This document shows, piece by piece, positions 1 to 64,000 of a stretch of 64,000 bases of DNA (the stretch's first letter is position 1; the number at the start of each line of letters is the position of its first letter). The stretch covers positions 8,697-72,696 of the forward strand of contig JAOLZA010000004.1 in NCBI GenBank assembly GCA_028343615.1, given 5' to 3'. Under the pieces are notes generated by a model. That model did not search any database. It saw only the letters and a program-made list of their open reading frames with translations, and was not told the origin of the DNA. Made by a program: the position numbers and the translations under genes. The DNA is from Verrucomicrobiota bacterium (GTDB lineage: Bacteria > Verrucomicrobiota > Verrucomicrobiia > Limisphaerales > UBA1100).

Positions 1-32
1 GTCACACGGAGCCTACACTGCGGGGTGGTGGC

Positions 33-893
33 TTGGCGACGGTGCTGTTAGTGGCGGGCGCGGTGGCAGCGTGGGTGTGGCCGATGGATCGATTGATCGC
101 GCAAGCTTGGCTGGGCGGATTGGCATTACTCGGCTTTGTTTCGTGGCGCGACGATCGGCACGGTGTGCCGGTGGCGGTACGGATTTGTATCCAAACGCTG
201 GTGGCGGTGGGCGTGGTGCTAGCCATCACAGGTCGTGCTGCGCCGGTAGAGTTGATTTTGTTTTCGGTGTTCGCGCTGGTCGCATTTATGAATTTTGTAA
301 ATTTTATGGACGGCATCAATGGGCTTGTGCCTGGTCAGCTCGTGCTGCTGCCCTTGGGCGCGGCGTTGCTTTTTGGCGTGGCGGGCGATGTCACTCCGCT
401 ATTGATCGCGCTAGTACTGGCGGGCGCGCTGGCGGGATTTTTGCCTTTCAACTTTCCCCGCGCGCGGATGTTTCTGGGTGATGCGGGCAGTGTCCCATTG
501 GGGTTTTCGTGCGGCGTATTATTAATGTGGATGGCGGTGACGGCTACTGATTTTGATTTGTACAAAACCTTGGCAGTGCTGCCATTTTATTTTTATCTTG
601 AAGGATCGTTAACAGTCATTCGGCGTCTGTGTCGTGGAGAAAAATTATCGCACGCACATCGCGAGCATTTTTACCAACGCCTCATTCGCTCGGGTTGGAG
701 CCACGCGCGTACCACCGGCTGGGTGTGGGTCCTACAAGTTGTTGTCATTCTGTTGGCGTGCTGGAAAATTAGAGTGGGTTGGCGGGTGGAATATTTGTGG
801 CTGGCGGCCGGGCTGGTATGGGTCGGGTTTTTTGCTTACGCTGAAACAGCATTCCGGCGAAGCCAAGATGAGCACGCGGAGGACAGAAACTAA
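33..893 (+). CDS. Polyprenyl-phosphate sugar-1-phosphate transferase, glycosyltransferase family 4 (WecA/WbpL/MraY-like); probably 5'-truncated by the window edge
   Basis: Multi-TM protein with FMNFVNFMDGINGL and MFLGDAGS motifs typical of the MraY/WecA family. The frame stays open back to nt 3, so the TTG at 33 may not be the true start. TAATG overlap with the next gene at 891-895. Confidence 0.8.
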   Translation: MATVLLVAGAVAAWVWPMDRLIAQAWLGGLALLGFVSWRDDRHGVPVAVRICIQTLVAVGVVLAITGRAAPVELILFSVFALVAFMNFVNFMDGINGLVPGQLVLLPLGAALLFGVAGDVTPLLIALVLAGALAGFLPFNFPRARMFLGDAGSVPLGFSCGVLLMWMAVTATDFDLYKTLAVLPFYFYLEGSLTVIRRLCRGEKLSHAHREHFYQRLIRSGWSHARTTGWVWVLQVVVILLACWKIRVGWRVEYLWLAAGLVWVGFFAYAETAFRRSQDEHAEDRN

Positions 894-2743
894 TGTCTCT
901 ATTGCAACCACCCAATTTGTCACGCGGTCAGCGGTTTGCGGCGTTGCTAGTGCTGTACCTCGCGGTTCTATCGTCGGCTACTTGGTTGGCGTACGGGTTG
1001 CGGTTTGATTTCGCTGTACCCCTGAATCACCAACGACACGTTATCGAAATTTGGGTGTGGGTGTGGGCGTCAAAACTGCTGGCGCTCGCGGTGGCCGGAC
1101 AATTTTCCAGTTTGCTTAGCTTCTTTAGTTTGCCGGATTTGAAACGGCTTGGCTTGGCGTTGGGCGTAGTGACATTTGGGCTTTTTGGCCAATGGTACGC
1201 GGTGGATGTGGTGGGCGAAATGTCACGTGGGGTGATTGTACTCGATGGCATTTTGAGTTTTCTTGGGTTGGCGGCGTGTAGATTGGGCTTCCGGTTGGTA
1301 CGGCAGGGAACGGGAAGCAGAGGTGTGCAGCAAGCGGGCACTTGCGTGGCGATTGTGGGTGCTGGCGAAGTGGGCGCGGCGTTGGCACGGGAATTGCAAA
1401 GTAAAGCCACACTACGACCGGTGGTTTTTTTCGATGATGCTAAACGCAAACACGGTACGCAAATTCATGGGGTGCCGGTGGTGGGCGCGGCGGAAGATTT
1501 ACGTGAAAGCAATGGGGGCAATGTGTTTGGTGTGGACGAAGTGATTATTGCGATGCCATCCGCGCCGGGTGCGCGGGTGCGAGAAGTGGTTGAGTTGCTG
1601 GATGAATTGGGTTTGCGTTGCCGGACGGTTCCCTCGATGAGCCAGCTGGCGGTGGGTGATATGGTCACGGCATTACGACCGGTGGAGATTGTCGATGTGC
1701 TCGGTCGTGAGTCGGTGGATCTCGGCACGGAAACGGTGCGGGAATTTTTGGAGGGTAAAACCGTGCTAGTCACCGGCGCGGGCGGTAGCATTGGCTCGGA
1801 GTTGTGCCGTCAACTCGCCCATCTTGGGCCGACCAAATTGATTTTGGTGGAGCGTTCGGAATTTCAGTTATTTGAAATCTACTCAGAGATCGGAAGCGCT
1901 ATCAAAGCCATTCCTGAGTTGATCGACGTGCAGGATACACCCGCGATGGTTGCTGCGTTGGAGCGTCATTCGCCTGATGTGATTTTTCACGCTGCTGCGT
2001 TCAAGCACGTGGCGCTGATGGAACGCCAACCGGGGGTGGCTATTCGCAACAACGTGCTGGCCACGCATCGACTCGCTGCCGAGGCGGCGAAACACGGCGC
2101 GGGGCGGTTCATTTTGATTTCCACTGACAAAGCGGTGATTCCTTCCTGCGTGATGGGTGCCACCAAGGCGTTGGCCGAGCGAGTGCTGCAAGGGCACGCG
2201 TTGGAGGGCAGTGCCACGCGGTTTATTTCGGTGCGGTTTGGAAATGTGCTCGGCTCGTCAGGCAGCGTGGTTCCGATTTTTCAAAAACAAATCGAACTGG
2301 GCGGGCCGGTGACGGTGACCGATGCGGCAGTGACGCGGTTTTTTATGAGCATTCCCGAAGCCGCCGGCTTAGTGCTACGCAGCGCGGCGATGGGCGCGGG
2401 CGGCGACCGGTTTATTTTGGATATGGGCGAACCCGTACGTATTGCGGAATTAGCGGAGGATATGATCCGACTCACCGGTCGTGAACCGGGAACGGACATC
2501 GCCATCGAATTCATAGGGCTTCGCCCGGGCGAAAAACTGCACGAAGAACTTCACACGGCCGATGAACAATTGACCAACACCGATCATCCAAAAATTCAAC
2601 GCATCACCGGCGCGGCCCTGACCGCAACGGATTGGCGAGTACTGGAAACCGCTCTGCAACGGGGCGGTAATTTTGATGATGACGCTGCGCGTGCGTGGCT
2701 GTGTGAGTTACTTCCGAACTACAAACCAACTTCGTCCGAATAG
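893..2743 (+). CDS. Membrane-anchored nucleotide-sugar 4,6-dehydratase/epimerase, CapD/PglF/WbpM family
   Basis: N-terminal hydrophobic segments followed by two Rossmann motifs (VAIVGAGEVGAA; VLVTGAGGSIGSELCRQL), STDKAV and MGATKALAE (YxxxK-like region). Architecture is typical of CapD/WbpM. Confidence 0.85.
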   Translation: MSLLQPPNLSRGQRFAALLVLYLAVLSSATWLAYGLRFDFAVPLNHQRHVIEIWVWVWASKLLALAVAGQFSSLLSFFSLPDLKRLGLALGVVTFGLFGQWYAVDVVGEMSRGVIVLDGILSFLGLAACRLGFRLVRQGTGSRGVQQAGTCVAIVGAGEVGAALARELQSKATLRPVVFFDDAKRKHGTQIHGVPVVGAAEDLRESNGGNVFGVDEVIIAMPSAPGARVREVVELLDELGLRCRTVPSMSQLAVGDMVTALRPVEIVDVLGRESVDLGTETVREFLEGKTVLVTGAGGSIGSELCRQLAHLGPTKLILVERSEFQLFEIYSEIGSAIKAIPELIDVQDTPAMVAALERHSPDVIFHAAAFKHVALMERQPGVAIRNNVLATHRLAAEAAKHGAGRFILISTDKAVIPSCVMGATKALAERVLQGHALEGSATRFISVRFGNVLGSSGSVVPIFQKQIELGGPVTVTDAAVTRFFMSIPEAAGLVLRSAAMGAGGDRFILDMGEPVRIAELAEDMIRLTGREPGTDIAIEFIGLRPGEKLHEELHTADEQLTNTDHPKIQRITGAALTATDWRVLETALQRGGNFDDDAARAWLCELLPNYKPTSSE

Positions 2744-2787
2744 AGCGCTTCAAAAATTCCAATGAACTTACCGCACCGGAGGTGTGC

Positions 2788-3888
2788 TTATGCGCAAAAT
2801 GTGCTGACGGATTGAGTGACTTCGGCGACTTGGTCTTCGGTCATTTCGGGAAAGACGGGGAGACTGAGGACTTGATCGGCGAGTTGCTCGGCGACAGGGC
2901 AGGTGGCGGTTGGGAGATAGGCGAAGCAGGGTTGTTGGTGGAGAGCTTCGGGATAATAAATTTCGTTACCGATTTCGGCGGCGCGCAGGTGGGCGGCTAG
3001 GGCGTTGCGGCGCTCGCGGTTGGGGAGGCGGACGGTGAATTGATTCCACGAATGGCCGGGCGCGGCGGCGGGTAGGATGAGGTCGGGGGTGCCGGCGAGA
3101 AGGGATTGGTATTGCGCTGCATTGCCGGTGCGAAGGGCGATCCATTCGTCTAGCTTGGTTTGTTTCACACGGAGCAGTGCAGCTTGGAGTTCATCAAGAC
3201 GGAAATTGCCGCCGACGTGGGCGTGATGATATTTGGGCTGCATGCCGTGGTTGCGTAGCACGCGGGCGCGTTCGGCGAGGGTGTCGTTGCTGGTGGTGAG
3301 CAGACCGGCATCGCCTAGTGCGCCGAGGTTTTTGGTGGGATAAAAACTGAACGCGCCGAAGTCACCCATGCCGCCAACGGGGATGCCTTCCCACGTGGCG
3401 CCTTGTGCTTGCGCGGCGTCTTCGATTATGTGTAGCGAGTGCGCTTTGGCGAGTTGACCAATGGCGGTCATGTCGGCGGCTTGTCCAAAAAGGTGAACAG
3501 GGAGAACGGCTTTGGTGCGTTCGGTGACTTTGCCGTGAGCGTCCTCGGCGTTGAGGTTGAAAGTATTCGCGTGGGAATCGACGAACACCGGTGTGGCACC
3601 CGTGCGCGCGATGCTGCCGGCGGTGGCGAAGAAAGTGAAGGACGGGCACAACACTTCATCTCCCGGCCCAATACCGAGGCTCATCAGCGCGAGCAATAGT
3701 GCATCCGTGCCGGAAGAAACGCCAATGCCGTGGACGGTGCCACAGCACGTGGCGCTTTCATTTTCAAAAGAAGATACTTCCTCGCCAAGAATATACCGGC
3801 CTGAATGTAGTACGCGCGTGAAGGCATCCTGAAGCTCAGCTTCCAGTGCGAGGTTTTGGGCAGCAACATCAAGCAATGGAACGGCCAT
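2788..3888 (-). CDS. DegT/DnrJ/EryC1/StrS-family PLP-dependent sugar aminotransferase (PglE/WbpE-like)
   Basis: FSFYPTKNLGALGDAGLLTT (PLP-lysine motif), SGTDALLLAL and LRNHG. I moved the start to the internal ATG (MAVPLLDV, cat at 3886-3888), because the longer ORF to 4002 would overlap the stop of the upstream gene at 3906. Confidence 0.85.
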   Translation of the reverse strand: MAVPLLDVAAQNLALEAELQDAFTRVLHSGRYILGEEVSSFENESATCCGTVHGIGVSSGTDALLLALMSLGIGPGDEVLCPSFTFFATAGSIARTGATPVFVDSHANTFNLNAEDAHGKVTERTKAVLPVHLFGQAADMTAIGQLAKAHSLHIIEDAAQAQGATWEGIPVGGMGDFGAFSFYPTKNLGALGDAGLLTTSNDTLAERARVLRNHGMQPKYHHAHVGGNFRLDELQAALLRVKQTKLDEWIALRTGNAAQYQSLLAGTPDLILPAAAPGHSWNQFTVRLPNRERRNALAAHLRAAEIGNEIYYPEALHQQPCFAYLPTATCPVAEQLADQVLSLPVFPEMTEDQVAEVTQSVSTFCA

Positions 3889-3905
3889 TAGGAAGTCGTG
3901 CCGGT

Positions 3906-6900
3906 TTAGGGCTGCGTGTTGATTTGCTGCGAGGTGCCGTTTTGATCGGCCGCTGTGATGAGGCGGATTACGCGCGGGTTGGTAGCATTCACGTCGGCCC
4001 AACTGGAATTGTTATCACTGATATAGGTGTTGGTGATTGAGATTTGCGTGCCAGTGCTGTTGAACGTAATGCCAGCGGGTGGTGCTGCGGGGTCGATTGT
4101 GGATGTGATGAACACAGTGCCATTAGAGTCTGGGTCAGTAGAATTATCCTCGAAACGAATGGTCTTCACGCCGAGGAAGTTGCTGCCGTTGATGACGAGG
4201 TTACCTGTGCTGAGGTCGTAGGTATTGCTGCCACCATCGTAGCCGCCACCAGCGAAAGTAGCCGCGGCGTTGCCTAGGTAAGCGGGTGTGGCACTTACGC
4301 TGAAGGTGCCACTGGAATTATTGTCACTCACCACGATGCCAAAGGGCGTAGTGATTTTCATCCGGCGGGTGCTGTTGCTCGCAGCGTCCACTAAGTTAGC
4401 GTTGGGGAAGGAGTTGGCCGCGATAGTGAATTGAGTATTGTTCACATAAGTGGCACCGGTGGTGGTATCAATGCTGGTGTTGGCTGCGATGGTATTGCCG
4501 TTGATATCCACGATTTCCACGGAGGAAATTACGCCGAGACCAGAGCCGTTGACGGTGAATGTGTTGTTGTCACGACGGTAGTTAACCGCATCTGAAGTGG
4601 AACTGGTAGTGAGCCCACTGTAGCTGGTGTACTTGGGGGGCACGCCAACATAGAAACGCTGATCCTGTGCTGTGTAAACCGTGGTGCGTGGGCCGGTGAG
4701 GGCAAAACGGCGGTAGAGAGAATTGGCGCTGGAGTCACCGTCGCTGCCATTGAGGAATTGCGCGGTTTGGGTATCGATGACAATGGAGTTGTCGGTCACG
4801 GTTACGCCCGGGTTTGGCAGTGTAACAGCGGGCGTGTTGGACAGTGCACTGCCGTTTTCATCCACCATCACAATAGCGTTTACATTCTTTAGGTTAGTGC
4901 CGGTGATGGTGACATCATCGCCAGTGGTGGCATCGCGGTTAAACGTGTTGGGTGTTGTAAAGCCCGCTACAAAAAGCACCGTGGGCTGGGCGTTTACATT
5001 AAAGGCTAGCGTAGAATTAAGGTCGGTGTTGCCCACTATGTTAAATACTTTGAATTGTTTGTCCGTAGCGTTTCCGTCCGCCTGAGTAGTGAAAAATACA
5101 TCACGTGATATTTGGATGCGCGAACCGTTGTCATCTACAGTCACACCCGCAGCGGGGAGATCTACCTTCATTACCGGTGAAAGTGAGCTGCCGTCGGTAT
5201 TGACCAATTCAATTCGATAAGCGGTGTTGAGGGCGCTGCCGTTTATGTCGATCGCTTCATCACGTCGGAAGTTGCTGTCGAGCAACTGGCCTAGTGTGGC
5301 GATCACGGGCTTGGTGGTAATATTTGAAATAAGTGCCACACTGTTGGTGGCGGTGAGTTCTGAGGTGCCGCCGCCTCTGGCCACTCGAAGTCGGCGGTAT
5401 GAACCATCGGCAATGTTGCTGTTAATGGCGCTAAGCGGCAGAACTGCCTCGGTGTCAGACCGGATCTCAAACGCAACCTCTGTGCTGTTCCCACTGGCAG
5501 GGTACACCATCGTACCATCCGATTTTTCCACGCGGAAATAAGTGAGTGTGGAGTTGCCGTCACTGGCGCCAGAGATTTGCGAGCTTTTGAAGCCGTAACC
5601 GTAAACTGTTAGTGTTTGGGTACGGTCAAAGGTGAGGTTGTCCCGGCTAGTGCCGGTGATAACTGGCAAGCCAGTGTAGATGCCAATTGTATCTGTGGAT
5701 GCGGTGCTAGCACCGAGCGTATTCCATACACGCACCGTGCGTGTGCCGGAGGCGCCCTCGGCAAGCTCATCAATAACGCCGGCCGGTATGACGATTTGTT
5801 GATGCGACTTAATAAATGTTTGAACCTGAGAACCGCTTATAGTTTGCACTACCAAGTTGCCGTTCATGATTTGAATGTGTTCTACAGAATTGAGTAACTG
5901 CCCCTCAATGGTGAGACTTTCCTGTGTGCGGGTAAGGATGTCGTCCTGTCCGGAATCATAAATTCGCGTGATGGTGGGTACGGCGGTGGCGGGAGTAAGT
6001 ACGTTTTCGAGGATATGCATCTGTGCGTCATTTGGGAAGGTCACCACATCATTCGGCCCTGGCCCTTTAATATGGCCCCACAGCGAATAAGAATCGGTAT
6101 TGCCCACCACGCTGGCTTCACCGCTCCAGATGACTTCAAATCCCTCGCCTAGTTTGGTAAAGGTGTATTGCATGGGGCCCACAATTAGACCCGGCCCTAC
6201 ATTGGTGGTGAGCACCTGCACGGGGCCCAAGTTGTTGGTGTAGTTATCAATCCAAGCCGTGCTATCCGTACGGTTGAATGCGATGGGCACACCATCAGGT
6301 GAGACCCCTAGCTCATCGGCTACAAAAATTATATCCGGTTGAAAAATTCCTCGGCCAACTGTTTGCTCGAACCAAGCTAGTGTGGGAATACCGATATATG
6401 CGGATGCCCCCGGTGTTGTATTGTTTAAGCCTGCCACATTTTGACCATTCGTGCTCACGAACCGGTCAGTCCAAATATGGTTGGTGGCAGTAAAGGTAAT
6501 GCCTAGAAATGAGTCAAAAGGCTGTTCGATAAACTGCATCTTATCCATGCCTCCGCGCAGCGCCACATCCACCAAGGCCGGCGGAGCTTGCGCCGGCAGG
6601 GAGGAAGTGATGGGCAGTCCGGGAATAATACCTGAGTTTCTACGGGGGATGAATGCACCCGTTGTGCCCGAAGGATCCGGATACTGTCGCGGACTGCCAT
6701 TGGGAAAAACGGGAATCGCATAAGTCGGAAGGAAATTAGCCGGAACTATCAGCGCCACATTGGGATCGAGATTTTCATATACAATATTGCCCTTTCTATA
6801 AAGATAATGTAGTCCGCCCGCGTCATCATAAGTGAGTGCGTGGCGTGGTTTGTACTGACCGCCCATTGCGTATTTGCCGCTGTAAAACATTCCGAACCCA

Positions 6901-7664
6901 AATAGCGTGGGCTGATCCGTCCAGTAAATCGCTGTGTTGCCATAGAACGCGTCCACGATGCCCGCTACGGAAGTCCACGCATTACCACTGGTATCGGTGG
7001 TGAATTCCTCCATGTCCGCAAAGGTGGGTGCCACGGTGAAACCCGCCGAGGGCGGCGCGTCATGAATTAACCGATAGCTATAAGTCACACCGTTGATCAC
7101 CGACGTGGGCTTGAAGGTAATGGGATCAAAATTACGGAGGCGCACATTGAAATTCAATTGAGTGCCCGCAGCGTTGGTGGTGATTGCGCGCGCACCAAAC
7201 GCATAACGGTGTGGATTGCCCAAGCCGAGCTGGTTCACCACCATGCCTAGCACGAGGCTCTTAAGGTCGATAATGCCTGCCTCTTTCGCAGTGCGATTTT
7301 CCCACGTGGTATTGTAATTACTGCGAAACCCGTGCTCTGTGTAATCCAGAGCACTTACACCCGAGTAGTCATCATTTTCGAAAAAATCATTTACAATCGT
7401 AAACGCTTCCTTAACTGCCTCGCGTCCCTCGAGCCCGAAATATTGCATGAAGCTCGCATCAAACGCGTACGTAAGCATTGGGGTATTCCACCGGAAAAAC
7501 GTCTTGAGATCCTTCGGCCCGCCCAAGTCGTCCGTATAGTTGAAGTCGATGCCGCCACTGGATACTTCAGCAACATCCATCGGGCCGATCATGACAAAGG
7601 CCCGAGCACTCGGCGTCCCCAGCAACCCCGTCACGCAGCAAAGTGCAAGCACCAGTTTTTTCAT
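3906..7664 (-). CDS. Large secreted surface protein, 1252 aa: unassigned N-terminal region of about 550 aa plus a C-terminal array of IPT/TIG-like Ig-fold repeats
   Basis: Signal peptide MKKLVLALCCVTGLLGTPSARA. The C-terminal half has a recurring pattern (VTITGTNLKNVNAIVMVDENG..., FTVNGSGLGVISSVEIVDINGN..., LVINGSNFLGVKTIRFEDNS..., IDINGSALNTAYRIELVNTDG...). Composition is T/N/S/G-rich. No HExxH or other catalytic motif seen. Confidence 0.75.
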   Translation of the reverse strand: MKKLVLALCCVTGLLGTPSARAFVMIGPMDVAEVSSGGIDFNYTDDLGGPKDLKTFFRWNTPMLTYAFDASFMQYFGLEGREAVKEAFTIVNDFFENDDYSGVSALDYTEHGFRSNYNTTWENRTAKEAGIIDLKSLVLGMVVNQLGLGNPHRYAFGARAITTNAAGTQLNFNVRLRNFDPITFKPTSVINGVTYSYRLIHDAPPSAGFTVAPTFADMEEFTTDTSGNAWTSVAGIVDAFYGNTAIYWTDQPTLFGFGMFYSGKYAMGGQYKPRHALTYDDAGGLHYLYRKGNIVYENLDPNVALIVPANFLPTYAIPVFPNGSPRQYPDPSGTTGAFIPRRNSGIIPGLPITSSLPAQAPPALVDVALRGGMDKMQFIEQPFDSFLGITFTATNHIWTDRFVSTNGQNVAGLNNTTPGASAYIGIPTLAWFEQTVGRGIFQPDIIFVADELGVSPDGVPIAFNRTDSTAWIDNYTNNLGPVQVLTTNVGPGLIVGPMQYTFTKLGEGFEVIWSGEASVVGNTDSYSLWGHIKGPGPNDVVTFPNDAQMHILENVLTPATAVPTITRIYDSGQDDILTRTQESLTIEGQLLNSVEHIQIMNGNLVVQTISGSQVQTFIKSHQQIVIPAGVIDELAEGASGTRTVRVWNTLGASTASTDTIGIYTGLPVITGTSRDNLTFDRTQTLTVYGYGFKSSQISGASDGNSTLTYFRVEKSDGTMVYPASGNSTEVAFEIRSDTEAVLPLSAINSNIADGSYRRLRVARGGGTSELTATNSVALISNITTKPVIATLGQLLDSNFRRDEAIDINGSALNTAYRIELVNTDGSSLSPVMKVDLPAAGVTVDDNGSRIQISRDVFFTTQADGNATDKQFKVFNIVGNTDLNSTLAFNVNAQPTVLFVAGFTTPNTFNRDATTGDDVTITGTNLKNVNAIVMVDENGSALSNTPAVTLPNPGVTVTDNSIVIDTQTAQFLNGSDGDSSANSLYRRFALTGPRTTVYTAQDQRFYVGVPPKYTSYSGLTTSSTSDAVNYRRDNNTFTVNGSGLGVISSVEIVDINGNTIAANTSIDTTTGATYVNNTQFTIAANSFPNANLVDAASNSTRRMKITTPFGIVVSDNNSSGTFSVSATPAYLGNAAATFAGGGYDGGSNTYDLSTGNLVINGSNFLGVKTIRFEDNSTDPDSNGTVFITSTIDPAAPPAGITFNSTGTQISITNTYISDNNSSWADVNATNPRVIRLITAADQNGTSQQINTQP

Positions 7665-7871
7665 ACTAGTCGCGGATCATTGGAAAAGGAATGCCTCTTC
7701 ACCCATCTTGGGTGCCCCATCATTGGCATGGCAACAATACTCGTGCGGGTTGTGAAAAAAACCAACACCTACCTCCTCCTCGCCGTGAGTATGCGGCAGA
7801 ATACTCACGGACCAACCCTACATTGCTCACACGGAGCCGTTAATCTGTGAACAACTTATCGGCAAGAAAAG

Positions 7872-8780
7872 CTACTCAGCGCTAATTGCCGAGCGTAACG
7901 CTACCAGATTTGCCCGCATCACCTTCAACCAATCATCCGTTCCGTTTCCGGATCGATTGGCGCACGGAGCAAAAACCACACTGCGTATCATTTGTGTCTT
8001 GAGTTCGAGCACGATAGATTTGCCCGGCACATCTTCCCAGAGCATCACTCTTGCCGGATGTGTTTTGCGCAGTACCGCCAGTTCTGTCCAGCCTTCGGCA
8101 TCGGGCATTGCATCCGGTTCCCAGTGCACGCTGCGAATTTTCAAACCATAACCGCGCGACAAGTATTGGTAGACAGGATGCGACCCCAGTAGCGGCGTGT
8201 CTCCCAAATCGGCGGCGATGCCTCGCAAATCCGCATCCAGCGAAACCAAATCACGCTGCAACCCGGCAAAATTGTTCGCGAGGGTTTCGTCGTGCGTTGG
8301 CAATAAATCGGCCAGTGCACGATGCACCGCGGCGGCTTGTTGTTGGGCTTGTTTGAAATCCAGCCAAGTAGTGAACGCCATGCCTGTGTGGCTGTGTTCG
8401 CCGTCCTTGCCGTGCCGATGTACTGTATCGGCTTTCACCGCGATGAACGCATCGCGAAACGCCGCACTGGTGTTTATCGTACGCGAACCCGGCAGTGAAG
8501 ACCACGCCGTCCATTTCGCGTACGAAGCGCCATTGAGTAGAATCAAATCGTTAGATTGAAATTCCCGGACCTCTGCATTCGTTGGTTTCCAAAATGCCGG
8601 ATCCCCCTTGATCTTCGGGAAATGCACTTCCACCAAATCGCCCGCAATTCGTTCCACAAAATACGCCAGCGGATAATTCACTACGGCCACGCGCGGCTTG
8701 CCCGATCGCTGTGCGGGAGCATTCACCGTCGGTTTGCAGCCGATCACAAAAATCGAAATGAGGATCACAAGCTGTTTCAT
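7872..8780 (-). CDS. ZnuA/TroA-like (cluster A-I) metal-binding periplasmic lipoprotein
   Basis: Lipoprotein signal MKQLVILISIFVIGC. PRVAVVNYPLAYFVERIAGD, GSHPVYQYLSRGYGL and His-rich GKDGEHSHTG resemble Zn/Mn ABC solute-binding proteins. The start at 8780 gives an ATGA overlap with the upstream permease stop. Confidence 0.7.
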   Translation of the reverse strand: MKQLVILISIFVIGCKPTVNAPAQRSGKPRVAVVNYPLAYFVERIAGDLVEVHFPKIKGDPAFWKPTNAEVREFQSNDLILLNGASYAKWTAWSSLPGSRTINTSAAFRDAFIAVKADTVHRHGKDGEHSHTGMAFTTWLDFKQAQQQAAAVHRALADLLPTHDETLANNFAGLQRDLVSLDADLRGIAADLGDTPLLGSHPVYQYLSRGYGLKIRSVHWEPDAMPDAEGWTELAVLRKTHPARVMLWEDVPGKSIVLELKTQMIRSVVFAPCANRSGNGTDDWLKVMRANLVALRSAISAE

Positions 8781-9919
8781 CCGGCAAGTGTGTTCAAGTA
8801 ATCCCGCGCCCACCCCACCGTGGTCCACGCGGCGACGAGAGCGAGAGCAAAGGCGGCGATAAAAATAATTATTAGCTCCGCCGCCTGCAAAGAATACTGC
8901 GTGCCGCGACTACAGCCCAGTAAAAAGAGCGTCTGCATTTCCCGCGAGCGGAGCCGGCGCGACAGCGCGACAATCAGCGACAGCAGCATTCCCATCGCGC
9001 CCGCTACCATCACGTAGTTCGCATCGAGAAACTGTCGCACCCGCATCACCATCCCCATCATTTCATTGACGATAACTGGCGGCTTGAGTGCCTGCAGTTG
9101 GTCGCTATGTTGATAACGGCTCAACACCATCGCTGTTTCCTTGGCGTCCATCGGTTCCACGAGAATAGCCGTGAGCGGCAGCGCGGTGGTATCGCTGTGA
9201 AAATGAAACGTACCCATATTTTTCGGCGTGATTTCCAAATACGTTTTCACCATTTTCGCGCTAAGTGAGTTCGTGGCGTTATATTTACTTTCATCATGCC
9301 CGTGGCCGTGGCCCGCGATAATCCACGCCGTTTTCACATCCACAAACACCCCTTCATCATCTGCCGTGCCTGTGGCGGAAAGCACGCCGGTCACGTTAAG
9401 TTGCAGTGGATAATCGCCCGCGAGATCAAAAAGGTTTTTGCGGTCGGTTTTCAACTTATCGCCAGGACTGAGGCTTAACTCACTCGCAGCATTAGCTCCC
9501 AGTACACAATCACCCAAAAGCATCATCGATTCGCCACGCGCCATTTGCAATTCTCGGAACTCAAAATAATCCAGCGACGTTCCGACCACCGGCTGTCCAC
9601 CCGCGGTGAACTGCACGTGCAGCGGAATCACACGTCCGTGCCCCGCATCGCGCAGCGCGGTGAATTCTCCGTGCGCCACGGTGCCCTCACTGTGCGCGCG
9701 GAAGTACAGTCCGTGCAGCACAAGATCAAACCGACTGCCGCGCGCGCCCACAATCATTGGCGTGGTCGCCGCGCGCGCGCCCAGTGTTTCGTCGAATGCA
9801 TTCGCCGCCCAATGCGTTGCCAGTGGGAGGTACAGCGCCAGCGCCACGCCGGCCACCATCACGCCAGCCGCCACACGCCGTCGCCGCAGGTACAGCCAAG
9901 CCAGCCACAAGCTATTCAT
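8777..9919 (-). CDS. FtsX/MacB-like ABC permease, atypically short (apparently 3 TM), with a His-rich periplasmic loop
   Basis: N-terminal TM (VAAGVMVAGVALALYLPL), a periplasmic domain of about 270 aa containing AGHGHGHDES, then only two further hydrophobic segments flanking RRLRSREMQTLFLLGCSRG (FtsX cytoplasmic helix-like). Overlaps the ATPase gene by 8 nt. Confidence 0.65.
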   Translation of the reverse strand: MNSLWLAWLYLRRRRVAAGVMVAGVALALYLPLATHWAANAFDETLGARAATTPMIVGARGSRFDLVLHGLYFRAHSEGTVAHGEFTALRDAGHGRVIPLHVQFTAGGQPVVGTSLDYFEFRELQMARGESMMLLGDCVLGANAASELSLSPGDKLKTDRKNLFDLAGDYPLQLNVTGVLSATGTADDEGVFVDVKTAWIIAGHGHGHDESKYNATNSLSAKMVKTYLEITPKNMGTFHFHSDTTALPLTAILVEPMDAKETAMVLSRYQHSDQLQALKPPVIVNEMMGMVMRVRQFLDANYVMVAGAMGMLLSLIVALSRRLRSREMQTLFLLGCSRGTQYSLQAAELIIIFIAAFALALVAAWTTVGWARDYLNTLAG

Positions 9920-10589
9920 TCAGGGCCTCCTGTTTCTGAAATTTAGTAAAATCAACCACGCGGTCGAAGCGATCCAGCAGCGCGTGGTCGTGTGTCACCA
10001 TCACAAGCGTGGCCTCAGCGCTTTCGGCTTGTTGGAAAAGTTGGTCGAGAATGCGGTCCTTGTTTTTCGGATCAAGATTGCCGGTGGGTTCATCGCCCAG
10101 CAACAGATCGGGGCGTGGCAACAGCGCACGGCAAATGGCGACACGTTGTTGTTCGCCTTGCGACAACTCGTCTACTGGCGAATCCAACTTGTCCGCAAGG
10201 TCGAGCCGTTTGGCCTGCTGTTTCACCTGCGACTCGATGGAATCGTAAACCGGAAGCGCATCGTTGAGGCGATAGGGCAGCAAAATATTTTCGCGCACGT
10301 CGAGGTGCTCCACCAACCGAAAATCTTGGAACACAAAGCCAACGTGCCGAATGCGAAATGCGCGCCGGCCGGCATCGGCCAGTTCGTTCACCGGCACTTC
10401 ACCGATGGTCACCGTGCCTGATTGCGGCGTGACGATACCCGCGATCAACCGCAGCAGCGTTGTTTTACCCGAGCCACTCGGCCCCACGAAGGCCATGCGC
10501 GTGCCCGCTTCGATTTGTAAATCAGGAATACACAACCGGAAGCGCCCCGGACCGTATTCGAATTCAAGATTTTCAATCGTAACGCGCAT
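9912..10589 (-). CDS. ABC transporter ATP-binding protein (LolD/MacB-NBD-like)
   Basis: Walker A GPSGSGKTT, signature LSQGEQQRVAICRAL, Walker [14 protein letters not shown]-loop VTHD. Confidence 0.9.
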   Translation of the reverse strand: MRVTIENLEFEYGPGRFRLCIPDLQIEAGTRMAFVGPSGSGKTTLLRLIAGIVTPQSGTVTIGEVPVNELADAGRRAFRIRHVGFVFQDFRLVEHLDVRENILLPYRLNDALPVYDSIESQVKQQAKRLDLADKLDSPVDELSQGEQQRVAICRALLPRPDLLLGDEPTGNLDPKNKDRILDQLFQQAESAEATLVMVTHDHALLDRFDRVVDFTKFQKQEALNE

Positions 10590-10595
10590 GATGCA

Positions 10596-12356
10596 TTATC
10601 GATCCTCAAATTGTCGGATGCCGGTTTCGAAGCGCACGCGTTTTTCATCCGTCACCTCAAACGCCACAATTCGTCCGCGGTCTTCTGGAGTCGTACTGAG
10701 GAGGATGCGTGCGGTGTACTCATTCTCGCGCGTGTGAATGTGCCCCCAATGCTCCACCGTGCCGATGACGCGCCAAGTGCAATCGAGTGGCACGCGTTCG
10801 TCTTTAGTATTTTTGCCAGACGCGATTCGCATGATGCGCACACGCTTCACGTGCGCCACCGCGCCGCCCTGCTCCTGCATGCGCAGGCCAGATTGGATTT
10901 TCAAGAACAATTCTTCCAAAAGATCGCCCGTCACGCTATGTTCCAGCGCATCGTACACGTCGCTCTTTTCATTGTAGTCAAAAGCGCGGTAAATATTTTG
11001 CAGCAGGGTGGCGGCATGTTTGGTTACGATTCCGGCTTTTGATGTGGGCGTATTTGAAATACTAACAATGGCTAGCACGCCTGCGCCAACGACCAGCGCG
11101 CCGCCAAACGCTAAAGTCGATGCGCGCGAAATTCCGATGTACACCGCTAGCGCGAGTAGCAGGGCGGCCATTAAATTGATCGATGATCTTTTTGAGGTCA
11201 CCACGAGGTTGGGTAATTTAAAATCATGCGCGGTCGGAGGGTTGCCTTCGCGAGTCCATTCCCAGCGCGGTTGGTCGCGCACGAAGAATTCCTCGGTTGG
11301 ATCTTTTTCGTGGTCGTACACCACTGAGCGAAGGAAGGGAGCGGCTTCGTGGAAGGAATCCCACGTCAAACGCACGCGATTGGGCGGAGCTTTGGCGGGG
11401 TATTTCAGAATGATGCCGAGCCGCGCTTGATAGGCGCTCACGCGGCGGGGTTCGGCGTTCTCCGCAAAATCGCGGATATCGAGGCCGAAAAACTGAAGTC
11501 GCTGCAGAATGGGCTTCACGGGCACGCCGTCGATTTCCACGGGGTTGCGACCACGAAACCATTCGGCAACTTTTTGGCGCGCGGCTTCCTGTTCAGCGAC
11601 TTCGAGAAATGCCGGATTGGCGCGGGTGAGCGGCAGCCATTTTTCGAAGGTGAGTAGTGGCATCAAAATTTCGTGGCGCACTTCGCGGTCGGTCAAATAA
11701 ATGTACGAGTACAGCCCGCTGTAACTCGTGATGCCGAGGCGTTTCTGGAATTCCTCGGCGCGTTTCTTGCGCAGTTCGCGCCAGTTTTGCGGGGCTTGGT
11801 CAGGCGGGTTTTCCCAGTCCAGCGCCACGGTGTGCGGCTGTCCGGGCTGGAGCTGCACAGGTTTTTCAATCCACACGCCGGTTTGCAGCACCATGAATTC
11901 CATGATGGAAGGCACAACCGATTTTTCGCCGCCAAAGTTTTGGGTGAAGGTGAGGAAGGCGGGCTTGTTTTCTACGGGGGTGAACTTGAGAAGATACACG
12001 ACAGTGAGCTTCATTAGCTTCTCTGATGGCACGCCGTCATCCGAGATAACGGTATCATCGCGGCGATCCACCTCGCCCTTGAGTAACCGCCCCCGGGCAT
12101 CGCGCACTGTGAAATGTTTCAACAAAAATGCATCGTGCTTTTTGGCCGCCATGAGCAGGTCTGTGGCACTGAAGATTGTATCGCTATTGGCCTTGAGCCC
12201 GTGAAAGAGCACGAGATCCTCAAGCATCACGCGCATTTCCACGAGCACCTCGTTCTCGCGGCAATTTGCCACGGTGTTGCTCATGGAAATGGGATGTGCC
12301 ACGACGGATGCCGCTACGCAGAACCAGGCCAAGGCAATGACTCGAAGGGGATTCAC
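10596..12356 (-). CDS. Uncharacterized membrane protein: secreted N-terminal region of about 400 aa, TM block, and a C-terminal domain of about 140 aa
   Basis: Signal peptide MNPLRVIALAWFCVAASVVA followed by HPISMS. Hydrophobic block INLMAALLLALAVYIGISRASTLAFGGALVVGAGVLAIVSI. The C-terminal globular part begins ATLLQNIYRAFDY. No catalytic motif recognised. Operon position is between the MBL and ABC genes. Confidence 0.6.
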   Translation of the reverse strand: MNPLRVIALAWFCVAASVVAHPISMSNTVANCRENEVLVEMRVMLEDLVLFHGLKANSDTIFSATDLLMAAKKHDAFLLKHFTVRDARGRLLKGEVDRRDDTVISDDGVPSEKLMKLTVVYLLKFTPVENKPAFLTFTQNFGGEKSVVPSIMEFMVLQTGVWIEKPVQLQPGQPHTVALDWENPPDQAPQNWRELRKKRAEEFQKRLGITSYSGLYSYIYLTDREVRHEILMPLLTFEKWLPLTRANPAFLEVAEQEAARQKVAEWFRGRNPVEIDGVPVKPILQRLQFFGLDIRDFAENAEPRRVSAYQARLGIILKYPAKAPPNRVRLTWDSFHEAAPFLRSVVYDHEKDPTEEFFVRDQPRWEWTREGNPPTAHDFKLPNLVVTSKRSSINLMAALLLALAVYIGISRASTLAFGGALVVGAGVLAIVSISNTPTSKAGIVTKHAATLLQNIYRAFDYNEKSDVYDALEHSVTGDLLEELFLKIQSGLRMQEQGGAVAHVKRVRIMRIASGKNTKDERVPLDCTWRVIGTVEHWGHIHTRENEYTARILLSTTPEDRGRIVAFEVTDEKRVRFETGIRQFEDR

Positions 12357-12404
12357 GGGCGCGTTTTATAGCTGAATCGCACGACTTTCGGAAGCTTCAA
12401 CGAG

Positions 12405-14234
12405 TTATTTCACTTCCATCACCGTTTCCACCCAATCGTGGAAGTGCATGCCTTTGGAATCCACATCGGCCGTGATGACATACACACCCGGCTCTTTTGG
12501 CGCGCGGATTTCCACCTTCACCGCGCCTTCACCACGCGATGGCAGCGTGATGGAAATTGCCTTGGACAAAACCTCAACACCCCGATGGCCGCGCGGAGTC
12601 ACAGTGAATTTCCGCTGCGCAGGTGAGTGGTTGATGAGCCGCACCTCCACCTCGCGCGTTTCGCCGGGGCGCAGCGTACTGCCGTACGGATAAAACGTGG
12701 CCCATCGTTCATCGATGCCGTAGTTTGGATCATCCCACGGCAACAACTCGCGCAAAATTCGCTTGCGCTCCGCGTAGCGCGTTTCGAGAAAGGTCAGTTC
12801 CTTTTCAGAAAATCGGAACACATGCGGCACGTGCTGGTTGATGAGCCAAGTGTCCTGGGGCAGTTGACGGATGATTTTAAAGCACCTCCCGTAACCGGTA
12901 TCCGGATGCACAAGATTGCGATTGAGAAGGCAATAGTCATCAATGCCCGAAGGCGCGAAGGAGTCGCCAATAAAAAACACCGGCTTCGACTTGGGCCGCT
13001 GCACCAGCAACGCGCCATGGTAAAACATTTGGCCCGGGAAAAAACGAAACGTCAACTCGTACTCGTTCCATTTCAGTTTCGCGCCATCCTCCATCGCCAT
13101 CACGCGAGGCACCGCGTTTTCGGTGAGGCCGGGCATCAGATAACGGCCGGGGTTTTCCACCACGTCAGCGTATTCAGTGGTGGCGTACACGGGGCATTTA
13201 AAAAACTCGGCCGCCGCCTTTACCATTTGCGAGTGATCATCATGTATGTGCGTGAGGAAAATGCCGTCGATTTTTTTCACCACGTCACGGGCCACCAAAT
13301 CTTTCACGAAATCCAACTGCCGTTGCCCACCGCAATCCAGCAGAAACCCGTGTCCGTTATCCGCCACAATGATGCGACTGGTGGAAAATTCGATAATCCA
13401 TCCCGGCGTTTTTACGTGCAGACAATAAGGCATCAGCTCGATTTCTGCGCCCTTGCCCAGCACGCGCTCACCGCAAATACGCATGCGCTCCTCTTTGAAA
13501 TACCAGTGCAATGCGTTGGTCGAAAGATAGTTGCGATACAGTGCGCGCACCCGAGCGATCAGCTGGTCGATGGCTGCGTTCGGCTTACGAATGACCGGCC
13601 CGCGCGCGGGATAAATCACATCCAACTTAGCCGCCCGCAATTTTTGAAGGCTGGAAATCAAGTCCGCCAACCGTCCTCCGTAGCCGTGATAGCCGCCCAC
13701 CTTCGCCGTCGGGATGGCATCCTGAAAACTATACAAATCAAAAATTTTTCCATCGCCCATAATCAAGTCGCCCGTGAACCCCACGCGCCGGCCCTCCACC
13801 GTGCCCACGTACGACACAGCCCCGCGCGTGAACCCCGGCGTGCCCAGCACCTTCAACCGCACCGCGCCCACCGTCACCACATCGCCCTTCTTCACCCATC
13901 GCCGCACTACCACCGGCTCCACTGGCACCTTCGTGGATTGCTGCGCGTAATAATGAAATCGCTTCTTCGCGAATCCCTCCCAAAACTCGCGTGCCTTTTC
14001 AAAGTGCACGCGCTCCGCCTCCGGCGCAACGATTGCGCCCGCCAACTTTCCGTGAGCATCCCGCCGATGATGCGTGAGCAGAACCGTGCCCGTCCCCTTC
14101 ACCGCGCCATAGATCGCCACCGTTTTACCGCTTGAAGTGACGGTGAATTGATTGACGTGATGCAGTTCGAAATGCTGCTGAATCGCCGCGTGTGTCGCCA
14201 AGGCTGTGGTAAGGAAAACAATTAAAACGCGCAT
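12405..14234 (-). CDS. Secreted MBL-fold metallo-hydrolase: a degenerate first lobe, a canonical second lobe and a C-terminal Ig-like domain
   Basis: Signal peptide MRVLIVFLTTALATHA. Canonical HxHxDH motif in FLTHIHDDHSQM. The first half carries only LLTHHRRDAHG. The C-terminal beta-rich segment (VEVRLINHS...VYVITADVD) looks like a CARDB/Ig fold. Confidence 0.7.
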   Translation of the reverse strand: MRVLIVFLTTALATHAAIQQHFELHHVNQFTVTSSGKTVAIYGAVKGTGTVLLTHHRRDAHGKLAGAIVAPEAERVHFEKAREFWEGFAKKRFHYYAQQSTKVPVEPVVVRRWVKKGDVVTVGAVRLKVLGTPGFTRGAVSYVGTVEGRRVGFTGDLIMGDGKIFDLYSFQDAIPTAKVGGYHGYGGRLADLISSLQKLRAAKLDVIYPARGPVIRKPNAAIDQLIARVRALYRNYLSTNALHWYFKEERMRICGERVLGKGAEIELMPYCLHVKTPGWIIEFSTSRIIVADNGHGFLLDCGGQRQLDFVKDLVARDVVKKIDGIFLTHIHDDHSQMVKAAAEFFKCPVYATTEYADVVENPGRYLMPGLTENAVPRVMAMEDGAKLKWNEYELTFRFFPGQMFYHGALLVQRPKSKPVFFIGDSFAPSGIDDYCLLNRNLVHPDTGYGRCFKIIRQLPQDTWLINQHVPHVFRFSEKELTFLETRYAERKRILRELLPWDDPNYGIDERWATFYPYGSTLRPGETREVEVRLINHSPAQRKFTVTPRGHRGVEVLSKAISITLPSRGEGAVKVEIRAPKEPGVYVITADVDSKGMHFHDWVETVMEVK

Positions 14235-14326
14235 CCGTACAGGGTAGTTCGCAGCGCGCTAAAAGCAACCTCGCACGGGATTAGACTTGAAAAATAGGCG
14301 CAAAACCTCCACCAATCTTCCAAGGA

Positions 14327-15523
14327 GTGACGACCCAAACTGCAACCCAACCCTGCTGGCAATCCCGCGGCGAACGCCTTGGCGAAATTAGCCTCGTCCT
14401 GATCGGCTTCACCATCCCGCTTTCCAATGCACTGTGCACTGGCGTGTTCCCGGCACTGGCAGTGGTGGCGTGGCTGATGCTGTGCGGCTGGCGGGGTGTG
14501 CCAAAATTGTTGCGCGAAAACCGCGTGGCGCTGTTGTGCGTGGTGCTGTTCGCGTGGCTCGGCGTGGCGGGCATCTACGGCGGCGGCAGTGAAGCCTTCG
14601 GCATCTGGAAAAAATATCGCGAGCTCGCGCTGATCATTATTTACATGGGTCTCGCCTCCGCCCTGCCCAACCGCACGCGAGCCGTGACCGCCCTCGCCAT
14701 CGGCCTCATGCTCGCTATGCAAATCAGCTTCATGCAAGCGGCGGGAATATTGCCAATGAAACACGGCAACGCCGTGCTCTCTAGCAGCCTCACGCATGGA
14801 GCATTGATGGCATGGTTGGTATTTTGGCTGATGCATTATCATCATAAAACCGGGATGAACGGCATCCTCGCGTTGGTGGCGCTGGTGCTGGCGAATTTAT
14901 TTTTCCTTGTGGATTCCTCTACCGGCGTAGTGCTCGTGCTGTCGTTGGGATTGCTCTTCGGTTTGCAAACGATGCGTCGTGCCAAACTCGCAGTGATGGC
15001 TGGTGGTCTCATAGCCGTGGTGGTGTTTGCGTTTGCAGTTTCACCCATGTTTCGCACCGCCACCCAAGGGGATGTGAAAGCAGTGCAAGAAATGTTGAAC
15101 GGGAAAATCACCTTCACGCCCACTGGCGAGCGCCTGCAATTTTACCGCAACAGCCTTGCTCTCCTCAGTCAAGCGCCGGTGCTGGGCCATGGCACTGGGC
15201 GGTTCCACGAAAAATACGCCATGCATGTGGCTGGCACAAACCAAGTGGTGACGGCCAATCCGCACAACGAATACCTGATGGTGGGTGTACAATCGGGGTT
15301 GGTTGGCGTAGGGATTTTACTGGCCCTCTTTTGGGCCTTGTGGCAAGCCGCCGCACGATGGGAGGGAATGGATCGTTGGCTGGCACAGGGCATGGTGGTG
15401 TGGCTATCGGTGGGCTGCTGCTTCAATTCCTTTATTTTAGACTCCCGCGAGGGTATGCTCTTCGCCCTGCTGACCGCGCTGTACGCCAAGCCGCCATCGT
15501 CCAATCCCCATGATTCATCCTAG
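14327..15523 (+). CDS. O-antigen ligase/polymerase family membrane protein (Wzy_C domain, WaaL-like)
   Basis: Polytopic membrane protein with NPHNEYLMVGVQSGLVGVGILLALF, typical of the O-antigen ligase family. Confidence 0.8.
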   Translation: MTTQTATQPCWQSRGERLGEISLVLIGFTIPLSNALCTGVFPALAVVAWLMLCGWRGVPKLLRENRVALLCVVLFAWLGVAGIYGGGSEAFGIWKKYRELALIIIYMGLASALPNRTRAVTALAIGLMLAMQISFMQAAGILPMKHGNAVLSSSLTHGALMAWLVFWLMHYHHKTGMNGILALVALVLANLFFLVDSSTGVVLVLSLGLLFGLQTMRRAKLAVMAGGLIAVVVFAFAVSPMFRTATQGDVKAVQEMLNGKITFTPTGERLQFYRNSLALLSQAPVLGHGTGRFHEKYAMHVAGTNQVVTANPHNEYLMVGVQSGLVGVGILLALFWALWQAAARWEGMDRWLAQGMVVWLSVGCCFNSFILDSREGMLFALLTALYAKPPSSNPHDSS

Positions 15524-16307
15524 TATCTCACTGATCATCAGTACGTACGACCGGCCTGGCGCATTGACCAAGGTGTTGGCTGGCGTTGCGGGACAAGTGG
15601 TTCAGCCGCTGGAGGTGATGCTGGCCGATGATGGTTCGGCCGGTTTGACCCGGTCCGTTGTAGACAAGCTGACCCGGGAATTGCCATTATCCCTACGGCA
15701 TTTGTGGCATAAGAATCTGGGCTTCCGAAAGACCATTATTCTCAACGAGGCAATCCAACAAGCGCGGGGAGAGTATATTGTTTTGCTCGATGGCGATTGC
15801 GTGCCGCATCGAAAGTTTATTCGTGACCATCAGGAATTAGCCGAATCTGGCTACTGGGTGCAGGGGCGGCGTAGTTTTTTAACCGAACAATTTTCCCCTA
15901 GTTTTCAACCCCTTCGAAACAGGTTTATGACCTGTTGGTTGCGTGCTCGCGCCAGTGGTTTGTTCAAGGGCATTCGCTGGCCTTGGCCCATTGTGTATCG
16001 CAATCAAACTCAACGCGGTATTGTTGGTTGCAACATGGGGGTGTGGCGTGAGGACTTGATCCTAATCAATGGGTTCGATGAGGAGTACGAGGGCTGGGGG
16101 CTGGAAGATTCCGATCTGGGCAATCGCCTCTATAACCTAGGCCGCCCTCGAAAATTCGTTTACGGCCGGGCGATTGTTCATCATCTGAACCACCGGGAAA
16201 CCTCGCGCACCGAGCTTTCCGCCAACCACGACCGGCTGCAAGCCACCCTCGAATCGGGTCGGGTGCGTTGCCAGTCCGGGTTGAGTACGCATCAGCCCAT
16301 CTCCTGA
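15510..16307 (+). CDS. Glycosyltransferase family 2 (with a galactosyltransferase-type C-terminal region)
   Basis: ISLIISTYDRPGAL, MLADDGS, DxD LLDGDCVP, GFDEEYEGWGLEDSDLGNRL. Confidence 0.85.
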   Translation: MIHPSISLIISTYDRPGALTKVLAGVAGQVVQPLEVMLADDGSAGLTRSVVDKLTRELPLSLRHLWHKNLGFRKTIILNEAIQQARGEYIVLLDGDCVPHRKFIRDHQELAESGYWVQGRRSFLTEQFSPSFQPLRNRFMTCWLRARASGLFKGIRWPWPIVYRNQTQRGIVGCNMGVWREDLILINGFDEEYEGWGLEDSDLGNRLYNLGRPRKFVYGRAIVHHLNHRETSRTELSANHDRLQATLESGRVRCQSGLSTHQPIS

Positions 16308-16310
16308 GCC

Positions 16311-17333
16311 ATGCGGATAATACAAATTGTTCGTCGGTTTGGCCCAGTCGGCGGGCTGGAGGGATACGCCTGGCAGTTGACCCGCGCCCTCGCCGCGCGC
16401 AGCCTCGCCGTGGCCGTGGTGTGCGAGACGGATGAATCAGAAGCCATCAGAGGCGTTGCCGTGACAGCTCTTGGGAAAATGCGCCCCAAGCCGCGCTGGC
16501 TGCATTACCTTCGATTTGCCCGGCGTGTGGCAGCGCAGCGCAAGATGCAAAGCCGCAAGAATGAAATTTGGCACAGCCATGAAATGGTCACCTGCGCGGA
16601 AGTGGGGACCTTTCATTCCACCGCTCATGGCGCGGGCGAGCGGGCACTGCACAAACGACTGGATCCTACCTGGCACGTCAACCGCTGGCTTGAGCGTCGC
16701 ACCATGGCGGGCTCAGCTTTGCGAGCGATGGTGCCCGTCTCCGCGCCGGTTCGTGTGCAACTGGCTGCCGTGCATACTCGTTGGGCGGAACGGCTGGCGG
16801 ACCCTATTCGCCCAGGCGTGGAGTTGCCGGAACCCATCGCGACAAGGGAAACGGGTCCGGTGATGGGGTTTATCGGGCGAGAGTGGAAACGCAAGGGGCT
16901 GCCGCGCGTGTTGGAAATGCTCCGAGCCATGCCGGACGCTCGGTTGGTGATCGCCGGCGTGCCTCGCGAAGAAATCACCCGCCTCCTTGTGGGTTTGGAA
17001 ACTCGCGTGGAGCTGCTCGGTTGGGTGAACGATCCCAATGATTTTTATAGTCGAATCAGCCTGCTGGTTCACCCCGCTAAACTCGAAGCCTACGGTATGG
17101 TAGTGGCCGAGGCTTTGGCGCGGCGCATTCCGGTGCTTGTCTCCGAAGCCACCGGTGCGTCCGCCGACATGGGCGCGGCGGGGCGTGCCCTGCCCCACAC
17201 TGCGCCAGTGCAGCCTTGGACCGCCGCCGCGCGCGGAATGCTGTCCCAACCGCCGGATGCATTTCCTCCCACCCGTTCGTGGGCCGAGGTGGCCGAGGAA
17301 TACCATTTGCTTTACCAGGGATTAACCCTTTGA
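16311..17333 (+). CDS. Glycosyltransferase family 4 (GT-B, RfaG-like)
   Basis: GFIGREWKRKGL and EAYGMVVAEALARRIPVLVSE (EX7E-type motif). Confidence 0.8.
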   Translation: MRIIQIVRRFGPVGGLEGYAWQLTRALAARSLAVAVVCETDESEAIRGVAVTALGKMRPKPRWLHYLRFARRVAAQRKMQSRKNEIWHSHEMVTCAEVGTFHSTAHGAGERALHKRLDPTWHVNRWLERRTMAGSALRAMVPVSAPVRVQLAAVHTRWAERLADPIRPGVELPEPIATRETGPVMGFIGREWKRKGLPRVLEMLRAMPDARLVIAGVPREEITRLLVGLETRVELLGWVNDPNDFYSRISLLVHPAKLEAYGMVVAEALARRIPVLVSEATGASADMGAAGRALPHTAPVQPWTAAARGMLSQPPDAFPPTRSWAEVAEEYHLLYQGLTL

Positions 17334-17368
17334 CTACACGCTATGCCGTCTGATTTGCTTGTCGCCCA

Positions 17369-18340
17369 ATGAGAACACTCGTGACAGGCGGTGCCGGTTA
17401 TGTGGGCAGCGTGTGCGTGGAGCGCCTACTGGCCGAAGGCCATGCGGTGACGGTGTTGGATGACCTGTCCGTGGGACACCGTGCCGCCGTGGCGCCGGGC
17501 GCGCAGTTCTGCGAGGGGAACATTGGCGACCCTGCTCTGCTGGATGCGTTGATGACTAAGGCGCGCCCGGAAGTGGTGCTGCATTTTGCCGGTAGTGCTT
17601 TGGTGGGGGAATCGATGGAAGACCCCTTCAAATATTTTCAAAACAACACCTCAAACGGCATCACCCTATTGAAAGCCGCGGAGGCAGCGAAAGTAGGGAA
17701 ATTTATTTTTAGTTCCACCTGTGCCGTGTATGGCGAGCCGGAAACCGTGCCGATAACGGAGACCGCCCCATGCCAACCGGTGAATCCTTACGGTGCATCC
17801 AAACTTATGATGGAACAGACGATGGAATGGCAGGCCCAAGCCACGGGTATGGAATGCGTGGCTCTACGCTACTTCAATGCCGCCGGTGCCAGCAAACAAT
17901 TCGGAGAACATCACCGGCACGAAACCCACATCATTCCCTGCCTGCTTCAAACTGCCCTCGGCCAACGCGAAACCTTTTCTCTGTTCGGCACCAATCATCC
18001 CACCTCCGACGGCACCTGTATTCGCGATTACATTCACGTGTCCGACCTCGCCGCCGCCCATGCATTGGCCCTGCGCCCGGGCATCAGCGGTCCCTTCAAC
18101 CTCGGCCGTGGCCACGGTGATTCCGTCCGCGAAGTATTGACTGCTTGTCGCGAGGTGACGGGCCACGCCATCCCCGTGGAAGAGCAACCCGCACGCCCCG
18201 GCGATCCTCCCGAACTGGTGGCCGACGTGACCAAGGCCAGCGCGGAACTGGGTTGGCAGGCGGCACACACAGAAATTCGGACCATCGTGGAGACTGCCTG
18301 GCTCTGGCACCAGCGGTTTCCCCAAGGTTATCCGGCCTGA
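17369..18340 (+). CDS. galE: UDP-glucose 4-epimerase
   Basis: MRTLVTGGAGYVGS, SSTCAVYG, YGASKLMMEQ (YxxxK), RYFNAAGA. Confidence 0.9.
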   Translation: MRTLVTGGAGYVGSVCVERLLAEGHAVTVLDDLSVGHRAAVAPGAQFCEGNIGDPALLDALMTKARPEVVLHFAGSALVGESMEDPFKYFQNNTSNGITLLKAAEAAKVGKFIFSSTCAVYGEPETVPITETAPCQPVNPYGASKLMMEQTMEWQAQATGMECVALRYFNAAGASKQFGEHHRHETHIIPCLLQTALGQRETFSLFGTNHPTSDGTCIRDYIHVSDLAAAHALALRPGISGPFNLGRGHGDSVREVLTACREVTGHAIPVEEQPARPGDPPELVADVTKASAELGWQAAHTEIRTIVETAWLWHQRFPQGYPA

Positions 18341-19401
18341 TCAGGCACGGGTGCGCGCATGATTTCGCGAGTTGCGGCAAGTACTTTTTCCGGCTGGTGC
18401 GCGCGCATGATTTCACTGGGGGGAGTTTCGAGGACTTCCTCCCAAGAATTGAGCCATTGGCGGGGGTGGAATAGTTGGCACTTGGCGCGCCAAGGTTTCC
18501 ATTGTTCCATAATCGTGTAGGCATACATGGCGGTAATAGGGCATTGGCAGGCGGCAGCTAAGTGTGTAGCGGCGGTATCAAGCCCCACATAGGCTCGAGC
18601 TAGTTGCAGACAGCCGGCCAATTCAGCCCAAGACCATTGGCCATCGGAATTAATCACGCGTTCGGGTCCAATCTCGGAGGTGAGTTGATCGGCCAACTTC
18701 CGCTCGTCCTCAGCGGGGCCGCTGCTGATTACAAGGGTGTTTGTGTGTTCTAACAAAGCCTTGCCCAATATCAGCCAGTGGTCGAGTGGCCATCTTTTTT
18801 TTCTCCAGCGGGAGCCAGGGTGGATCACCACAAAATCATTAACCCTCTGCATGGACGGAGGAATCTTGGTTTGGGCTTCGTCATAATTTAGAGATGGGAT
18901 TTCTCCTGCCAAAGGTAGGAATTCCGAAACCATGAGGTGATCTTTCTCCACTCGGTGACCCCTGTTCCAAGGAGTGGTCGTCCGCTGTGTGATCCACTGG
19001 TCACACCATAGGTTGATTGGCCGCTTGGTGGCGGAAATACAGCGCTGTGTCCCTTGGGATAACCCAACCATCCAGCGACCCCGATCACCATCGGACAAAT
19101 CAAACGCGTAATCAAATCGTTGCCGGCGTATGTGCAGCAGTGTGCTTAAATCGCGCCAAAGGCTACCGAAGCCACGCTGATCATTTTCGTTTGGGGCGAC
19201 TGTAATGAGGTGGTCGATGGCGGTGCACCCAGCGAGGATACCCTCGGTACCTTGGCGAACCACCACCCAGATTTCGGCCTCGGGGTATTGGCTGCGCGTG
19301 GCGACCAGTGTGGGGGTAAGCAGCAATGCGTCACCAATGTGCTTGAGTTTGACGAAGAGTAGACGAAGTATCTTCGGGTTGCGCTGAACTGGGCTAGCCA
19401 T
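18328..19401 (-). CDS. Glycosyltransferase family 9 (LPS heptosyltransferase-like)
   Basis: LRLLFVKLKHIGDALLLTPTL and GLDTAATHLAAACQCPITAMY, matching the RfaF/RfaC family pattern. Confidence 0.8.
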   Translation of the reverse strand: MASPVQRNPKILRLLFVKLKHIGDALLLTPTLVATRSQYPEAEIWVVVRQGTEGILAGCTAIDHLITVAPNENDQRGFGSLWRDLSTLLHIRRQRFDYAFDLSDGDRGRWMVGLSQGTQRCISATKRPINLWCDQWITQRTTTPWNRGHRVEKDHLMVSEFLPLAGEIPSLNYDEAQTKIPPSMQRVNDFVVIHPGSRWRKKRWPLDHWLILGKALLEHTNTLVISSGPAEDERKLADQLTSEIGPERVINSDGQWSWAELAGCLQLARAYVGLDTAATHLAAACQCPITAMYAYTIMEQWKPWRAKCQLFHPRQWLNSWEEVLETPPSEIMRAHQPEKVLAATREIMRAPVPDQAG

Positions 19402-19409
19402 GACCTGAC

Positions 19410-20393
19410 CTAAAAAATTCGTGCCCGAGAAAGGTCTTGTACGTCCACTAAGCCTACCACTTTTTGTTTGGCATCGATAACGACAATTTCGTCAATGCGG
19501 TTTTTCCCTAGCTCGATCACGGCCTCGGCGGCGAGTTTGTCACCTTGAACGGTTACTGGGTTTGCTGTCATGTGATCACGGATGAGGTGGTCGGCGATAT
19601 TGCGGTCTTTCTCATATGCGCGGACAAAGTCGCCATGGGTGAAGATGCCCTGTAACTGGCCTTGCTCATTGGTGGCCACCACGGCACCGGCCTTACATTG
19701 TTTCATGGCGGTGAGGGCGGTAGCCACGGTGTCGCTGGGTTGTACGCGAGCAAGCTGATCGCCTTGGCGCATGATGTCGGTGACGCGGATGAGCAGTTGG
19801 CGGCCGAGGTTGCCACTGGGGTGCAGTTGGGCGAAATCCTCGGCCTTAAAACCGCGGGACTGCAGGAGTACCATGGCCAGCGCGTCGCCGAGGGCGAGCA
19901 TGTTGGTGGAGCTGGAGGTGGGGGCAAGGTTGAGCGGACAGGCTTCGGTTTCCACGCTGATATCGAGTACCACGTCGCTGTTGGCGGCGAGGGTGGAATC
20001 GAGTTTACCAGTGAAAGCGATGATTGATGCGGCACGTTGCTTGAGGTGCGGCAACAGGTTGAGCAGTTCGCTGGTTTCGCCGCTGTAGCTTAGGGCTAGA
20101 ACCGAATCACCTTCGGATACAACACCCAGATCGCCATGCAGTGCATTTTGGCAACTTAGCAGGACAGCTGATGCGCCTGTGCTATTCAGCGTGGCGGCGA
20201 TCTTGGTGGCGATGTTTTCTGACTTGCCGATACCGAGCACGATGATCTTCCTTCGTTCTTCCAATCTTTTTTTCAGAATGTTGATGGCTTGGGTAAACTC
20301 CGGGCCAATCCGGTCTGACAGGCGATGCAATTCGTCAATCTCAGTCCGGAGCACTGCCTTGGCCATAGCCACGAAATCATTACCCATCTTCAT
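19410..20393 (-). CDS. kpsF: Arabinose-5-phosphate isomerase (SIS domain plus CBS pair), KpsF/GutQ family
   Basis: GIGKSENIATKIAATLNSTG (SIS) and a C-terminal CBS pair. The start is set at MKMGNDF (cat at 20391-20393) rather than the ORF-track start at 20468. Confidence 0.85.
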   Translation of the reverse strand: MKMGNDFVAMAKAVLRTEIDELHRLSDRIGPEFTQAINILKKRLEERRKIIVLGIGKSENIATKIAATLNSTGASAVLLSCQNALHGDLGVVSEGDSVLALSYSGETSELLNLLPHLKQRAASIIAFTGKLDSTLAANSDVVLDISVETEACPLNLAPTSSSTNMLALGDALAMVLLQSRGFKAEDFAQLHPSGNLGRQLLIRVTDIMRQGDQLARVQPSDTVATALTAMKQCKAGAVVATNEQGQLQGIFTHGDFVRAYEKDRNIADHLIRDHMTANPVTVQGDKLAAEAVIELGKNRIDEIVVIDAKQKVVGLVDVQDLSRARIF

Positions 20394-20847
20394 TCTCTCC
20401 ACAAACTGCAGGCATTTCAAGGCACTCGTCAACCATATAGCTAGATGCAAACCGCCATTCTGAGTCATGTTTAGACCAATTTTAATCGCTCATAAATGTG
20501 TGAAACTGAGGATCTGGATTTCAAAATGTGTATATCCTTATCTGATTATTTAATTTCTATCTTCGGAGCACTGTGTTCAAGCGAAATAGAATGATTCTGG
20601 CTTGATTCACCTTCGAATGACTGATGTTTTTGTTAAAGATTGTAGGGTTTACCCAACCAGACTTTCCTGAAAAATCTGCGCGATCGATCATTCCGAACTG
20701 TGCGGGATCAGTTCGGTTGTCGAAAATTCTGAACGCAAGATCTCAACGAAGGCTGGCCCGGGTTTGCCAAACTTGATTGGTCTTCCACAGCTCTGGCGAA
20801 TATGCTAGAATAACATCCGTATCAATAAATTCCACGCAATTAGTAGT

Positions 20848-21618
20848 ATGTCGAGTCATGACAATTCAGAGTTATCAGTTAAATCTGGTGGAGTCGCAAA
20901 AGCGCTATACAGATGGCTCCTTGCGCCCGCGATCATCAGGAAGGGGACCCAAGAGATCCCGCTCATTCGTAAGTACTTGGGCAAGGAACCGGGCGTCTTT
21001 GTCGAAGTCGGAGCAAACGACCCGGTAATAGACTCGCAGACATGGGCCCTGGAATCCGAGGGCTGGACCGGTCTTCTTGTGGAGCCGCTCGCGGAGAGGG
21101 CGAGCGAGCTCCGCGAGCAACGCACAGCCATCGTGGAAGAGGTAGCCTGCGGACCACCGGAACTGGACGGAACTGAAGCGGAATTCCATGTCTCCCACCG
21201 GAAGGATGCCCTCTCTTCCCTCAACCCCGCCGGAGCCAAGCCCGGCAACAAGTTTTCTGAAACTCGACATGTGCCTGTTCGTACGCTTGATTCCCTTGTA
21301 AAGAAAGCTGGCCTCAAGCAAATCGATTTCCTTTCGATCGACGTTGAAGGTTTCGAGTCCGAGGTACTCAAGGGAGCCACCCTTGAGCGCCTTCGTCCGC
21401 GTCTTTGCCTGATCGAGGATTGGGCTATTGATTGGACGGTGCACCGGCAGATGACTGCGGCGGGATACAAGCGCGTGCGGCGAACGCAGGTTAATTCGTG
21501 GTACGTTCCTCGGGAAGCTCGGTTTCCCATCTCCATTCTCGGCCACTTCCAGCTATTTAGGAAATATGTTTTGAACGTACCCATCCATCGTATGCGCCAC
21601 CATGCCACCGCCGGATAG
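20848..21618 (+). CDS. FkbM-family SAM-dependent methyltransferase
   Basis: VFVEVGANDPVIDS...GWTGLLVEP and FLSIDVEGFESEVLKG match the FkbM family. The two long antisense ORFs over the same interval have no motifs. Confidence 0.75.
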   Translation: MSSHDNSELSVKSGGVAKALYRWLLAPAIIRKGTQEIPLIRKYLGKEPGVFVEVGANDPVIDSQTWALESEGWTGLLVEPLAERASELREQRTAIVEEVACGPPELDGTEAEFHVSHRKDALSSLNPAGAKPGNKFSETRHVPVRTLDSLVKKAGLKQIDFLSIDVEGFESEVLKGATLERLRPRLCLIEDWAIDWTVHRQMTAAGYKRVRRTQVNSWYVPREARFPISILGHFQLFRKYVLNVPIHRMRHHATAG

Positions 21619-21626
21619 TTTCCAAG

Positions 21627-22805
21627 TTATTGGTTACGCTCGGCAATTATTTCGCACAACTTGTCTCCCGCTTCACCCAAAACCTCTCCCCAACCTCTGC
21701 CGTCCTTTCCTGCAATCCGGACACTGGGATACCAAGGTGTTCGGTCGCGCGTTACTGGCCATTCGCGCCTTAATATATCATCCCGCACCACAATAGTTGG
21801 CACATCGAGCGCACCCGCCACATGGGCCAGCGTGTTGACAATGGTGATCACGCCGTCCAAGGCGGCGACTTGGGCCGCAAAGTCATCCATATTCACCAAC
21901 TGATCAATGGATTCATCGGCGATTATATTTTCATGGCCCAGAATTTTAAGATGAGAGTTCACATTTCCATATTGCAAGGAGACGAATCCTGCTTGGGTCC
22001 GTCTGATGAAATCCGCCCAATCACTCACTTCTGGGGTCTCCTTGGCAAAATGGGAACTGTACCAGCAAATCCCGATTAGTCGCTGGTGTCTCCGGCTACG
22101 CGAATCCGCCCTGTACTTTTGCCTCAATTGCTCGACGAGAGCTTGGTCTGCCACTAGGAAATCACCCGTCTCACCCGGGGGCGGGGCGGTTGGTAAAAAG
22201 TGGGCCAACATCCGATCCGGGGAAATGACATAATCAAAAGCGCCTTCATCGATTGCTTCCGTTGCCGCCTGTACCTTGAGGGTGGGAAAACTGCGGTGAA
22301 ATGTTTTAACTAAGCGCGGCTCCAGCACCGCCATCACTCGGCTGGCTTGGCGGGTAATATGGTGCATTAAGCGTGCCCGCCGGTATCCAACCGCGAGGCC
22401 TTGGCGGTCCGAGGGTTGTAACTGAATCAGCACGTTCTTGCCCTGAAGATCTTCCCCTCTCCATTCGTTGGGAATTGCTTTGGGTTCCCTATTCAATTGG
22501 TTTATCCAGAGCCGCTGGCTATCTTCATAACATCCCAATTGAGAAAGCACAGAAATCATTTCTTTGAGAGTGTGGCGATGCCCACACGCTTCGGCAAGGG
22601 CGGTGACGGTCTTTACCCGTTCCCGCACCAACGCCCAATCGCGGGTCGGGATCGATCGGCGATAGGCGGAATAGGCCAGGCCCAGTTTGGGGTTGCGTGC
22701 GAAACGTGCCACTTGCCGCCGCAGTTGCTTTCCTTTGTCCCGCCGCCACGATATGATATGCCAAGCGTCTTCCGAAACCCAGCGGGGTCGTTTCTTAAAC
22801 AGCAT
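21627..22805 (-). CDS. Uncharacterized protein with a GT9-like/GT-B C-terminal half
   Basis: WRGEDLQGKNVLIQL..., IGICWYSS..., FVSLQYGN and DDFAAQVAALDGVITIVNTLAHVAGALDVPTIVV resemble the heptosyltransferase-like fold seen in TPR-GT proteins. The usual EQGLGD motif is degenerate. Confidence 0.5.
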   Translation of the reverse strand: MLFKKRPRWVSEDAWHIISWRRDKGKQLRRQVARFARNPKLGLAYSAYRRSIPTRDWALVRERVKTVTALAEACGHRHTLKEMISVLSQLGCYEDSQRLWINQLNREPKAIPNEWRGEDLQGKNVLIQLQPSDRQGLAVGYRRARLMHHITRQASRVMAVLEPRLVKTFHRSFPTLKVQAATEAIDEGAFDYVISPDRMLAHFLPTAPPPGETGDFLVADQALVEQLRQKYRADSRSRRHQRLIGICWYSSHFAKETPEVSDWADFIRRTQAGFVSLQYGNVNSHLKILGHENIIADESIDQLVNMDDFAAQVAALDGVITIVNTLAHVAGALDVPTIVVRDDILRREWPVTRDRTPWYPSVRIAGKDGRGWGEVLGEAGDKLCEIIAERNQ

Positions 22806-22828
22806 ATTCGGAAAAGTTAACGATGAAT

Positions 22829-23557
22829 TCAGGGTATTATGAGCTGGCGAACTCGCTCCAGGTCTTCAGGGGTGTCCACGGAAATCGCCCCATCAGCCGG
22901 TGTGGACACCATAGCGACATCGTAACCGTGCTCAATGAAGCGTAGCATCTCGACGCCCTCGGCCAGTTCAACCGGTCCAGGCTGATGGCTTCCGAAGATT
23001 TTCAGTCCTTCCTTGCGAAACGCGTACAGGCCGAGTTGCCTGCGGTGGGTGACTGAGCCGCTCTTGGGAAAAGGAATGGGCAATCGAGAATACGCCAAAG
23101 CCAATTCGCCTATGGTTAGTGAAACTTTGACCGCATTCACATCCACCGCTTCCGAGGGGTGAGAGATCTTCTGGTAGCCATTAGAGGCCATCACGTTGTC
23201 GTTCTGATTCTCGACCATCGCTTTGGTTACCAACTCGATGGCCAGCGGATCGATCATCGGTTCATCGCCTTGGACATTGACGTATATCTCCGCGTCGATG
23301 GAATCCATACACTCCACCAATCGGTCGGTACCCGTGGGATGATCGTCCCGCGTCATCACCACCGGCAACTCCAAGCGTTGGCAGGCTTCCTTAATGCCAG
23401 GGTCGTCCGTCGCAATCCAAGTTTCGTCCAGTATCCCCACCTTGGATGCCTGACGATGCACGTGCCACATCATCGGTTTGCCGTGAATATCCGCCAGCGA
23501 TTTTCCGGGGAAACGCGAGGCTCCGTGTCGGCACGGTATGATTCCCACAACTTTCAT
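22829..23557 (-). CDS. kdsB: 3-deoxy-manno-octulosonate cytidylyltransferase (CMP-Kdo synthetase)
   Basis: IIPCRHGASRFPGKSLADIHGKPMMWHV, ATDDPGI, HPTGTDRLVEC, VNVQGDEPMIDP. The start is at MKVVGI (cat at 23555-23557), giving an ATGA overlap with the HAD gene stop. Confidence 0.8.
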   Translation of the reverse strand: MKVVGIIPCRHGASRFPGKSLADIHGKPMMWHVHRQASKVGILDETWIATDDPGIKEACQRLELPVVMTRDDHPTGTDRLVECMDSIDAEIYVNVQGDEPMIDPLAIELVTKAMVENQNDNVMASNGYQKISHPSEAVDVNAVKVSLTIGELALAYSRLPIPFPKSGSVTHRRQLGLYAFRKEGLKIFGSHQPGPVELAEGVEMLRFIEHGYDVAMVSTPADGAISVDTPEDLERVRQLIIP

Positions 23558-24210
23558 CAATCGCTTGCGTCCTCCTCCGATAACAGCAAATCCGAAATCT
23601 CTGAGAGTATCCAACAATTCTCCTTTGGCTGATCCCCGTATCCCCAAGTGGCGTGAGCGTAGTCGACTCTCGCCCGCTGGGCTGCTTCGAAATCGGAATC
23701 CATATCTCCAATGTATAAGGTTTCTGAGGGATCCACATTTGCTTGTGCCATGGCCATCAGCAAATGATCGGGGGCGGGTTTGCCTCGTAGACGCTCGTTC
23801 GGAGATCGGACACTGTCGAAATCCACCGCCAACATGGCGATAATTGCGTTGGTGCGCATTTTGTCCTTGGAAGTGACGATTCCTATCTTGAATCCCTCCG
23901 AACTCAGCTGGCTCAACACGCGCTGAACATAGGGGTAGAAACTCAGGAGATCCATTCGCTCCATGGACGCGACCCGGAAAGTGGACTCAATAACATGGTC
24001 GGGATCCGCGACTCCAATTCTCTGGAGGATGGTCTGAAACGGGCGACCGATTTCTCTGAAATAAGCTTCAAAATCCACCTCAATCCCGGCTGTTGCCGCC
24101 GCCTTTTTCCAAGCATAACACATATTCTCGCGGGAATTTAACAACACCCCGTCCAAGTCGAACAGAATCAATCGCTTCCCGGCCAGTTTTTCCCTGTTGG
24201 GTTGATTCAT
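23557..24210 (-). CDS. HAD-superfamily phosphatase (phosphoglycolate-phosphatase-like)
   Basis: LILFDLDGVLLNS (DxD nucleophile motif), VTSK, IGDMDSDFEAA. Confidence 0.75.
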   Translation of the reverse strand: MNQPNREKLAGKRLILFDLDGVLLNSRENMCYAWKKAAATAGIEVDFEAYFREIGRPFQTILQRIGVADPDHVIESTFRVASMERMDLLSFYPYVQRVLSQLSSEGFKIGIVTSKDKMRTNAIIAMLAVDFDSVRSPNERLRGKPAPDHLLMAMAQANVDPSETLYIGDMDSDFEAAQRARVDYAHATWGYGDQPKENCWILSEISDLLLSEEDASD

Positions 24211-24567
24211 TTTTTGGATTTAACCGAAGGGCTGTGTCGGCGGCTGGGGTGAAACCTCTTTACTGATTGGAGGGGCAATCAAATACACCGTCAAGCTTAA
24301 AGCTGATCATGACTGATTTGTCTGGCGCTCCCAAAAGAGTGTCGCTGGAGTGGGAGAAAGTAAGGGCGGGGTAAGGAATCGTTGACTTTAGAACTGTAAT
24401 GGTCGAGTGTTTCCCCCCCTCTTGGCTTGAGGATGAGTAAAAAAGGAGCATGACTGTGATTCCAAAAAGTGGGGCAGTTTTTCTGTAAATCCCAAAAACG
24501 GATAGTAAACGGGTCACCATCACACTTGAAAAGACTGGGCTAGCCCCTAAGCAGATATGTTTGAAAG

Positions 24568-25794
24568 ATGCCCCCAAATCTAGATGAGAGGGGTTTGAGT
24601 AATAACAGCAAAAGTCATATGAAAAATTTGAAACGCTATTTGCTGTTAATCAAGTTTTCCACAAAATGGTTTTTCAAGAACGTGGTGAATTTTTTTGTGA
24701 TTATCTATTGCTTAGTAAGGGGGAAGCATTCGCAACGAAGGAGTATATTCTATAGGGAATTGATCTCTGCACAAAACGTCCTATCATATACTAATTCCTA
24801 TTGGAGAATTCTTGATAAGCAATACAGTGCCAACATTGAAATATACAAGGAGTATGTAGAGGAAAATTCTTATGATATTGTGCGCAACCGGCAAGTCGAA
24901 ATGCTTAAGGCACTGGATCGCGTAATACAGAAAAAAAGTTTTGATTCAATCGTGGGAGACGAGAAAAATTCAGAATTAACCTGGGTAATGTCAACCGGGA
25001 GATGTGGGGTAGATGCACTAGACAGATATTTTAAATTGTCTAAGGATCATTTTTCAATACATAGAGAATTCTTTAAAGATGAAATGTATTACGCACACAG
25101 ATCTACGTTGACAACAAAAAGTTATGTGTTTCATAAATTCTTCTATAATAACGCTTCAGATGCGGAAATCGAATCAATAATAAAAACTTTTCTTAGCAAA
25201 AGGATTAAAACCATCAGCCGCAGGAAGGGGAAAAAGTGGGTGTTCTGTGAGCACTGTGACACCGTGTGGCTGCCTATTATTCTAAGAATATTTCCATCCT
25301 CTAAAATTGTTTTTTTATCAAAGAACCCAAAAGAGGTCATAAGGTCATACATGAGTAAGCAGCAATACTCTAGCGCGCAGGAAATGCCCCTCTCTCCATC
25401 GCAGGATAAACTGATGTTCAAAACGCTATTTGGGCTTATGTGCTGGTTTTACACATATATCAACATGTATATTAGCATCCATTGCGAGCTCATTGGAAAT
25501 GATCAACGTATATTAAGTGTCAATGGAGAAGATTTAATGGGGGCTAACTTGGATACATATGAAAAATTAAATAAATTCTTGGGCATGAGTATTTCCCAAA
25601 AACAGTATATGGAACATTTTGGGGGAAGATATAATTCAAAATCTCATAGATCGAAATACTCTGGATTTCCGGAAATCGAGAAATGGCCGGATTCATATCA
25701 GGATTTATTAGAATTATTTTCCACCCAAATAGATGGCAAGATAGATATTAGCCCCCGCGCAAATGCTTGCGCTTTGGCCTCTGGAAATCAGTAG
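24568..25794 (+). CDS. Membrane-anchored putative sulfotransferase
   Basis: N-terminal hydrophobic anchor (YLLLIKFSTKWFFKNVVNFFVIIYCLV). STGRCGVDAL resembles the 5'-PSB loop, and IVFLSKNPKEVIRSYMS resembles the 3'-PB (RxPxDxxxS) region. It lies immediately upstream of the PAPS-synthesis genes. The true start may be MKNLKRY at 24619. Confidence 0.55.
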   Translation: MPPNLDERGLSNNSKSHMKNLKRYLLLIKFSTKWFFKNVVNFFVIIYCLVRGKHSQRRSIFYRELISAQNVLSYTNSYWRILDKQYSANIEIYKEYVEENSYDIVRNRQVEMLKALDRVIQKKSFDSIVGDEKNSELTWVMSTGRCGVDALDRYFKLSKDHFSIHREFFKDEMYYAHRSTLTTKSYVFHKFFYNNASDAEIESIIKTFLSKRIKTISRRKGKKWVFCEHCDTVWLPIILRIFPSSKIVFLSKNPKEVIRSYMSKQQYSSAQEMPLSPSQDKLMFKTLFGLMCWFYTYINMYISIHCELIGNDQRILSVNGEDLMGANLDTYEKLNKFLGMSISQKQYMEHFGGRYNSKSHRSKYSGFPEIEKWPDSYQDLLELFSTQIDGKIDISPRANACALASGNQ

Positions 25795-25806
25795 CTTTAC
25801 TTTGCG

Positions 25807-26343
25807 ATGTTACCAAACCAGTGCAGGATAATTTGGTTCACAGGACTTTCAGGGGCGGGAAAATCTACGTTGGCAGATGAAGTCTTAATGTACCTGACTG
25901 CAAAGGGTGTGAAAAGTAGACTCATTGACGGAGATGATGTGCGCAAAAGCATGAAGGTCCAAAAATTCACAAAATCTGAAATAATTCAGAACAATGAACG
26001 TGTCATTCAGTTATGTAATGATATAAAGGACGAGTTCGAGTATCTGCTCGTAGCTGTAATTGCCCCCTTTAGCCAAACAAGACAAAAGGCAAGGGAAGCT
26101 TTTGGTGGTAATTATGTGGAAATATACGTGAAAGCCAGCATCGAGATCTTGGAAGGCAGGGACACAAAAGGCCTTTATCAGAAAGCTTTAGCCGGAAGAT
26201 TGAACAACCTGATAGGAGTAGACCCAGAAGTCCCATATGAGGAGCCTCGGTTTCCCGAACTTATCGTTGATACGGATAAAGAAACAGTGGGAACATCCGT
26301 GAAAAAAATAGTCAAATTTATCAGTAATAAAACCGAGTTATGA
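25807..26343 (+). CDS. cysC: Adenylyl-sulfate (APS) kinase
   Basis: IWFTGLSGAGKSTLA P-loop and IDGDDVR, typical of CysC. There is a 4-nt overlap with the next gene. Confidence 0.9.
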   Translation: MLPNQCRIIWFTGLSGAGKSTLADEVLMYLTAKGVKSRLIDGDDVRKSMKVQKFTKSEIIQNNERVIQLCNDIKDEFEYLLVAVIAPFSQTRQKAREAFGGNYVEIYVKASIEILEGRDTKGLYQKALAGRLNNLIGVDPEVPYEEPRFPELIVDTDKETVGTSVKKIVKFISNKTEL

Positions 26344-28529
26344 ATAGGGCAAAAATCATTGCGACATTGGGCCCATCGTCCCTTTCAAAAGAGATCGTGG
26401 CACAAATGGATCATTTGGGTGTTGATTTGTTTCGTATCAACCTATCACACACAAACATTAATGATTTAGAAGATATAATTACAATGGTTCAGAGATGGAC
26501 TTCAAAGAAGATTTGTATCGATACCGAGGGGGCTCAACTTAGGGTGGGTCGAATCAACAATAATTCGATGCGCTTCAACTCAGGAGAGCAAATTAGATTT
26601 TGCGGTTCAGAGGGGGTTCATGACGGATCCCTCATTCCGCTTAATGTTCCCAACCCACATGAGATTTTGCGGGTCGGAGACCTATTGAAAATTGATTTTA
26701 ATTCAGTGCTTGTGCAAATAACTGAAATTGATGAACTGCAACCAGTTGCCCGCGTGCTTAAGAAGGGGGCAGTTGGAAATAATAAAGGAATAGGAATTGA
26801 CAGGGCGATTAGTTTGCCAGCGTTCACCGACAAGGACATGTCGGCATTCGAAATAACCAAACAACTAGGGCTGGATACAGTTTTCCTTTCATTTTGTTCT
26901 AGCGGTGGAGATGTGTTGGCCTTGAGGAAAATTTACAATTATCCAATTAGTATTATTTCAAAAGTTGAAAGCCGGTTGTCGATATTCAATTTGGATTCAA
27001 TTTGTGCTGAAAGTGACGCTGTTCTAATTGACCGGGGGGATTTATCAAGAGACGTCCCGCTAACAAAAATACCCTTTGCTCAATCACATATTTTAGATAC
27101 AGCAAAACAATTGGATGTTCCCGTTTATGTGGCAACTAATTTACTTGAGACCATGGTTGAAAAGGCTGAGCCAACTCGAGCAGAGATTCATGATGTTGTG
27201 AGAACTTTGCAAGATGGTGCCGCTGGACTCGTTCTGGCTGCTGAAGCAGCAATTGGATTAAATCCCCCGAACTGTGTTCGGGTCCTATCGAGTCTCATTA
27301 ATGAAGTTGAAAATAAGCCGGGTCAATTTGAGGAGGGTTTTTTATTCGAAAACCCTTCAGGCATCATCATTGCCCCTCATGGTGGACATTTGGTTAATCA
27401 ATATCTTAATGAAGACACCAAATTGAATGTTTCTGACTTAATCACTCTAGACTCAAGTGAAAAAATGAAATCGGACGTGGTTCAGATAGCCAACGGGGTA
27501 TATTCACCTCTAGATAGGTTTATGAATCTCGAAGAGTTGTCTTCGGTTTTAGAGAAAAATCAGTTGCTAGACGGCAATGTGTGGACGATGCCAATAATAT
27601 TGCAGGCAAAAAAGATAGATAAATCAAAAATTATCGGTCAAGAATACATTGCGCTTCGATCTGCGCATGACAATGAGGCTTATGCGGTTATCAAGTCGCC
27701 TAAGGTAGAAGAGATCTCGGATATGAATGGAGTATCTCAAGGCTGGTTTGGAACTGCAGATAAAAGGCATCCTGGAGTCAAAGAGTTTTTTGCGGAAGGC
27801 AATTATATTGTTTCTGGAACGGTTTTATTAATCGAGAAGCCTGCGCCCAGCTCTGCACGTTGTTATGATTTAACACCGAGGCAGACGCGCAGCATTTTTA
27901 GTGACAATGGATGGTCAAACATCGTGGGTTTTCATACACGGAATGTGCCACATCGTGCCCATGAGTATATCCAGTTGAAAGCACTGAACGAATCTAAATC
28001 AGATGCAATTTTTATTTCTCCGGTAACCGGATTAAAGAAGTCAGGTGATTTTTTAGCAATGCCGGTAATCGAGTGTTACAACGCATTGATACGGAGTAAT
28101 TATTATGGTGCATACGGTGCCGTGATAGGTGCCTTTAATACCTATTCAAGGTATTGCGGCCCTAGAGAGGCTGCGTTTACTGCAATTTGCCGGAAAAATT
28201 TCGGCTGTAACCATTTTATTGTGGGCAGAGATCATGCAGGGGTGGGTGATTTTTATGCCTCGGATGCTTCAGTAAAAATTTTTGACTCATTAGATCTCGG
28301 GGTCAACATACTTAACTCCGAACCCGTTTCATGTGTCGATGGTGAATTGGTTTCAGGGGAAGCTGCGGACATCAGTGATGGGAAAACAGTGAAACCAATT
28401 AGCGGATCGGCCGTCCGGGATTGTCTTGTGCGAGGGAAGGAAATCCCTGAATATTTAATGAGAAAGAATATTTCAAGGATACTGTATGACATGATAGAGC
28501 ACGATGCAGATTCTATGTTTCAAGCATAG
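26340..28529 (+). CDS. Fusion protein: N-terminal pyruvate-kinase-like barrel (about aa 1-330) plus C-terminal sulfate adenylyltransferase (ATP sulfurylase)
   Basis: PK-like motifs: KIIATLGPSS, FRINLSH, IDTEGAQLR, ISKVES, IDRGDLS, VATNLLETM, PTRAEIHDVVRTLQDGAAGLVLAAEAA. Sat motifs: FHTRNVPHRAHEYIQ and IVGRDHAGVG. Confidence 0.8.
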   Translation: MNRAKIIATLGPSSLSKEIVAQMDHLGVDLFRINLSHTNINDLEDIITMVQRWTSKKICIDTEGAQLRVGRINNNSMRFNSGEQIRFCGSEGVHDGSLIPLNVPNPHEILRVGDLLKIDFNSVLVQITEIDELQPVARVLKKGAVGNNKGIGIDRAISLPAFTDKDMSAFEITKQLGLDTVFLSFCSSGGDVLALRKIYNYPISIISKVESRLSIFNLDSICAESDAVLIDRGDLSRDVPLTKIPFAQSHILDTAKQLDVPVYVATNLLETMVEKAEPTRAEIHDVVRTLQDGAAGLVLAAEAAIGLNPPNCVRVLSSLINEVENKPGQFEEGFLFENPSGIIIAPHGGHLVNQYLNEDTKLNVSDLITLDSSEKMKSDVVQIANGVYSPLDRFMNLEELSSVLEKNQLLDGNVWTMPIILQAKKIDKSKIIGQEYIALRSAHDNEAYAVIKSPKVEEISDMNGVSQGWFGTADKRHPGVKEFFAEGNYIVSGTVLLIEKPAPSSARCYDLTPRQTRSIFSDNGWSNIVGFHTRNVPHRAHEYIQLKALNESKSDAIFISPVTGLKKSGDFLAMPVIECYNALIRSNYYGAYGAVIGAFNTYSRYCGPREAAFTAICRKNFGCNHFIVGRDHAGVGDFYASDASVKIFDSLDLGVNILNSEPVSCVDGELVSGEAADISDGKTVKPISGSAVRDCLVRGKEIPEYLMRKNISRILYDMIEHDADSMFQA

Positions 28530-28899
28530 ATTTTCCCGCAAAGATATCCCGCTTGCCCAATTTGCTCCGGAGCACTGAGGTTGAGGGTGAATCTGGATTC
28601 TCAATTAAACCCAGATGGCTAGTGTGTGCGTTTTTTAAATAAAACAGAGCACACAAATGGCACTAATCCTCAAGACACAGTTTGCTCTTCCTGTATACAT
28701 TTAGATAGACTTAGAGCCTTCCTATGATAAGCTTGTCTGTTTCTCTGTGAGCACCCCTGTAAACTCTTGAAGGCTTACGGGTTTGCCGTATTAGATTATC
28801 GATTGGGGATGAGCAGATTCTTTTGGGAAAGAAAGGCTCAGATGCCGACAGAGATTTACTCAACCACTCCCGCCTCTTGGATATGATTGTAGTTTCCTG

Positions 28900-29625
28900 T
28901 TAATTGAAATTGCAAAAAGAGACTAACCCATAAATCAGGATGATAAAGGTTATCGCGTTTTGAAATTTACTTTCGTTAACTTTTTTCATTAAGGGTGCAT
29001 TAAAAACTCTATATACAAGAAGGGATAAGGGCGGGAATAAAAGGTAATTTAAATTGAAGGCATCCGGTCGCGCAAAGGCCAAGACGGAGAGCTGCATGAT
29101 ACAGAAAAGACAATATACAAAGGCTATATTTACCCGCATGGAGTTTTTATTTTTATGGATGGCGGCCATGAGGATAGTCAAAGGACCTCCCCCCATGTTC
29201 GACAGGCCGTGGACTATGCCGGTCAGCAAATAGAAATACCTAGGGTTTTGATTGATGAATAAGGATAGGTGTGCCATTGAGGTTTTGAAAGTTCTCAAGA
29301 GGCCTATCATGATCAAAAATGATCCCACGATCTTTGTTACATCCCAAGCCTCTTCATAATTTAATAATATTACCAAACTGACCATCGCCGGGAGTAATGT
29401 GTAAAGGCATGCATTGCCTTTTGCCTCAACTAAATGGTGGTGGCTGTATAACTGGGCCAGCGAAATCGAAAGGGATGCCGGCAGTACAATCCATAATGTT
29501 TCACTGTAAGAATATCCCAGAAAAAGGAGTGTCGGAGTTCCGAAGAGAAGGAGGCCTACTCCGAAAACCGATTGGATCAAGCTCAAAAGTACAATGATGA
29601 GCATTAACGTTAAAACTGCTGACAT
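28900..29625 (-). CDS. TauE/SafE (TSUP, DUF81) family anion permease
   Basis: Polytopic 241-aa protein. The N-terminus LIIVLLSLIQSVFGVGLLLFGTPTLLFLGY and the internal repeat GLSNMGGGPLTILMAA are typical of the TSUP family. Confidence 0.7.
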   Translation of the reverse strand: MSAVLTLMLIIVLLSLIQSVFGVGLLLFGTPTLLFLGYSYSETLWIVLPASLSISLAQLYSHHHLVEAKGNACLYTLLPAMVSLVILLNYEEAWDVTKIVGSFLIMIGLLRTFKTSMAHLSLFINQNPRYFYLLTGIVHGLSNMGGGPLTILMAAIHKNKNSMRVNIAFVYCLFCIMQLSVLAFARPDAFNLNYLLFPPLSLLVYRVFNAPLMKKVNESKFQNAITFIILIYGLVSFCNFN

Positions 29626-29899
29626 GGCAAATAATTCTATGCAAAAATACGAATCCAGATTTAAGTTAGGGCAAAATGGTATATATTCTCCAGAAAGAAC
29701 TTTTCTGCCAACAACTGGGATCAGGATCTTACGGTCCGGACAGATTCTATCTCACCATATTAGTTGATAAAAGGCTAGGGAGGATTTGTGCCGCATGCAA
29801 CTTTCAAACTTGGGCAAAGCGGTATTGGTGCGAGGGAGTTGTCGTTTCCCGAGCATACTCGGAAACCAAGCGGATCTAGTCGATATATCACCGGTCGCG

Positions 29900-30643
29900 C
29901 TAAGGTTTGATGAATTGTCGGCCGGTGTAGTCCAAATACTTCAGGTCCACTTGAATATTTCTTTGGTCAAAAAATTCGTGCAATGCCTTGCGCGCCCCGG
30001 CCCAGTGACCATAATCGTCTATTTGAATTACACCCCCTGATGAAACTTTATCGTACAGTTGTTCAAGGCACACCCAAGTGCTATCGTGCCAATCACCATC
30101 CAGATGGAGCAGAGCAATTTGTTGGATTTCTGAACAGGGCAACGTGTTTTGAAATAATCCCTTAACCATTTGGACGTCATCAAGAATTTGAAATTTTTCA
30201 AACAATCTCCGCACTTCATCATAATCTCCGCGGCAATCCCCTTCAAAGGATTTGGCTAAATCAAAGTCGGGGTCTTCTTGGCTGGGGGCTGGCAATCCTT
30301 CAAACGTGTCATAAACCCAAATTTTTCGGGACGTTTGGATTTGGCGACAGGTCAATCCCATTAAAGCCGCGCAGCCTCCGCGCGCGGTTCCACATTCCAC
30401 CAAATCTCCCTTCACTTTCCGGCGAATCACATCTTGCACGCCACGAAAAATTCCCTTCAGACGGGGGTGGCTCATCATACTGAAAGGGCTGACCTGTTTG
30501 TATAAACGGCCAAATTCACCTGGGGCAACGTGGTCTCGAAAGCCCCCCAATCGATTTAGGAAATCTGCCCAGCGATTACGCTGCTTCTTGCGCTCTGCCT
30601 TGAACAATTCGTGGGAGGTGCCTACTGGAGGTGAATTCGTCAC
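29900..30643 (-). CDS. TylF/macrocin-O-methyltransferase-family sugar O-methyltransferase
   Basis: GDLVECGTARGG and LLHLDGDWHDSTWVCLEQLYDKVSSGGVIQIDDYGHWAGARKALHEF. Confidence 0.8.
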   Translation of the reverse strand: MTNSPPVGTSHELFKAERKKQRNRWADFLNRLGGFRDHVAPGEFGRLYKQVSPFSMMSHPRLKGIFRGVQDVIRRKVKGDLVECGTARGGCAALMGLTCRQIQTSRKIWVYDTFEGLPAPSQEDPDFDLAKSFEGDCRGDYDEVRRLFEKFQILDDVQMVKGLFQNTLPCSEIQQIALLHLDGDWHDSTWVCLEQLYDKVSSGGVIQIDDYGHWAGARKALHEFFDQRNIQVDLKYLDYTGRQFIKP

Positions 30644-30844
30644 GTGCTGGGATCATAGGCGGTTGCTCTTAAAATTCAAGCCGAAGAGAGGTGTCCCTGC
30701 ATTTTCGCCGGAATTTTATCCTGCCTGAAAGGGCTTGCTGTAGGGATCGGCGTTTTTTACCATCCAGAAGGAGGTGTCGCCGACCCTTGCCGTACTTTGT
30801 CAACCTAAATACGTTGCGTTTCCAACTGGGAAAAATCTTAGATC

Positions 30845-31522
30845 ATGGGTAGCCGCCCCTGTGCAAATACGTTGAAGCCAGAAATGACCGATGAGGAATT
30901 GTCGGGATTAAGGGAATGGTCTCAATCGGCAAATCTGAATGGCAGACATTTGGAAATTGGTACTGCGGCAGGAGGCACGCTATGCTTCATGATGAATTGC
31001 TTTGAGGCCAATGCGTGCCCGGAATTTACCGTGGTGGACACGATGAGCTATTTTGCCGGTCAGTTAGATATTGTAAAACGCAATTTGTCCCAGAACGGAT
31101 TAGACACGCGGCCGGTCGATTTTCTTGTCATGTCCAGTGATGCGGCGTTTGCTCGTGCGGAGGCGGAGGGCGCGCGTTTTGATTTCATTTTGGTTGATGC
31201 CTCGCACAAGATTCGCCATGTGATGGCGGACTTGCGTTGGTTGCGTCTGCTTAATGTTGGAGGGCTGGCATGTTTTCATGATTACACCGCCAGATTCAAG
31301 GGGGTGCGCTGGCCAATCGATAGGTTCCTGCAACGCAACTCGCAATTTAGTCGGGTGGCGTTGGCGGGTAGCTTGCTCTGTATTCGCAGGGATACGACTT
31401 CTGCACGATCGGAAGTCACGTCATGCGACCGCATATGGGCGTCGCTGTGGTCCCCCATCTTGCAACTTGACTTGAGTTTGCAGAAACGACTCAAGTCAAA
31501 ACGCAACTCCCGTCCGGAATGA
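30845..31522 (+). CDS. Class I SAM-dependent methyltransferase (Methyltransf_24-like)
   Basis: HLEIGTAAGGTL, FDFILVDASH, LLNVGGLACFHDY. Confidence 0.7.
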   Translation: MGSRPCANTLKPEMTDEELSGLREWSQSANLNGRHLEIGTAAGGTLCFMMNCFEANACPEFTVVDTMSYFAGQLDIVKRNLSQNGLDTRPVDFLVMSSDAAFARAEAEGARFDFILVDASHKIRHVMADLRWLRLLNVGGLACFHDYTARFKGVRWPIDRFLQRNSQFSRVALAGSLLCIRRDTTSARSEVTSCDRIWASLWSPILQLDLSLQKRLKSKRNSRPE

Positions 31523-32655
31523 GCACCCAACGGTCATGGCGGATTGTGCACTCGGAGGCTTCTCTTGGCTGGGGAGGGCAAGAGCATCGTGTGTTAGCGG
31601 AGTTAATCGGTTTCCGAAAACGGGGAGCTTGGGTTGCATTGTTGGCTCCTGAGAATAGTGAGATTTTCCAACGTGCGAGGGTCGACGGAATCAAAGTTCA
31701 AATACTCGATACTCGAAAGTTTAGATACCTCTTCACCGCGCTGCGCCTGAAACGGTGGCTGCGGGCAAACAATGTCCAGGTGGTCAACACCCATAGCTCG
31801 CGGGACGGGTATTTGGTGGGTGCGGCTGCCCGATTGGCGCGGGTGCCGTTGTTGATTCGCTCGCGGCATATCGATGTGGACTATCCTAATCCGCGGATCA
31901 GCCGCCATGCCTTTACGACTTTCGCGGATCACGTGTTGACAACCAGCGAGAAAATCACCGGCCACCTCAAGTCCACATTTTGTCTTCAGGACGACCACGT
32001 CTCAACCGTTCCCACCGGGATTGATTTGGCAAGATTTGCGCCCGACGGCCCGAAGGCGGATTTGTTCGAGGAGAGCAACCCGGATCAGTATCCAGTCGTG
32101 GGAATGGTCTCGGTCTTGCGTTCATGGAAAGGGCATTCGGTTTTTCTTGAGGCGGCGAATTTGCTGAAGGCTCAGGGCGTCAAGGCCCGTTATGTCATTG
32201 TTGGGGAAGGCCCGGTACGAGAATCGGTTCTTCAGAAAATTTCCGAATGTAATTTGAGTGCGGAAACCTCACTCACGGGCTATCGGGAGGACATCCCCGA
32301 AGTGCTTCGAGCACTGGATGTACTAGCCATCCCATCGACTGGACATGAGGGTATCCCGCAAATCGGGTTGCAGGCACTGGCTTGTGGAACATCGGTGGTG
32401 GGAAGTGATGCGGGGGGGATTCCCGAGATCATCCAACCCGGGGAAACGGGACGGATTGTAAAGACAAGTGATGCCGGGCAGTTGGCCGATGCCATTGCGA
32501 CTTCACTTATGGACAAGGAGGAATCACTTCGGATGGCGGCCAATGGTCGGCAACTGGTCGAGCACAGTCACGGGGTTGGTCATATGCTGAATCGACTTGA
32601 GAATATTTACGCAGGTTATGTAGGGGTGAGTCAACCAATGAGGATTCTGTCGTAG
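31519..32655 (+). CDS. Glycosyltransferase family 4 (GT-B)
   Basis: WRIVHSEASLGWGGQEHRVL, VSVLRSWKGH, EGIPQIGLQALACGTSVVGSDAGGIPEII. Confidence 0.8.
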   Translation: MSTQRSWRIVHSEASLGWGGQEHRVLAELIGFRKRGAWVALLAPENSEIFQRARVDGIKVQILDTRKFRYLFTALRLKRWLRANNVQVVNTHSSRDGYLVGAAARLARVPLLIRSRHIDVDYPNPRISRHAFTTFADHVLTTSEKITGHLKSTFCLQDDHVSTVPTGIDLARFAPDGPKADLFEESNPDQYPVVGMVSVLRSWKGHSVFLEAANLLKAQGVKARYVIVGEGPVRESVLQKISECNLSAETSLTGYREDIPEVLRALDVLAIPSTGHEGIPQIGLQALACGTSVVGSDAGGIPEIIQPGETGRIVKTSDAGQLADAIATSLMDKEESLRMAANGRQLVEHSHGVGHMLNRLENIYAGYVGVSQPMRILS

Positions 32656-32717
32656 AGGAAATGATGTTCAAAGTCACTTAGGTTTGATATGGGTGGGCGG
32701 CGTTTGTTGCCCATCGC

Positions 32718-33407
32718 ATGAAACAAAATCAGTCTAAAACTCAAGTTTCGGAATTCTACGAGGAGTTCCAGTCTCATGGGAAATATGACTACTTATATGG
32801 CGATGAAGACCGTAAAGAACTTTATGTAGATCTGATTGGAAAGGGCCATCGTATTCTCGAGGTGGGCTGCCGCGCCGGCAACTTAACCCAATACTTCCAC
32901 GAGGGTAATGAGGTGGTGGGCATTGATGTCGATCGCAACGCGCTTAAGGAATTTACCAAGCGCCTAGGCCTGACAGGCCATTGGGTTGATGCGGATTCAG
33001 AGGACTTCCCGTTTGATGACGCGCAATTTGACGTGGTGGTCTTCTCGGAGGTGATGGAGCATTTGCGTTTCCCGAAAAAGGCACTCAAGGAAATTGCCCG
33101 CGTGTTAAAGCCGGATGGGCGGCTGATTGGATCCGTCCCAAATGCGTTTCGGCTCCGCAATCGTCTGAAATTCTTGTTGGGAAAGCCATACGAAGTTGAC
33201 GCCTCCCACTTGAGATCTTATTCGCATACCTTGTTGCATAAAGAATTGTCCTCATGCTTCGAACAAATTGATATTCATCCCATCTCTGGCCACTTGTTAG
33301 GCGGAGGTAGCACGGGCATCCCGGTATACACTTGGCTGCCGTTCCGCATCCGGGCGCTGTTTGCATTGGATCTCGTGTTTGTTGGCGTGGGGAAAAACGT
33401 GAAATAA
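32718..33407 (+). CDS. Class I SAM-dependent methyltransferase (Methyltransf_11-like)
   Basis: ILEVGCRAGNL (motif I), FDVVVFSEVMEHL, LKPDGRLIGSVPN. Confidence 0.75.
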   Translation: MKQNQSKTQVSEFYEEFQSHGKYDYLYGDEDRKELYVDLIGKGHRILEVGCRAGNLTQYFHEGNEVVGIDVDRNALKEFTKRLGLTGHWVDADSEDFPFDDAQFDVVVFSEVMEHLRFPKKALKEIARVLKPDGRLIGSVPNAFRLRNRLKFLLGKPYEVDASHLRSYSHTLLHKELSSCFEQIDIHPISGHLLGGGSTGIPVYTWLPFRIRALFALDLVFVGVGKNVK

Positions 33408-34501
33408 TGAACATCGCCTTGGCACGCAGGGAGTTTGGTGCGGGCGGGGGAGCAGAGTTATATTTGCAACGGCTCATCGGTGCTTTGCGGGATAAAGGGC
33501 ACGAGGTGGTGTTGGTCACCGCGGATGCGAAGGCGAAACCGGAGGGTGTGGAAGTGCGGCGGGTGCCGCTTTTCGGCAGTCGTTCGGCGCGTATTGCGCA
33601 GTTCGACGCCGGCGTGCAAACGGTGCTGGCGAGCAAACCCGTGGATTGCCTGTTCAGCCTCGAGCGACTTAGCCGACAGGATGTATTGCGGGCGGGCGAT
33701 GGGGTGCACGCCTCGTGGATGGAACAGCGGCGGCGGTTTTCGCCGGCGTGGAAACGCTGGCTGGTGGGACGTGGTGCGTTTCATCGGGCAATGATGGATT
33801 TGGAAACGCGTGCGTACTCGCCCGCCAATACCCGCCATTTGATTATCAATTCCGAAATGGTGGCGCGTGATGTTCGCGCGCGGTTTGGGTTTCCGGATGA
33901 GCGGGTACACATGGTGCGTAATGGGGTGGAGTTGGAGCGTTGGCAGCGAGGTGACCGCGAAGCTCAACGTGCAAAGTGGGGATTGAGGCCGGATGAATTT
34001 CTGCTGCTGTTCGCCGGCTCCGGTTGGGAACGGAAAGGGTTGCCCTTTGTCATTGCTGCACTGGAAAAAATATCGGATTCCAGCCTCAAGCTTGTTGTTG
34101 CCGGAAAGGGCCGGTCACCTCGTAATGCACCGTCGGGCGTCCGGTTTGTGGGGCCTATGGCAGATTTAGAAAACGCGTATGCGGCGGCGGATTTATTTGT
34201 ATTTCCTCCCGTTTATGAGCCTTCGGCCAATGTAGTGTTTGAGGCATTGGCGGCGGGGTTGCCTGTGGTGACGAGCGCTTGCAACGGCGCGGCGGAGGTG
34301 ATTGAGGAAGGAATCAACGGCACCGTGGTGACGGCCCCCTCAGACATCGAAGCACTCGTTGATGCGATCCAATCCTGGCGTGCGTGTCCTAATGCGCGAC
34401 CGGTACCGGTGAAGGCGGACTTGAGTTTGGAACGCAATGTGCGCGAGACTTTGGCGGTGTTGGAATTAGCGGCGGCTGAGAGGGCCGCAGAGGAACGATG
34501 A
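33407..34501 (+). CDS. Glycosyltransferase family 4 (WaaG/RfaG-like)
   Basis: The start is at MNIALARREFGAGGGAELYLQRL (TAATG overlap at 33405-33409). YEPSANVVFEALAAGLPVVTS is an EX7E-like motif. Confidence 0.8.
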   Translation: MNIALARREFGAGGGAELYLQRLIGALRDKGHEVVLVTADAKAKPEGVEVRRVPLFGSRSARIAQFDAGVQTVLASKPVDCLFSLERLSRQDVLRAGDGVHASWMEQRRRFSPAWKRWLVGRGAFHRAMMDLETRAYSPANTRHLIINSEMVARDVRARFGFPDERVHMVRNGVELERWQRGDREAQRAKWGLRPDEFLLLFAGSGWERKGLPFVIAALEKISDSSLKLVVAGKGRSPRNAPSGVRFVGPMADLENAYAAADLFVFPPVYEPSANVVFEALAAGLPVVTSACNGAAEVIEEGINGTVVTAPSDIEALVDAIQSWRACPNARPVPVKADLSLERNVRETLAVLELAAAERAAEER

Positions 34502-35259
34502 AAATTTCACTTTGCATTATTACCAAGAATGAAGAGTCGAATTTGCGGCGGTGTCTCACGAGTGTGGCGTTGGTAGTGGATGAGATTATTGTGGTGGATT
34601 CGGGGAGCACGGATGGTACGGAGGAGGTGGCGCGGGAATTTGGGGCGCAGTGGGTGCATCAGGATTGGTTAGGGTTTATGGCACAGAAAAATCATGCGCT
34701 GAGTTTAGCGAACCACGATTGGGTTCTTAGTCTCGATGCGGATGAGGCGTTGTCGGGAGATTTGTTTTCGGAATTGCTTACGTTGAAGGAGGTGCGGTTT
34801 CCAGAAGGCATCATTGGATTCAGTTTACCGCGCTGTGTGTTGTATGAGGGCAAATGGATTCGGCGTGGGGATTGGTATCCGGACCGGCTGGTGCGGCTGT
34901 TCAAAAATGGCGTGGGCAAGTTTGCCGGGGGCAAGGTGCACGAGCGGCTGGAAATAGAGGGGGCAGTGCAGGAACTGGAAGGCGAACTTGAGCATCATTC
35001 GTTCCGCGACGTGGTCGATCACTGGTCGCGCTGCGAAACGTATGCCCAGCTTTGGGCGGAGATGAAGTTTGAAGAAGGGAAAAAGGTTAGTCGGCTCGAT
35101 GGATCAATTCACGCAGCGATTCGTTGGGTGCGTGGTTATTTGCTTCGCGGCGGGTTTTTGGATGGCGTGCAAGGTTGGCAAATTGCCCGCCTCAACTCGC
35201 GCGAGGTGAGACTGAAATATCGGTTGCTAAGGCAGATGAACATTGCCGCGCGTGAGTGA
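34498..35259 (+). CDS. Glycosyltransferase family 2 (LPS-core WaaE/KdtX-like)
   Basis: ISLCIITKNEESNLRRCL, IIVVDSGSTDGT, LSLDADE. Confidence 0.8.
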   Translation: MKISLCIITKNEESNLRRCLTSVALVVDEIIVVDSGSTDGTEEVAREFGAQWVHQDWLGFMAQKNHALSLANHDWVLSLDADEALSGDLFSELLTLKEVRFPEGIIGFSLPRCVLYEGKWIRRGDWYPDRLVRLFKNGVGKFAGGKVHERLEIEGAVQELEGELEHHSFRDVVDHWSRCETYAQLWAEMKFEEGKKVSRLDGSIHAAIRWVRGYLLRGGFLDGVQGWQIARLNSREVRLKYRLLRQMNIAARE

Positions 35260-35279
35260 GTGGCTTACAAGGCGGGCGC

Positions 35280-37133
35280 ATGGAAAATATCCGGCAAATT
35301 TTCGATTTCGGCTGGCCCTATGTGCGGCGGTACTGGGGGCGATTGGCGCTGGGCATTTTGTTGGGCGTGGCGTTCGGTTTGTTTAACGCTACTTTCGTTT
35401 GGGGTACCAAGACGCTTTTCGAACGGCTCGAGCCGGTGGAAACCACAGTGGACATCCCCCAAGCGGACGCTGTGCCGGGCGCGTGGAAGGCGAAGCTCAA
35501 CGCGCTGAACGAGCGAGCGCTGGCGGTGGCGGATGGGTGGCTGCCGCGCGTGGGGGTGCCGCTGGAGACGAAGCAGATCATCGGCGGTCTGATGTTTCTT
35601 CCGGTTCTAGTTTTTTTCCGAAGCGGCATTGGCTACGCGAGCGTTTATTGTCTGGGGTGGGTCAGCGAATATGCGGTGCGCGACATCAAGCTCGATGCCC
35701 ACAAAAAATTACAGGGATTGTCCATAGATTATTATCATGCTCGACAATTAGGCGATCACACGATGCTAATCAACCGTGGTGCGGGGTCATTGCACCGGTG
35801 CCTTACTTACGGCGTCGCCGATGCTATTAAGGAGCCGTTCACGATTCTCGGTTTAGTGGTGGCGATGTTTCTGCTTGATTGGCAACTAGCTTTGTTCGGG
35901 ATAATGTTCGCGCCGCTGAGCGCGGTCCCGATTGTACTGGTGGGCCGCAAGCTGCGGCGTGTGGCCAAAGTGGGTTACGACAAAGGTACGGAGCAGGATA
36001 GCCTGATGGTGGAGGTGTATACCAACATGCGCACCATCAAGGCTTATGGGCTGGAGCGGTTGCAGCAAAGTCGGTTTTCGGAGATTTACCAAAAGCTGGC
36101 GAGCGTGGGCATGAAATCATTACAGGCGAGGCACCTGCAAAACCCGGTCATTGAATTACTCAGCATGTTTGGTGCGGGGATGATTATTTTATTCGTGTTC
36201 CACACTGGAAAATCCGCGCCGCAGTTGGTGGGCTTTCTCACGGGGATGATTATGCTGTATCAACCGATCAAAAAACTTGGCGGCATCAACGCGTATTATC
36301 AGGAGGCATCCGTGGGTGTGGGGATGTTGCGCGAGGTGTTTGAAACTCAGCCTACGGTGGAAGAGGTGGTGGAGGCAAAGGCGTTACCGCGTTTGCGGGA
36401 AAGTCTCAAATTTGAAGCGGTGGATTTTAGTTATGGTGATGAGCCGGTGTTGTGTGAGCTGTCCGTGGATTTGCCTAAGGGCACGAAGCTGGGGGTAGTG
36501 GGCGAGAGTGGCGCGGGGAAGAGTACTTTGGTGAGTTTGTTACTACGGTTTTATGATCCTACGGGGGGGCGAATTATGATTGATGGCGCGGATATTCGGG
36601 AGGCGTCATTCGAAAGCTTGCGCGGGCAAATGGCGTTGGTGAGTCAGGAAATTGTGATTTTCAATCAGTCGGTGGCCGACAACATTGCGTGCGGCAAACT
36701 GGCCGCCACGCGCGAGGACATCATCGCCGCGGCCAAGGCGGCGAATGCGCACGAGTTTATCGAGGGCTTACCCGAGGGCTACGACACGCACTTGGGCGAA
36801 CAGGGTACCCGGCTTTCGGGCGGCCAACGCCAGCGAATTGCCATCGCGCGGGCGTTTGTGCGGCAGGCGCCGATTTTGATTTTGGATGAGGCGACGGCTT
36901 CGCTGGATTCCAAGGCGGAGGCGGAGGTGCAGGACGCGATCGATCGCTTGGAGGAGGGGCGCACTGTGGTGTGCGTTGCCCATAGACTTTCCACATTGCG
37001 CAGCATGGATCGCATCATTGTGCTGGATGCGGGCCGTGTGGTGGAGTCGGGCGGGTTTGCGGAATTGATGGAACGCGAGGGGGCGTTTGCCGAGATGGCG
37101 CGGAAGCAAGGGATTACTTCATCGGCGGTTTAG
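35280..37133 (+). CDS. msbA: Lipid A/lipid-linked glycan export ABC transporter, fused TMD-NBD (MsbA-like)
   Basis: A six-TM exporter domain, then GESGAGKST, LSGGQRQRIAIARAF, ILDEATASLD and VAHRLST. The start could also be the GTG at 35256. Confidence 0.8.
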   Translation: MENIRQIFDFGWPYVRRYWGRLALGILLGVAFGLFNATFVWGTKTLFERLEPVETTVDIPQADAVPGAWKAKLNALNERALAVADGWLPRVGVPLETKQIIGGLMFLPVLVFFRSGIGYASVYCLGWVSEYAVRDIKLDAHKKLQGLSIDYYHARQLGDHTMLINRGAGSLHRCLTYGVADAIKEPFTILGLVVAMFLLDWQLALFGIMFAPLSAVPIVLVGRKLRRVAKVGYDKGTEQDSLMVEVYTNMRTIKAYGLERLQQSRFSEIYQKLASVGMKSLQARHLQNPVIELLSMFGAGMIILFVFHTGKSAPQLVGFLTGMIMLYQPIKKLGGINAYYQEASVGVGMLREVFETQPTVEEVVEAKALPRLRESLKFEAVDFSYGDEPVLCELSVDLPKGTKLGVVGESGAGKSTLVSLLLRFYDPTGGRIMIDGADIREASFESLRGQMALVSQEIVIFNQSVADNIACGKLAATREDIIAAAKAANAHEFIEGLPEGYDTHLGEQGTRLSGGQRQRIAIARAFVRQAPILILDEATASLDSKAEAEVQDAIDRLEEGRTVVCVAHRLSTLRSMDRIIVLDAGRVVESGGFAELMEREGAFAEMARKQGITSSAV

Positions 37134-37149
37134 CGGCATCATTTTCCCT

Positions 37150-38031
37150 TCAAGCGGGGATAGCTGCGGGCACTATCATTGGCTGCGGCATTCCATTGAA
37201 GGTGGCGGGCACTTGTTGCACGCCAAGGATGGTGTGCAGTTGCGCGTTGAGAATGGTCATGTTCGGGTAGCGCTGATCGGGTGAATGGGCGAGGCAGCGG
37301 AGGATGAGTTGGCTGAGCGCGATTGGCACTTCGGGATTGATGCGGTTGGGTGGCTTCACGGGGAAATTTTCATCGAGCTGATTGCGGAGGGCCTCATCGG
37401 GCGTGCGGCCACTGAAGGGTTTGCGGTGGGTGAGCAGCTCGTACATGGTGGCGCCAAAGGCGTAGATGTCGGCGCGCTGGTCAATTTTCTCATTCTTCAA
37501 TTGCTCAGGTGGCATGCACGAGGGTGTGCCGGAGGCGCGGGAAAACTTTTTGGGTTGGCGCGGTATTTTTTGCGCTGTATCGAAATCCAGTAAACTCACG
37601 TGGCCGTTGAGTGAGATCATTAGGTTCTCTGGTTTGAGGTCCAAATGCATCCAGCCGTGGTCGTGCAGGTGGTTGATGCCGTCGGCGGCTTGGATGATTA
37701 CATCGGCTACGTTGTCCACGAGATGATCGTGATCGCGCATGAGTAATTCCTTCAGGTTCGCGCCTTGGATGAATTCCAGAACCATGAAGGGCAGTCCATC
37801 TGCTTTGCCGTGGTTGATGTAACGAACCACGTTCGGGTGCGGTGCTAGCTTTCGAAGCACCCCGAGACCGGCTTTGAAAAGCTTGGGAGCGTTGGATTGC
37901 TTGAGCACGCGCCGCCGAAGCCTTCGTACAGCGACTACGTTCTCATGTTCGTCGGTTGCGAGCCAAATTTCCGTGATTCCACCCTGATTTACGCAGTCGT
38001 GTAGCCGATACTTCCCAAATTTCTGTGCCAT
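37150..38031 (-). CDS. Stand-alone Hanks-type Ser/Thr protein kinase domain with degenerate catalytic motifs
   Basis: HLDLKPEN (HRD to HLD), LLDFDTA (DFG to DFD), GTPSCMPPE (APE-like). VAVRRL sits where VAIK is expected. The G-loop is NQGGITEI. There are no extra domains. Confidence 0.75.
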   Translation of the reverse strand: MAQKFGKYRLHDCVNQGGITEIWLATDEHENVVAVRRLRRRVLKQSNAPKLFKAGLGVLRKLAPHPNVVRYINHGKADGLPFMVLEFIQGANLKELLMRDHDHLVDNVADVIIQAADGINHLHDHGWMHLDLKPENLMISLNGHVSLLDFDTAQKIPRQPKKFSRASGTPSCMPPEQLKNEKIDQRADIYAFGATMYELLTHRKPFSGRTPDEALRNQLDENFPVKPPNRINPEVPIALSQLILRCLAHSPDQRYPNMTILNAQLHTILGVQQVPATFNGMPQPMIVPAAIPA

Positions 38032-38213
38032 TTTCTGTTTTTCTAATGAGCAAACGTAGACGCTCCAATATATATATGCGTTTCAACTTAGTTTTCCTTA
38101 CAAAAAAGTGAAATTATTTTTCTTAAAATTGTAACAAACCGCCAAAAACGGCGGTAAACGGGCGCGGAGCATATAGTAAGCAACAAGTGATTCGCTAGGC
38201 TTTCACTAAAGAT

Positions 38214-38243
38214 GTGAATAACTTTGCCGAATGGTGAATAACT
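38214..38243 (+). promoter_or_regulatory. Direct repeat GTGAATAACT x2 with 20-bp periodicity, upstream of the efflux cluster
   Basis: gtgaataact at 38214-38223 and again at 38234-38243 (both preceded by atg/atgg). This lies about 100 nt upstream of TolC-1, in the divergent region shared with the kinase gene. Confidence 0.35.
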
Positions 38244-38344
38244 GTTGTGCCTCACGATCCGCACAGGCATTATGTTCTCGGCGTGTTTGAAACAGTTCCG
38301 AGACCTGTGCGTCTGACTTGCGGTGGGTGTTGCGATATTTTCTG

Positions 38345-40075
38345 ATGATAAAACAACGAAAGAGTAGTTCGGGCAATTTTCTCCGGAGATTTGCTGTTTG
38401 TGCCATATTCTCCATGGGAATGGTGGGTTGTAAAAACGCGGCAGAACACCACGCGGCTGCCGACGAAGAGGTGTACGATATTCTTAAATTGCGCCATCAA
38501 CAACTATTTGGAGCGGAACAGGCATTCGCGGTGGAGACACCCTACTCCAAGCGCGCGCCGGGCGACATTCCTTCGGTGGAGATTATCCTAAACCGTTTTT
38601 CCGATGGCACCAATTTGCTAACGCTGCCTAAGGCGCTGGAGATGGCGGTGAATCACAGTCGCGATTACCAGCTCCAGCGCGAGACGTTGTATCTCTCCGC
38701 GCTGTCACTCACCGGCGAGCGGCACAAATTCGCGCTCAAACCCACCAAGGCCAATCTCGACCTCAGCCGCAACCGCTCCAGTAGTAACGTCAACACCACC
38801 GAATCCGACGCCACCCTGACTCTCAGCAAAGCGCTCAAGACTGGCGGCACGCTCACGGCCACGCTTGCCAACGACCTCACGCTCTTTTTCAATGGCGGCG
38901 GCCCCAAGATTCCGGACCTCACCCTCGCGCTCACGCAGCCGTTGCTAAAAGATGCCGGCGCGAAGTTTGCCGAGGAATTGCTGACGCAATCCGAGCGCGA
39001 TCTTGTGTATGCTATCCGTACCTTTTCGCGTTATCAAAAAACTTTTCTGGTCGACCGCATTTCCGAGTATCTAGCACTCTTGCAAAAAAAGGATGAGGTG
39101 CGTGTCCAATATGAATTGTACCAAAACCGAATCCTGTTCCGGAAGGAACAGGAGCTGCGTCTTCAGGGTGAACTGATTAGTCAATTCGAGCTGGATCAGG
39201 CACTGCGGCAGGAATATTCCTCGAAGGTAAGTTACATTAACGCCATAGAATCGTATCAGGCCTTGCTGGATGATTTCAAGAAACAACTCAACTTGCCACT
39301 GGGCGAATCGGTGGTACTGGACGATGCTGAACTGGGCAACTTTAAGCAATTTGGCCTGCAACCGGTGCCTTTGAATGACAAGCATGGTTTCCAGCTCGCA
39401 CTAACCAATCGGTTGGATATTTTGAATAACATCGACAAATTCGAAGATAAGAAACGCAAAGTGGAGGTTTCCGCCAACGACCTGTTACCCAGTCTTGCTG
39501 TCGTGGCGGATTACTCCCTCAAAGATCAGTTTTACAATCGCAACTCTTTCGACTTCGGCGATTACTCTGGTAAGATTGGCCTCTCGCTAGATTTGCCGCT
39601 GGATAAACACACCGAGCGCAACGCCTACCGCAAGAGTCGTATTACCTTCGAGCAACAGTTACGCAGTTTGATGAAGACACTCGATGACTTGCGCGATGAG
39701 ATTCGTACTAATGTACGTACACTGGATCAGAACCAGCAATCGTACGTGATCAACCAGAAAGCACTTGCAGTATCCAGGCGTGAACTTGAGAAGGCGAAGC
39801 TGGATATGCTGGCTGGTGGCAACGTTTCCCCTCGTGACATTCTCGAAGCGCAGACTGCTGTGGCCAAGGCGCAGAATGATGTTACAAAATCCTTCATAAA
39901 TTTCCATACCCAGCGCCTAAAGCTACTCAACAACACCGGCATTCTCAACACCGGCTTGAATCAGTTTTGGGTGCAACCACAACCCGTGCCGGGCGTGGCG
40001 ACAGGGGTGCCTCTTCCACCGGGCGCGGAGCAAGATGTGCCGGTGCTGCCGCCGGCACAAATTTTAGGCAATTAA
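38345..40075 (+). CDS. TolC-family outer-membrane efflux lipoprotein (copy 1)
   Basis: Lipobox FSMGMVGC. The two-repeat coiled-coil/beta-barrel pattern (LALTQPLLKDAG...; GLSLDLPLD...) is typical of the OEP family. The start is set at ATG 38345. Confidence 0.8.
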   Translation: MIKQRKSSSGNFLRRFAVCAIFSMGMVGCKNAAEHHAAADEEVYDILKLRHQQLFGAEQAFAVETPYSKRAPGDIPSVEIILNRFSDGTNLLTLPKALEMAVNHSRDYQLQRETLYLSALSLTGERHKFALKPTKANLDLSRNRSSSNVNTTESDATLTLSKALKTGGTLTATLANDLTLFFNGGGPKIPDLTLALTQPLLKDAGAKFAEELLTQSERDLVYAIRTFSRYQKTFLVDRISEYLALLQKKDEVRVQYELYQNRILFRKEQELRLQGELISQFELDQALRQEYSSKVSYINAIESYQALLDDFKKQLNLPLGESVVLDDAELGNFKQFGLQPVPLNDKHGFQLALTNRLDILNNIDKFEDKKRKVEVSANDLLPSLAVVADYSLKDQFYNRNSFDFGDYSGKIGLSLDLPLDKHTERNAYRKSRITFEQQLRSLMKTLDDLRDEIRTNVRTLDQNQQSYVINQKALAVSRRELEKAKLDMLAGGNVSPRDILEAQTAVAKAQNDVTKSFINFHTQRLKLLNNTGILNTGLNQFWVQPQPVPGVATGVPLPPGAEQDVPVLPPAQILGN

Positions 40076-40094
40076 AATCGGACTCTAACTCATT

Positions 40095-42155
40095 ATGAAA
40101 AAAACAAATTTATTTCCAATCAGTGCCTTCGCAATGGTTGCAGTGGCTTTGGCCGGGTGTAATTATTTTTCCAGTGATGATGAAGTCTCCAGCACCTACG
40201 GCACGGAGAAAGTGGAGAACGAGCAATTCATCGTGTCCTTTTCCGAAGGCGGCGAACTAGTGTCGGTGAATGCGGTGAAGGTGGAAAATGAAATGGATGG
40301 CTCCGCTTCCATCGTGAGTATTGTGGACGAGGGCTCCTACGTGGAGGGGCCGCGTCAGGTTCAGGTGGAGCTCGGTGACACGCCTGCCAAACTGGCAGCA
40401 CGGCACAAGATTCCTGAGGCAGATCTGCGGAATATGAATCCCGCTCTGGAACAAGCGATCGCTAATAATGAGACAATTATGTTACCGGGAGATTTGTTGG
40501 TGGAACTGGATCCCGGCTCGTTAAAGGATAGAATTCTCAGCCAGGAAATCTCCGTGCGCACGTCGAAGAATTCCGTAATCAAATCACAGAACGATCTTGA
40601 GATTCAAAAGCTGAGGAATGAGCAGAACATTGATGACGCGAAAATTTCCCTGAACTTTGCCAATCTGGATTTGAAGAAATTCAAGAACAGTGACGCCCGC
40701 CTCACGCGCGAGGATTACGCGGGGCAGCTTTCCAACCTCTCCAACAAGGTATCCATCTCCGAGGCCAAGCTGGTTTATTTGAGGGAACTGGAGAAGAAAC
40801 AATTCCTTTCTAAAATGTCCCTGCGCGAGGAAGAGCAAAAGGTTTCGGAGTTCCGTCACAACATCCGGATGCTACGCGGTGAAAGCGATGCCTATGAAAA
40901 ATATGTGTATCCAAAATCCGAGCAAGATTATAATTCCAAAATCAAACAGGCCGAGCTTTCGCTGACTACTGTGGAGCAAACTGCCACCAATAATATGATC
41001 ACCGCTACTGAGGAGGTGGATACACAAAAGCAGAAACTTCAGCTTGAGGAAGAAAAACTCACCGAGGTTAAGGATCAAATGAACAAAAGCCGCATTTACG
41101 CGCCCTCCAGCGGGTTGGTGGTCTATCACGTCGGCGAATCCTCACGCTACGGCGGCTCCTCCGGCATCATCGAGAAAGGCACCACTCTGCGCAAGGGGCA
41201 GGATATCATTCACCTGCCGGATCTTTCCAAAATGAAAGTGCAGCTCAAAATTCACGAGAGTCGCATCAATCAAGTGAAGCCCGGCTTGCAGGTGCAGATC
41301 CGTATCGACACCATTTCCGATCGCACCTTTCGCGGTGAGATCACCTTTGTCGCCCCTGTGGCTGCTGCTGCCGAGCGTTGGGGTAGCGACAAAAAGGTTT
41401 TTAAATGCGAGGTCGCTATCAAAGATAAACTGCCATCGTATATCCGCCCTGGCGCCTCTGCTACTTGTCGCATCTTTGTGGCCAACCTGCCGAAGGTCCG
41501 AACGGTGGAAGGTGAACAAATCAAAACCCTGCGGGTGCCCATCCAGAGCGTGGTCACCACCGTCGAAGGCCGGCGTGTGTGTTTCAAGATGAATAAAAAA
41601 AACCAGCCCATCCCCGTGCCGGTGGAGACGGGCTATTACGACCAAACTCACATCCAAATCACCAAAGGTTTGGCCCTTGGTGAAGTCATCCTCAAAGCCC
41701 CCCTGCTCCACGCCAAAGAGCTGAACGTCGGCGGCGGCCTCTTTGGCTACCGGCAAATCAATGCCGATGATTTCTTCGCGGATTTACCCGAGACCATCGA
41801 GCCCGCCAAGCCTGTGGAGCCTCAACCCAGCATCGCCCAAAAGGCACCGCCCACCAAAGGGGGGCAAGGCAAGGGGCGGCCGGGCGGAGGTTCTGGACGT
41901 TCTACAGAGCCCCCTGCAGAACTCAATCTTTCCGCCGAGCAAAAAACCCAGTGGGCTGCGGCCGCTAAGAAAATGGCCGACAAAATGACAGACATTCGCG
42001 CTCGCCAAGCATGGACTGAGATGCGCACTTTGCGTGATGGATTCAAGGCAGATCTCGGGAAGTTTCTCACCAAGGATCAGCTTGCCAAATACGATGAGCT
42101 CAATGCCCAACGTGCTGGTGGAAGTGGCGGCAATCGCCCGGGTGGCGGAGGTTAA
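40095..42155 (+). CDS. HlyD/MacA-type periplasmic adaptor lipoprotein with a LysM-like insertion and a C-terminal G/P-rich plus LTxxQ tail (adaptor 1)
   Basis: Lipobox VALAGC. The lipoyl half-motifs IVSIVDEGSYVEGP ... PGDLLVELDP are split by VQVELGDTPAKLAARHKIPEADLRNMNP...IMLP. A long coiled coil and beta-barrel follow (RIYAPSSGLVVY). The tail contains LSAEQ and LTKDQ. Confidence 0.8.
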   Translation: MKKTNLFPISAFAMVAVALAGCNYFSSDDEVSSTYGTEKVENEQFIVSFSEGGELVSVNAVKVENEMDGSASIVSIVDEGSYVEGPRQVQVELGDTPAKLAARHKIPEADLRNMNPALEQAIANNETIMLPGDLLVELDPGSLKDRILSQEISVRTSKNSVIKSQNDLEIQKLRNEQNIDDAKISLNFANLDLKKFKNSDARLTREDYAGQLSNLSNKVSISEAKLVYLRELEKKQFLSKMSLREEEQKVSEFRHNIRMLRGESDAYEKYVYPKSEQDYNSKIKQAELSLTTVEQTATNNMITATEEVDTQKQKLQLEEEKLTEVKDQMNKSRIYAPSSGLVVYHVGESSRYGGSSGIIEKGTTLRKGQDIIHLPDLSKMKVQLKIHESRINQVKPGLQVQIRIDTISDRTFRGEITFVAPVAAAAERWGSDKKVFKCEVAIKDKLPSYIRPGASATCRIFVANLPKVRTVEGEQIKTLRVPIQSVVTTVEGRRVCFKMNKKNQPIPVPVETGYYDQTHIQITKGLALGEVILKAPLLHAKELNVGGGLFGYRQINADDFFADLPETIEPAKPVEPQPSIAQKAPPTKGGQGKGRPGGGSGRSTEPPAELNLSAEQKTQWAAAAKKMADKMTDIRARQAWTEMRTLRDGFKADLGKFLTKDQLAKYDELNAQRAGGSGGNRPGGGG

Positions 42156-42191
42156 GGTCGCGGCGGTAATTAATTTTCAAGCGTTTCGAAT

Positions 42192-42908
42192 ATGGAAACA
42201 AATCTAAACGGCAACGGTACGTCTATCATTCGCATTGAGGGAATGAAAAAGATATATGATCTTGGCGAGGTAAAGGTACCCGCATTAGCAGGGGTGGATA
42301 TCAACATTAAGGAGGGCAGCTACGTTGCTATCATGGGCCCCTCTGGCTCCGGTAAATCCACGCTGCTAAATTTGCTCGGTTGCCTCGATCGGCCCACCTC
42401 CGGCCGGTATTTCCTGGGCGAACAGGATGTGTCCCTCATGAGCGATAGCGCTCTGTCCGAAGTGCGCGGTCAACGCATCGGATTTATCTTCCAGTCATAT
42501 AACCTCATTCCGCAGCTGGATGTGGTGGAAAACATTCATGTGCCACTTTTTTATCAGGGCAAACAACTCTCCGCTCATCGTGAGCATTGCGAGGATCTGG
42601 CGCGGCTGGTGGGTCTGGCTGACCGGCTCGATCACCGCCCGCTGCAACTTTCTGGTGGTCAACAGCAGCGCGTTGCCGTGGCACGGTCGTTGGTGAATGA
42701 TCCATTAATGATCCTCGCCGATGAACCCACTGGCAATCTCGATTCCAAAACCGGCCTGGAAATCCTCGCACTGCTAGACAAGCTGCATGCCGATGGCAAG
42801 ACCATCGTTGTGGTGACGCACGATGAGGAAGTGGCGGAACGCGCGGATCGGGTAATTCGGCTCAAGGACGGTCTAGTGGATCGCGACGAACCCAATCCAC
42901 GTAAATGA
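42192..42908 (+). CDS. ABC transporter ATP-binding protein, MacB-NBD/LolD type (the only NBD gene in the cluster)
   Basis: [45 protein letters not shown]. Confidence 0.9.
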
Positions 42909-42909
42909 T

Positions 42910-44691
42910 ATGGGCTTCTTCCGCGCCATTATTCAAGGCATCAAGAGCCTCATGCTCTACCCGCTTCGCTCGATGCTCACTATGCTGGGCATCATCTTTG
43001 GTGTGTGCTCAGTGATTGCGATGCTTGCCATTGGCGAGGGCCAAAAACAAAAGGCAGAGGAGGAAATTAAAAAACTCGGTGCTATCAACATCATCATTAC
43101 CAGCCAAAAACCCATTGCGCAGGAAGTGCAGGGCCAGCGCACGGGGTTTGTGGCCAAGTACGGTGTGAAGTATGACGACGCTGCGCGCATTGCCGACCTG
43201 CGCGATGCCGGCGTGATCCGCGTGTTGCCCGAAAAAATTCGACGTGAGGACGTGGCCTTCGATCAGTTTGTGAAAAAGGACCGCGCAATTTACGGTACGA
43301 CTCCGTACTTTTTAGAATTCAGCCAAGCCGAAGTGGTGATGGGGCGTTTCATCAGCGAGGAGGACGAGATGACCAAGAACAATGTGTGTGTGATCTCAAC
43401 TACGTTGGCCTCGGAATTGTTTGCGTACCAAAATCCGCTTACCAATGAAATTAAAGTCGGGAAATATTATTACCGCGTGGTGGGCCTTGTGCGCACTCCG
43501 GCGGATTTATTGCGTGATTTCAAGGAGCAAAAACAACGCGTGCTTGACGAAGCCGTATTACGTGAAGCCGCGGCGCGGCTGGAGGAGAGCTTGGCGGCGC
43601 AGAATAAAATCATCAATCAGCGTCGGGAAAAGTTAAAGACCGGCACCGCCAAGGAACGCATGGTGGGCGAGGTAATTGAGCGCGAGCATCTCATTGAAAA
43701 CTCGGATATTTTGAAGCTCAACAAATTGCCCCCAATCGTTTTTCAGGAACGATTGGAAAATCAGGACACGCCGGAATCCAAATGGTTTTCCGACCAATCC
43801 GGCAAGGAATTTTTCGTGACGCCCGAAAACTGGGTGTACTCTTATGAAGGCAACAAAGCCGAGCTGGCTGGCCATCTCGGCCACGGGCGCGTTATGCGGA
43901 TGGCGATGGAGGCGGATATGGGCAATCAGGAAAGCAACCTCGGTAAGGCTAACGAATTTTATGGCGACGTGTACGTGCCTTTCCACACGTTGAGGCAGGA
44001 TTATGGTGATCGTGAATTTAAGCGGCAATCCGGTGGTATCTCAGCCAAGGAGGTGCAGATCGATCGGCTGCGTGTACAATTCGATCGGATGAATCATGTG
44101 ATCCCCGGTGCTAAAATGCTTGAACGTACAATGCGATACGGGCATCAGGATGTTCAAGACTTCGTCATCCGTGTGCCGCTTGATGAGCTAGCCACCGCGC
44201 GCAAAATTAACCTCATCTTCACCATCGTGCTTGCGGCTATCGCTTCCATCTCGCTGTTGGTCGGCGGTATTGGTATTATGAATATTATGCTTGCGACTGT
44301 CACCGAGCGTACCAGCGAGATTGGCGTGCGCCGCGCGTTGGGTGCCAAGAAGCTGCATATCATCCGCCAATTCCTCGTGGAAACCAGCGTGCTCTCTATA
44401 GCTGGAGGTATATTGGGTATCGCGGTGGGCTATGTATTCCCCAAATTGGCACAGAAGATTCTAAGTTCAAATGAGACTCTAAGTTGGCTAAGTGATAAAA
44501 TCCGGCAGATTACGTTTGGCATATTAGATTACGATTTTACAAAATTTAGCTACAATTTGGAGCTCGTCTTTACAAACTGGTCTGTGGCGTTGGCCTTTGG
44601 CCTTTCAGTATGTGTGGGCATCATCTTTGGCATTTACCCCGCCTATCGTGCTGCGAACCTCGACCCCATCGAAGCGCTGCGGCATTCTTAA
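42910..44691 (+). CDS. MacB/FtsX-type ABC permease with an enlarged periplasmic domain (permease 1, 593 aa)
   Basis: TM1 [26 protein letters not shown]. FtsX core [31 protein letters not shown] and C-terminal DPIEALRHS. It is about 160 aa longer than the three paralogues. Confidence 0.85.
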
Positions 44692-44789
44692 TGCCGGTGT
44701 TCCGATTCGCTCAGGAGCATCATTATTTTGTAACGCGGATGACATTCCTGCTGTAATAAGTGATAGCGAAGCATTGTGTGCAAATTTTA

Positions 44790-44818
44790 TTGAAAAGAAC
44801 TGGGGGTTTTTATACAAT
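44790..44818 (+). promoter_or_regulatory. Candidate sigma70-type internal promoter for the second efflux module
   Basis: TTGAAA-17 nt-TACAAT in the AT-rich 193-bp gap between permease 1 and adaptor 2, about 66 nt upstream of ATG 44885. Confidence 0.4.
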
Positions 44819-44884
44819 GTAAACAGTTTCCGTTGGGATGAAGACAGGGCATCGAGGCATACGTCCGAATTGCAAATTGAGCTA

Positions 44885-47026
44885 ATGACCATGAAAAAAC
44901 AAAATCAAACGACCGTAGACCAGAAGGGGTTTGCCATGGGAAAGTTACTCGGATTGTTAGCCTTGCTTGGATTGGTGGTCGGAGGCGTTTGGGGTGTTAA
45001 GCATTTGCTTTCCAAGGAAGAAGAGAAGGTCCGTCAGGAAAAGTACTGGACCGCTGAGAAGGCCGATTTTTTGGTGACAGTGAAACTCACGGGCAGGCTG
45101 GCTTCCACGGATGTGGTGGAACTCAAGTGCCAGCTAGAAGGGAGCACAACGATCGAATCGATTGTGGACGAAGGCGTCGAGGTCAAAGGTCCATTCAGGT
45201 ATATTATCAAGGCAGGTGATACACTTGCGTCAATTGCCGAATACATGGGTAGAGATGATCTTTCCATCCGCCTGCTTAATTCAGTAGAAGATATTGATTG
45301 GGGTAATTTGCCCGAAGGTCAGTCGATCATGATTCCCGGCGACCTACTGGTGGAACTGGATCCGCTCAATCTCAAGGAGCGGATTAACCAGATGGAGATC
45401 GTGGTGGAAAAGTCCGAGAATTCGCTCTTACGAATGACTGGAAACCTGAAAAACACCGAGCTCGCGGCGGCCTTCTCCTTAAAAGTCGCGGAAAATAATC
45501 ACAAGCTGGCAATCATGGCGCAGGACAAGGCCATAAACAGTACCATCAAAAACCAAATCAAGTCTGATATGGGAAGTATTACCAATCTTGCCAACCAAGT
45601 GGAGGAATCCAAAGAACAGATGGCAATCTCAGAAGCCAAGCTTAAGTGGCTCAAGGAGTTGGAGGAGAAAAAATTCCTTTCCAAGATGTCTTTGCGTGAG
45701 GAAGAACTGAAATTGATCAGGGAGCGGAATAATGCCCAGAATCTTCGCCACCAAATCGCGATGGCTCAAGAGCGGCTGGATGCCTACCAGAAATATGATA
45801 GTGTATCTATTCTGAACCAAAGTGAATTGGCTGTTGATGAGGCCTTGGTCTCCATTGAGAAGGTAAAGGTAAGGAATGTTGCTGACTTGAGGGATGCCAA
45901 TTCAACCATTGCCACCCAGAAGAAGACCTTTGAACTGGAAAAGGAAAGACTCGAAGATCTTAAGGAGCAAATGGCGGCCACAAGGATTTATGCGCCTTCA
46001 GATGGCACTGTTGTCTATTTTTCGGAAAGCTATAAGGAATACGGACCCATCATGGATGGGGCTCGAGTGCACCGAGGCCGCAACCTCATCAAGCTTCCCA
46101 AGACCAAGTCTCTGAAAGTAGAACTCAATGTTCCGCAAGCCAAACGAGGGCTTCTCAGGCGCGACATGAAAGCTTGGGTGCAGGTGGAGGATGTGACTCT
46201 GCCAGGAACCCTCTCGGTACTCGGGAGTACGGTTGATACCAATCGTCGTGGTCACACCGAAAAATCATATTTTAAAGGCGAAGTGTATATCGATAACAAT
46301 GATTTTCCCGATGCAGTTTCTGAAGGTATGACTGTTACCGTGGAGATCAAGGTCATCAATCTTGAGGGCGAAAACCAGCGGATCAAGGTCCCCAACCAAT
46401 GCGTGACAACCCGGATGATCAGTGAAGATACCGCACAGACTGGCTGCTATGTGTTGGATCCCGCCACCAAGAAACATAAGTGGCGACCGGTGACCATTGA
46501 ATACAGCGATGAAAACTTTATCGCGATCAAGGAAGAAACAGATCCAAGATTTGGCCTTCGAGAAGGTGAATTGATCCACTTGTCACCGTTGACTGAAGCA
46601 GAGAACCTAAACTTGGAGGAGGCAGTCATGGACAAAGGGATAGTTGAGTTGGGGGATCCAGGCAGCGTGGAAGCTTTGAATGTAAAAGGGAGAAATAGCG
46701 AACCTGTGGATTTTGGGTTGAGTGATGAGCAGCGGAAAGAGTGGGATGCGGCACAAGCCGAGGCCACAAGCGGAATTGCGGAGGTGATCAAGAAAATTCA
46801 GTCAAGGGAGATACCGCAAGAGAATGCCGTTTCAGTATTGAGTGAAACTTTTGAAGGTTCCCGTGCAAAGCTTGAGGGATTTCTTACTGAAGATCAGTTG
46901 AAGAAGTATGATGTATGGATTATTCCCGCCAAACAGGCTGCCGGCGAGAGGGTAAAACGTTTTCTTTCAACAAAATCTTCATTAGGGAAGTCGGTTAGCG
47001 GTAAGCAACGGCGTAATCGTAAATAG
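44885..47026 (+). CDS. HlyD/MacA-type adaptor with an N-terminal TM anchor, a LysM-like insertion and an LTxxQ tail (adaptor 2)
   Basis: The start is set at MTMKKQ (ATG 44885). The ORF-track extension to 44597 overlaps the previous gene. Anchor LLGLLALLGLVVGGVWGV. Insertion YIIKAGDTLASIAEYMGRDDLSIRLLNS...GQSIMIPGDLLVELDP. Tail has LSDEQ and LTEDQ. Confidence 0.8.
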   Translation: MTMKKQNQTTVDQKGFAMGKLLGLLALLGLVVGGVWGVKHLLSKEEEKVRQEKYWTAEKADFLVTVKLTGRLASTDVVELKCQLEGSTTIESIVDEGVEVKGPFRYIIKAGDTLASIAEYMGRDDLSIRLLNSVEDIDWGNLPEGQSIMIPGDLLVELDPLNLKERINQMEIVVEKSENSLLRMTGNLKNTELAAAFSLKVAENNHKLAIMAQDKAINSTIKNQIKSDMGSITNLANQVEESKEQMAISEAKLKWLKELEEKKFLSKMSLREEELKLIRERNNAQNLRHQIAMAQERLDAYQKYDSVSILNQSELAVDEALVSIEKVKVRNVADLRDANSTIATQKKTFELEKERLEDLKEQMAATRIYAPSDGTVVYFSESYKEYGPIMDGARVHRGRNLIKLPKTKSLKVELNVPQAKRGLLRRDMKAWVQVEDVTLPGTLSVLGSTVDTNRRGHTEKSYFKGEVYIDNNDFPDAVSEGMTVTVEIKVINLEGENQRIKVPNQCVTTRMISEDTAQTGCYVLDPATKKHKWRPVTIEYSDENFIAIKEETDPRFGLREGELIHLSPLTEAENLNLEEAVMDKGIVELGDPGSVEALNVKGRNSEPVDFGLSDEQRKEWDAAQAEATSGIAEVIKKIQSREIPQENAVSVLSETFEGSRAKLEGFLTEDQLKKYDVWIIPAKQAAGERVKRFLSTKSSLGKSVSGKQRRNRK

Positions 47027-47028
47027 CC

Positions 47029-48330
47029 GTGTTTGGGTTTTACATCCTTCGCATCGTTCAGGTGGGCTTCAAAAGCTTAAGGCTTCACAAGTTGCGGAGT
47101 GGTCTCACTATGCTGGGCATTGTCATTGGTGTGTGGGCCGTTATCACACTGGTCGCCATCGGTGAAGGGGCAAGCCATGACGCGCAGGAGGCGATCAAGG
47201 CACTGGGCGCGAATAACGTCATTATTCGTAGCGTAAAGCCTTTGTCAGACAAGCTCCAACTGCAGGGGAGAATGCAGTGGGAGACGATCTACGGCCTGAA
47301 AAATTCAGACGCAGGGCGGATTCTAAAAACAGTGCCGGGAGTTAAGCGTGTGTTGCCTATCCTGAGCCAGCGCAAGAATGTGGTACACGGCAAACGAAAT
47401 GTAGATTGCCAACTCATTGGCACCTTCCCTCACTACCCTGGATTCACCCAGTCCCGTATCGTTGCCGGTCAATTTCTAAATGAGATGGAGGAGGCTCGAA
47501 AAGAAAACTCCTGCGTCCTCACACTAGAGTTGGCTGAGAAGCTGTTCGCGGGCCAAAATCCACTCCTGGAAAATGTGATTGTTCGCGGTGTTGAATCTGC
47601 GCAGGTCTTCCGGGTAAAGGGTATTTTACAAGAGCGCGTGGATACCGAGAAACTGCCGCAGATGGCAGACGCAATGGGGCGAACGATTTCTGCCAATGTG
47701 TACATCCCTTTGTCTACCTTTAAAGCCCTTTACGGAATCAAGAATATTGATCTTAGCGTTGGCAGCGTTTCTGTGGAGCGCGTGGAGCTTACCGAGATTC
47801 GGGTTGAATTCGGATCGGTTGAAGAGGTGATCCCTGCGTTGCCGCTTCTCAGGGATTGCCTTGATAAATCACGCAAAGGCGAGGTGGATTACGAGATTGT
47901 GGTTCCCATTAAAGAGCTCAACACCCTCAAGGCGCAAAAAGCGCGTGATACCCGTATGCTTCTATACATCGCCTGTATCTCACTGTTGGTCGGTGGAATT
48001 GGCATTATGAATATCATGCTGGCCACCGTCACCGAGCGCACTCAGGAGATTGGTATCCGTCGGGCACTGGGGGCGACCCAGACGGACATTACCGTACAGT
48101 TCATGGTTGAGGCGCTGATGCTCTGCCTGATTGGGGGCACTATTGGGGTGGTGGGCGGTTGGGCGTTTGCCGCGTTCCGGCACAACATTTTACATATAAC
48201 GACCATAGTTACTGAATGGTCGGTAGTCATCGCTTTTGGTTTGTCCGTTGTAGTCGGGTTATTTTTCGGCATTTGGCCGGCTATCAAGGCTGCTGCATTG
48301 GATCCCATAGAAGCCCTGCGGCATAATTAG
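47029..48330 (+). CDS. MacB/FtsX-type ABC permease (permease 2)
   Basis: GTG start 3 nt after the adaptor stop. Motifs: [66 protein letters not shown]. Confidence 0.85.
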   Translation: MFGFYILRIVQVGFKSLRLHKLRSGLTMLGIVIGVWAVITLVAIGEGASHDAQEAIKALGANNVIIRSVKPLSDKLQLQGRMQWETIYGLKNSDAGRILKTVPGVKRVLPILSQRKNVVHGKRNVDCQLIGTFPHYPGFTQSRIVAGQFLNEMEEARKENSCVLTLELAEKLFAGQNPLLENVIVRGVESAQVFRVKGILQERVDTEKLPQMADAMGRTISANVYIPLSTFKALYGIKNIDLSVGSVSVERVELTEIRVEFGSVEEVIPALPLLRDCLDKSRKGEVDYEIVVPIKELNTLKAQKARDTRMLLYIACISLLVGGIGIMNIMLATVTERTQEIGIRRALGATQTDITVQFMVEALMLCLIGGTIGVVGGWAFAAFRHNILHITTIVTEWSVVIAFGLSVVVGLFFGIWPAIKAAALDPIEALRHN

Positions 48331-48436
48331 TCTATTATGGTAACAGAGGTGAAAAGATTGCCCCCAAAGAATCGTAAAATGTAATATTAAAGCTCCTCAT
48401 GCTGTAAGAATGGGAGCGAATTCACAGTTTTAAGTT

Positions 48437-49750
48437 ATGCTTGGTTTATCCATTCTACGCATCATTCAAGTTGGCTTCAAAGGACTTCGGCTGCACAAAC
48501 TGCGTAGCGGTCTGACGATGCTTGGAATGATCATTGGTGTGTGGGCGGTTATCACTCTGGTCGCCATAGGGGAAGGGGCCAGCCATGATGCGCAGGAGGC
48601 GATCAAGGCACTGGGCGCGCAAAATGTTATCATTCGAAGTATTAGGCCCCCCTCAATGAATGCCCAAATGCAGGGGGATTGGGAGAGTTTCTTTCGTCGG
48701 TGGATGGCGATCTATGGGCTCAAGAACACGGATGCAACTCGCATAAAAGAAACTGTGCCGGGAGTGAAACGCGTATTACCCATTTTGAATAAGCGCCTGA
48801 ATGTCGTGCATGGTCGCCGCGAAGTGGATTGTCAACTCATCGGCACCTATCCCTATTACCCGGAATTCACACAATCCAAAATTATCGCTGGGCAATTCTT
48901 GAATGAGGCCGAGGAAAACAGCAAGGCTTCCTCCTGTGTGGTTTCTCTGGAACTGGCGCAGAGACTATTCTCCGGACACAATCCACTCATGGAAAAGGTG
49001 ATTGTGCGAGGCTATGAATCTTCGCAGGTTTTTCAGGTTAAGGGTATTTTGGAGGAGCGCACTGATACTGAGAAATTGCCGCAATTGCCCGATGCTATGG
49101 GCCAGACAATTGCCGCCAACGTGTATATTCCTTTATCTACTTTTAAGTCGTTGTTCGGCGTTAAGAATGTTGACCGCAGTGTGGGCAATCTTAAATTGGA
49201 GAGTGTGGAACTGTCGGAGATTCGCGTGGAGTTCGACTCTGTTGAGCAGGTGATTCCGTCATTGCCGATGCTCATTGAAGCTTTGCAGACTGGGCGTGCT
49301 GAGAGGGATTTCGAGATTGTCGTTCCTATTAAGGAGCTCAACACTCTCAAAGCGCAAAAGGCGCGAGACACCCGCATGCTTCTTTACATCGCTTGCATCT
49401 CGCTATTGGTGGGCGGTATAGGCATAATGAACATCATGCTGGCCACCGTCACCGAGCGCACACAGGAGATTGGTATCCGTCGGGCACTGGGAGCCAAGCG
49501 GACGGACATAACCGTACAGTTTTTGGTGGAAGCCCTGATACTTTGTCTAATTGGCGGTTCCATCGGTGTTTTAGGTGGCTTAGCCTTTGCCGCATTCCGG
49601 CATAACATTCTACACACAACGACCATCATTACTGAATGGTCGGTACTTATCGCTTTCGGCTTATCGGTGGCGGTGGGGCTGACCTTCGGCCTTTGGCCAG
49701 CAATCAAGGCGGCCTCACTCGATCCCATTGAAGCTCTGCGGCACACGTAG
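48437..49750 (+). CDS. MacB/FtsX-type ABC permease (permease 3), a tandem paralogue of permease 2
   Basis: Long runs identical to permease 2, for example [47 protein letters not shown]-terminus is DPIEALRHT. Confidence 0.85.
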   Translation: MLGLSILRIIQVGFKGLRLHKLRSGLTMLGMIIGVWAVITLVAIGEGASHDAQEAIKALGAQNVIIRSIRPPSMNAQMQGDWESFFRRWMAIYGLKNTDATRIKETVPGVKRVLPILNKRLNVVHGRREVDCQLIGTYPYYPEFTQSKIIAGQFLNEAEENSKASSCVVSLELAQRLFSGHNPLMEKVIVRGYESSQVFQVKGILEERTDTEKLPQLPDAMGQTIAANVYIPLSTFKSLFGVKNVDRSVGNLKLESVELSEIRVEFDSVEQVIPSLPMLIEALQTGRAERDFEIVVPIKELNTLKAQKARDTRMLLYIACISLLVGGIGIMNIMLATVTERTQEIGIRRALGAKRTDITVQFLVEALILCLIGGSIGVLGGLAFAAFRHNILHTTTIITEWSVLIAFGLSVAVGLTFGLWPAIKAASLDPIEALRHT

Positions 49751-49814
49751 ATCTGCCTTGATACATAAAATACCGATTAAAACCAACGGGCGTGCGTCCA
49801 ACTTGCCCCTAAAT

Positions 49815-51515
49815 ATGATGATGAATTATTCCTTTAAACTTCTTGGCATTCTTTTGTTGGTCGCGGTGTTGCTAGCCGGCTGCGAAGCGGCCAAGTTCCG
49901 TGACGCTGCTGATGACGAAGTGTATGGCATTTTGAAACAAAGAGGTAGCGACGTATTGGGTGCGGAGCAGGATTACGATATCCGTACCGTGTGGAGCGGT
50001 CGCGCGCCGGATGCTATTCCGCCGGTGGATATTATCAACGACCGCTTCCGCGATCAAACCAGTGTACTTACCCTTGAGTCCGCGCTAGGTATGGCCATTA
50101 CTAACAATCGCGCGTATCAGTTGCAAAAAGAGACCCTTTATCTTTCCGCATTGTCGCTCACCGGAACGCGGCATAAATTTGTGTGGCAGCCTACAAAGAG
50201 CACGGCGGACCTCGGCATTGGCCGTGACTCAAGCAAGGGCCTTAAGGGCGATTCCGATCTCGATTTGACCTTCAGTAAACTTTTCAAAACTGGTGGCACG
50301 CTTACTGCCACTTTGGCGAACGACTTGGTACTGTATTTCAATGGCAAACCGAAGGTTCCGGACATCACCCTCAAACTTACCCAACCGTTGTTGCGTGGAG
50401 CGGGGCGCGCCATCGCTGAGGAAGTGCTCACACAGGCGGAGCGCGATGTGGTTTATGCAGTTCGCGATTTCAGCCATTACCAAAAGACGTTTGCGATTGA
50501 AACGGTGTCCGAGTATTTCCGTATCCTTCAGAAAAAGGATTCAGTGAGGAACAGTTATAGCAATTATCAAAACCTGCAGGGCGCGCGCGCGCGCGCGGAG
50601 GCGATGGTGGATGCGCAGCGGTTGCCGAAGTACCAAGTGGATCAGGCGCGTCAAAAAGAACTTTCTTCCCGCGTAAAATATCTTGCTGCTGTGGAGAGCT
50701 ATCGCGCGGCATTGGATACCTTCAAGCAACGGCTCGCTTTGCCGCTGGGCGCGGATCTCAAGCTTGACGAAACCGCTCTCCGCGTACTTGTGCAGACGGG
50801 ACTAACCCCGTTGGAGTTAAACGCCCGCAATGGCTACCTCATTGCGGTGACAAACCGATTGGACCTTCTCAACCGAATCGACCAGTATGAGGATTCGCAG
50901 CGTAAAGTGCGGGTGTCGGCGGATAATCTACAACCGAGCCTAAACCTAGTAGTGGATGCTTCGTTGACAGAACAGTTCTACAGCTCCTTTTCGCCGGAAA
51001 ATTTTTCCGCAAACGTGGGCCTGCAGCTGGGTTTGCCGCTGGATAAATTGACGGAACGTAACGCCTATCGCACCAGCCTCATCAGCTTTGAAAAGCAACT
51101 CCGCGCCCTCGCCTCGGAACTTGACGAATTACGGGAAGACATACGCCAAGGTATCCGGCAACTTGCTCAAGAACATGAAAACTATTTTATCCAACAAAAC
51201 GCCCTCGCCCTCGCTCAACAGCGGGTAAATGTTATGCCGCTGTTGCTTGATGCGAATCAGGCAGACATCCGCGACCAACTCGAAGCTCAAGCCGACCTTG
51301 TAAGTGCACAGAATGCTGTGACCGGAGCAATGGTTAACTATCATGTGGCACGTTGGAATTTATTGAAGGACCTAGGCGTTATGCGCGTCGAAACTGGTCA
51401 GTTTTGGCTGGGAAATCAGCCTTTACTTGGAGTAGCCGCACCGGTTATCCCAAGTGCCTCGGGGCAGTTGCCTAACGTAGTTACGCCTGGGCAGGTGTTC
51501 GGAGAACAGAAATAG
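49815..51515 (+). CDS. TolC-family outer-membrane efflux lipoprotein (copy 2)
   Basis: The start is set at MMMNYSFKLLGILLLVAVLLAGC (lipobox). It is collinear with TolC copy 1 (for example TLTATLANDL, LTQPLL, GLQLGLPLDKLTERNAYR). Confidence 0.8.
   Translation: MMMNYSFKLLGILLLVAVLLAGCEAAKFRDAADDEVYGILKQRGSDVLGAEQDYDIRTVWSGRAPDAIPPVDIINDRFRDQTSVLTLESALGMAITNNRAYQLQKETLYLSALSLTGTRHKFVWQPTKSTADLGIGRDSSKGLKGDSDLDLTFSKLFKTGGTLTATLANDLVLYFNGKPKVPDITLKLTQPLLRGAGRAIAEEVLTQAERDVVYAVRDFSHYQKTFAIETVSEYFRILQKKDSVRNSYSNYQNLQGARARAEAMVDAQRLPKYQVDQARQKELSSRVKYLAAVESYRAALDTFKQRLALPLGADLKLDETALRVLVQTGLTPLELNARNGYLIAVTNRLDLLNRIDQYEDSQRKVRVSADNLQPSLNLVVDASLTEQFYSSFSPENFSANVGLQLGLPLDKLTERNAYRTSLISFEKQLRALASELDELREDIRQGIRQLAQEHENYFIQQNALALAQQRVNVMPLLLDANQADIRDQLEAQADLVSAQNAVTGAMVNYHVARWNLLKDLGVMRVETGQFWLGNQPLLGVAAPVIPSASGQLPNVVTPGQVFGEQK
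50581..50597. repeat. (GC)8 dinucleotide microsatellite inside the TolC-2 coding sequence
   Basis: gcgcgcgcgcgcgcgcg is read directly from the sequence and encodes GARARAEA in frame. Confidence 0.9.
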
Positions 51516-51519
51516 AAAA

Positions 51520-53229
51520 ATGGCCAAAGCCAAGGCATTCATTCAGAAGCATCCGGCGTGGACCACGGTGATCATCGTGATGCTCGCCAGCGTGTTCATG
51601 GGCGCTAAATGGCTGGAACCCACAAGCGGGTCCGCAGTCGTCATGCAGTTCGCAACTGCCCAACGGGGGGGCTTGCGCGTTACGGTAACCGAAGGGGGGT
51701 CACTCGATTCCACACGCAAGGTCAGCCTACGCTGTGAACTTGATGGTGGCGGGACCATCGTGGAGTTGGTGAATGAGGGAGCCTATGCGAAAGGTCCGCG
51801 TGAACACCAGGCTGAGGTAAGCGACACATTGCAAACTCTCACCGAAACCTATCGGTCTCTTGCTCAGCCTCCAAGCGGAAAAGAACCACCGACTCCGCTC
51901 CAAATAAAGGCACTGGAGGAATCCATTCGACGGATCAACCCCGAAGTGGATTGGGATAACTTGAACCTCGGCCAAACAATTCTTTTGCCGGGCGATCTAT
52001 TGGTGAAGTTTGAGGACGGTTTATTACGTGAGCGGATTTTTAGCCAAACCAAATCCGTGGAGGATGCCGAGCGGGACTTGGGAAATTCCGAAAAAGATTT
52101 GGCGCTGCGCAAGATTGAAACTGCTGAGGTGAATCGGCAGGCAGAACTTGATGTGGAATTCGCCGAACAGGATTTAGCAAAATACATTGAAGGTACCGCC
52201 CCGCTGGCCAAGTTGGCGTTAAAGGGCGATATTGATATTGCGGAGGAGGAAATCAAGCGCGCTGAAGACCGGCTGGTGAGCACGAAAAAACTCCGCACCA
52301 AAGGCTACGCCACCGACCTTGAGGTGCAAGCTGATGAGCTAACCATTCAAAAACAGAACAACCTCATCACCAAATATCGCAAACAAATGGACTTGCTAGA
52401 GCGGTTTGACATTCCACAAATGACTAAGCGATACCAGTCCAAGTTAGCCCAAGTGCGCGTGAGTGAGAAGCGCATGATCGAGAAGTCCCGGACCATCGTC
52501 GAAAGTCAAACCGAGACGGTCGACCGGCGCAAAGCCGGGCTTCAGGCCCAGCGCGATAAGTTGGAATTGTATCAGGTTCAACTCATTAAGACTGAAATGC
52601 GCGCTCCGCAGGATGGCCTCGTGATTTTCGCCCGCAGTTCCTCGCGCTACAGCGAATCCTATATCAAGCTTGGTGCGGATATTCGCAAGGGCTACAATGT
52701 TATCGATTTGCCGGACGTTAGCGAGCTGATGGCGGTGGTCCAGGTGCATGAATCGTATGTGCGTCACTTGCACAATGACCTCAAGGCGATTGTGAAGATT
52801 GATTCATTGCCGGAACAAGAATTTGACGGTGTCGTCCGATTGGTGGCCCCCACTCCCGATCAGCGCCGTCGGTACTATGAGAATATTTCAGTATACGACA
52901 CGCATGTTTGGATTGAGGATGAGCAAAATCAATTGCCCCCGGATCTCAAGCCGGGGGTTTCTGCGCGCGCAGAAATTGTCATTGCTGAGCTGACAGATGT
53001 ACTCAAGATCCCCGTACAATGTGTTACCACTCTTCGCGGACAAAAGGTGGTTCAGATCAAACGCGGTGATTCAGTGGAGACGGTGTCCGTAGAAACCGGG
53101 CAATTCAACGAACGTTTCATAGAAATTCGAGAAGGGCTCACGGCGGGGGATCAAGTTTCGCTGTCACCGAAAATCGAAGAGCCTTCCAACTTGACCAAAG
53201 GCAAAACGCAAGCCGCGGTCGGGCGCTGA
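51520..53229 (+). CDS. HlyD/MacA-type adaptor with a TM anchor and a longer, degenerate LysM-like insertion; no LTxxQ tail (adaptor 3)
   Basis: Anchor WTTVIIVMLASVFMG. IVELVNEGAYAKGP ... LPGDLLVKF flank the insertion AEVSDTLQTLTETYRSL...INPEVDWDNLNLGQTILLP. Beta-barrel motif MRAPQDGLVIF. Confidence 0.8.
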   Translation: MAKAKAFIQKHPAWTTVIIVMLASVFMGAKWLEPTSGSAVVMQFATAQRGGLRVTVTEGGSLDSTRKVSLRCELDGGGTIVELVNEGAYAKGPREHQAEVSDTLQTLTETYRSLAQPPSGKEPPTPLQIKALEESIRRINPEVDWDNLNLGQTILLPGDLLVKFEDGLLRERIFSQTKSVEDAERDLGNSEKDLALRKIETAEVNRQAELDVEFAEQDLAKYIEGTAPLAKLALKGDIDIAEEEIKRAEDRLVSTKKLRTKGYATDLEVQADELTIQKQNNLITKYRKQMDLLERFDIPQMTKRYQSKLAQVRVSEKRMIEKSRTIVESQTETVDRRKAGLQAQRDKLELYQVQLIKTEMRAPQDGLVIFARSSSRYSESYIKLGADIRKGYNVIDLPDVSELMAVVQVHESYVRHLHNDLKAIVKIDSLPEQEFDGVVRLVAPTPDQRRRYYENISVYDTHVWIEDEQNQLPPDLKPGVSARAEIVIAELTDVLKIPVQCVTTLRGQKVVQIKRGDSVETVSVETGQFNERFIEIREGLTAGDQVSLSPKIEEPSNLTKGKTQAAVGR

Positions 53230-53243
53230 TCCGACCGCATCCG

Positions 53244-54533
53244 TTGCGCATGAACCTTTCCCTCGTTCGAGTCATTCACCTGGGCATCAAGAGTCTGATG
53301 CTACACAAAATGCGTTCACTGCTTACGATGCTGGGTATTATCTTCGGCGTGTGTTCGGTGATTGCGATGCTTGCTATTGGTGAAGGTGCCAGCCATGAGG
53401 CGCAGGAAGCCATCCGTGCGCTCGGCAGTCGCAATGTTATCATACGTAGTGTACCGCCGCCCAAGGGGCAGTCTACCGCCGACACCGTGCAAACCTATAC
53501 TGCAAATTATGGCCTCAAACTTTCGGATGTGCAGTTGCTGGAAGAAACTCTGCACCCGCGTATCACAGCCACACTTGCCAAACGGCGCTATCGCATGAGT
53601 GTGCGAGTCGGGCGTGTGGAAGTATCTGGCACCGTGTGGGGAACACAACCCAATCACCTGCGGATGAGCCAAATGGAATTGCTTGCGGGGCGGTTCCTGT
53701 ATGTCACCGATGCGCATGCCAACGTGTGCGTGATCACTGATTCCATGGCCACCCGGCTTTTTCCTGTTTCCGATCCGCTTCACGGCGAAGTAAAGCTGAA
53801 TAACCGGCAGGTATTTCGCGTGGTGGGTGTGGTGCGTGAAACCGCCGCGGCCAGCGCACGCGCACCGGGGCAGGACAATATCGGCCGCGCGTTGGATGCC
53901 AATGTGTACATCCCTCTTGCCGCTGCGCATTCGCGCCTAGGCGTGCTGTTCACCGAACGTTCCACCGGTGGCTCCCAGCGCGAGCGGGTGGAACTGCATG
54001 AACTGGTTGTTGAATTGGCCGATGTGAATCACGTGGAGGCCACCGTGCCAGCTATCCGCGCCGCATTAAAAACAGCGCACAAAAAAATTGATTATGAAAT
54101 CATCGTCCCATTAGAGTTGCTGCGACAAGCGGAAGAAACTAAGCGCATATTCAACATCGTCCTCGGCTCCATCGCCGGCATTAGCCTCATCGTCGGTGGC
54201 ATTGGCATTATGAATATCATGCTCGCCACCGTCACCGAGCGTACGCGTGAGATCGGCATTCGTCGCGCGCTCGGTGCACAAAAGAGCCAGATCATCACGC
54301 AGTTCTTGGTGGAGACCGTCGTGCTCTCAATCGCCGGCGGTTTGGTGGGTGTAGTGCTTGGCGTAGCGTTGCCTATAGCAGTAGAACATTTTGCCGAAAT
54401 GAAAACCATCGTCACCCTTCCCGCCGTGCTGCTTGCCTTTGGTATCTCTGCCGTAGTGGGCGTGGTTTTCGGCGTGTACCCCGCCCGACGTGCCGCCAGC
54501 CTCGATCCCATTGAGGCCCTGAGGCACACCTAA
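53244..54533 (+). CDS. MacB/FtsX-type ABC permease (permease 4)
   Basis: [66 protein letters not shown]. The start is either TTG 53244 or ATG 53250. Confidence 0.85.
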   Translation: MRMNLSLVRVIHLGIKSLMLHKMRSLLTMLGIIFGVCSVIAMLAIGEGASHEAQEAIRALGSRNVIIRSVPPPKGQSTADTVQTYTANYGLKLSDVQLLEETLHPRITATLAKRRYRMSVRVGRVEVSGTVWGTQPNHLRMSQMELLAGRFLYVTDAHANVCVITDSMATRLFPVSDPLHGEVKLNNRQVFRVVGVVRETAAASARAPGQDNIGRALDANVYIPLAAAHSRLGVLFTERSTGGSQRERVELHELVVELADVNHVEATVPAIRAALKTAHKKIDYEIIVPLELLRQAEETKRIFNIVLGSIAGISLIVGGIGIMNIMLATVTERTREIGIRRALGAQKSQIITQFLVETVVLSIAGGLVGVVLGVALPIAVEHFAEMKTIVTLPAVLLAFGISAVVGVVFGVYPARRAASLDPIEALRHT

Positions 54534-54713
54534 AGCTTCAAAATTCGATGTTGGCACATTAGTTGCTTAAATTGCGTCATAAGGAAACAGACGTGAAAAC
54601 GACTGGTTTTCCGGAAAAAGTTTGAAGCTGGCGTGTGAATTTTCACGCAATTGAGTGAGTTTTGCGCACCGTCGGTTAATTCGGTAAAAAAATATCAAAA
54701 TAGGATCATTAAA

Positions 54714-55604
54714 ATGAAGAAATTAACTCAAAAGAACGGATTCACTCTCATTGAGCTACTAGTCGTGATCGCCATCATCGGTATTCTTGCCAGTATGCTA
54801 TTGCCCGTGCTGGCTAAGGCCAAGCAGAAGGCGAATGACGTGAAGGCAATGTCCAACCTGAAACAGGTGGCTCTGGCAATGCAGCAGTATGTGGGGGATA
54901 ACGACGAGACTTATCCCAAAGTATACGGTGGCAATGGCGCCGCTGGTCGGCCGATGTGGTTGAATTATAAATACCCCAAGGATAGCCAAATCCTGCAATA
55001 CCTTGGTAGTCAGGACGTTGGGGAACTGGAGAAGATGTTTGTGCACCCCAAGGATCGCTACTATAAAAGGCGCGGCTATAAGTATAGTTACTCAATGAAT
55101 GCACGACTGAGCGACCGGCCGTCGGTTTTCAACAGCGCGCAAAATATGGCCGTTCTACTAGAAGAAGCCTGTCAGCATGATCCGGCGGATCGCGTGAATG
55201 CTGTTGATGGTAATCAGAATCGCACCGGCGGTAAATATGCTTGGAGAGCTGATGCGATTGTCGCCAAGACGGGCAAATACCTCGCCGGTAAGACCGTCCG
55301 GGAGGTGGCGATCAACGATCCCTTCATGCTCGCCACGTGGAATGGAGGTCTCCAGCTGTGCGATCCCGATACAGTGACCTTTCGTCATATGGATGATTTC
55401 CATCAGTTGCGGGACGATTTAAAGGCTGGCAAGCTTGATAAGGCCCGCATCCTCGAAGTGTGTAATACACCCAGTGCGCATGTAATCTTTGCTGATTTCC
55501 ATGTTGGTCGAGCCTCCCGCACCGAGGCTAAAAACCCAGGTTATATGGAGCCCGAGCAGAACACTGCCGATCTGCCCAACATCGGCTACGAGAAGACTCG
55601 CTAA
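54714..55604 (+). CDS. Prepilin-type N-terminal methylation-domain protein (type II secretion pseudopilin-like, DUF1559-like)
   Basis: MKKLTQKNGFTLIELLVVIAIIGILASMLLP (cleavage/methylation motif) and C-terminal VIFADFHVG, resembling the DGHV motif of PVC pseudopilin-like proteins. The start is set at ATG 54714. Confidence 0.8.
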   Translation: MKKLTQKNGFTLIELLVVIAIIGILASMLLPVLAKAKQKANDVKAMSNLKQVALAMQQYVGDNDETYPKVYGGNGAAGRPMWLNYKYPKDSQILQYLGSQDVGELEKMFVHPKDRYYKRRGYKYSYSMNARLSDRPSVFNSAQNMAVLLEEACQHDPADRVNAVDGNQNRTGGKYAWRADAIVAKTGKYLAGKTVREVAINDPFMLATWNGGLQLCDPDTVTFRHMDDFHQLRDDLKAGKLDKARILEVCNTPSAHVIFADFHVGRASRTEAKNPGYMEPEQNTADLPNIGYEKTR

Positions 55605-55623
55605 TTTTCAGCATCCTGTCCAC

Positions 55624-55659
55624 GGCGGTCTCGCAAATGCGGGACCGCCTTTTTTATTT
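55624..55659 (+). terminator. Rho-independent terminator of the pseudopilin-like gene
   Basis: ggcggtctcgc / aaat / gcgggaccgcc forms an 11-bp stem (one G-U pair) with a 4-nt loop, followed by ttttttattt. Confidence 0.8.
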
Positions 55660-55665
55660 GACCAC

Positions 55666-55691
55666 AAAAAAAACGCCCGCGGTGCGGGCGT
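55666..55691 (-). terminator. Rho-independent terminator of the minus-strand lipoprotein gene (back to back with the previous one)
   Basis: On the plus strand, an A8 run then cgcccgc-ggt-gcgggcg. On the minus strand this reads as a GC-rich hairpin followed by T8, about 28 nt after the stop at 55719. Confidence 0.7.
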
Positions 55692-55718
55692 CTCATAGGC
55701 TTCCCAGCCACCGGCTGA

Positions 55719-56099
55719 CTATTTTTTAGGGAATCCGGCTTTGATTTTTTTGATTTGGGCTTCGGCGTTGGCTTTGTCGGCATCGGCCACGGATCGGTTT
55801 AACTCGGCCAGAGCCTGCATAAGGCCCGGGTCAGTTTTCAAGTCTTCATCCTCTGCTGCCAGCGTCAGCCAAATCAAGGCCAACAGGTCGTCCTTTTTTA
55901 CATCTTCGGCTCCATTATAATAGGTCATACCCAATCCAAACATTTGGATGGGGTCACCCTTGCGGGCATCTTGCTCGGTTTGCTGGAGGTTTTCGCCCAT
56001 GCTCGGCGAGTCTTCAACGTCTGAGCTGTCGCCACCGCAACCGGTCAAAAGTGCGGCGCACAGGCACACGGCTCCAATCAATTGTAAGGGGTGTTTCAT
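55719..56099 (-). CDS. Small lipoprotein with Sel1/TPR-like repeat
   Basis: The start is set at MKHPLQLIGAVCLCAALLTGC (lipobox). GLGMTYYNGAEDVKKDDLLALIWLTLAA resembles a Sel1 repeat. Confidence 0.65.
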   Translation of the reverse strand: MKHPLQLIGAVCLCAALLTGCGGDSSDVEDSPSMGENLQQTEQDARKGDPIQMFGLGMTYYNGAEDVKKDDLLALIWLTLAAEDEDLKTDPGLMQALAELNRSVADADKANAEAQIKKIKAGFPKK

Positions 56100-56224
56100 G
56101 CTCCGACCATTGTACTTGAACGCGTGTGGCTGACAAGAAAAAGTGCACGGGATTGGGACAGCATTCGATCGTGCATTGGCATTGACCCCCCCTGCTCCAT
56201 TGCCTAGCATCGGCGCTCCACGTT

Positions 56225-57070
56225 ATGAGATTTGGCATTAACTCCTTTTTATTCACTTCGCCGTTTACGACGAAATCCACCAGCCTATTTCCCAAGTTTG
56301 TGAAATGGGGCTTCGATACTATCGAAATCCCCATCGAAGCACCTGAGCACATCGACTCGGTGAAGGTTCGCAAAGCCCTCGACAAACACGGGCTCGCGTG
56401 CGGATCGGTGTGCGCGTGCATGGGCCCCGGGCGCGACTTTCGTGGCAGCGCCAAGGATCAGCGCGAGGCGATGAAATATTGCAAGGCGCTCATAGATCAT
56501 ATGGTAAACCTAGGCTGCCCGTCGCTCATTGGCCCCGTGTACAGCGTGGTCGGCAAGGCTGATGCCGTGGATCCGAAGGAGCAGAAACGCGAGTTTGCGT
56601 TGGTGGTTAAAAATCTTAAAGTGCTTTGCGCGTACGCCGAGAAAAAGGGCGTTCAGATTTGTGTAGAGCCGCTCAACCGGTTCGAGACTGACTTTCTCAA
56701 CACCTGCGAAAAAGGACTGCGTCTCATCAAGGCGGTCAACAGTCCAGTGCTCAAGCTGCACCTCGACACCTTCCACATGAACATCGAGGAAAAAAACCAA
56801 GCCGCCGCCATTCGTAAGGCCGGTAAATTGCTCGGCCATTTTCACGCCTGCGGCAGTGACCGTGGCACCCCAGGCAACGACCACATTGACTGGACCCCCA
56901 TCGTCAAGGCACTCAAAGGAATCCGCTACAAGGGCGATGTGGTGATCGAGAGTTTCACTACTGATGTGAAGGTCATCGCCCGTGCGGCAGCTATCTGGCG
57001 GCGCATGGAGCCTACTCGCGAGGAAATCGCCGTGAAGGGCCTCAAATTTCTAAAGAAAGCGTTCAAGTAA
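56225..57070 (+). CDS. Xylose-isomerase-like TIM-barrel protein (ketose 3-epimerase / sugar-phosphate isomerase family)
   Basis: LHLDTFHMNIEE and HFHACGSDRGTPG resemble the metal-binding motifs of D-tagatose/D-psicose 3-epimerase-type enzymes. No signal peptide. Confidence 0.75.
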   Translation: MRFGINSFLFTSPFTTKSTSLFPKFVKWGFDTIEIPIEAPEHIDSVKVRKALDKHGLACGSVCACMGPGRDFRGSAKDQREAMKYCKALIDHMVNLGCPSLIGPVYSVVGKADAVDPKEQKREFALVVKNLKVLCAYAEKKGVQICVEPLNRFETDFLNTCEKGLRLIKAVNSPVLKLHLDTFHMNIEEKNQAAAIRKAGKLLGHFHACGSDRGTPGNDHIDWTPIVKALKGIRYKGDVVIESFTTDVKVIARAAAIWRRMEPTREEIAVKGLKFLKKAFK

Positions 57071-57089
57071 ACCATCCAATTAAATAACT

Positions 57090-57797
57090 ATGAAAAAAAT
57101 TATCATTACCTTTTTGACCGCGACCCTTGCGCTAACAACCTTAGCGGACGAGAAGGGCCTTAAGTCTATTTTCGACGGGAAAACCCTCAAGGGCTGGAAC
57201 GGAGACCCAAAATTCTGGAGCGTGAAAGATGGTGCTATTACCGGCCAGACCACCAAGGGAAACCCCACCAAGGGCAATACCTTTATTATTTGGGAAGCGG
57301 GCAAACTAAAGAATTTCGTGCTCGAGTTGGACTTCAAGATCGTAGGCGGCAATAGTGGCATCCAGTACCGCAGTTTCAAGAAGCCGGGCAACAATGATGG
57401 TTGGCGCATCGGAGGCTATCAGGCCGATTTCGCTGCCGGCGCCGGTGGCGACCGCTACTCAGGCATCTGTTACGGCGAAGGGTTTCGCGGTATCTTGTCC
57501 CTTAGAGGTGACCAAACGACTCTCACTAAAGAGGGCGGCAAGCTTAAGAAGACGATCAAGAAAATCGGAGATGCTGCCGCACTCGGCAAACTGGTGAAGA
57601 AGGAGGACTGGAACACCTTCCGCATCGAGGCCAAGGATTTTCACCTTACCCACTACATTAATGGCGAGAAAATGACTGTGCTCATCGATAACGACGAGAA
57701 AGTTCGCCGTGCCGAGGGTCTTTTAGCACTGCAGTTGCACCAAGGCCCACCGATGACCGTGCAGTTTCGCAATATCCGCGTGAAGAACCTTAAATAA
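57090..57797 (+). CDS. Secreted DUF1080 (3-keto-disaccharide hydrolase family) protein
   Basis: Signal peptide, then SIFDGKTLKGWNGDPKFWSVKDGAITG, NSGIQYRS, and GLLALQLHQGPPMTVQFRNIRVK, the typical DUF1080 signature. Confidence 0.85.
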   Translation: MKKIIITFLTATLALTTLADEKGLKSIFDGKTLKGWNGDPKFWSVKDGAITGQTTKGNPTKGNTFIIWEAGKLKNFVLELDFKIVGGNSGIQYRSFKKPGNNDGWRIGGYQADFAAGAGGDRYSGICYGEGFRGILSLRGDQTTLTKEGGKLKKTIKKIGDAAALGKLVKKEDWNTFRIEAKDFHLTHYINGEKMTVLIDNDEKVRRAEGLLALQLHQGPPMTVQFRNIRVKNLK

Positions 57798-57839
57798 TTT
57801 TGTAAGGGCGACAAAAAAATAATTTAGAAAGACAACACG

Positions 57840-60800
57840 ATGAAAAAGATTCTGACACTCGGCTTAATCCTTGGGCTATCGATTGGCGTGATGGCCAAAC
57901 CCAAAAAAGTTGTAATGATTGCCGGTGGCCCAAGTCACGGTGTGTTATCACACGAACATAACGCGGGGATTCAGCTTCTCGCCAAGTGCCTCAAGCAAGG
58001 TGCGAGCGAATTGGTGACTCCGATCGTTGTGCTTAACGGTTGGCCCAAAGATGCCAGCGTTTTTGACGGTGCTGATGAGGTGGTGATTTATAGTGATGGA
58101 GGCGGCAGGCATCCTGCCTTGGGTGGTAAAAACCTCGAGGCCCTTGGCAAGTTAATGGACAAGGGCGTCGGTTTCCTCACCATTCACTATGCCGTGGAGC
58201 CCACCACCAACAAGGGGAATAAGGAATTCATCGCGTGGCAGGGCGGCTGTTTCGAAACACACTGGTCAGTGAACCCGCACTGGACTGCCAATTTCACGAA
58301 GTTTCCAAAGCATCCAATTACACAAGGAGTTAAGCCCTTCAAGGCGAATGATGAGTGGTATTTTCATATGCGCTTTGCGCCGGGGATGAAGGGCGTGACG
58401 CCGATTCTTTCCGACGTGGCCCCCAAGGAAACCATGAAGCGCGGTGACGGTGCTCACAGCGGCAACCCGGCTGTTCGAAAGAGCGTGGCGGCAGGTAACC
58501 CCCAGCATGTGGCCTGGGCGTTTGAGCGACCCAATGGCGGCCGAGGGTTTGGCTTCACCGGCGGACACAATCACCTCAATTGGGCCAACGACGATTTCCG
58601 CAAGACCGTTCTCAACGCCATCGTGTGGGTCGCCAAGGCGGAGGTGCCGAACGGTGGGGTGCCAAGCAAGTTGGTAGAAAAAGATTTATATGAAAACCTA
58701 GATAACAAGGGTCGTAAACCTAAGCCAAAGAGTAATCCCGGCCCCAAGCCTTCCGGCAAGGTGACCGGTCCCAAGGCAGCAGCGGAATCGAAGTTGATCA
58801 CCAAAAAAACTGGACCGGCTAAACTCGAGGCAAATATCAAGGGGGCGAAGGAGTTGCATTTGGTGGTGACTGATGGGGGGAATGGCTTTGCCTGTGATTG
58901 GGCCGATTGGGTCCACCCCACGCTCATCGATGAGGCGGGTATGCCGACAAAATTAACATCTTTAAAATGGAAGAGTGCCTCCAGCGGTTTTGGCTCCGTT
59001 CAATTGAATAAAAATTGCGACGGTAAGCCGTTGCGCGTTGGAGGTAAGTCTGTGGAATTCGGGCTCGGCACGCATGCCAATTCGATTGTCAGTTATACGC
59101 TTCCTAAAGGTCATAAGTTTGTGAAGTTTGTTTCCACCGTGGGTCTCGACAATGGCGGTACAGATCAAGGTGCCTGTGGCAATGTGTCCAGCGTGAAGTT
59201 TCATGTGTTCACTCAGCGGCCTAAGTTCGTCAAGGTGGCTTCAGGCGGAGGCCAATCGATTGGAAGGAAGCCGGAAGAGGCAATAGAGAACCTTGATGTA
59301 CATGAGGCATTGCAGGCGGAGGTGTTTGCTGCCGAGCCGATGATGCTCAGCCCATCAAATATCGACATCGATCATCGCGGACGTGTGTGGGTTTGCGAGG
59401 TGATCAACTATCGCCGACACAATGGTAAACGCCCGAAGGGCGACTGCATTCTTATTCTTGAGGACACCAATGGGGATGGCAAAGCGGACTCGAAAAAGGT
59501 TTTTTATCAGGGCCGCGATATTGATTCAGCCCATGGTGTGTGTGTGCTCAGTACGCCGGATGGTAAAAACACGCGTGTCATTGTCAGCGCGCTGGACAAA
59601 GTTCAAGTGTTTACTGACGTGGATGGCGATGACAAGGCCGACAAAAAAGAGACACTTTTTTCGGGCATTAGCGGTTCACAGCATGACCATGGCATTCACC
59701 AGTTCATGTTCGGTCCGGATGGTAGGTTATATTTCAATTTTGGTAACAGCGGGAAACAGCTAAAGGATAAGGGTGGTAAACCGATTGTGGATCGTGTCGG
59801 TAATGAGGTAAATGACCGCCGCCAACCTTACCAGCAGGGGATGGTCTTCCGTTGTTATCTTGATGGCAGTGAGTTGGAGACGTTGGGCTGGAATTTTCGA
59901 AATAACTGGATGGTTGCTGTCGATAGCTTTGGCACGATTTGGCAGAGCGACAACGATGATGATGGCAACCGAGGTGTGCGAATTAATTTTGTGATGGAGT
60001 ATGGTAACTACGGTTACCGGGATGAGCTTACTGGTGCCGGCTGGCGTTCCAAACGCACCAATATGGAAAAAACTGTGCCCGAACGCCATTGGCATCTTAA
60101 TGATCCAGGGGTGATACCCAACCTGCTTCTGACCGGTGCTGGCTCACCTACGGGCATATGTGTCTATGAAGGCGATCTTCTCCCTAAGGTTTTTCAGGGC
60201 CAAATGATTCACTGTGATGCCGGTCCCAGCATCGTTCGTTCCTATCCTGTAAAGCAAAGTGGTGCGGGCTACACTGCTGAAATCGTAAACATCCTTGATG
60301 GCGCGAAACGTGATAAGTGGTTCCGCCCATCCGATGTCAAGGTTGCGCCTGATGGATCTTTAATCGTTGCTGACTGGTACGATCCTGGAGTGGGTGGTCA
60401 CAATATGCAGGATTTGGATCGTGGTCGTTTGTTCCGTATTACTCCTAAAGGACATAAGGGTTATAAACTTCCTAAGATCGATTTCAAAACCACTGAAGGC
60501 CTGATTGCCGCTCTGCAAAATCCGAATAACTCAGTCAGGAACGTTGCGTGGATGGAATTGCACAAACAGCAGAATGAGTCGAAACCGGCTCTATTAAAAT
60601 TAGCAGCAGATAAGAATCCTCGAATGCGAGCTCGCTCTCTCTGGTTGCTTTCCCAGATTAAGGGAAATCAGCAGTCGACGGTGTTGCTTGCTGCCAAGGA
60701 CAAGGATGAAAATATCCGTGGGATGGCTTTACGTATTGCCCGTCAGCACAAGCTGGATGTTATTCCGCTTATTCGTGAAATGTCCGGTGACGGGAGTGCG

Positions 60801-61172
60801 TTGGTTCGCCGCGAATGCCTCATCGCATTGCGGCACCATCCGAGTGACGAGGCTCCACATCTTTGGGCTAAGCTTGCCAGTGCGCACGATGGTAAGGACC
60901 GGTGGTATCTTGAAGCCCTTGGCCTTGCCGCTGATAAGCAGGAGAACAAGTTCTTCGACAATTGGGTGGCAGGTGCCAAGCTCAATACTGCTGCTGCTCG
61001 CGACATCATCTGGCGTAACCGTGGAACTCATGGAGCAAAGCATATTGCCGATATCGTTCTTGATAAGAAAACCACCAAAGAAGAAAAACCGCGCTACCTG
61101 CGAGCGCTGGACTTCATTCCCAAGAGCAAAGAGAAGGATGATGCGCTCGCCCGCATTGCGCTGGGTTTGTAG
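57840..61172 (+). CDS. Secreted multidomain protein: ThuA-like + NPCBM-like + 'membrane-bound dehydrogenase' beta-propeller domain + HEAT repeats
   Basis: Signal peptide. ThuA-like KKVVMIAGGPSHG...VIYSDGGGRHP. NPCBM-like LHLVVTDGGNGFACDWADWVHP...GLGTHANS. Propeller FAAEPMMLSPSNIDIDHRGRVWVCEV...LEDTNGDGKADS. HEAT-like NPNNSVRNVAWMEL, DKNPRMRARSLWLL, DENIRGMALRIA. Confidence 0.75.
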   Translation: MKKILTLGLILGLSIGVMAKPKKVVMIAGGPSHGVLSHEHNAGIQLLAKCLKQGASELVTPIVVLNGWPKDASVFDGADEVVIYSDGGGRHPALGGKNLEALGKLMDKGVGFLTIHYAVEPTTNKGNKEFIAWQGGCFETHWSVNPHWTANFTKFPKHPITQGVKPFKANDEWYFHMRFAPGMKGVTPILSDVAPKETMKRGDGAHSGNPAVRKSVAAGNPQHVAWAFERPNGGRGFGFTGGHNHLNWANDDFRKTVLNAIVWVAKAEVPNGGVPSKLVEKDLYENLDNKGRKPKPKSNPGPKPSGKVTGPKAAAESKLITKKTGPAKLEANIKGAKELHLVVTDGGNGFACDWADWVHPTLIDEAGMPTKLTSLKWKSASSGFGSVQLNKNCDGKPLRVGGKSVEFGLGTHANSIVSYTLPKGHKFVKFVSTVGLDNGGTDQGACGNVSSVKFHVFTQRPKFVKVASGGGQSIGRKPEEAIENLDVHEALQAEVFAAEPMMLSPSNIDIDHRGRVWVCEVINYRRHNGKRPKGDCILILEDTNGDGKADSKKVFYQGRDIDSAHGVCVLSTPDGKNTRVIVSALDKVQVFTDVDGDDKADKKETLFSGISGSQHDHGIHQFMFGPDGRLYFNFGNSGKQLKDKGGKPIVDRVGNEVNDRRQPYQQGMVFRCYLDGSELETLGWNFRNNWMVAVDSFGTIWQSDNDDDGNRGVRINFVMEYGNYGYRDELTGAGWRSKRTNMEKTVPERHWHLNDPGVIPNLLLTGAGSPTGICVYEGDLLPKVFQGQMIHCDAGPSIVRSYPVKQSGAGYTAEIVNILDGAKRDKWFRPSDVKVAPDGSLIVADWYDPGVGGHNMQDLDRGRLFRITPKGHKGYKLPKIDFKTTEGLIAALQNPNNSVRNVAWMELHKQQNESKPALLKLAADKNPRMRARSLWLLSQIKGNQQSTVLLAAKDKDENIRGMALRIARQHKLDVIPLIREMSGDGSALVRRECLIALRHHPSDEAPHLWAKLASAHDGKDRWYLEALGLAADKQENKFFDNWVAGAKLNTAAARDIIWRNRGTHGAKHIADIVLDKKTTKEEKPRYLRALDFIPKSKEKDDALARIALGL

Positions 61173-61263
61173 CGCATTTTCAGACACGCATTTCACGGAT
61201 AACTACGGATTGGGGTTCTAATCTGTGTCTTTCATTTTTAACACGCCCCGTTAGAATGTCCGC

Positions 61264-62370
61264 GTGAAACTGTTCATCGCCATTTTGTTTTTGGCCGGTA
61301 ATCTATCCGCTGCAAATCCTTTGCCGCCGGAGCAGGTGAATACGTTGATTGGGGCGTTGGGCCGGTTGGATCCGGCTTTGGTTAATTCCAATCCCGCGCT
61401 CAAGGAGCGATTGGGGCAAGTCCTCGATGCGGTGCGGGGTGAGGCGCGCTCGGTGGCGTTGATTAAAAAATTTCAAGTGGAAGGCCGCGAGTTGGATTTG
61501 CTGGCGGTGGCAGTGAAGCATCCCAATGACCCCGCCGGTGTGGAGGCAATGGGAATGGTGTTGGCGGGTGATGGGAAAAAAGTGGTAATTGACTTGCTCA
61601 TCGGCAAAGATGCCCAACAAGCCACAGCCGTGGCCAAGGCGTTGGGGAACAGCAACAACCCCAGCGTCATCCCGATGCTCGCGCCGTTGGTGGTCGACGC
61701 CACGCTGCACGCCAATGTGCGCAAGGAGGCGGTGAAGGGTTTGGCGAATTATGAGGCGGGGGCGAAGCATTTGTTGAGCTTGGCGAAGGATGGGAAGTTG
61801 CCGCAGAACGTGAAGTTCACCGCGAGTCTTGCGTTGAGCACGGTGCGTTGGCCGCCGATTAAGGCTGAGGCGGCGAAGGTGTTGCCATCGCCTTTCGGTG
61901 CGAATGCGAAACCGTTACCGCCGGTCGCGGACTTGGCGAAACACAAAGGCGATATCGCCAAGGGCGCAAAAATTTATATGCGCGAAGCGGTGCAATGCGC
62001 GCGTTGTCACAAAGTGGGCGATGCAGGTATCGAAGTGGGGCCGGCGCTGACGGAGATTGGCGATAAGTTGCCGAAAGAGGAATTGTACGCGGCAATCCTC
62101 GATCCGAGCGCGGGAATTTCTTTTGGCTACGAGGCGTGGTTGGTGACTATGAAAGATGGTAATGCTGCCTTCGGCATTATCGAAAGCGAAACGGACGATG
62201 AAATTTCTGTGAAAGGTCCCACAGGCGCGGTGACAAAACACGCGAAGGCGAACATCAAAAGCCGCGCGCAACAGCCAGTTTCATTGATGCCACCGGGATT
62301 GCACCTGACGATGAAGGAGGCGGAGTTGGTGGATTTGGTTGAGTATCTTTCTTCGTTAAAGAAGAAGTAG
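61264..62370 (+). CDS. Secreted HEAT-repeat protein with a C-terminal mono-heme cytochrome c domain (Pirellula/Verrucomicrobium-type heme-binding domain)
   Basis: GTG start and signal peptide MKLFIAILFLAGNLSAA. Heme motif CARCHKVGDAG, with distal MPPG providing a candidate Met ligand. Confidence 0.8.
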   Translation: MKLFIAILFLAGNLSAANPLPPEQVNTLIGALGRLDPALVNSNPALKERLGQVLDAVRGEARSVALIKKFQVEGRELDLLAVAVKHPNDPAGVEAMGMVLAGDGKKVVIDLLIGKDAQQATAVAKALGNSNNPSVIPMLAPLVVDATLHANVRKEAVKGLANYEAGAKHLLSLAKDGKLPQNVKFTASLALSTVRWPPIKAEAAKVLPSPFGANAKPLPPVADLAKHKGDIAKGAKIYMREAVQCARCHKVGDAGIEVGPALTEIGDKLPKEELYAAILDPSAGISFGYEAWLVTMKDGNAAFGIIESETDDEISVKGPTGAVTKHAKANIKSRAQQPVSLMPPGLHLTMKEAELVDLVEYLSSLKKK

Positions 62371-62371
62371 C

Positions 62372-62710
62372 TCAGCCTGGGGGCCAGGTCATAGCGCGGC
62401 CGCCCAAAATATGAAGGTGTAAATGGGGGACGCTTTCGCCGGCGTCTTTTCCGTTGTTGATGGCAAGGCGAAATCCGTTTTTTTGCAGGCCAAGGTCGCC
62501 CGCAATATCTTTGGCCTTCAAGAGCAGATGGCCGAGCACCTGATGATCATCCGGTTCAGCCTCGGCGATACGGGGGATAGGTTTTTTTGGAATCACCAAC
62601 ACGTGCACGGGGGCTTGCGGGTTGATGTCGTTAAAGGCGAGGACGAGCTCGTCTTCGTAGACAATGTCGGCGGGGATTTCGCGGGCGATGATTTTCTCAA
62701 AGAGAGTCAT
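62372..62710 (-). CDS. HIT-family (histidine triad, HinT-like) nucleotide hydrolase
   Basis: The start is set at MTLFEKIIAREIPADIVYED. Histidine triad VPHLHLHILGG. Confidence 0.85.
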   Translation of the reverse strand: MTLFEKIIAREIPADIVYEDELVLAFNDINPQAPVHVLVIPKKPIPRIAEAEPDDHQVLGHLLLKAKDIAGDLGLQKNGFRLAINNGKDAGESVPHLHLHILGGRAMTWPPG

Positions 62711-63270
62711 CACACAATCATCAGCGTGAGCTTGGCTTTTTGCTGATGCTTGGAAACGATGTGGCGGAGATAATCGACAATTTGATCGTTCAGCTTCTGG
62801 CAGCGTGGGCTCCACTGTTTGGTACCGGTAAGTTTTTTGACCGCTTCGCGTAAACCCTTAACGCGGAGCAGCTCAGGCTTGCCGTGGAGGTCGGCGTGGA
62901 TTTGGTCGCGCAGTGTGCAGAAGAAAACCATCTCCAATCCTTCGCCGGCTTGATGGGCCAGGTCGTGCAAATTAGTTTCGGCGGCGTCCTCATCACAATC
63001 ATCCTCATCGTCGGCGGCCATCACTTTGAAACCAAAACCGCGCAGGATGCACTCGAGTGCGAGAGTAAATTCACCGACGGAAATAGAGTTGCGGTTGAGA
63101 TCTGTTTTGAAATGATACAGTACCGCCTCGGCGGCTTCGGTGACGAGCATCGGCTCCAACTCGTGCGCGGCATCGCCGAGTAGTTCGACGGTGACGTCCT
63201 GTGCTGAGCATGGGATGGCTTCGCCATCGGAGGTTTCAAAAACCAGGCAGTCGGTATGTAGCTGAATCAT
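62710..63270 (-). CDS. Hypothetical acidic protein
   Basis: 186-aa ORF between nrdR and the HIT gene with an acidic patch DDEDDCDEDAAE. No recognisable motif. The start overlaps the nrdR 3' end by 35 nt, so the true start is uncertain. Confidence 0.45.
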   Translation of the reverse strand: MIQLHTDCLVFETSDGEAIPCSAQDVTVELLGDAAHELEPMLVTEAAEAVLYHFKTDLNRNSISVGEFTLALECILRGFGFKVMAADDEDDCDEDAAETNLHDLAHQAGEGLEMVFFCTLRDQIHADLHGKPELLRVKGLREAVKKLTGTKQWSPRCQKLNDQIVDYLRHIVSKHQQKAKLTLMIV

Positions 63271-63721
63271 GCTTTGTTTCGAGTTTCTTCACAGCTTGGA
63301 TGAAGTCATCAGCTTCCTCAAAGCGTCGGTACACGCTCGCATATCGCACATAGGCCACTTGGTCGATTTCACGGAGGCCGTTCATCACCGCCTCGCCAAT
63401 CGCCATACCGGGGACCTCTTCGGAGTATTCTTCTGATATCGAATCATAAATACCCTGTGTGAGGTCCTCAATGACCTGTTGACTAATGGGGCGTTTTTGG
63501 CAGGCCTTAGAAATGCCCGAGAGCAGTTTGTCCCGCGCAAATTCTTCACGACGCCCATCCCTTTTCACCACCATGAGTCGTTGGTGCTCAATCTGCTCGT
63601 AGGTGGTGAACCGATGGGTGCACTGGGCACACTCGCGCCGGCGGCGAATAATTGCCCCCTCCTTGGACGAGCGCGAATCAATCACCTTGTCCTCAATACA
63701 TTCGCACTTCGGACAGCGCAT
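63236..63721 (-). CDS. nrdR: Transcriptional repressor NrdR (zinc ribbon plus ATP-cone)
   Basis: MRCPKCECIEDKVIDSRSSKEGAIIRRRRECAQCTHRFTTYE (CxxC...CxxC ribbon) followed by an ATP-cone (VVKRDGRREEFARDKL). Confidence 0.9.
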   Translation of the reverse strand: MRCPKCECIEDKVIDSRSSKEGAIIRRRRECAQCTHRFTTYEQIEHQRLMVVKRDGRREEFARDKLLSGISKACQKRPISQQVIEDLTQGIYDSISEEYSEEVPGMAIGEAVMNGLREIDQVAYVRYASVYRRFEEADDFIQAVKKLETKHDSATYRLPGF

Positions 63722-63752
63722 CAGTCAAATATCCAAACCTCCTTGGCAGAAA

Positions 63753-63802
63753 GGCCACATATAGTGGCCACCGAAGAACTACCACACAGCAGCTTGTGCG
63801 GT
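63753..63802. promoter_or_regulatory. Two palindromes upstream of nrdR (possible operator sites)
   Basis: ggccac-atata-gtggcc (63753-63769), and accacacagcagcttgtgcggt (63781-63802) with ACACA...TTGTG arms. The centres are about 30 bp apart. Confidence 0.3.
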
Positions 63803-64000
63803 CAAGCCTTCAACCGTTGTCTCTTATTAACAGTGGGTTGATTTGTCCGCACTTTTTCATAGTTTGCTCTGGTGAGGTTCGCATCGGAATCAGAATCACA
63901 AGTTTGGATAGCAAGATACCGATTCTATTTAGTCTCAGTATATCAGTACTAAAACGCACTGGCAGTTTGATCGTTACAAACTCTGACCAACTCATGACCA

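What the first reader, a model, noticed from the sequence alone, without database searches (positions are those of the whole stretch)
56225..62370. Predicted oxidative (3-keto) glycoside-processing module wired to a periplasmic c-type cytochrome
Four consecutive plus-strand genes make up the module. They are a xylose-isomerase-like TIM barrel and a secreted DUF1080 protein (the family named 3-keto-disaccharide hydrolase). Next comes a secreted ThuA-like + NPCBM + beta-propeller 'dehydrogenase' + HEAT protein, followed by a secreted HEAT + CxxCH cytochrome. ThuA/ThuB and DUF1080 are linked to 3-keto-sugar pathways. TIM-barrel 'sugar-phosphate isomerase' proteins act as lyases or isomerases in recently described 3-keto-glycoside cleavage routes. 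Together they suggest that a bound glycan (via NPCBM) is oxidised in the periplasm, with electrons passed to cytochrome c. The large PVC-specific dehydrogenase/heme proteins are still experimentally uncharacterised.
Basis: inference. Interest (0 to 1): 0.55.

Follow-up and report, generated by a model that had tools for sequence, protein, structure and literature searches.

The report
Cytochrome-linked sugar-oxidising gene module
Four neighbouring genes in a marine Verrucomicrobium are tied together across hundreds of genomes by gene fusion and conserved order, and most likely form an uncharacterised periplasmic machine that oxidises a bound sugar or glycoside and feeds the electrons to a c-type cytochrome.

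Summary
In detail: four plus-strand genes sit at the stated coordinates with the stated domains. The proposed test, co-occurrence, came out strongly positive.

- g3 and g4 are a split form of one protein. A g4-like HEAT plus cytochrome c part directly follows g3 relatives in 64 of 69 species (35 fused).
- The DUF1080 gene sits directly upstream in about 32 of 69 (24 fused).
- Starting from g1 orthologues, 43 of 61 metagenome loci have this DUF1080 next, and 25 of 40 have ThuA.
- The conserved core is therefore TIM barrel, DUF1080 and ThuA. The propeller and cytochrome are one common extension.
- The modelled propeller matches PQQ-dependent soluble sugar dehydrogenases best and keeps their catalytic His and Arg-Asn.

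- g1 is cytoplasmic and ketose-3-epimerase-like, not a secreted 3-keto-glycoside lyase type.
- g2 belongs to a different DUF1080 subfamily from BT2157.
- One relative of the propeller family was reported to cleave lactose.

The substrate, the cofactor and the 3-keto chemistry remain inferred. I rate this a new variant of a known kind and moderately interesting.

The parts
56225..57070 (+). g1: cytoplasmic xylose-isomerase-like TIM barrel of the ketose-3-epimerase type (281 aa), with no signal peptide. Its four metal/catalytic positions are E148, D181, H207 and E242.
   Evidence: PF01261, E 1e-39. NF051856 D-psicose 3-epimerase scores 181 bits, below its cutoff of 300. PDB matches: D-tagatose/D-psicose 3-epimerases at 135-185 bits and YcjR at 64-109 bits. 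E148, D181, H207 and E242 are invariant in alignment A4. Orthologues are followed by DUF1080 in 43 of 61 metagenome loci.
57090..57797 (+). g2: secreted DUF1080 (PF06439) jelly-roll protein (235 aa). It belongs to the subfamily that is fused or adjacent to g3-type proteins.
   Evidence: PF06439, E 4e-38. It is directly upstream of g3 relatives in about 32 of 69 species, fused in 24. The best PDB match is 4jqt domain 1 (132 bits with the profile); BT2157 (8tda) scores only 44 bits. N88, Q111, D113, Y128, E130, Q215 and H217 are invariant.
57840..57896 (+). g3 signal peptide (MKKILTLGLILGLSIGVMA).
   Evidence: Read from the sequence. No predictor was available.
57897..58715 (+). g3 ThuA-like domain (residues 20-292), with an invariant His/Asp/Glu-rich set: H33, H38, D86, H91, H116, E120, E139, H158, D171, E172, H243 and H245.
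   Evidence: PF06283, 58.6 bits against a cutoff of 33.4. The model has pLDDT 90, and its top fold matches are the ThuA-like proteins 4jqs, 4pxy and 1t0b. Stand-alone secreted paralogues occupy this position in relatives.
58737..59249 (+). g3 NPCBM/NEW2 (CBM51-like) carbohydrate-binding domain (residues about 300-470).
   Evidence: PF08305, E 3e-28. PDB matches 2vmh/2vmg and 7js4.
59268..60452 (+). g3 six-bladed propeller (DUF7133/TIGR02604, residues 477-871) with the fold of the soluble glucose dehydrogenase (sGDH). It carries H617 (nt 59688-59690), R687-N688 (nt 59898-59903) and the invariant acidic loop W701-N710 (nt 59940-59969).
   Evidence: TIGR02604, 295 bits. The model has pLDDT 75 and pTM 0.81. 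Foldseek top hits are sGDH, 3a9g, AA12, Asd and Adh. The profile alignment to sGDH places H144, R228-N229 and Q246-P248 on these residues.
60453..61172 (+). g3 C-terminal HEAT-repeat region (residues 872-1110). It is the first half of a helical repeat array that continues into g4.
   Evidence: PF13646 and PF02985. In fused relatives this region, the g4 N-terminal region and the cytochrome domain are contiguous in one ORF.
61264..61947 (+). g4 signal peptide plus HEAT-repeat region (residues 1-228).
   Evidence: PF13646. It is homologous to the internal HEAT segment of fused relatives. Signal-like N-terminus: MKLFIAILFLAGNLSA, with the GTG start codon read as Met.
61948..62370 (+). g4 c-type cytochrome domain (TIGR02603). 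The heme-binding motif is C245-A-R-C-H249 (nt 61996-62010). The probable Met ligand lies in L341-M-P-P (nt 62284-62295).
   Evidence: TIGR02603, 128 bits against a cutoff of 68; PF00034 and PF13442. PDB match 7zs0, an anammox diheme cytochrome c (63 bits).
56100..56224 (.). Probable promoter region of the unit. It is the divergent intergenic space, if the upstream minus-strand Sel1 lipoprotein starts at its internal Met.
   Evidence: A weak sigma-70-like site lies at 56182-56210 (9 of 12 positions, not above the shuffle expectation). A strong terminator at 55624-55649 closes the upstream gene. There is no strong terminator inside the unit.

Best explanation
The four genes form one functional unit for oxidation-driven processing of a sugar or glycoside in the periplasm.

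- g3 is secreted. Its NPCBM domain binds the carbohydrate (inferred).
- Its sGDH-fold propeller oxidises a sugar hydroxyl, using the conserved His617 base and an Arg-Asn plus acidic-loop cofactor/metal site. The cofactor is most likely PQQ with Ca2+ (inferred).
- Electrons pass to the c-type heme of g4. g4 docks on g3 because the two proteins are halves of one HEAT-repeat array. This is shown by fusion in relatives; the docking itself is inferred.
- From g4 the electrons go on to the respiratory chain (inferred).
- The DUF1080 protein, together with the ThuA domain, works on the oxidised (keto) glycoside, by elimination or hydration as in known 3-keto-glycoside routes (inferred by family association).
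- The released keto-sugar is imported and then epimerised or isomerised by the cytoplasmic ketose-3-epimerase-like TIM barrel g1 (inferred).
- In evolutionary terms the core is TIM + DUF1080 + ThuA. The propeller-HEAT-cytochrome part is a dehydrogenase module joined to that core through the ThuA domain.
For: Linkage (shown):
- Among the top 120 homologues of g3, many carry DUF1080 fused at the N-terminus, some carry cytochrome c at the C-terminus, and P0097 and P0116 carry both.
- In 80 species-level genomes, a g4-like HEAT+cytochrome part directly follows in 64 of 69 evaluable loci (35 fused). DUF1080 directly precedes in about 32 of 69 (24 fused).
- The 169 kb lying within 2.5 kb upstream of the ThuA domain hold 32 DUF1080 and 10 TIM hits. 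The other 811 kb of flanks hold none.
- Anchored on g1 orthologues, DUF1080 lies within 1 kb in 43 of 61 loci and ThuA within 2.5 kb in 25 of 40. Annotated examples are L165-L167.

Dehydrogenase reading:
- The propeller model's best PDB matches are all PQQ-dependent sugar dehydrogenases: sGDH, 3a9g, AA12, Asd and Adh (E 1e-13 to 1e-9).
- The profile alignment puts sGDH H144, R228-N229 and the Q246-G247-P248 loop on invariant H617, R687-N688 and the WQSDNDDDGN loop.
- A constant HEAT+cytochrome c tail makes sense for an electron-yielding enzyme.

Keto-sugar theme:
- DUF1080 BT2157/AL2 acts on 3-keto-glycosides (PMC8121099; 10.1101/2024.03.25.586180).
- The cytochrome-c-dependent lactose 3-dehydrogenase LacABC is encoded next to DUF1080 genes (PMC9007349).
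- ThuAB is described as forming 3-keto-disaccharides (PMC8121099).
- g1's family abstracts a proton next to a carbonyl, as in ketose 3-epimerases and the 3-keto-glucoside 4-epimerase YcjR.

Operon:
- Gaps are 19, 42 and 91 nt, and there is no strong internal terminator.
Against: - No substrate, cofactor or product is known. Nothing here is biochemical.
- sGDH-type enzymes normally oxidise C1 of free aldoses, not C3 of glycosides.
- The propeller scores far below the curated cutoff of the PQQ family (TIGR03606: 17.7 against 434).
- Its Ca/PQQ loop carries an acidic insertion, and sGDH Q231 aligns with Trp.
- The C-terminal PQQ ligands could not be checked.
- The most conserved loop is modelled with low confidence.
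- g2 lacks the BT2157 Glu164 equivalent.
- g1 is cytoplasmic, and no transporter is encoded nearby.
- Many TIM-DUF1080-ThuA loci have no propeller or cytochrome and no conserved dehydrogenase neighbour.
- A relative of the propeller family, purified from E. coli (which makes no PQQ), was reported to release glucose from lactose (PMC5342196).
Confidence: 0.45

Rival explanations
1. g3+g4 is a C1-oxidising quinohemoprotein. Like sGDH, Asd or fungal AA12 pyranose dehydrogenase, the propeller oxidises the reducing end of a free aldose or oligosaccharide to a lactone and passes the electrons to cytochrome c. No 3-keto intermediate is involved. DUF1080 and NPCBM act only as glycan-binding or glycan-cutting modules, and g1 serves an unrelated cytoplasmic sugar interconversion.
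For: All the closest structural relatives are aldose or pyranose dehydrogenases, and the catalytic His and Arg-Asn are kept. One DUF1080 protein has been described as an endo-xanthanase/lichenase (PMC9007349). g2 differs from BT2157 at a proposed active-site Glu.
Against: This reading does not explain why ThuA and a keto-sugar-type TIM barrel are so tightly linked to DUF1080, nor why three families associated with 3-keto-sugar pathways travel together.
Confidence: 0.2
2. The propeller is a cofactor-independent glycoside hydrolase or lyase, as claimed for the beta-galactosidase Lac161_ORF7. The cytochrome domain has a regulatory, structural or unrelated role.
For: Purified Lac161_ORF7 (TIGR02604+HEAT+cytochrome c), made in E. 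coli, released glucose from lactose with a Km of 1.8 mM (PMC5342196). NPCBM domains accompany glycosidases. A taxonomic paper already counts TIGR02604 as a putative glycoside hydrolase family (PMC7397252).
Against: This rests on one report that used a coupled glucose-oxidase assay. [quoted passage not shown] The fold and the retained His/Arg-Asn point to sGDH-type chemistry. A heme domain conserved in 64 of 69 species, and fused in half of them, is hard to explain for a hydrolase.
Confidence: 0.12
3. The module acts on a non-carbohydrate or cell-envelope substrate, for example a periplasmic redox or repair function. The carbohydrate-family names are misleading.
For: g3 is unusually conserved: 57-60% identity over 1100 aa between phyla, which is more typical of a housekeeping function than of a glycan-specific enzyme. 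There is no transporter, regulator or CAZyme among the conserved neighbours. One relative sits next to heme-biosynthesis-like genes.
Against: Five of the six domain families (TIM PF01261, DUF1080, ThuA, NPCBM and the sGDH fold) have carbohydrate-related characterised members.
Confidence: 0.13
4. Only g3 and g4 belong together. g1 and g2 are chance neighbours.
For: Thirty-eight of 69 g3 loci have no DUF1080 upstream and 59 have no TIM barrel. The relative L004 has only g3+g4.
Against: There are fusions of DUF1080 to g3 in 24 species. Neither family has any hit in 811 kb of control flanks, against 32 and 10 hits in the 169 kb directly upstream. The reciprocal linkage from g1 also holds.
Confidence: 0.03

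Closest known systems
BT2156-BT2160 / AL1-AL5 3-keto-glycoside pathway of Bacteroides and Alistipes (PMC8121099; 10.1101/2024.03.25.586180)
   Same: A PF01261 TIM barrel and a secreted DUF1080 protein are encoded together with a periplasmic dehydrogenase. The logic is oxidise first, then eliminate and hydrate.
   Different: The dehydrogenase there is a Gfo/Idh/MocA NAD enzyme working in a redox-neutral cycle. Here it is an sGDH-fold propeller wired to cytochrome c. The TIM barrel there is secreted and acts as a lyase. Here it is cytoplasmic and ketose-3-epimerase-like. g2 is a different DUF1080 subfamily (Glu164 replaced by Gly). ThuA and NPCBM are absent there.
LacABC / glucoside 3-dehydrogenase plus DUF1080 (Caulobacter, Pedobacter; PMC9007349)
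   Same: A periplasmic glycoside dehydrogenase that depends on cytochrome c is encoded next to DUF1080. Electrons go to the respiratory chain.
   Different: According to the papers read, LacABC is unrelated to ThuAB, and no sequence resemblance to it was seen here. From my own knowledge it is an FAD (GMC-type) enzyme with separate small and cytochrome subunits. It has no propeller, HEAT repeats, ThuA or NPCBM.
ThuAB of rhizobia and Agrobacterium (3-keto-disaccharide formation; cited in PMC8121099)
   Same: A ThuA-family protein is paired with a sugar dehydrogenase.
   Different: The partner there is the Gfo-type ThuB in a cytoplasmic operon with an ABC transporter. Here ThuA is secreted and fused to a propeller, and no ThuB-like neighbour was found.
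Soluble PQQ-dependent sugar dehydrogenases (sGDH, Asd, Adh, Pyrobaculum enzyme) and the fungal AA12 pyranose dehydrogenase quinohemoprotein
   Same: Six-bladed propeller fold, with the catalytic His and Arg-Asn conserved. From my own knowledge, the fungal enzyme likewise combines a propeller, a cytochrome domain and a carbohydrate-binding module.
   Different: Sequence similarity is marginal (E 0.005). The Ca/PQQ loop has an acidic insertion. The cytochrome here is c-type and is attached through HEAT repeats. PQQ binding has not been shown.
PVC-type heme-binding CxxCH proteins (TIGR02604 + TIGR02603), including Lac161_ORF7 (PMC5342196)
   Same: g3 and g4 together carry both signature domains above their cutoffs. 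The HEAT linker is the same.
   Different: The protein is split into two secreted polypeptides here. This orthologue group additionally carries ThuA and NPCBM, and often DUF1080. Lac161_ORF7 lacks those domains and was described as a beta-galactosidase.
Ketose 3-epimerases (D-tagatose / D-psicose 3-epimerase) and YcjR 3-keto-D-glucoside 4-epimerase
   Same: g1 aligns over its full length with all four metal/catalytic residues present.
   Different: g1 scores below the equivalog cutoff (181 against 300 bits). Its orthologues form a tight group of their own, linked to DUF1080 and ThuA. The substrate is unknown.

Membership tests
PVC-type heme-binding CxxCH protein (TIGR02604 + TIGR02603) | N-terminal 'membrane-bound dehydrogenase' propeller domain, TIGR02604, above the curated cutoff | tested here: met
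   g3 residues 491-871 score 294.8 bits against a cutoff of 122.2.
PVC-type heme-binding CxxCH protein (TIGR02604 + TIGR02603) | C-terminal heme-binding domain, TIGR02603, with a CxxCH motif | tested here: met
   g4 residues 229-364 score 128.1 bits against a cutoff of 68.15. The motif CARCH lies at residues 245-249.
PVC-type heme-binding CxxCH protein (TIGR02604 + TIGR02603) | Both domains in one polypeptide | tested here: not met
   The protein is split between g3 and g4, with a 91-nt gap and a separate signal peptide on g4. The same split is present in L005, L001, L167 and 29 of 64 relatives; 35 of 64 are fused.
DUF1080 / 3-keto-disaccharide hydrolase (PF06439) | Pfam model above the gathering score | tested here: met
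   131.9 bits against a cutoff of 26.8, covering the full length of the model.
BT2157/AL2-type 3-keto-alpha-glucoside lyase/hydratase | Conserved channel residues reported for BT2157 (Glu103, Asn134, Glu164, Gln166, Tyr190, Lys245, Gln273, His275) | tested here: inconclusive
   The motif-level correspondence, inferred from the DUF1080 alignments, is as follows. Q-x-H is kept (Q215, H217), the NSG Asn is kept (N88) and the Gln is kept (Q111). The Glu164 position is an invariant Gly (G109). The remaining residues could not be aligned, because BT2157 (8tda) matches only the N-terminal half, at 44 bits.
ThuA (PF06283) | Pfam model above the gathering score, and a ThuA-like fold | tested here: met
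   58.6 bits against a cutoff of 33.4. The model has pLDDT 90, and its top Foldseek hits are the ThuA-like proteins 4jqs, 4pxy and 1t0b.
ThuAB trehalose 3-dehydrogenase system | An adjacent Gfo/Idh/MocA partner (ThuB) | tested here: not met
   There is none in the window next to the unit. No conserved Gfo-type neighbour appears in the 80 genome loci or the 80 metagenome loci.
Soluble PQQ-dependent sugar dehydrogenase (PF07995 / TIGR03606) | Family model above the curated cutoff | tested here: not met
   TIGR03606 scores 17.7 bits against a cutoff of 434.55. PF07995 appears only as a precomputed hit (weak where graded) on some homologues.
Soluble PQQ-dependent sugar dehydrogenase (PF07995 / TIGR03606) | Six-bladed propeller fold of sGDH | tested here: met
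   Foldseek ranks 1-18 are sGDH, 3a9g, AA12, 2ism, 3das, 7cdy and 2g8s, with E from 6e-14 to 6e-10 and TM up to 0.73.
Soluble PQQ-dependent sugar dehydrogenase (PF07995 / TIGR03606) | Catalytic base His144 and the PQQ-binding Arg228-Asn229 | tested here: met
   They align to H617 and R687-N688, which are invariant in 26 sequences.
Soluble PQQ-dependent sugar dehydrogenase (PF07995 / TIGR03606) | Active-site Ca/PQQ loop Gln246-Gly247-Pro248, and Gln231 | tested here: inconclusive
   The loop is homologous but changed to the invariant sequence SDNDDDGN, with a two-residue insertion. Gln231 aligns with W690. The loop is modelled at pLDDT below 50.
Soluble PQQ-dependent sugar dehydrogenase (PF07995 / TIGR03606) | C-terminal PQQ ligands (Lys377, Arg406 and Arg408 in sGDH numbering, recalled from memory) and actual PQQ binding | not testable with these tools
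   Full-length sGDH relatives could not be fetched: one search returned only fragments.
Ketose 3-epimerase (NF051856 D-psicose 3-epimerase) | Equivalog model above the cutoff | tested here: not met
   180.9 bits against a cutoff of 300.
Ketose 3-epimerase (NF051856 D-psicose 3-epimerase) | The four metal/catalytic residues Glu, Asp, His and Glu, in the motifs E-x-LNRFE, DTFH, H-x-H and (I/M)E-x-F | tested here: met
   E148, D181, H207 and E242 are invariant in A4 and aligned with D-tagatose 3-epimerase 8xix. The catalytic role of these residues comes from my own knowledge of the family.
AL1/BT1-type 3-keto-beta-glucoside 1,2-lyase | A secreted TIM barrel (signal peptide) with a His/Asp/His metal site and a catalytic Glu | tested here: not met
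   Neither g1 nor any orthologue has a signal peptide; the barrel starts at residue 1. Its metal set is of the Glu/Asp/His/Glu epimerase type. No PDB chain named as a lyase appears among 45 profile hits.
NPCBM/NEW2 (CBM51-like) | Pfam model above the gathering score | tested here: met
   98.8 bits against a cutoff of 23.9. PDB matches 2vmh/2vmg.

The most novel reading that the evidence does not exclude
The ThuA domain is a general partner that couples different sugar dehydrogenases to DUF1080-type keto-glycoside lyases. The dehydrogenase is Gfo-type ThuB in rhizobia and an sGDH-fold quinohemoprotein in the PVC group. If so, the large family of PVC-type heme-binding proteins (20 TIGR02604 paralogues in one planctomycete genome; PMC7397252) is a radiation of periplasmic glycoside dehydrogenases linked to the respiratory chain. 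That would make it an oxidative alternative to glycoside hydrolases in Planctomycetes and Verrucomicrobia, which would also gain energy from cleaving the glycosidic bond.
Probability: 0.22. Interest if true: 0.8.

Novelty: new variant of a known kind. Interest (0 to 1): 0.58.

Why it matters
Planctomycetes and Verrucomicrobia are generally regarded as important degraders of complex glycans in the sea and in soil. Their genomes carry many 'PVC-type heme-binding' proteins, DUF1080 proteins and ThuA proteins of unknown role.

The analysis shows that one highly conserved orthologue group physically fuses DUF1080, ThuA, a carbohydrate-binding module, an sGDH-fold propeller and a c-type cytochrome. 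It also shows that a keto-sugar-type TIM barrel travels with the DUF1080-ThuA pair.

This turns a vague annotation into a concrete, testable proposal: glycosides are cleaved oxidatively in the periplasm, with the electrons captured by the respiratory chain. If it is true, the recently described 3-keto-glycoside routes extend to new enzyme types and phyla. Carbohydrate budgets inferred from glycoside hydrolase counts would then miss part of the picture.

Tried and rejected
1. PQQ ligands. I tried to test the C-terminal PQQ ligands by fetching full-length sGDH relatives, using the sGDH fragment printed as the query.
2. ThuA by sequence. The ThuA profile against PDB sequences gave no hit. The fold search gave only uncharacterised ThuA-like proteins and glutamine-amidotransferase folds, so it gave no clue to mechanism.
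3. A conserved partner. I looked for a conserved ThuB/Gfo partner, transporter or regulator by clustering all unassigned neighbours in 160 loci. None was found. The only recurrent neighbour is a prepilin-type protein, a type I believe is abundant in these phyla, so I did not count it as part of the module.
4. Literature. Searches for a ThuA mechanism and for any description of this module found only PMC5342196 and PMC7397252 for TIGR02604.
5. Promoter and terminator scan. Counts were not above the shuffle expectation. I used it only to note that there is no strong internal terminator.
6. Frameshift artefact. I considered whether the g3/g4 split is a frameshift artefact and rejected it. The split, with a separate signal peptide, recurs in L005, L001, L167 and 29 other species.
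7. g1 as an AL1/BT1-type lyase. I considered this and rejected it on the lack of a signal peptide and the epimerase-type residues.

Full report
**1. Observation**

The window holds four consecutive plus-strand ORFs at exactly the reported coordinates.
- g1: 56225-57070, 281 aa.
- g2: 57090-57797, 235 aa.
- g3: 57840-61172, 1110 aa.
- g4: 61264-62370, 368 aa, GTG start.
- The gaps between them are 19, 42 and 91 nt.

- g1 is a PF01261 TIM barrel.
- g2 is PF06439 (DUF1080).
- g3 combines ThuA, NPCBM and DUF7133/TIGR02604 (295 bits, cutoff 122) with HEAT repeats.
- g4 combines HEAT repeats with TIGR02603 (128 bits, cutoff 68). Its heme motif CARCH is at residues 245-249.

g2, g3 and g4 begin with signal-peptide-like sequences and g1 does not.

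A strong terminator closes the upstream prepilin-type gene, and the downstream HIT gene is convergent. No strong terminator lies inside the unit. A 97% identical locus comes from an uncultured marine Verrucomicrobiae MAG (L005), so the window is from that kind of organism.

**2. Are the four genes linked?**

*Fusions.* Among the 120 best homologues of g3, many are 1320-1400 aa proteins with DUF1080 fused in front. Some carry a cytochrome c domain at the end. P0097 (1671 aa) and P0116 (1706 aa, Maioricimonas) carry DUF1080, ThuA, NPCBM, propeller, HEAT and cytochrome c in one chain.

*Genome loci.* A scan of one genome per species found at least 595 carriers. I analysed the best 80 with 10 kb flanks.
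- A g4-like HEAT+cytochrome part directly follows in 64 of 69 evaluable loci. It lies in the same ORF in 35 and is separate in 29. One further locus has it directly upstream instead.
- The g2-type DUF1080 directly precedes in about 32 of 69. It is fused in 24, all of them Planctomycetota-labelled.
- The 2.5 kb upstream of the ThuA domain (169 kb in total) contain 32 DUF1080 and 10 TIM-barrel hits. The remaining 811 kb of flanks contain none of either.
- No other neighbour is conserved.

g3 and g4 are thus a naturally split form of the canonical 'PVC-type heme-binding CxxCH protein'. The split falls inside the HEAT array, which suggests that the two proteins reassemble.

**3. The reciprocal test changes the picture**

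I started from an alignment of g1 orthologues (A4). They are 70% identical between the window and the Chthoniobacteraceae L039 orthologue, although g3 is only 50% identical to its L039 relative. A metagenome scan gave 80 loci at 61-99% identity to g1.
- The g2-type DUF1080 lies within 1 kb downstream in 43 of 61 evaluable loci.
- A ThuA gene lies within 2.5 kb in 25 of 40.
- Neither is present in 8 of 40.
- A propeller lies within 6 kb in only 4 of 21.

The annotated contigs L165 and L166 show TIM, then DUF1080, then a stand-alone ThuA of 304 aa, followed by unrelated genes. L167 repeats the window's four-gene order. Two stand-alone ThuA paralogues that I translated (L001, L104) start with signal-peptide-like sequences.

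The conserved core is therefore TIM + DUF1080 + ThuA. DUF1080 + ThuA is also the part shared with the giant planctomycete fusions. The window's lineage joins the core to a propeller-HEAT-cytochrome module through the ThuA domain.

**4. What the parts are**

*Propeller.*
- The AlphaFold model has pLDDT 75 and pTM 0.81.
- Its best PDB matches are all PQQ-dependent soluble sugar dehydrogenases: sGDH, the Pyrobaculum enzyme 3a9g, fungal AA12, Asd and Adh. Non-redox propellers follow only after these.
- A family profile also reaches sGDH by sequence (E 0.005). The alignment places the catalytic His144 on H617 and the PQQ-binding Arg228-Asn229 on R687-N688. It places the Ca/PQQ loop Gln246-Gly247-Pro248 on the invariant WQSDNDDDGN loop, which carries a two-residue acidic insertion. 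Gln231 aligns with Trp.
- That loop region is the least confident part of the model. This would fit a cofactor- or metal-dependent conformation, which is my inference.
- The C-terminal PQQ ligands could not be tested.

*ThuA domain.* It models very well (pLDDT 90). It matches only uncharacterised ThuA-like structures and glutamine-amidotransferase folds. It has a striking set of invariant His, Asp and Glu residues but no known mechanism.

*g2.* It belongs to a coherent DUF1080 subfamily. Its best structural relative is domain 1 of 4jqt, while BT2157 matches only weakly. At motif level the Q-x-H, NSG and Gln positions are kept, but the Glu164 position is an invariant Gly (residues from 10.1101/2024.03.25.586180).

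*g1.* It aligns over its full length with ketose 3-epimerases (up to 185 bits) and more weakly with the 3-keto-D-glucoside 4-epimerase YcjR. It keeps the Glu/Asp/His/Glu set and scores below the D-psicose 3-epimerase equivalog cutoff. It is not of the secreted AL1/BT1 lyase type.

*g4.* The heme domain resembles the C-terminal domain of an anammox diheme cytochrome c (PMC11791136).

**5. Mechanism**

*Shown:* the evolutionary linkage of all four genes, the split-protein nature of g3 and g4, the sGDH-like fold with a retained catalytic His and Arg-Asn, and the CxxCH motif.

*Inferred:*
- The propeller oxidises a carbohydrate held by the NPCBM domain, and the electrons leave through g4.
- DUF1080 and ThuA act on the resulting keto-glycoside.
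- g1 converts an imported keto-sugar.

*Basis of the keto-sugar reading.* It rests on family associations from independent experimental systems.
- DUF1080 BT2157/AL2 acts on 3-keto-glycosides (PMC8121099; 10.1101/2024.03.25.586180).
- DUF1080 genes sit next to the cytochrome-c-dependent lactose 3-dehydrogenase LacABC (PMC9007349).
- ThuAB forms 3-keto-disaccharides (as cited in PMC8121099).
- PF01261 barrels abstract protons next to carbonyls.

I give this reading 0.45.

*Main rivals:*
- A C1-oxidising aldose dehydrogenase with no 3-keto chemistry (0.20).
- A cofactor-free glycosidase, as reported for Lac161_ORF7 (0.12; PMC5342196).
- A non-carbohydrate role (0.13).

[quoted passage not shown] From my own knowledge, S. 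meliloti makes PQQ and matures c-type cytochromes aerobically, whereas E. coli K-12 does not. That would fit a quinohemoprotein. However, the activity of the protein purified from E. coli argues the other way.

**6. Comparison and novelty**

The module works like known oxidative glycoside routes (BT2156-2160, LacABC+DUF1080, ThuAB) and like quinohemoprotein sugar dehydrogenases. It is not a member of any of those systems.
- The dehydrogenase is of a different type.
- The TIM barrel is of a different clade and in a different compartment.
- The DUF1080 is of a different subfamily.
- ThuA is fused rather than paired with ThuB.

By score it is a member of the TIGR02604/TIGR02603 family, but it is split. 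I found no paper describing this linkage. I rate it a new variant of a known kind, with interest 0.58. The linkage is solid and makes a large uncharacterised protein family testable, but the chemistry is still inference.

Noticed in passing
window 24000-30700: A low-GC stretch (40-43%, against 52-56% elsewhere). It encodes a sulfotransferase (24568-25794), a TauE protein and a TylF-like O-methyltransferase. It also encodes an unusual 729-aa fusion of a pyruvate-kinase barrel, a PUA domain and ATP sulfurylase (26340-28529). Polysaccharide-synthesis genes flank the stretch. It looks like a sulfated-glycan biosynthesis island, possibly acquired horizontally.
   Followed up: partly
window 38318-54533: Tandem copies of tripartite efflux-type genes (TolC-like outer-membrane protein, HlyD/MacA-like adaptor, MacB/FtsX-like permeases and an ATPase) lie directly upstream of the module. 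The assignments for the window are read from the translations. The relative L167 shows the same families (OEP, MFP, MacB) by Pfam and the same arrangement.
   Followed up: no
window 54651-55604 (+): A prepilin-type N-terminal methylation protein sits just upstream of the module. The same kind of protein is the only recurrent extra neighbour upstream of g1 orthologues, in 8 metagenome loci. I believe such genes are abundant in these phyla, so this may be chance.
   Followed up: partly
L001 9046-9906; also L006, L008, L086, L099, L100, L104, L106, L119, L123: Relatives carry one or more extra stand-alone ThuA genes between DUF1080 and the g3 homologue. The two that I translated (L001, L104) start with signal peptides. 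The window and L005 lack this gene. Some soil versions have a propeller protein with no detectable NPCBM domain.
   Followed up: partly
L004 7817-9783: In a 62% relative, the g3+g4 pair stands alone. It is preceded by a chlorite-dismutase-family gene and a radical-SAM gene with a weak HemN_C hit, which I read as possible heme-biosynthesis genes.
   Followed up: no
window 61204-61227: A 10-bp hairpin followed by a T-rich tract lies in the 91-nt gap between g3 and g4. It might modulate read-through into the cytochrome gene. The overall scan was not above the shuffle expectation.
   Followed up: no
window 3906-7664 (-) and 10596-12356 (-): Two large ORFs (1252 aa and 586 aa) have no Pfam match at E 1e-4.
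   Followed up: no
PDB entries 4jqs and 4jqt: The best solved-structure match of the ThuA domain (4jqs, Bacteroides uniformis) and that of the DUF1080 protein (4jqt) have consecutive PDB entry codes. I did not check whether their genes are neighbours in a Bacteroides genome.
   Followed up: no
L166 1-2228: A different paralogue of the PVC-type heme-binding family (DUF6807 + DUF7133 + cytochrome c) lies 5 kb upstream of a TIM-DUF1080-ThuA triad. This illustrates how the propeller-cytochrome module is combined with various N-terminal domains.
   Followed up: no
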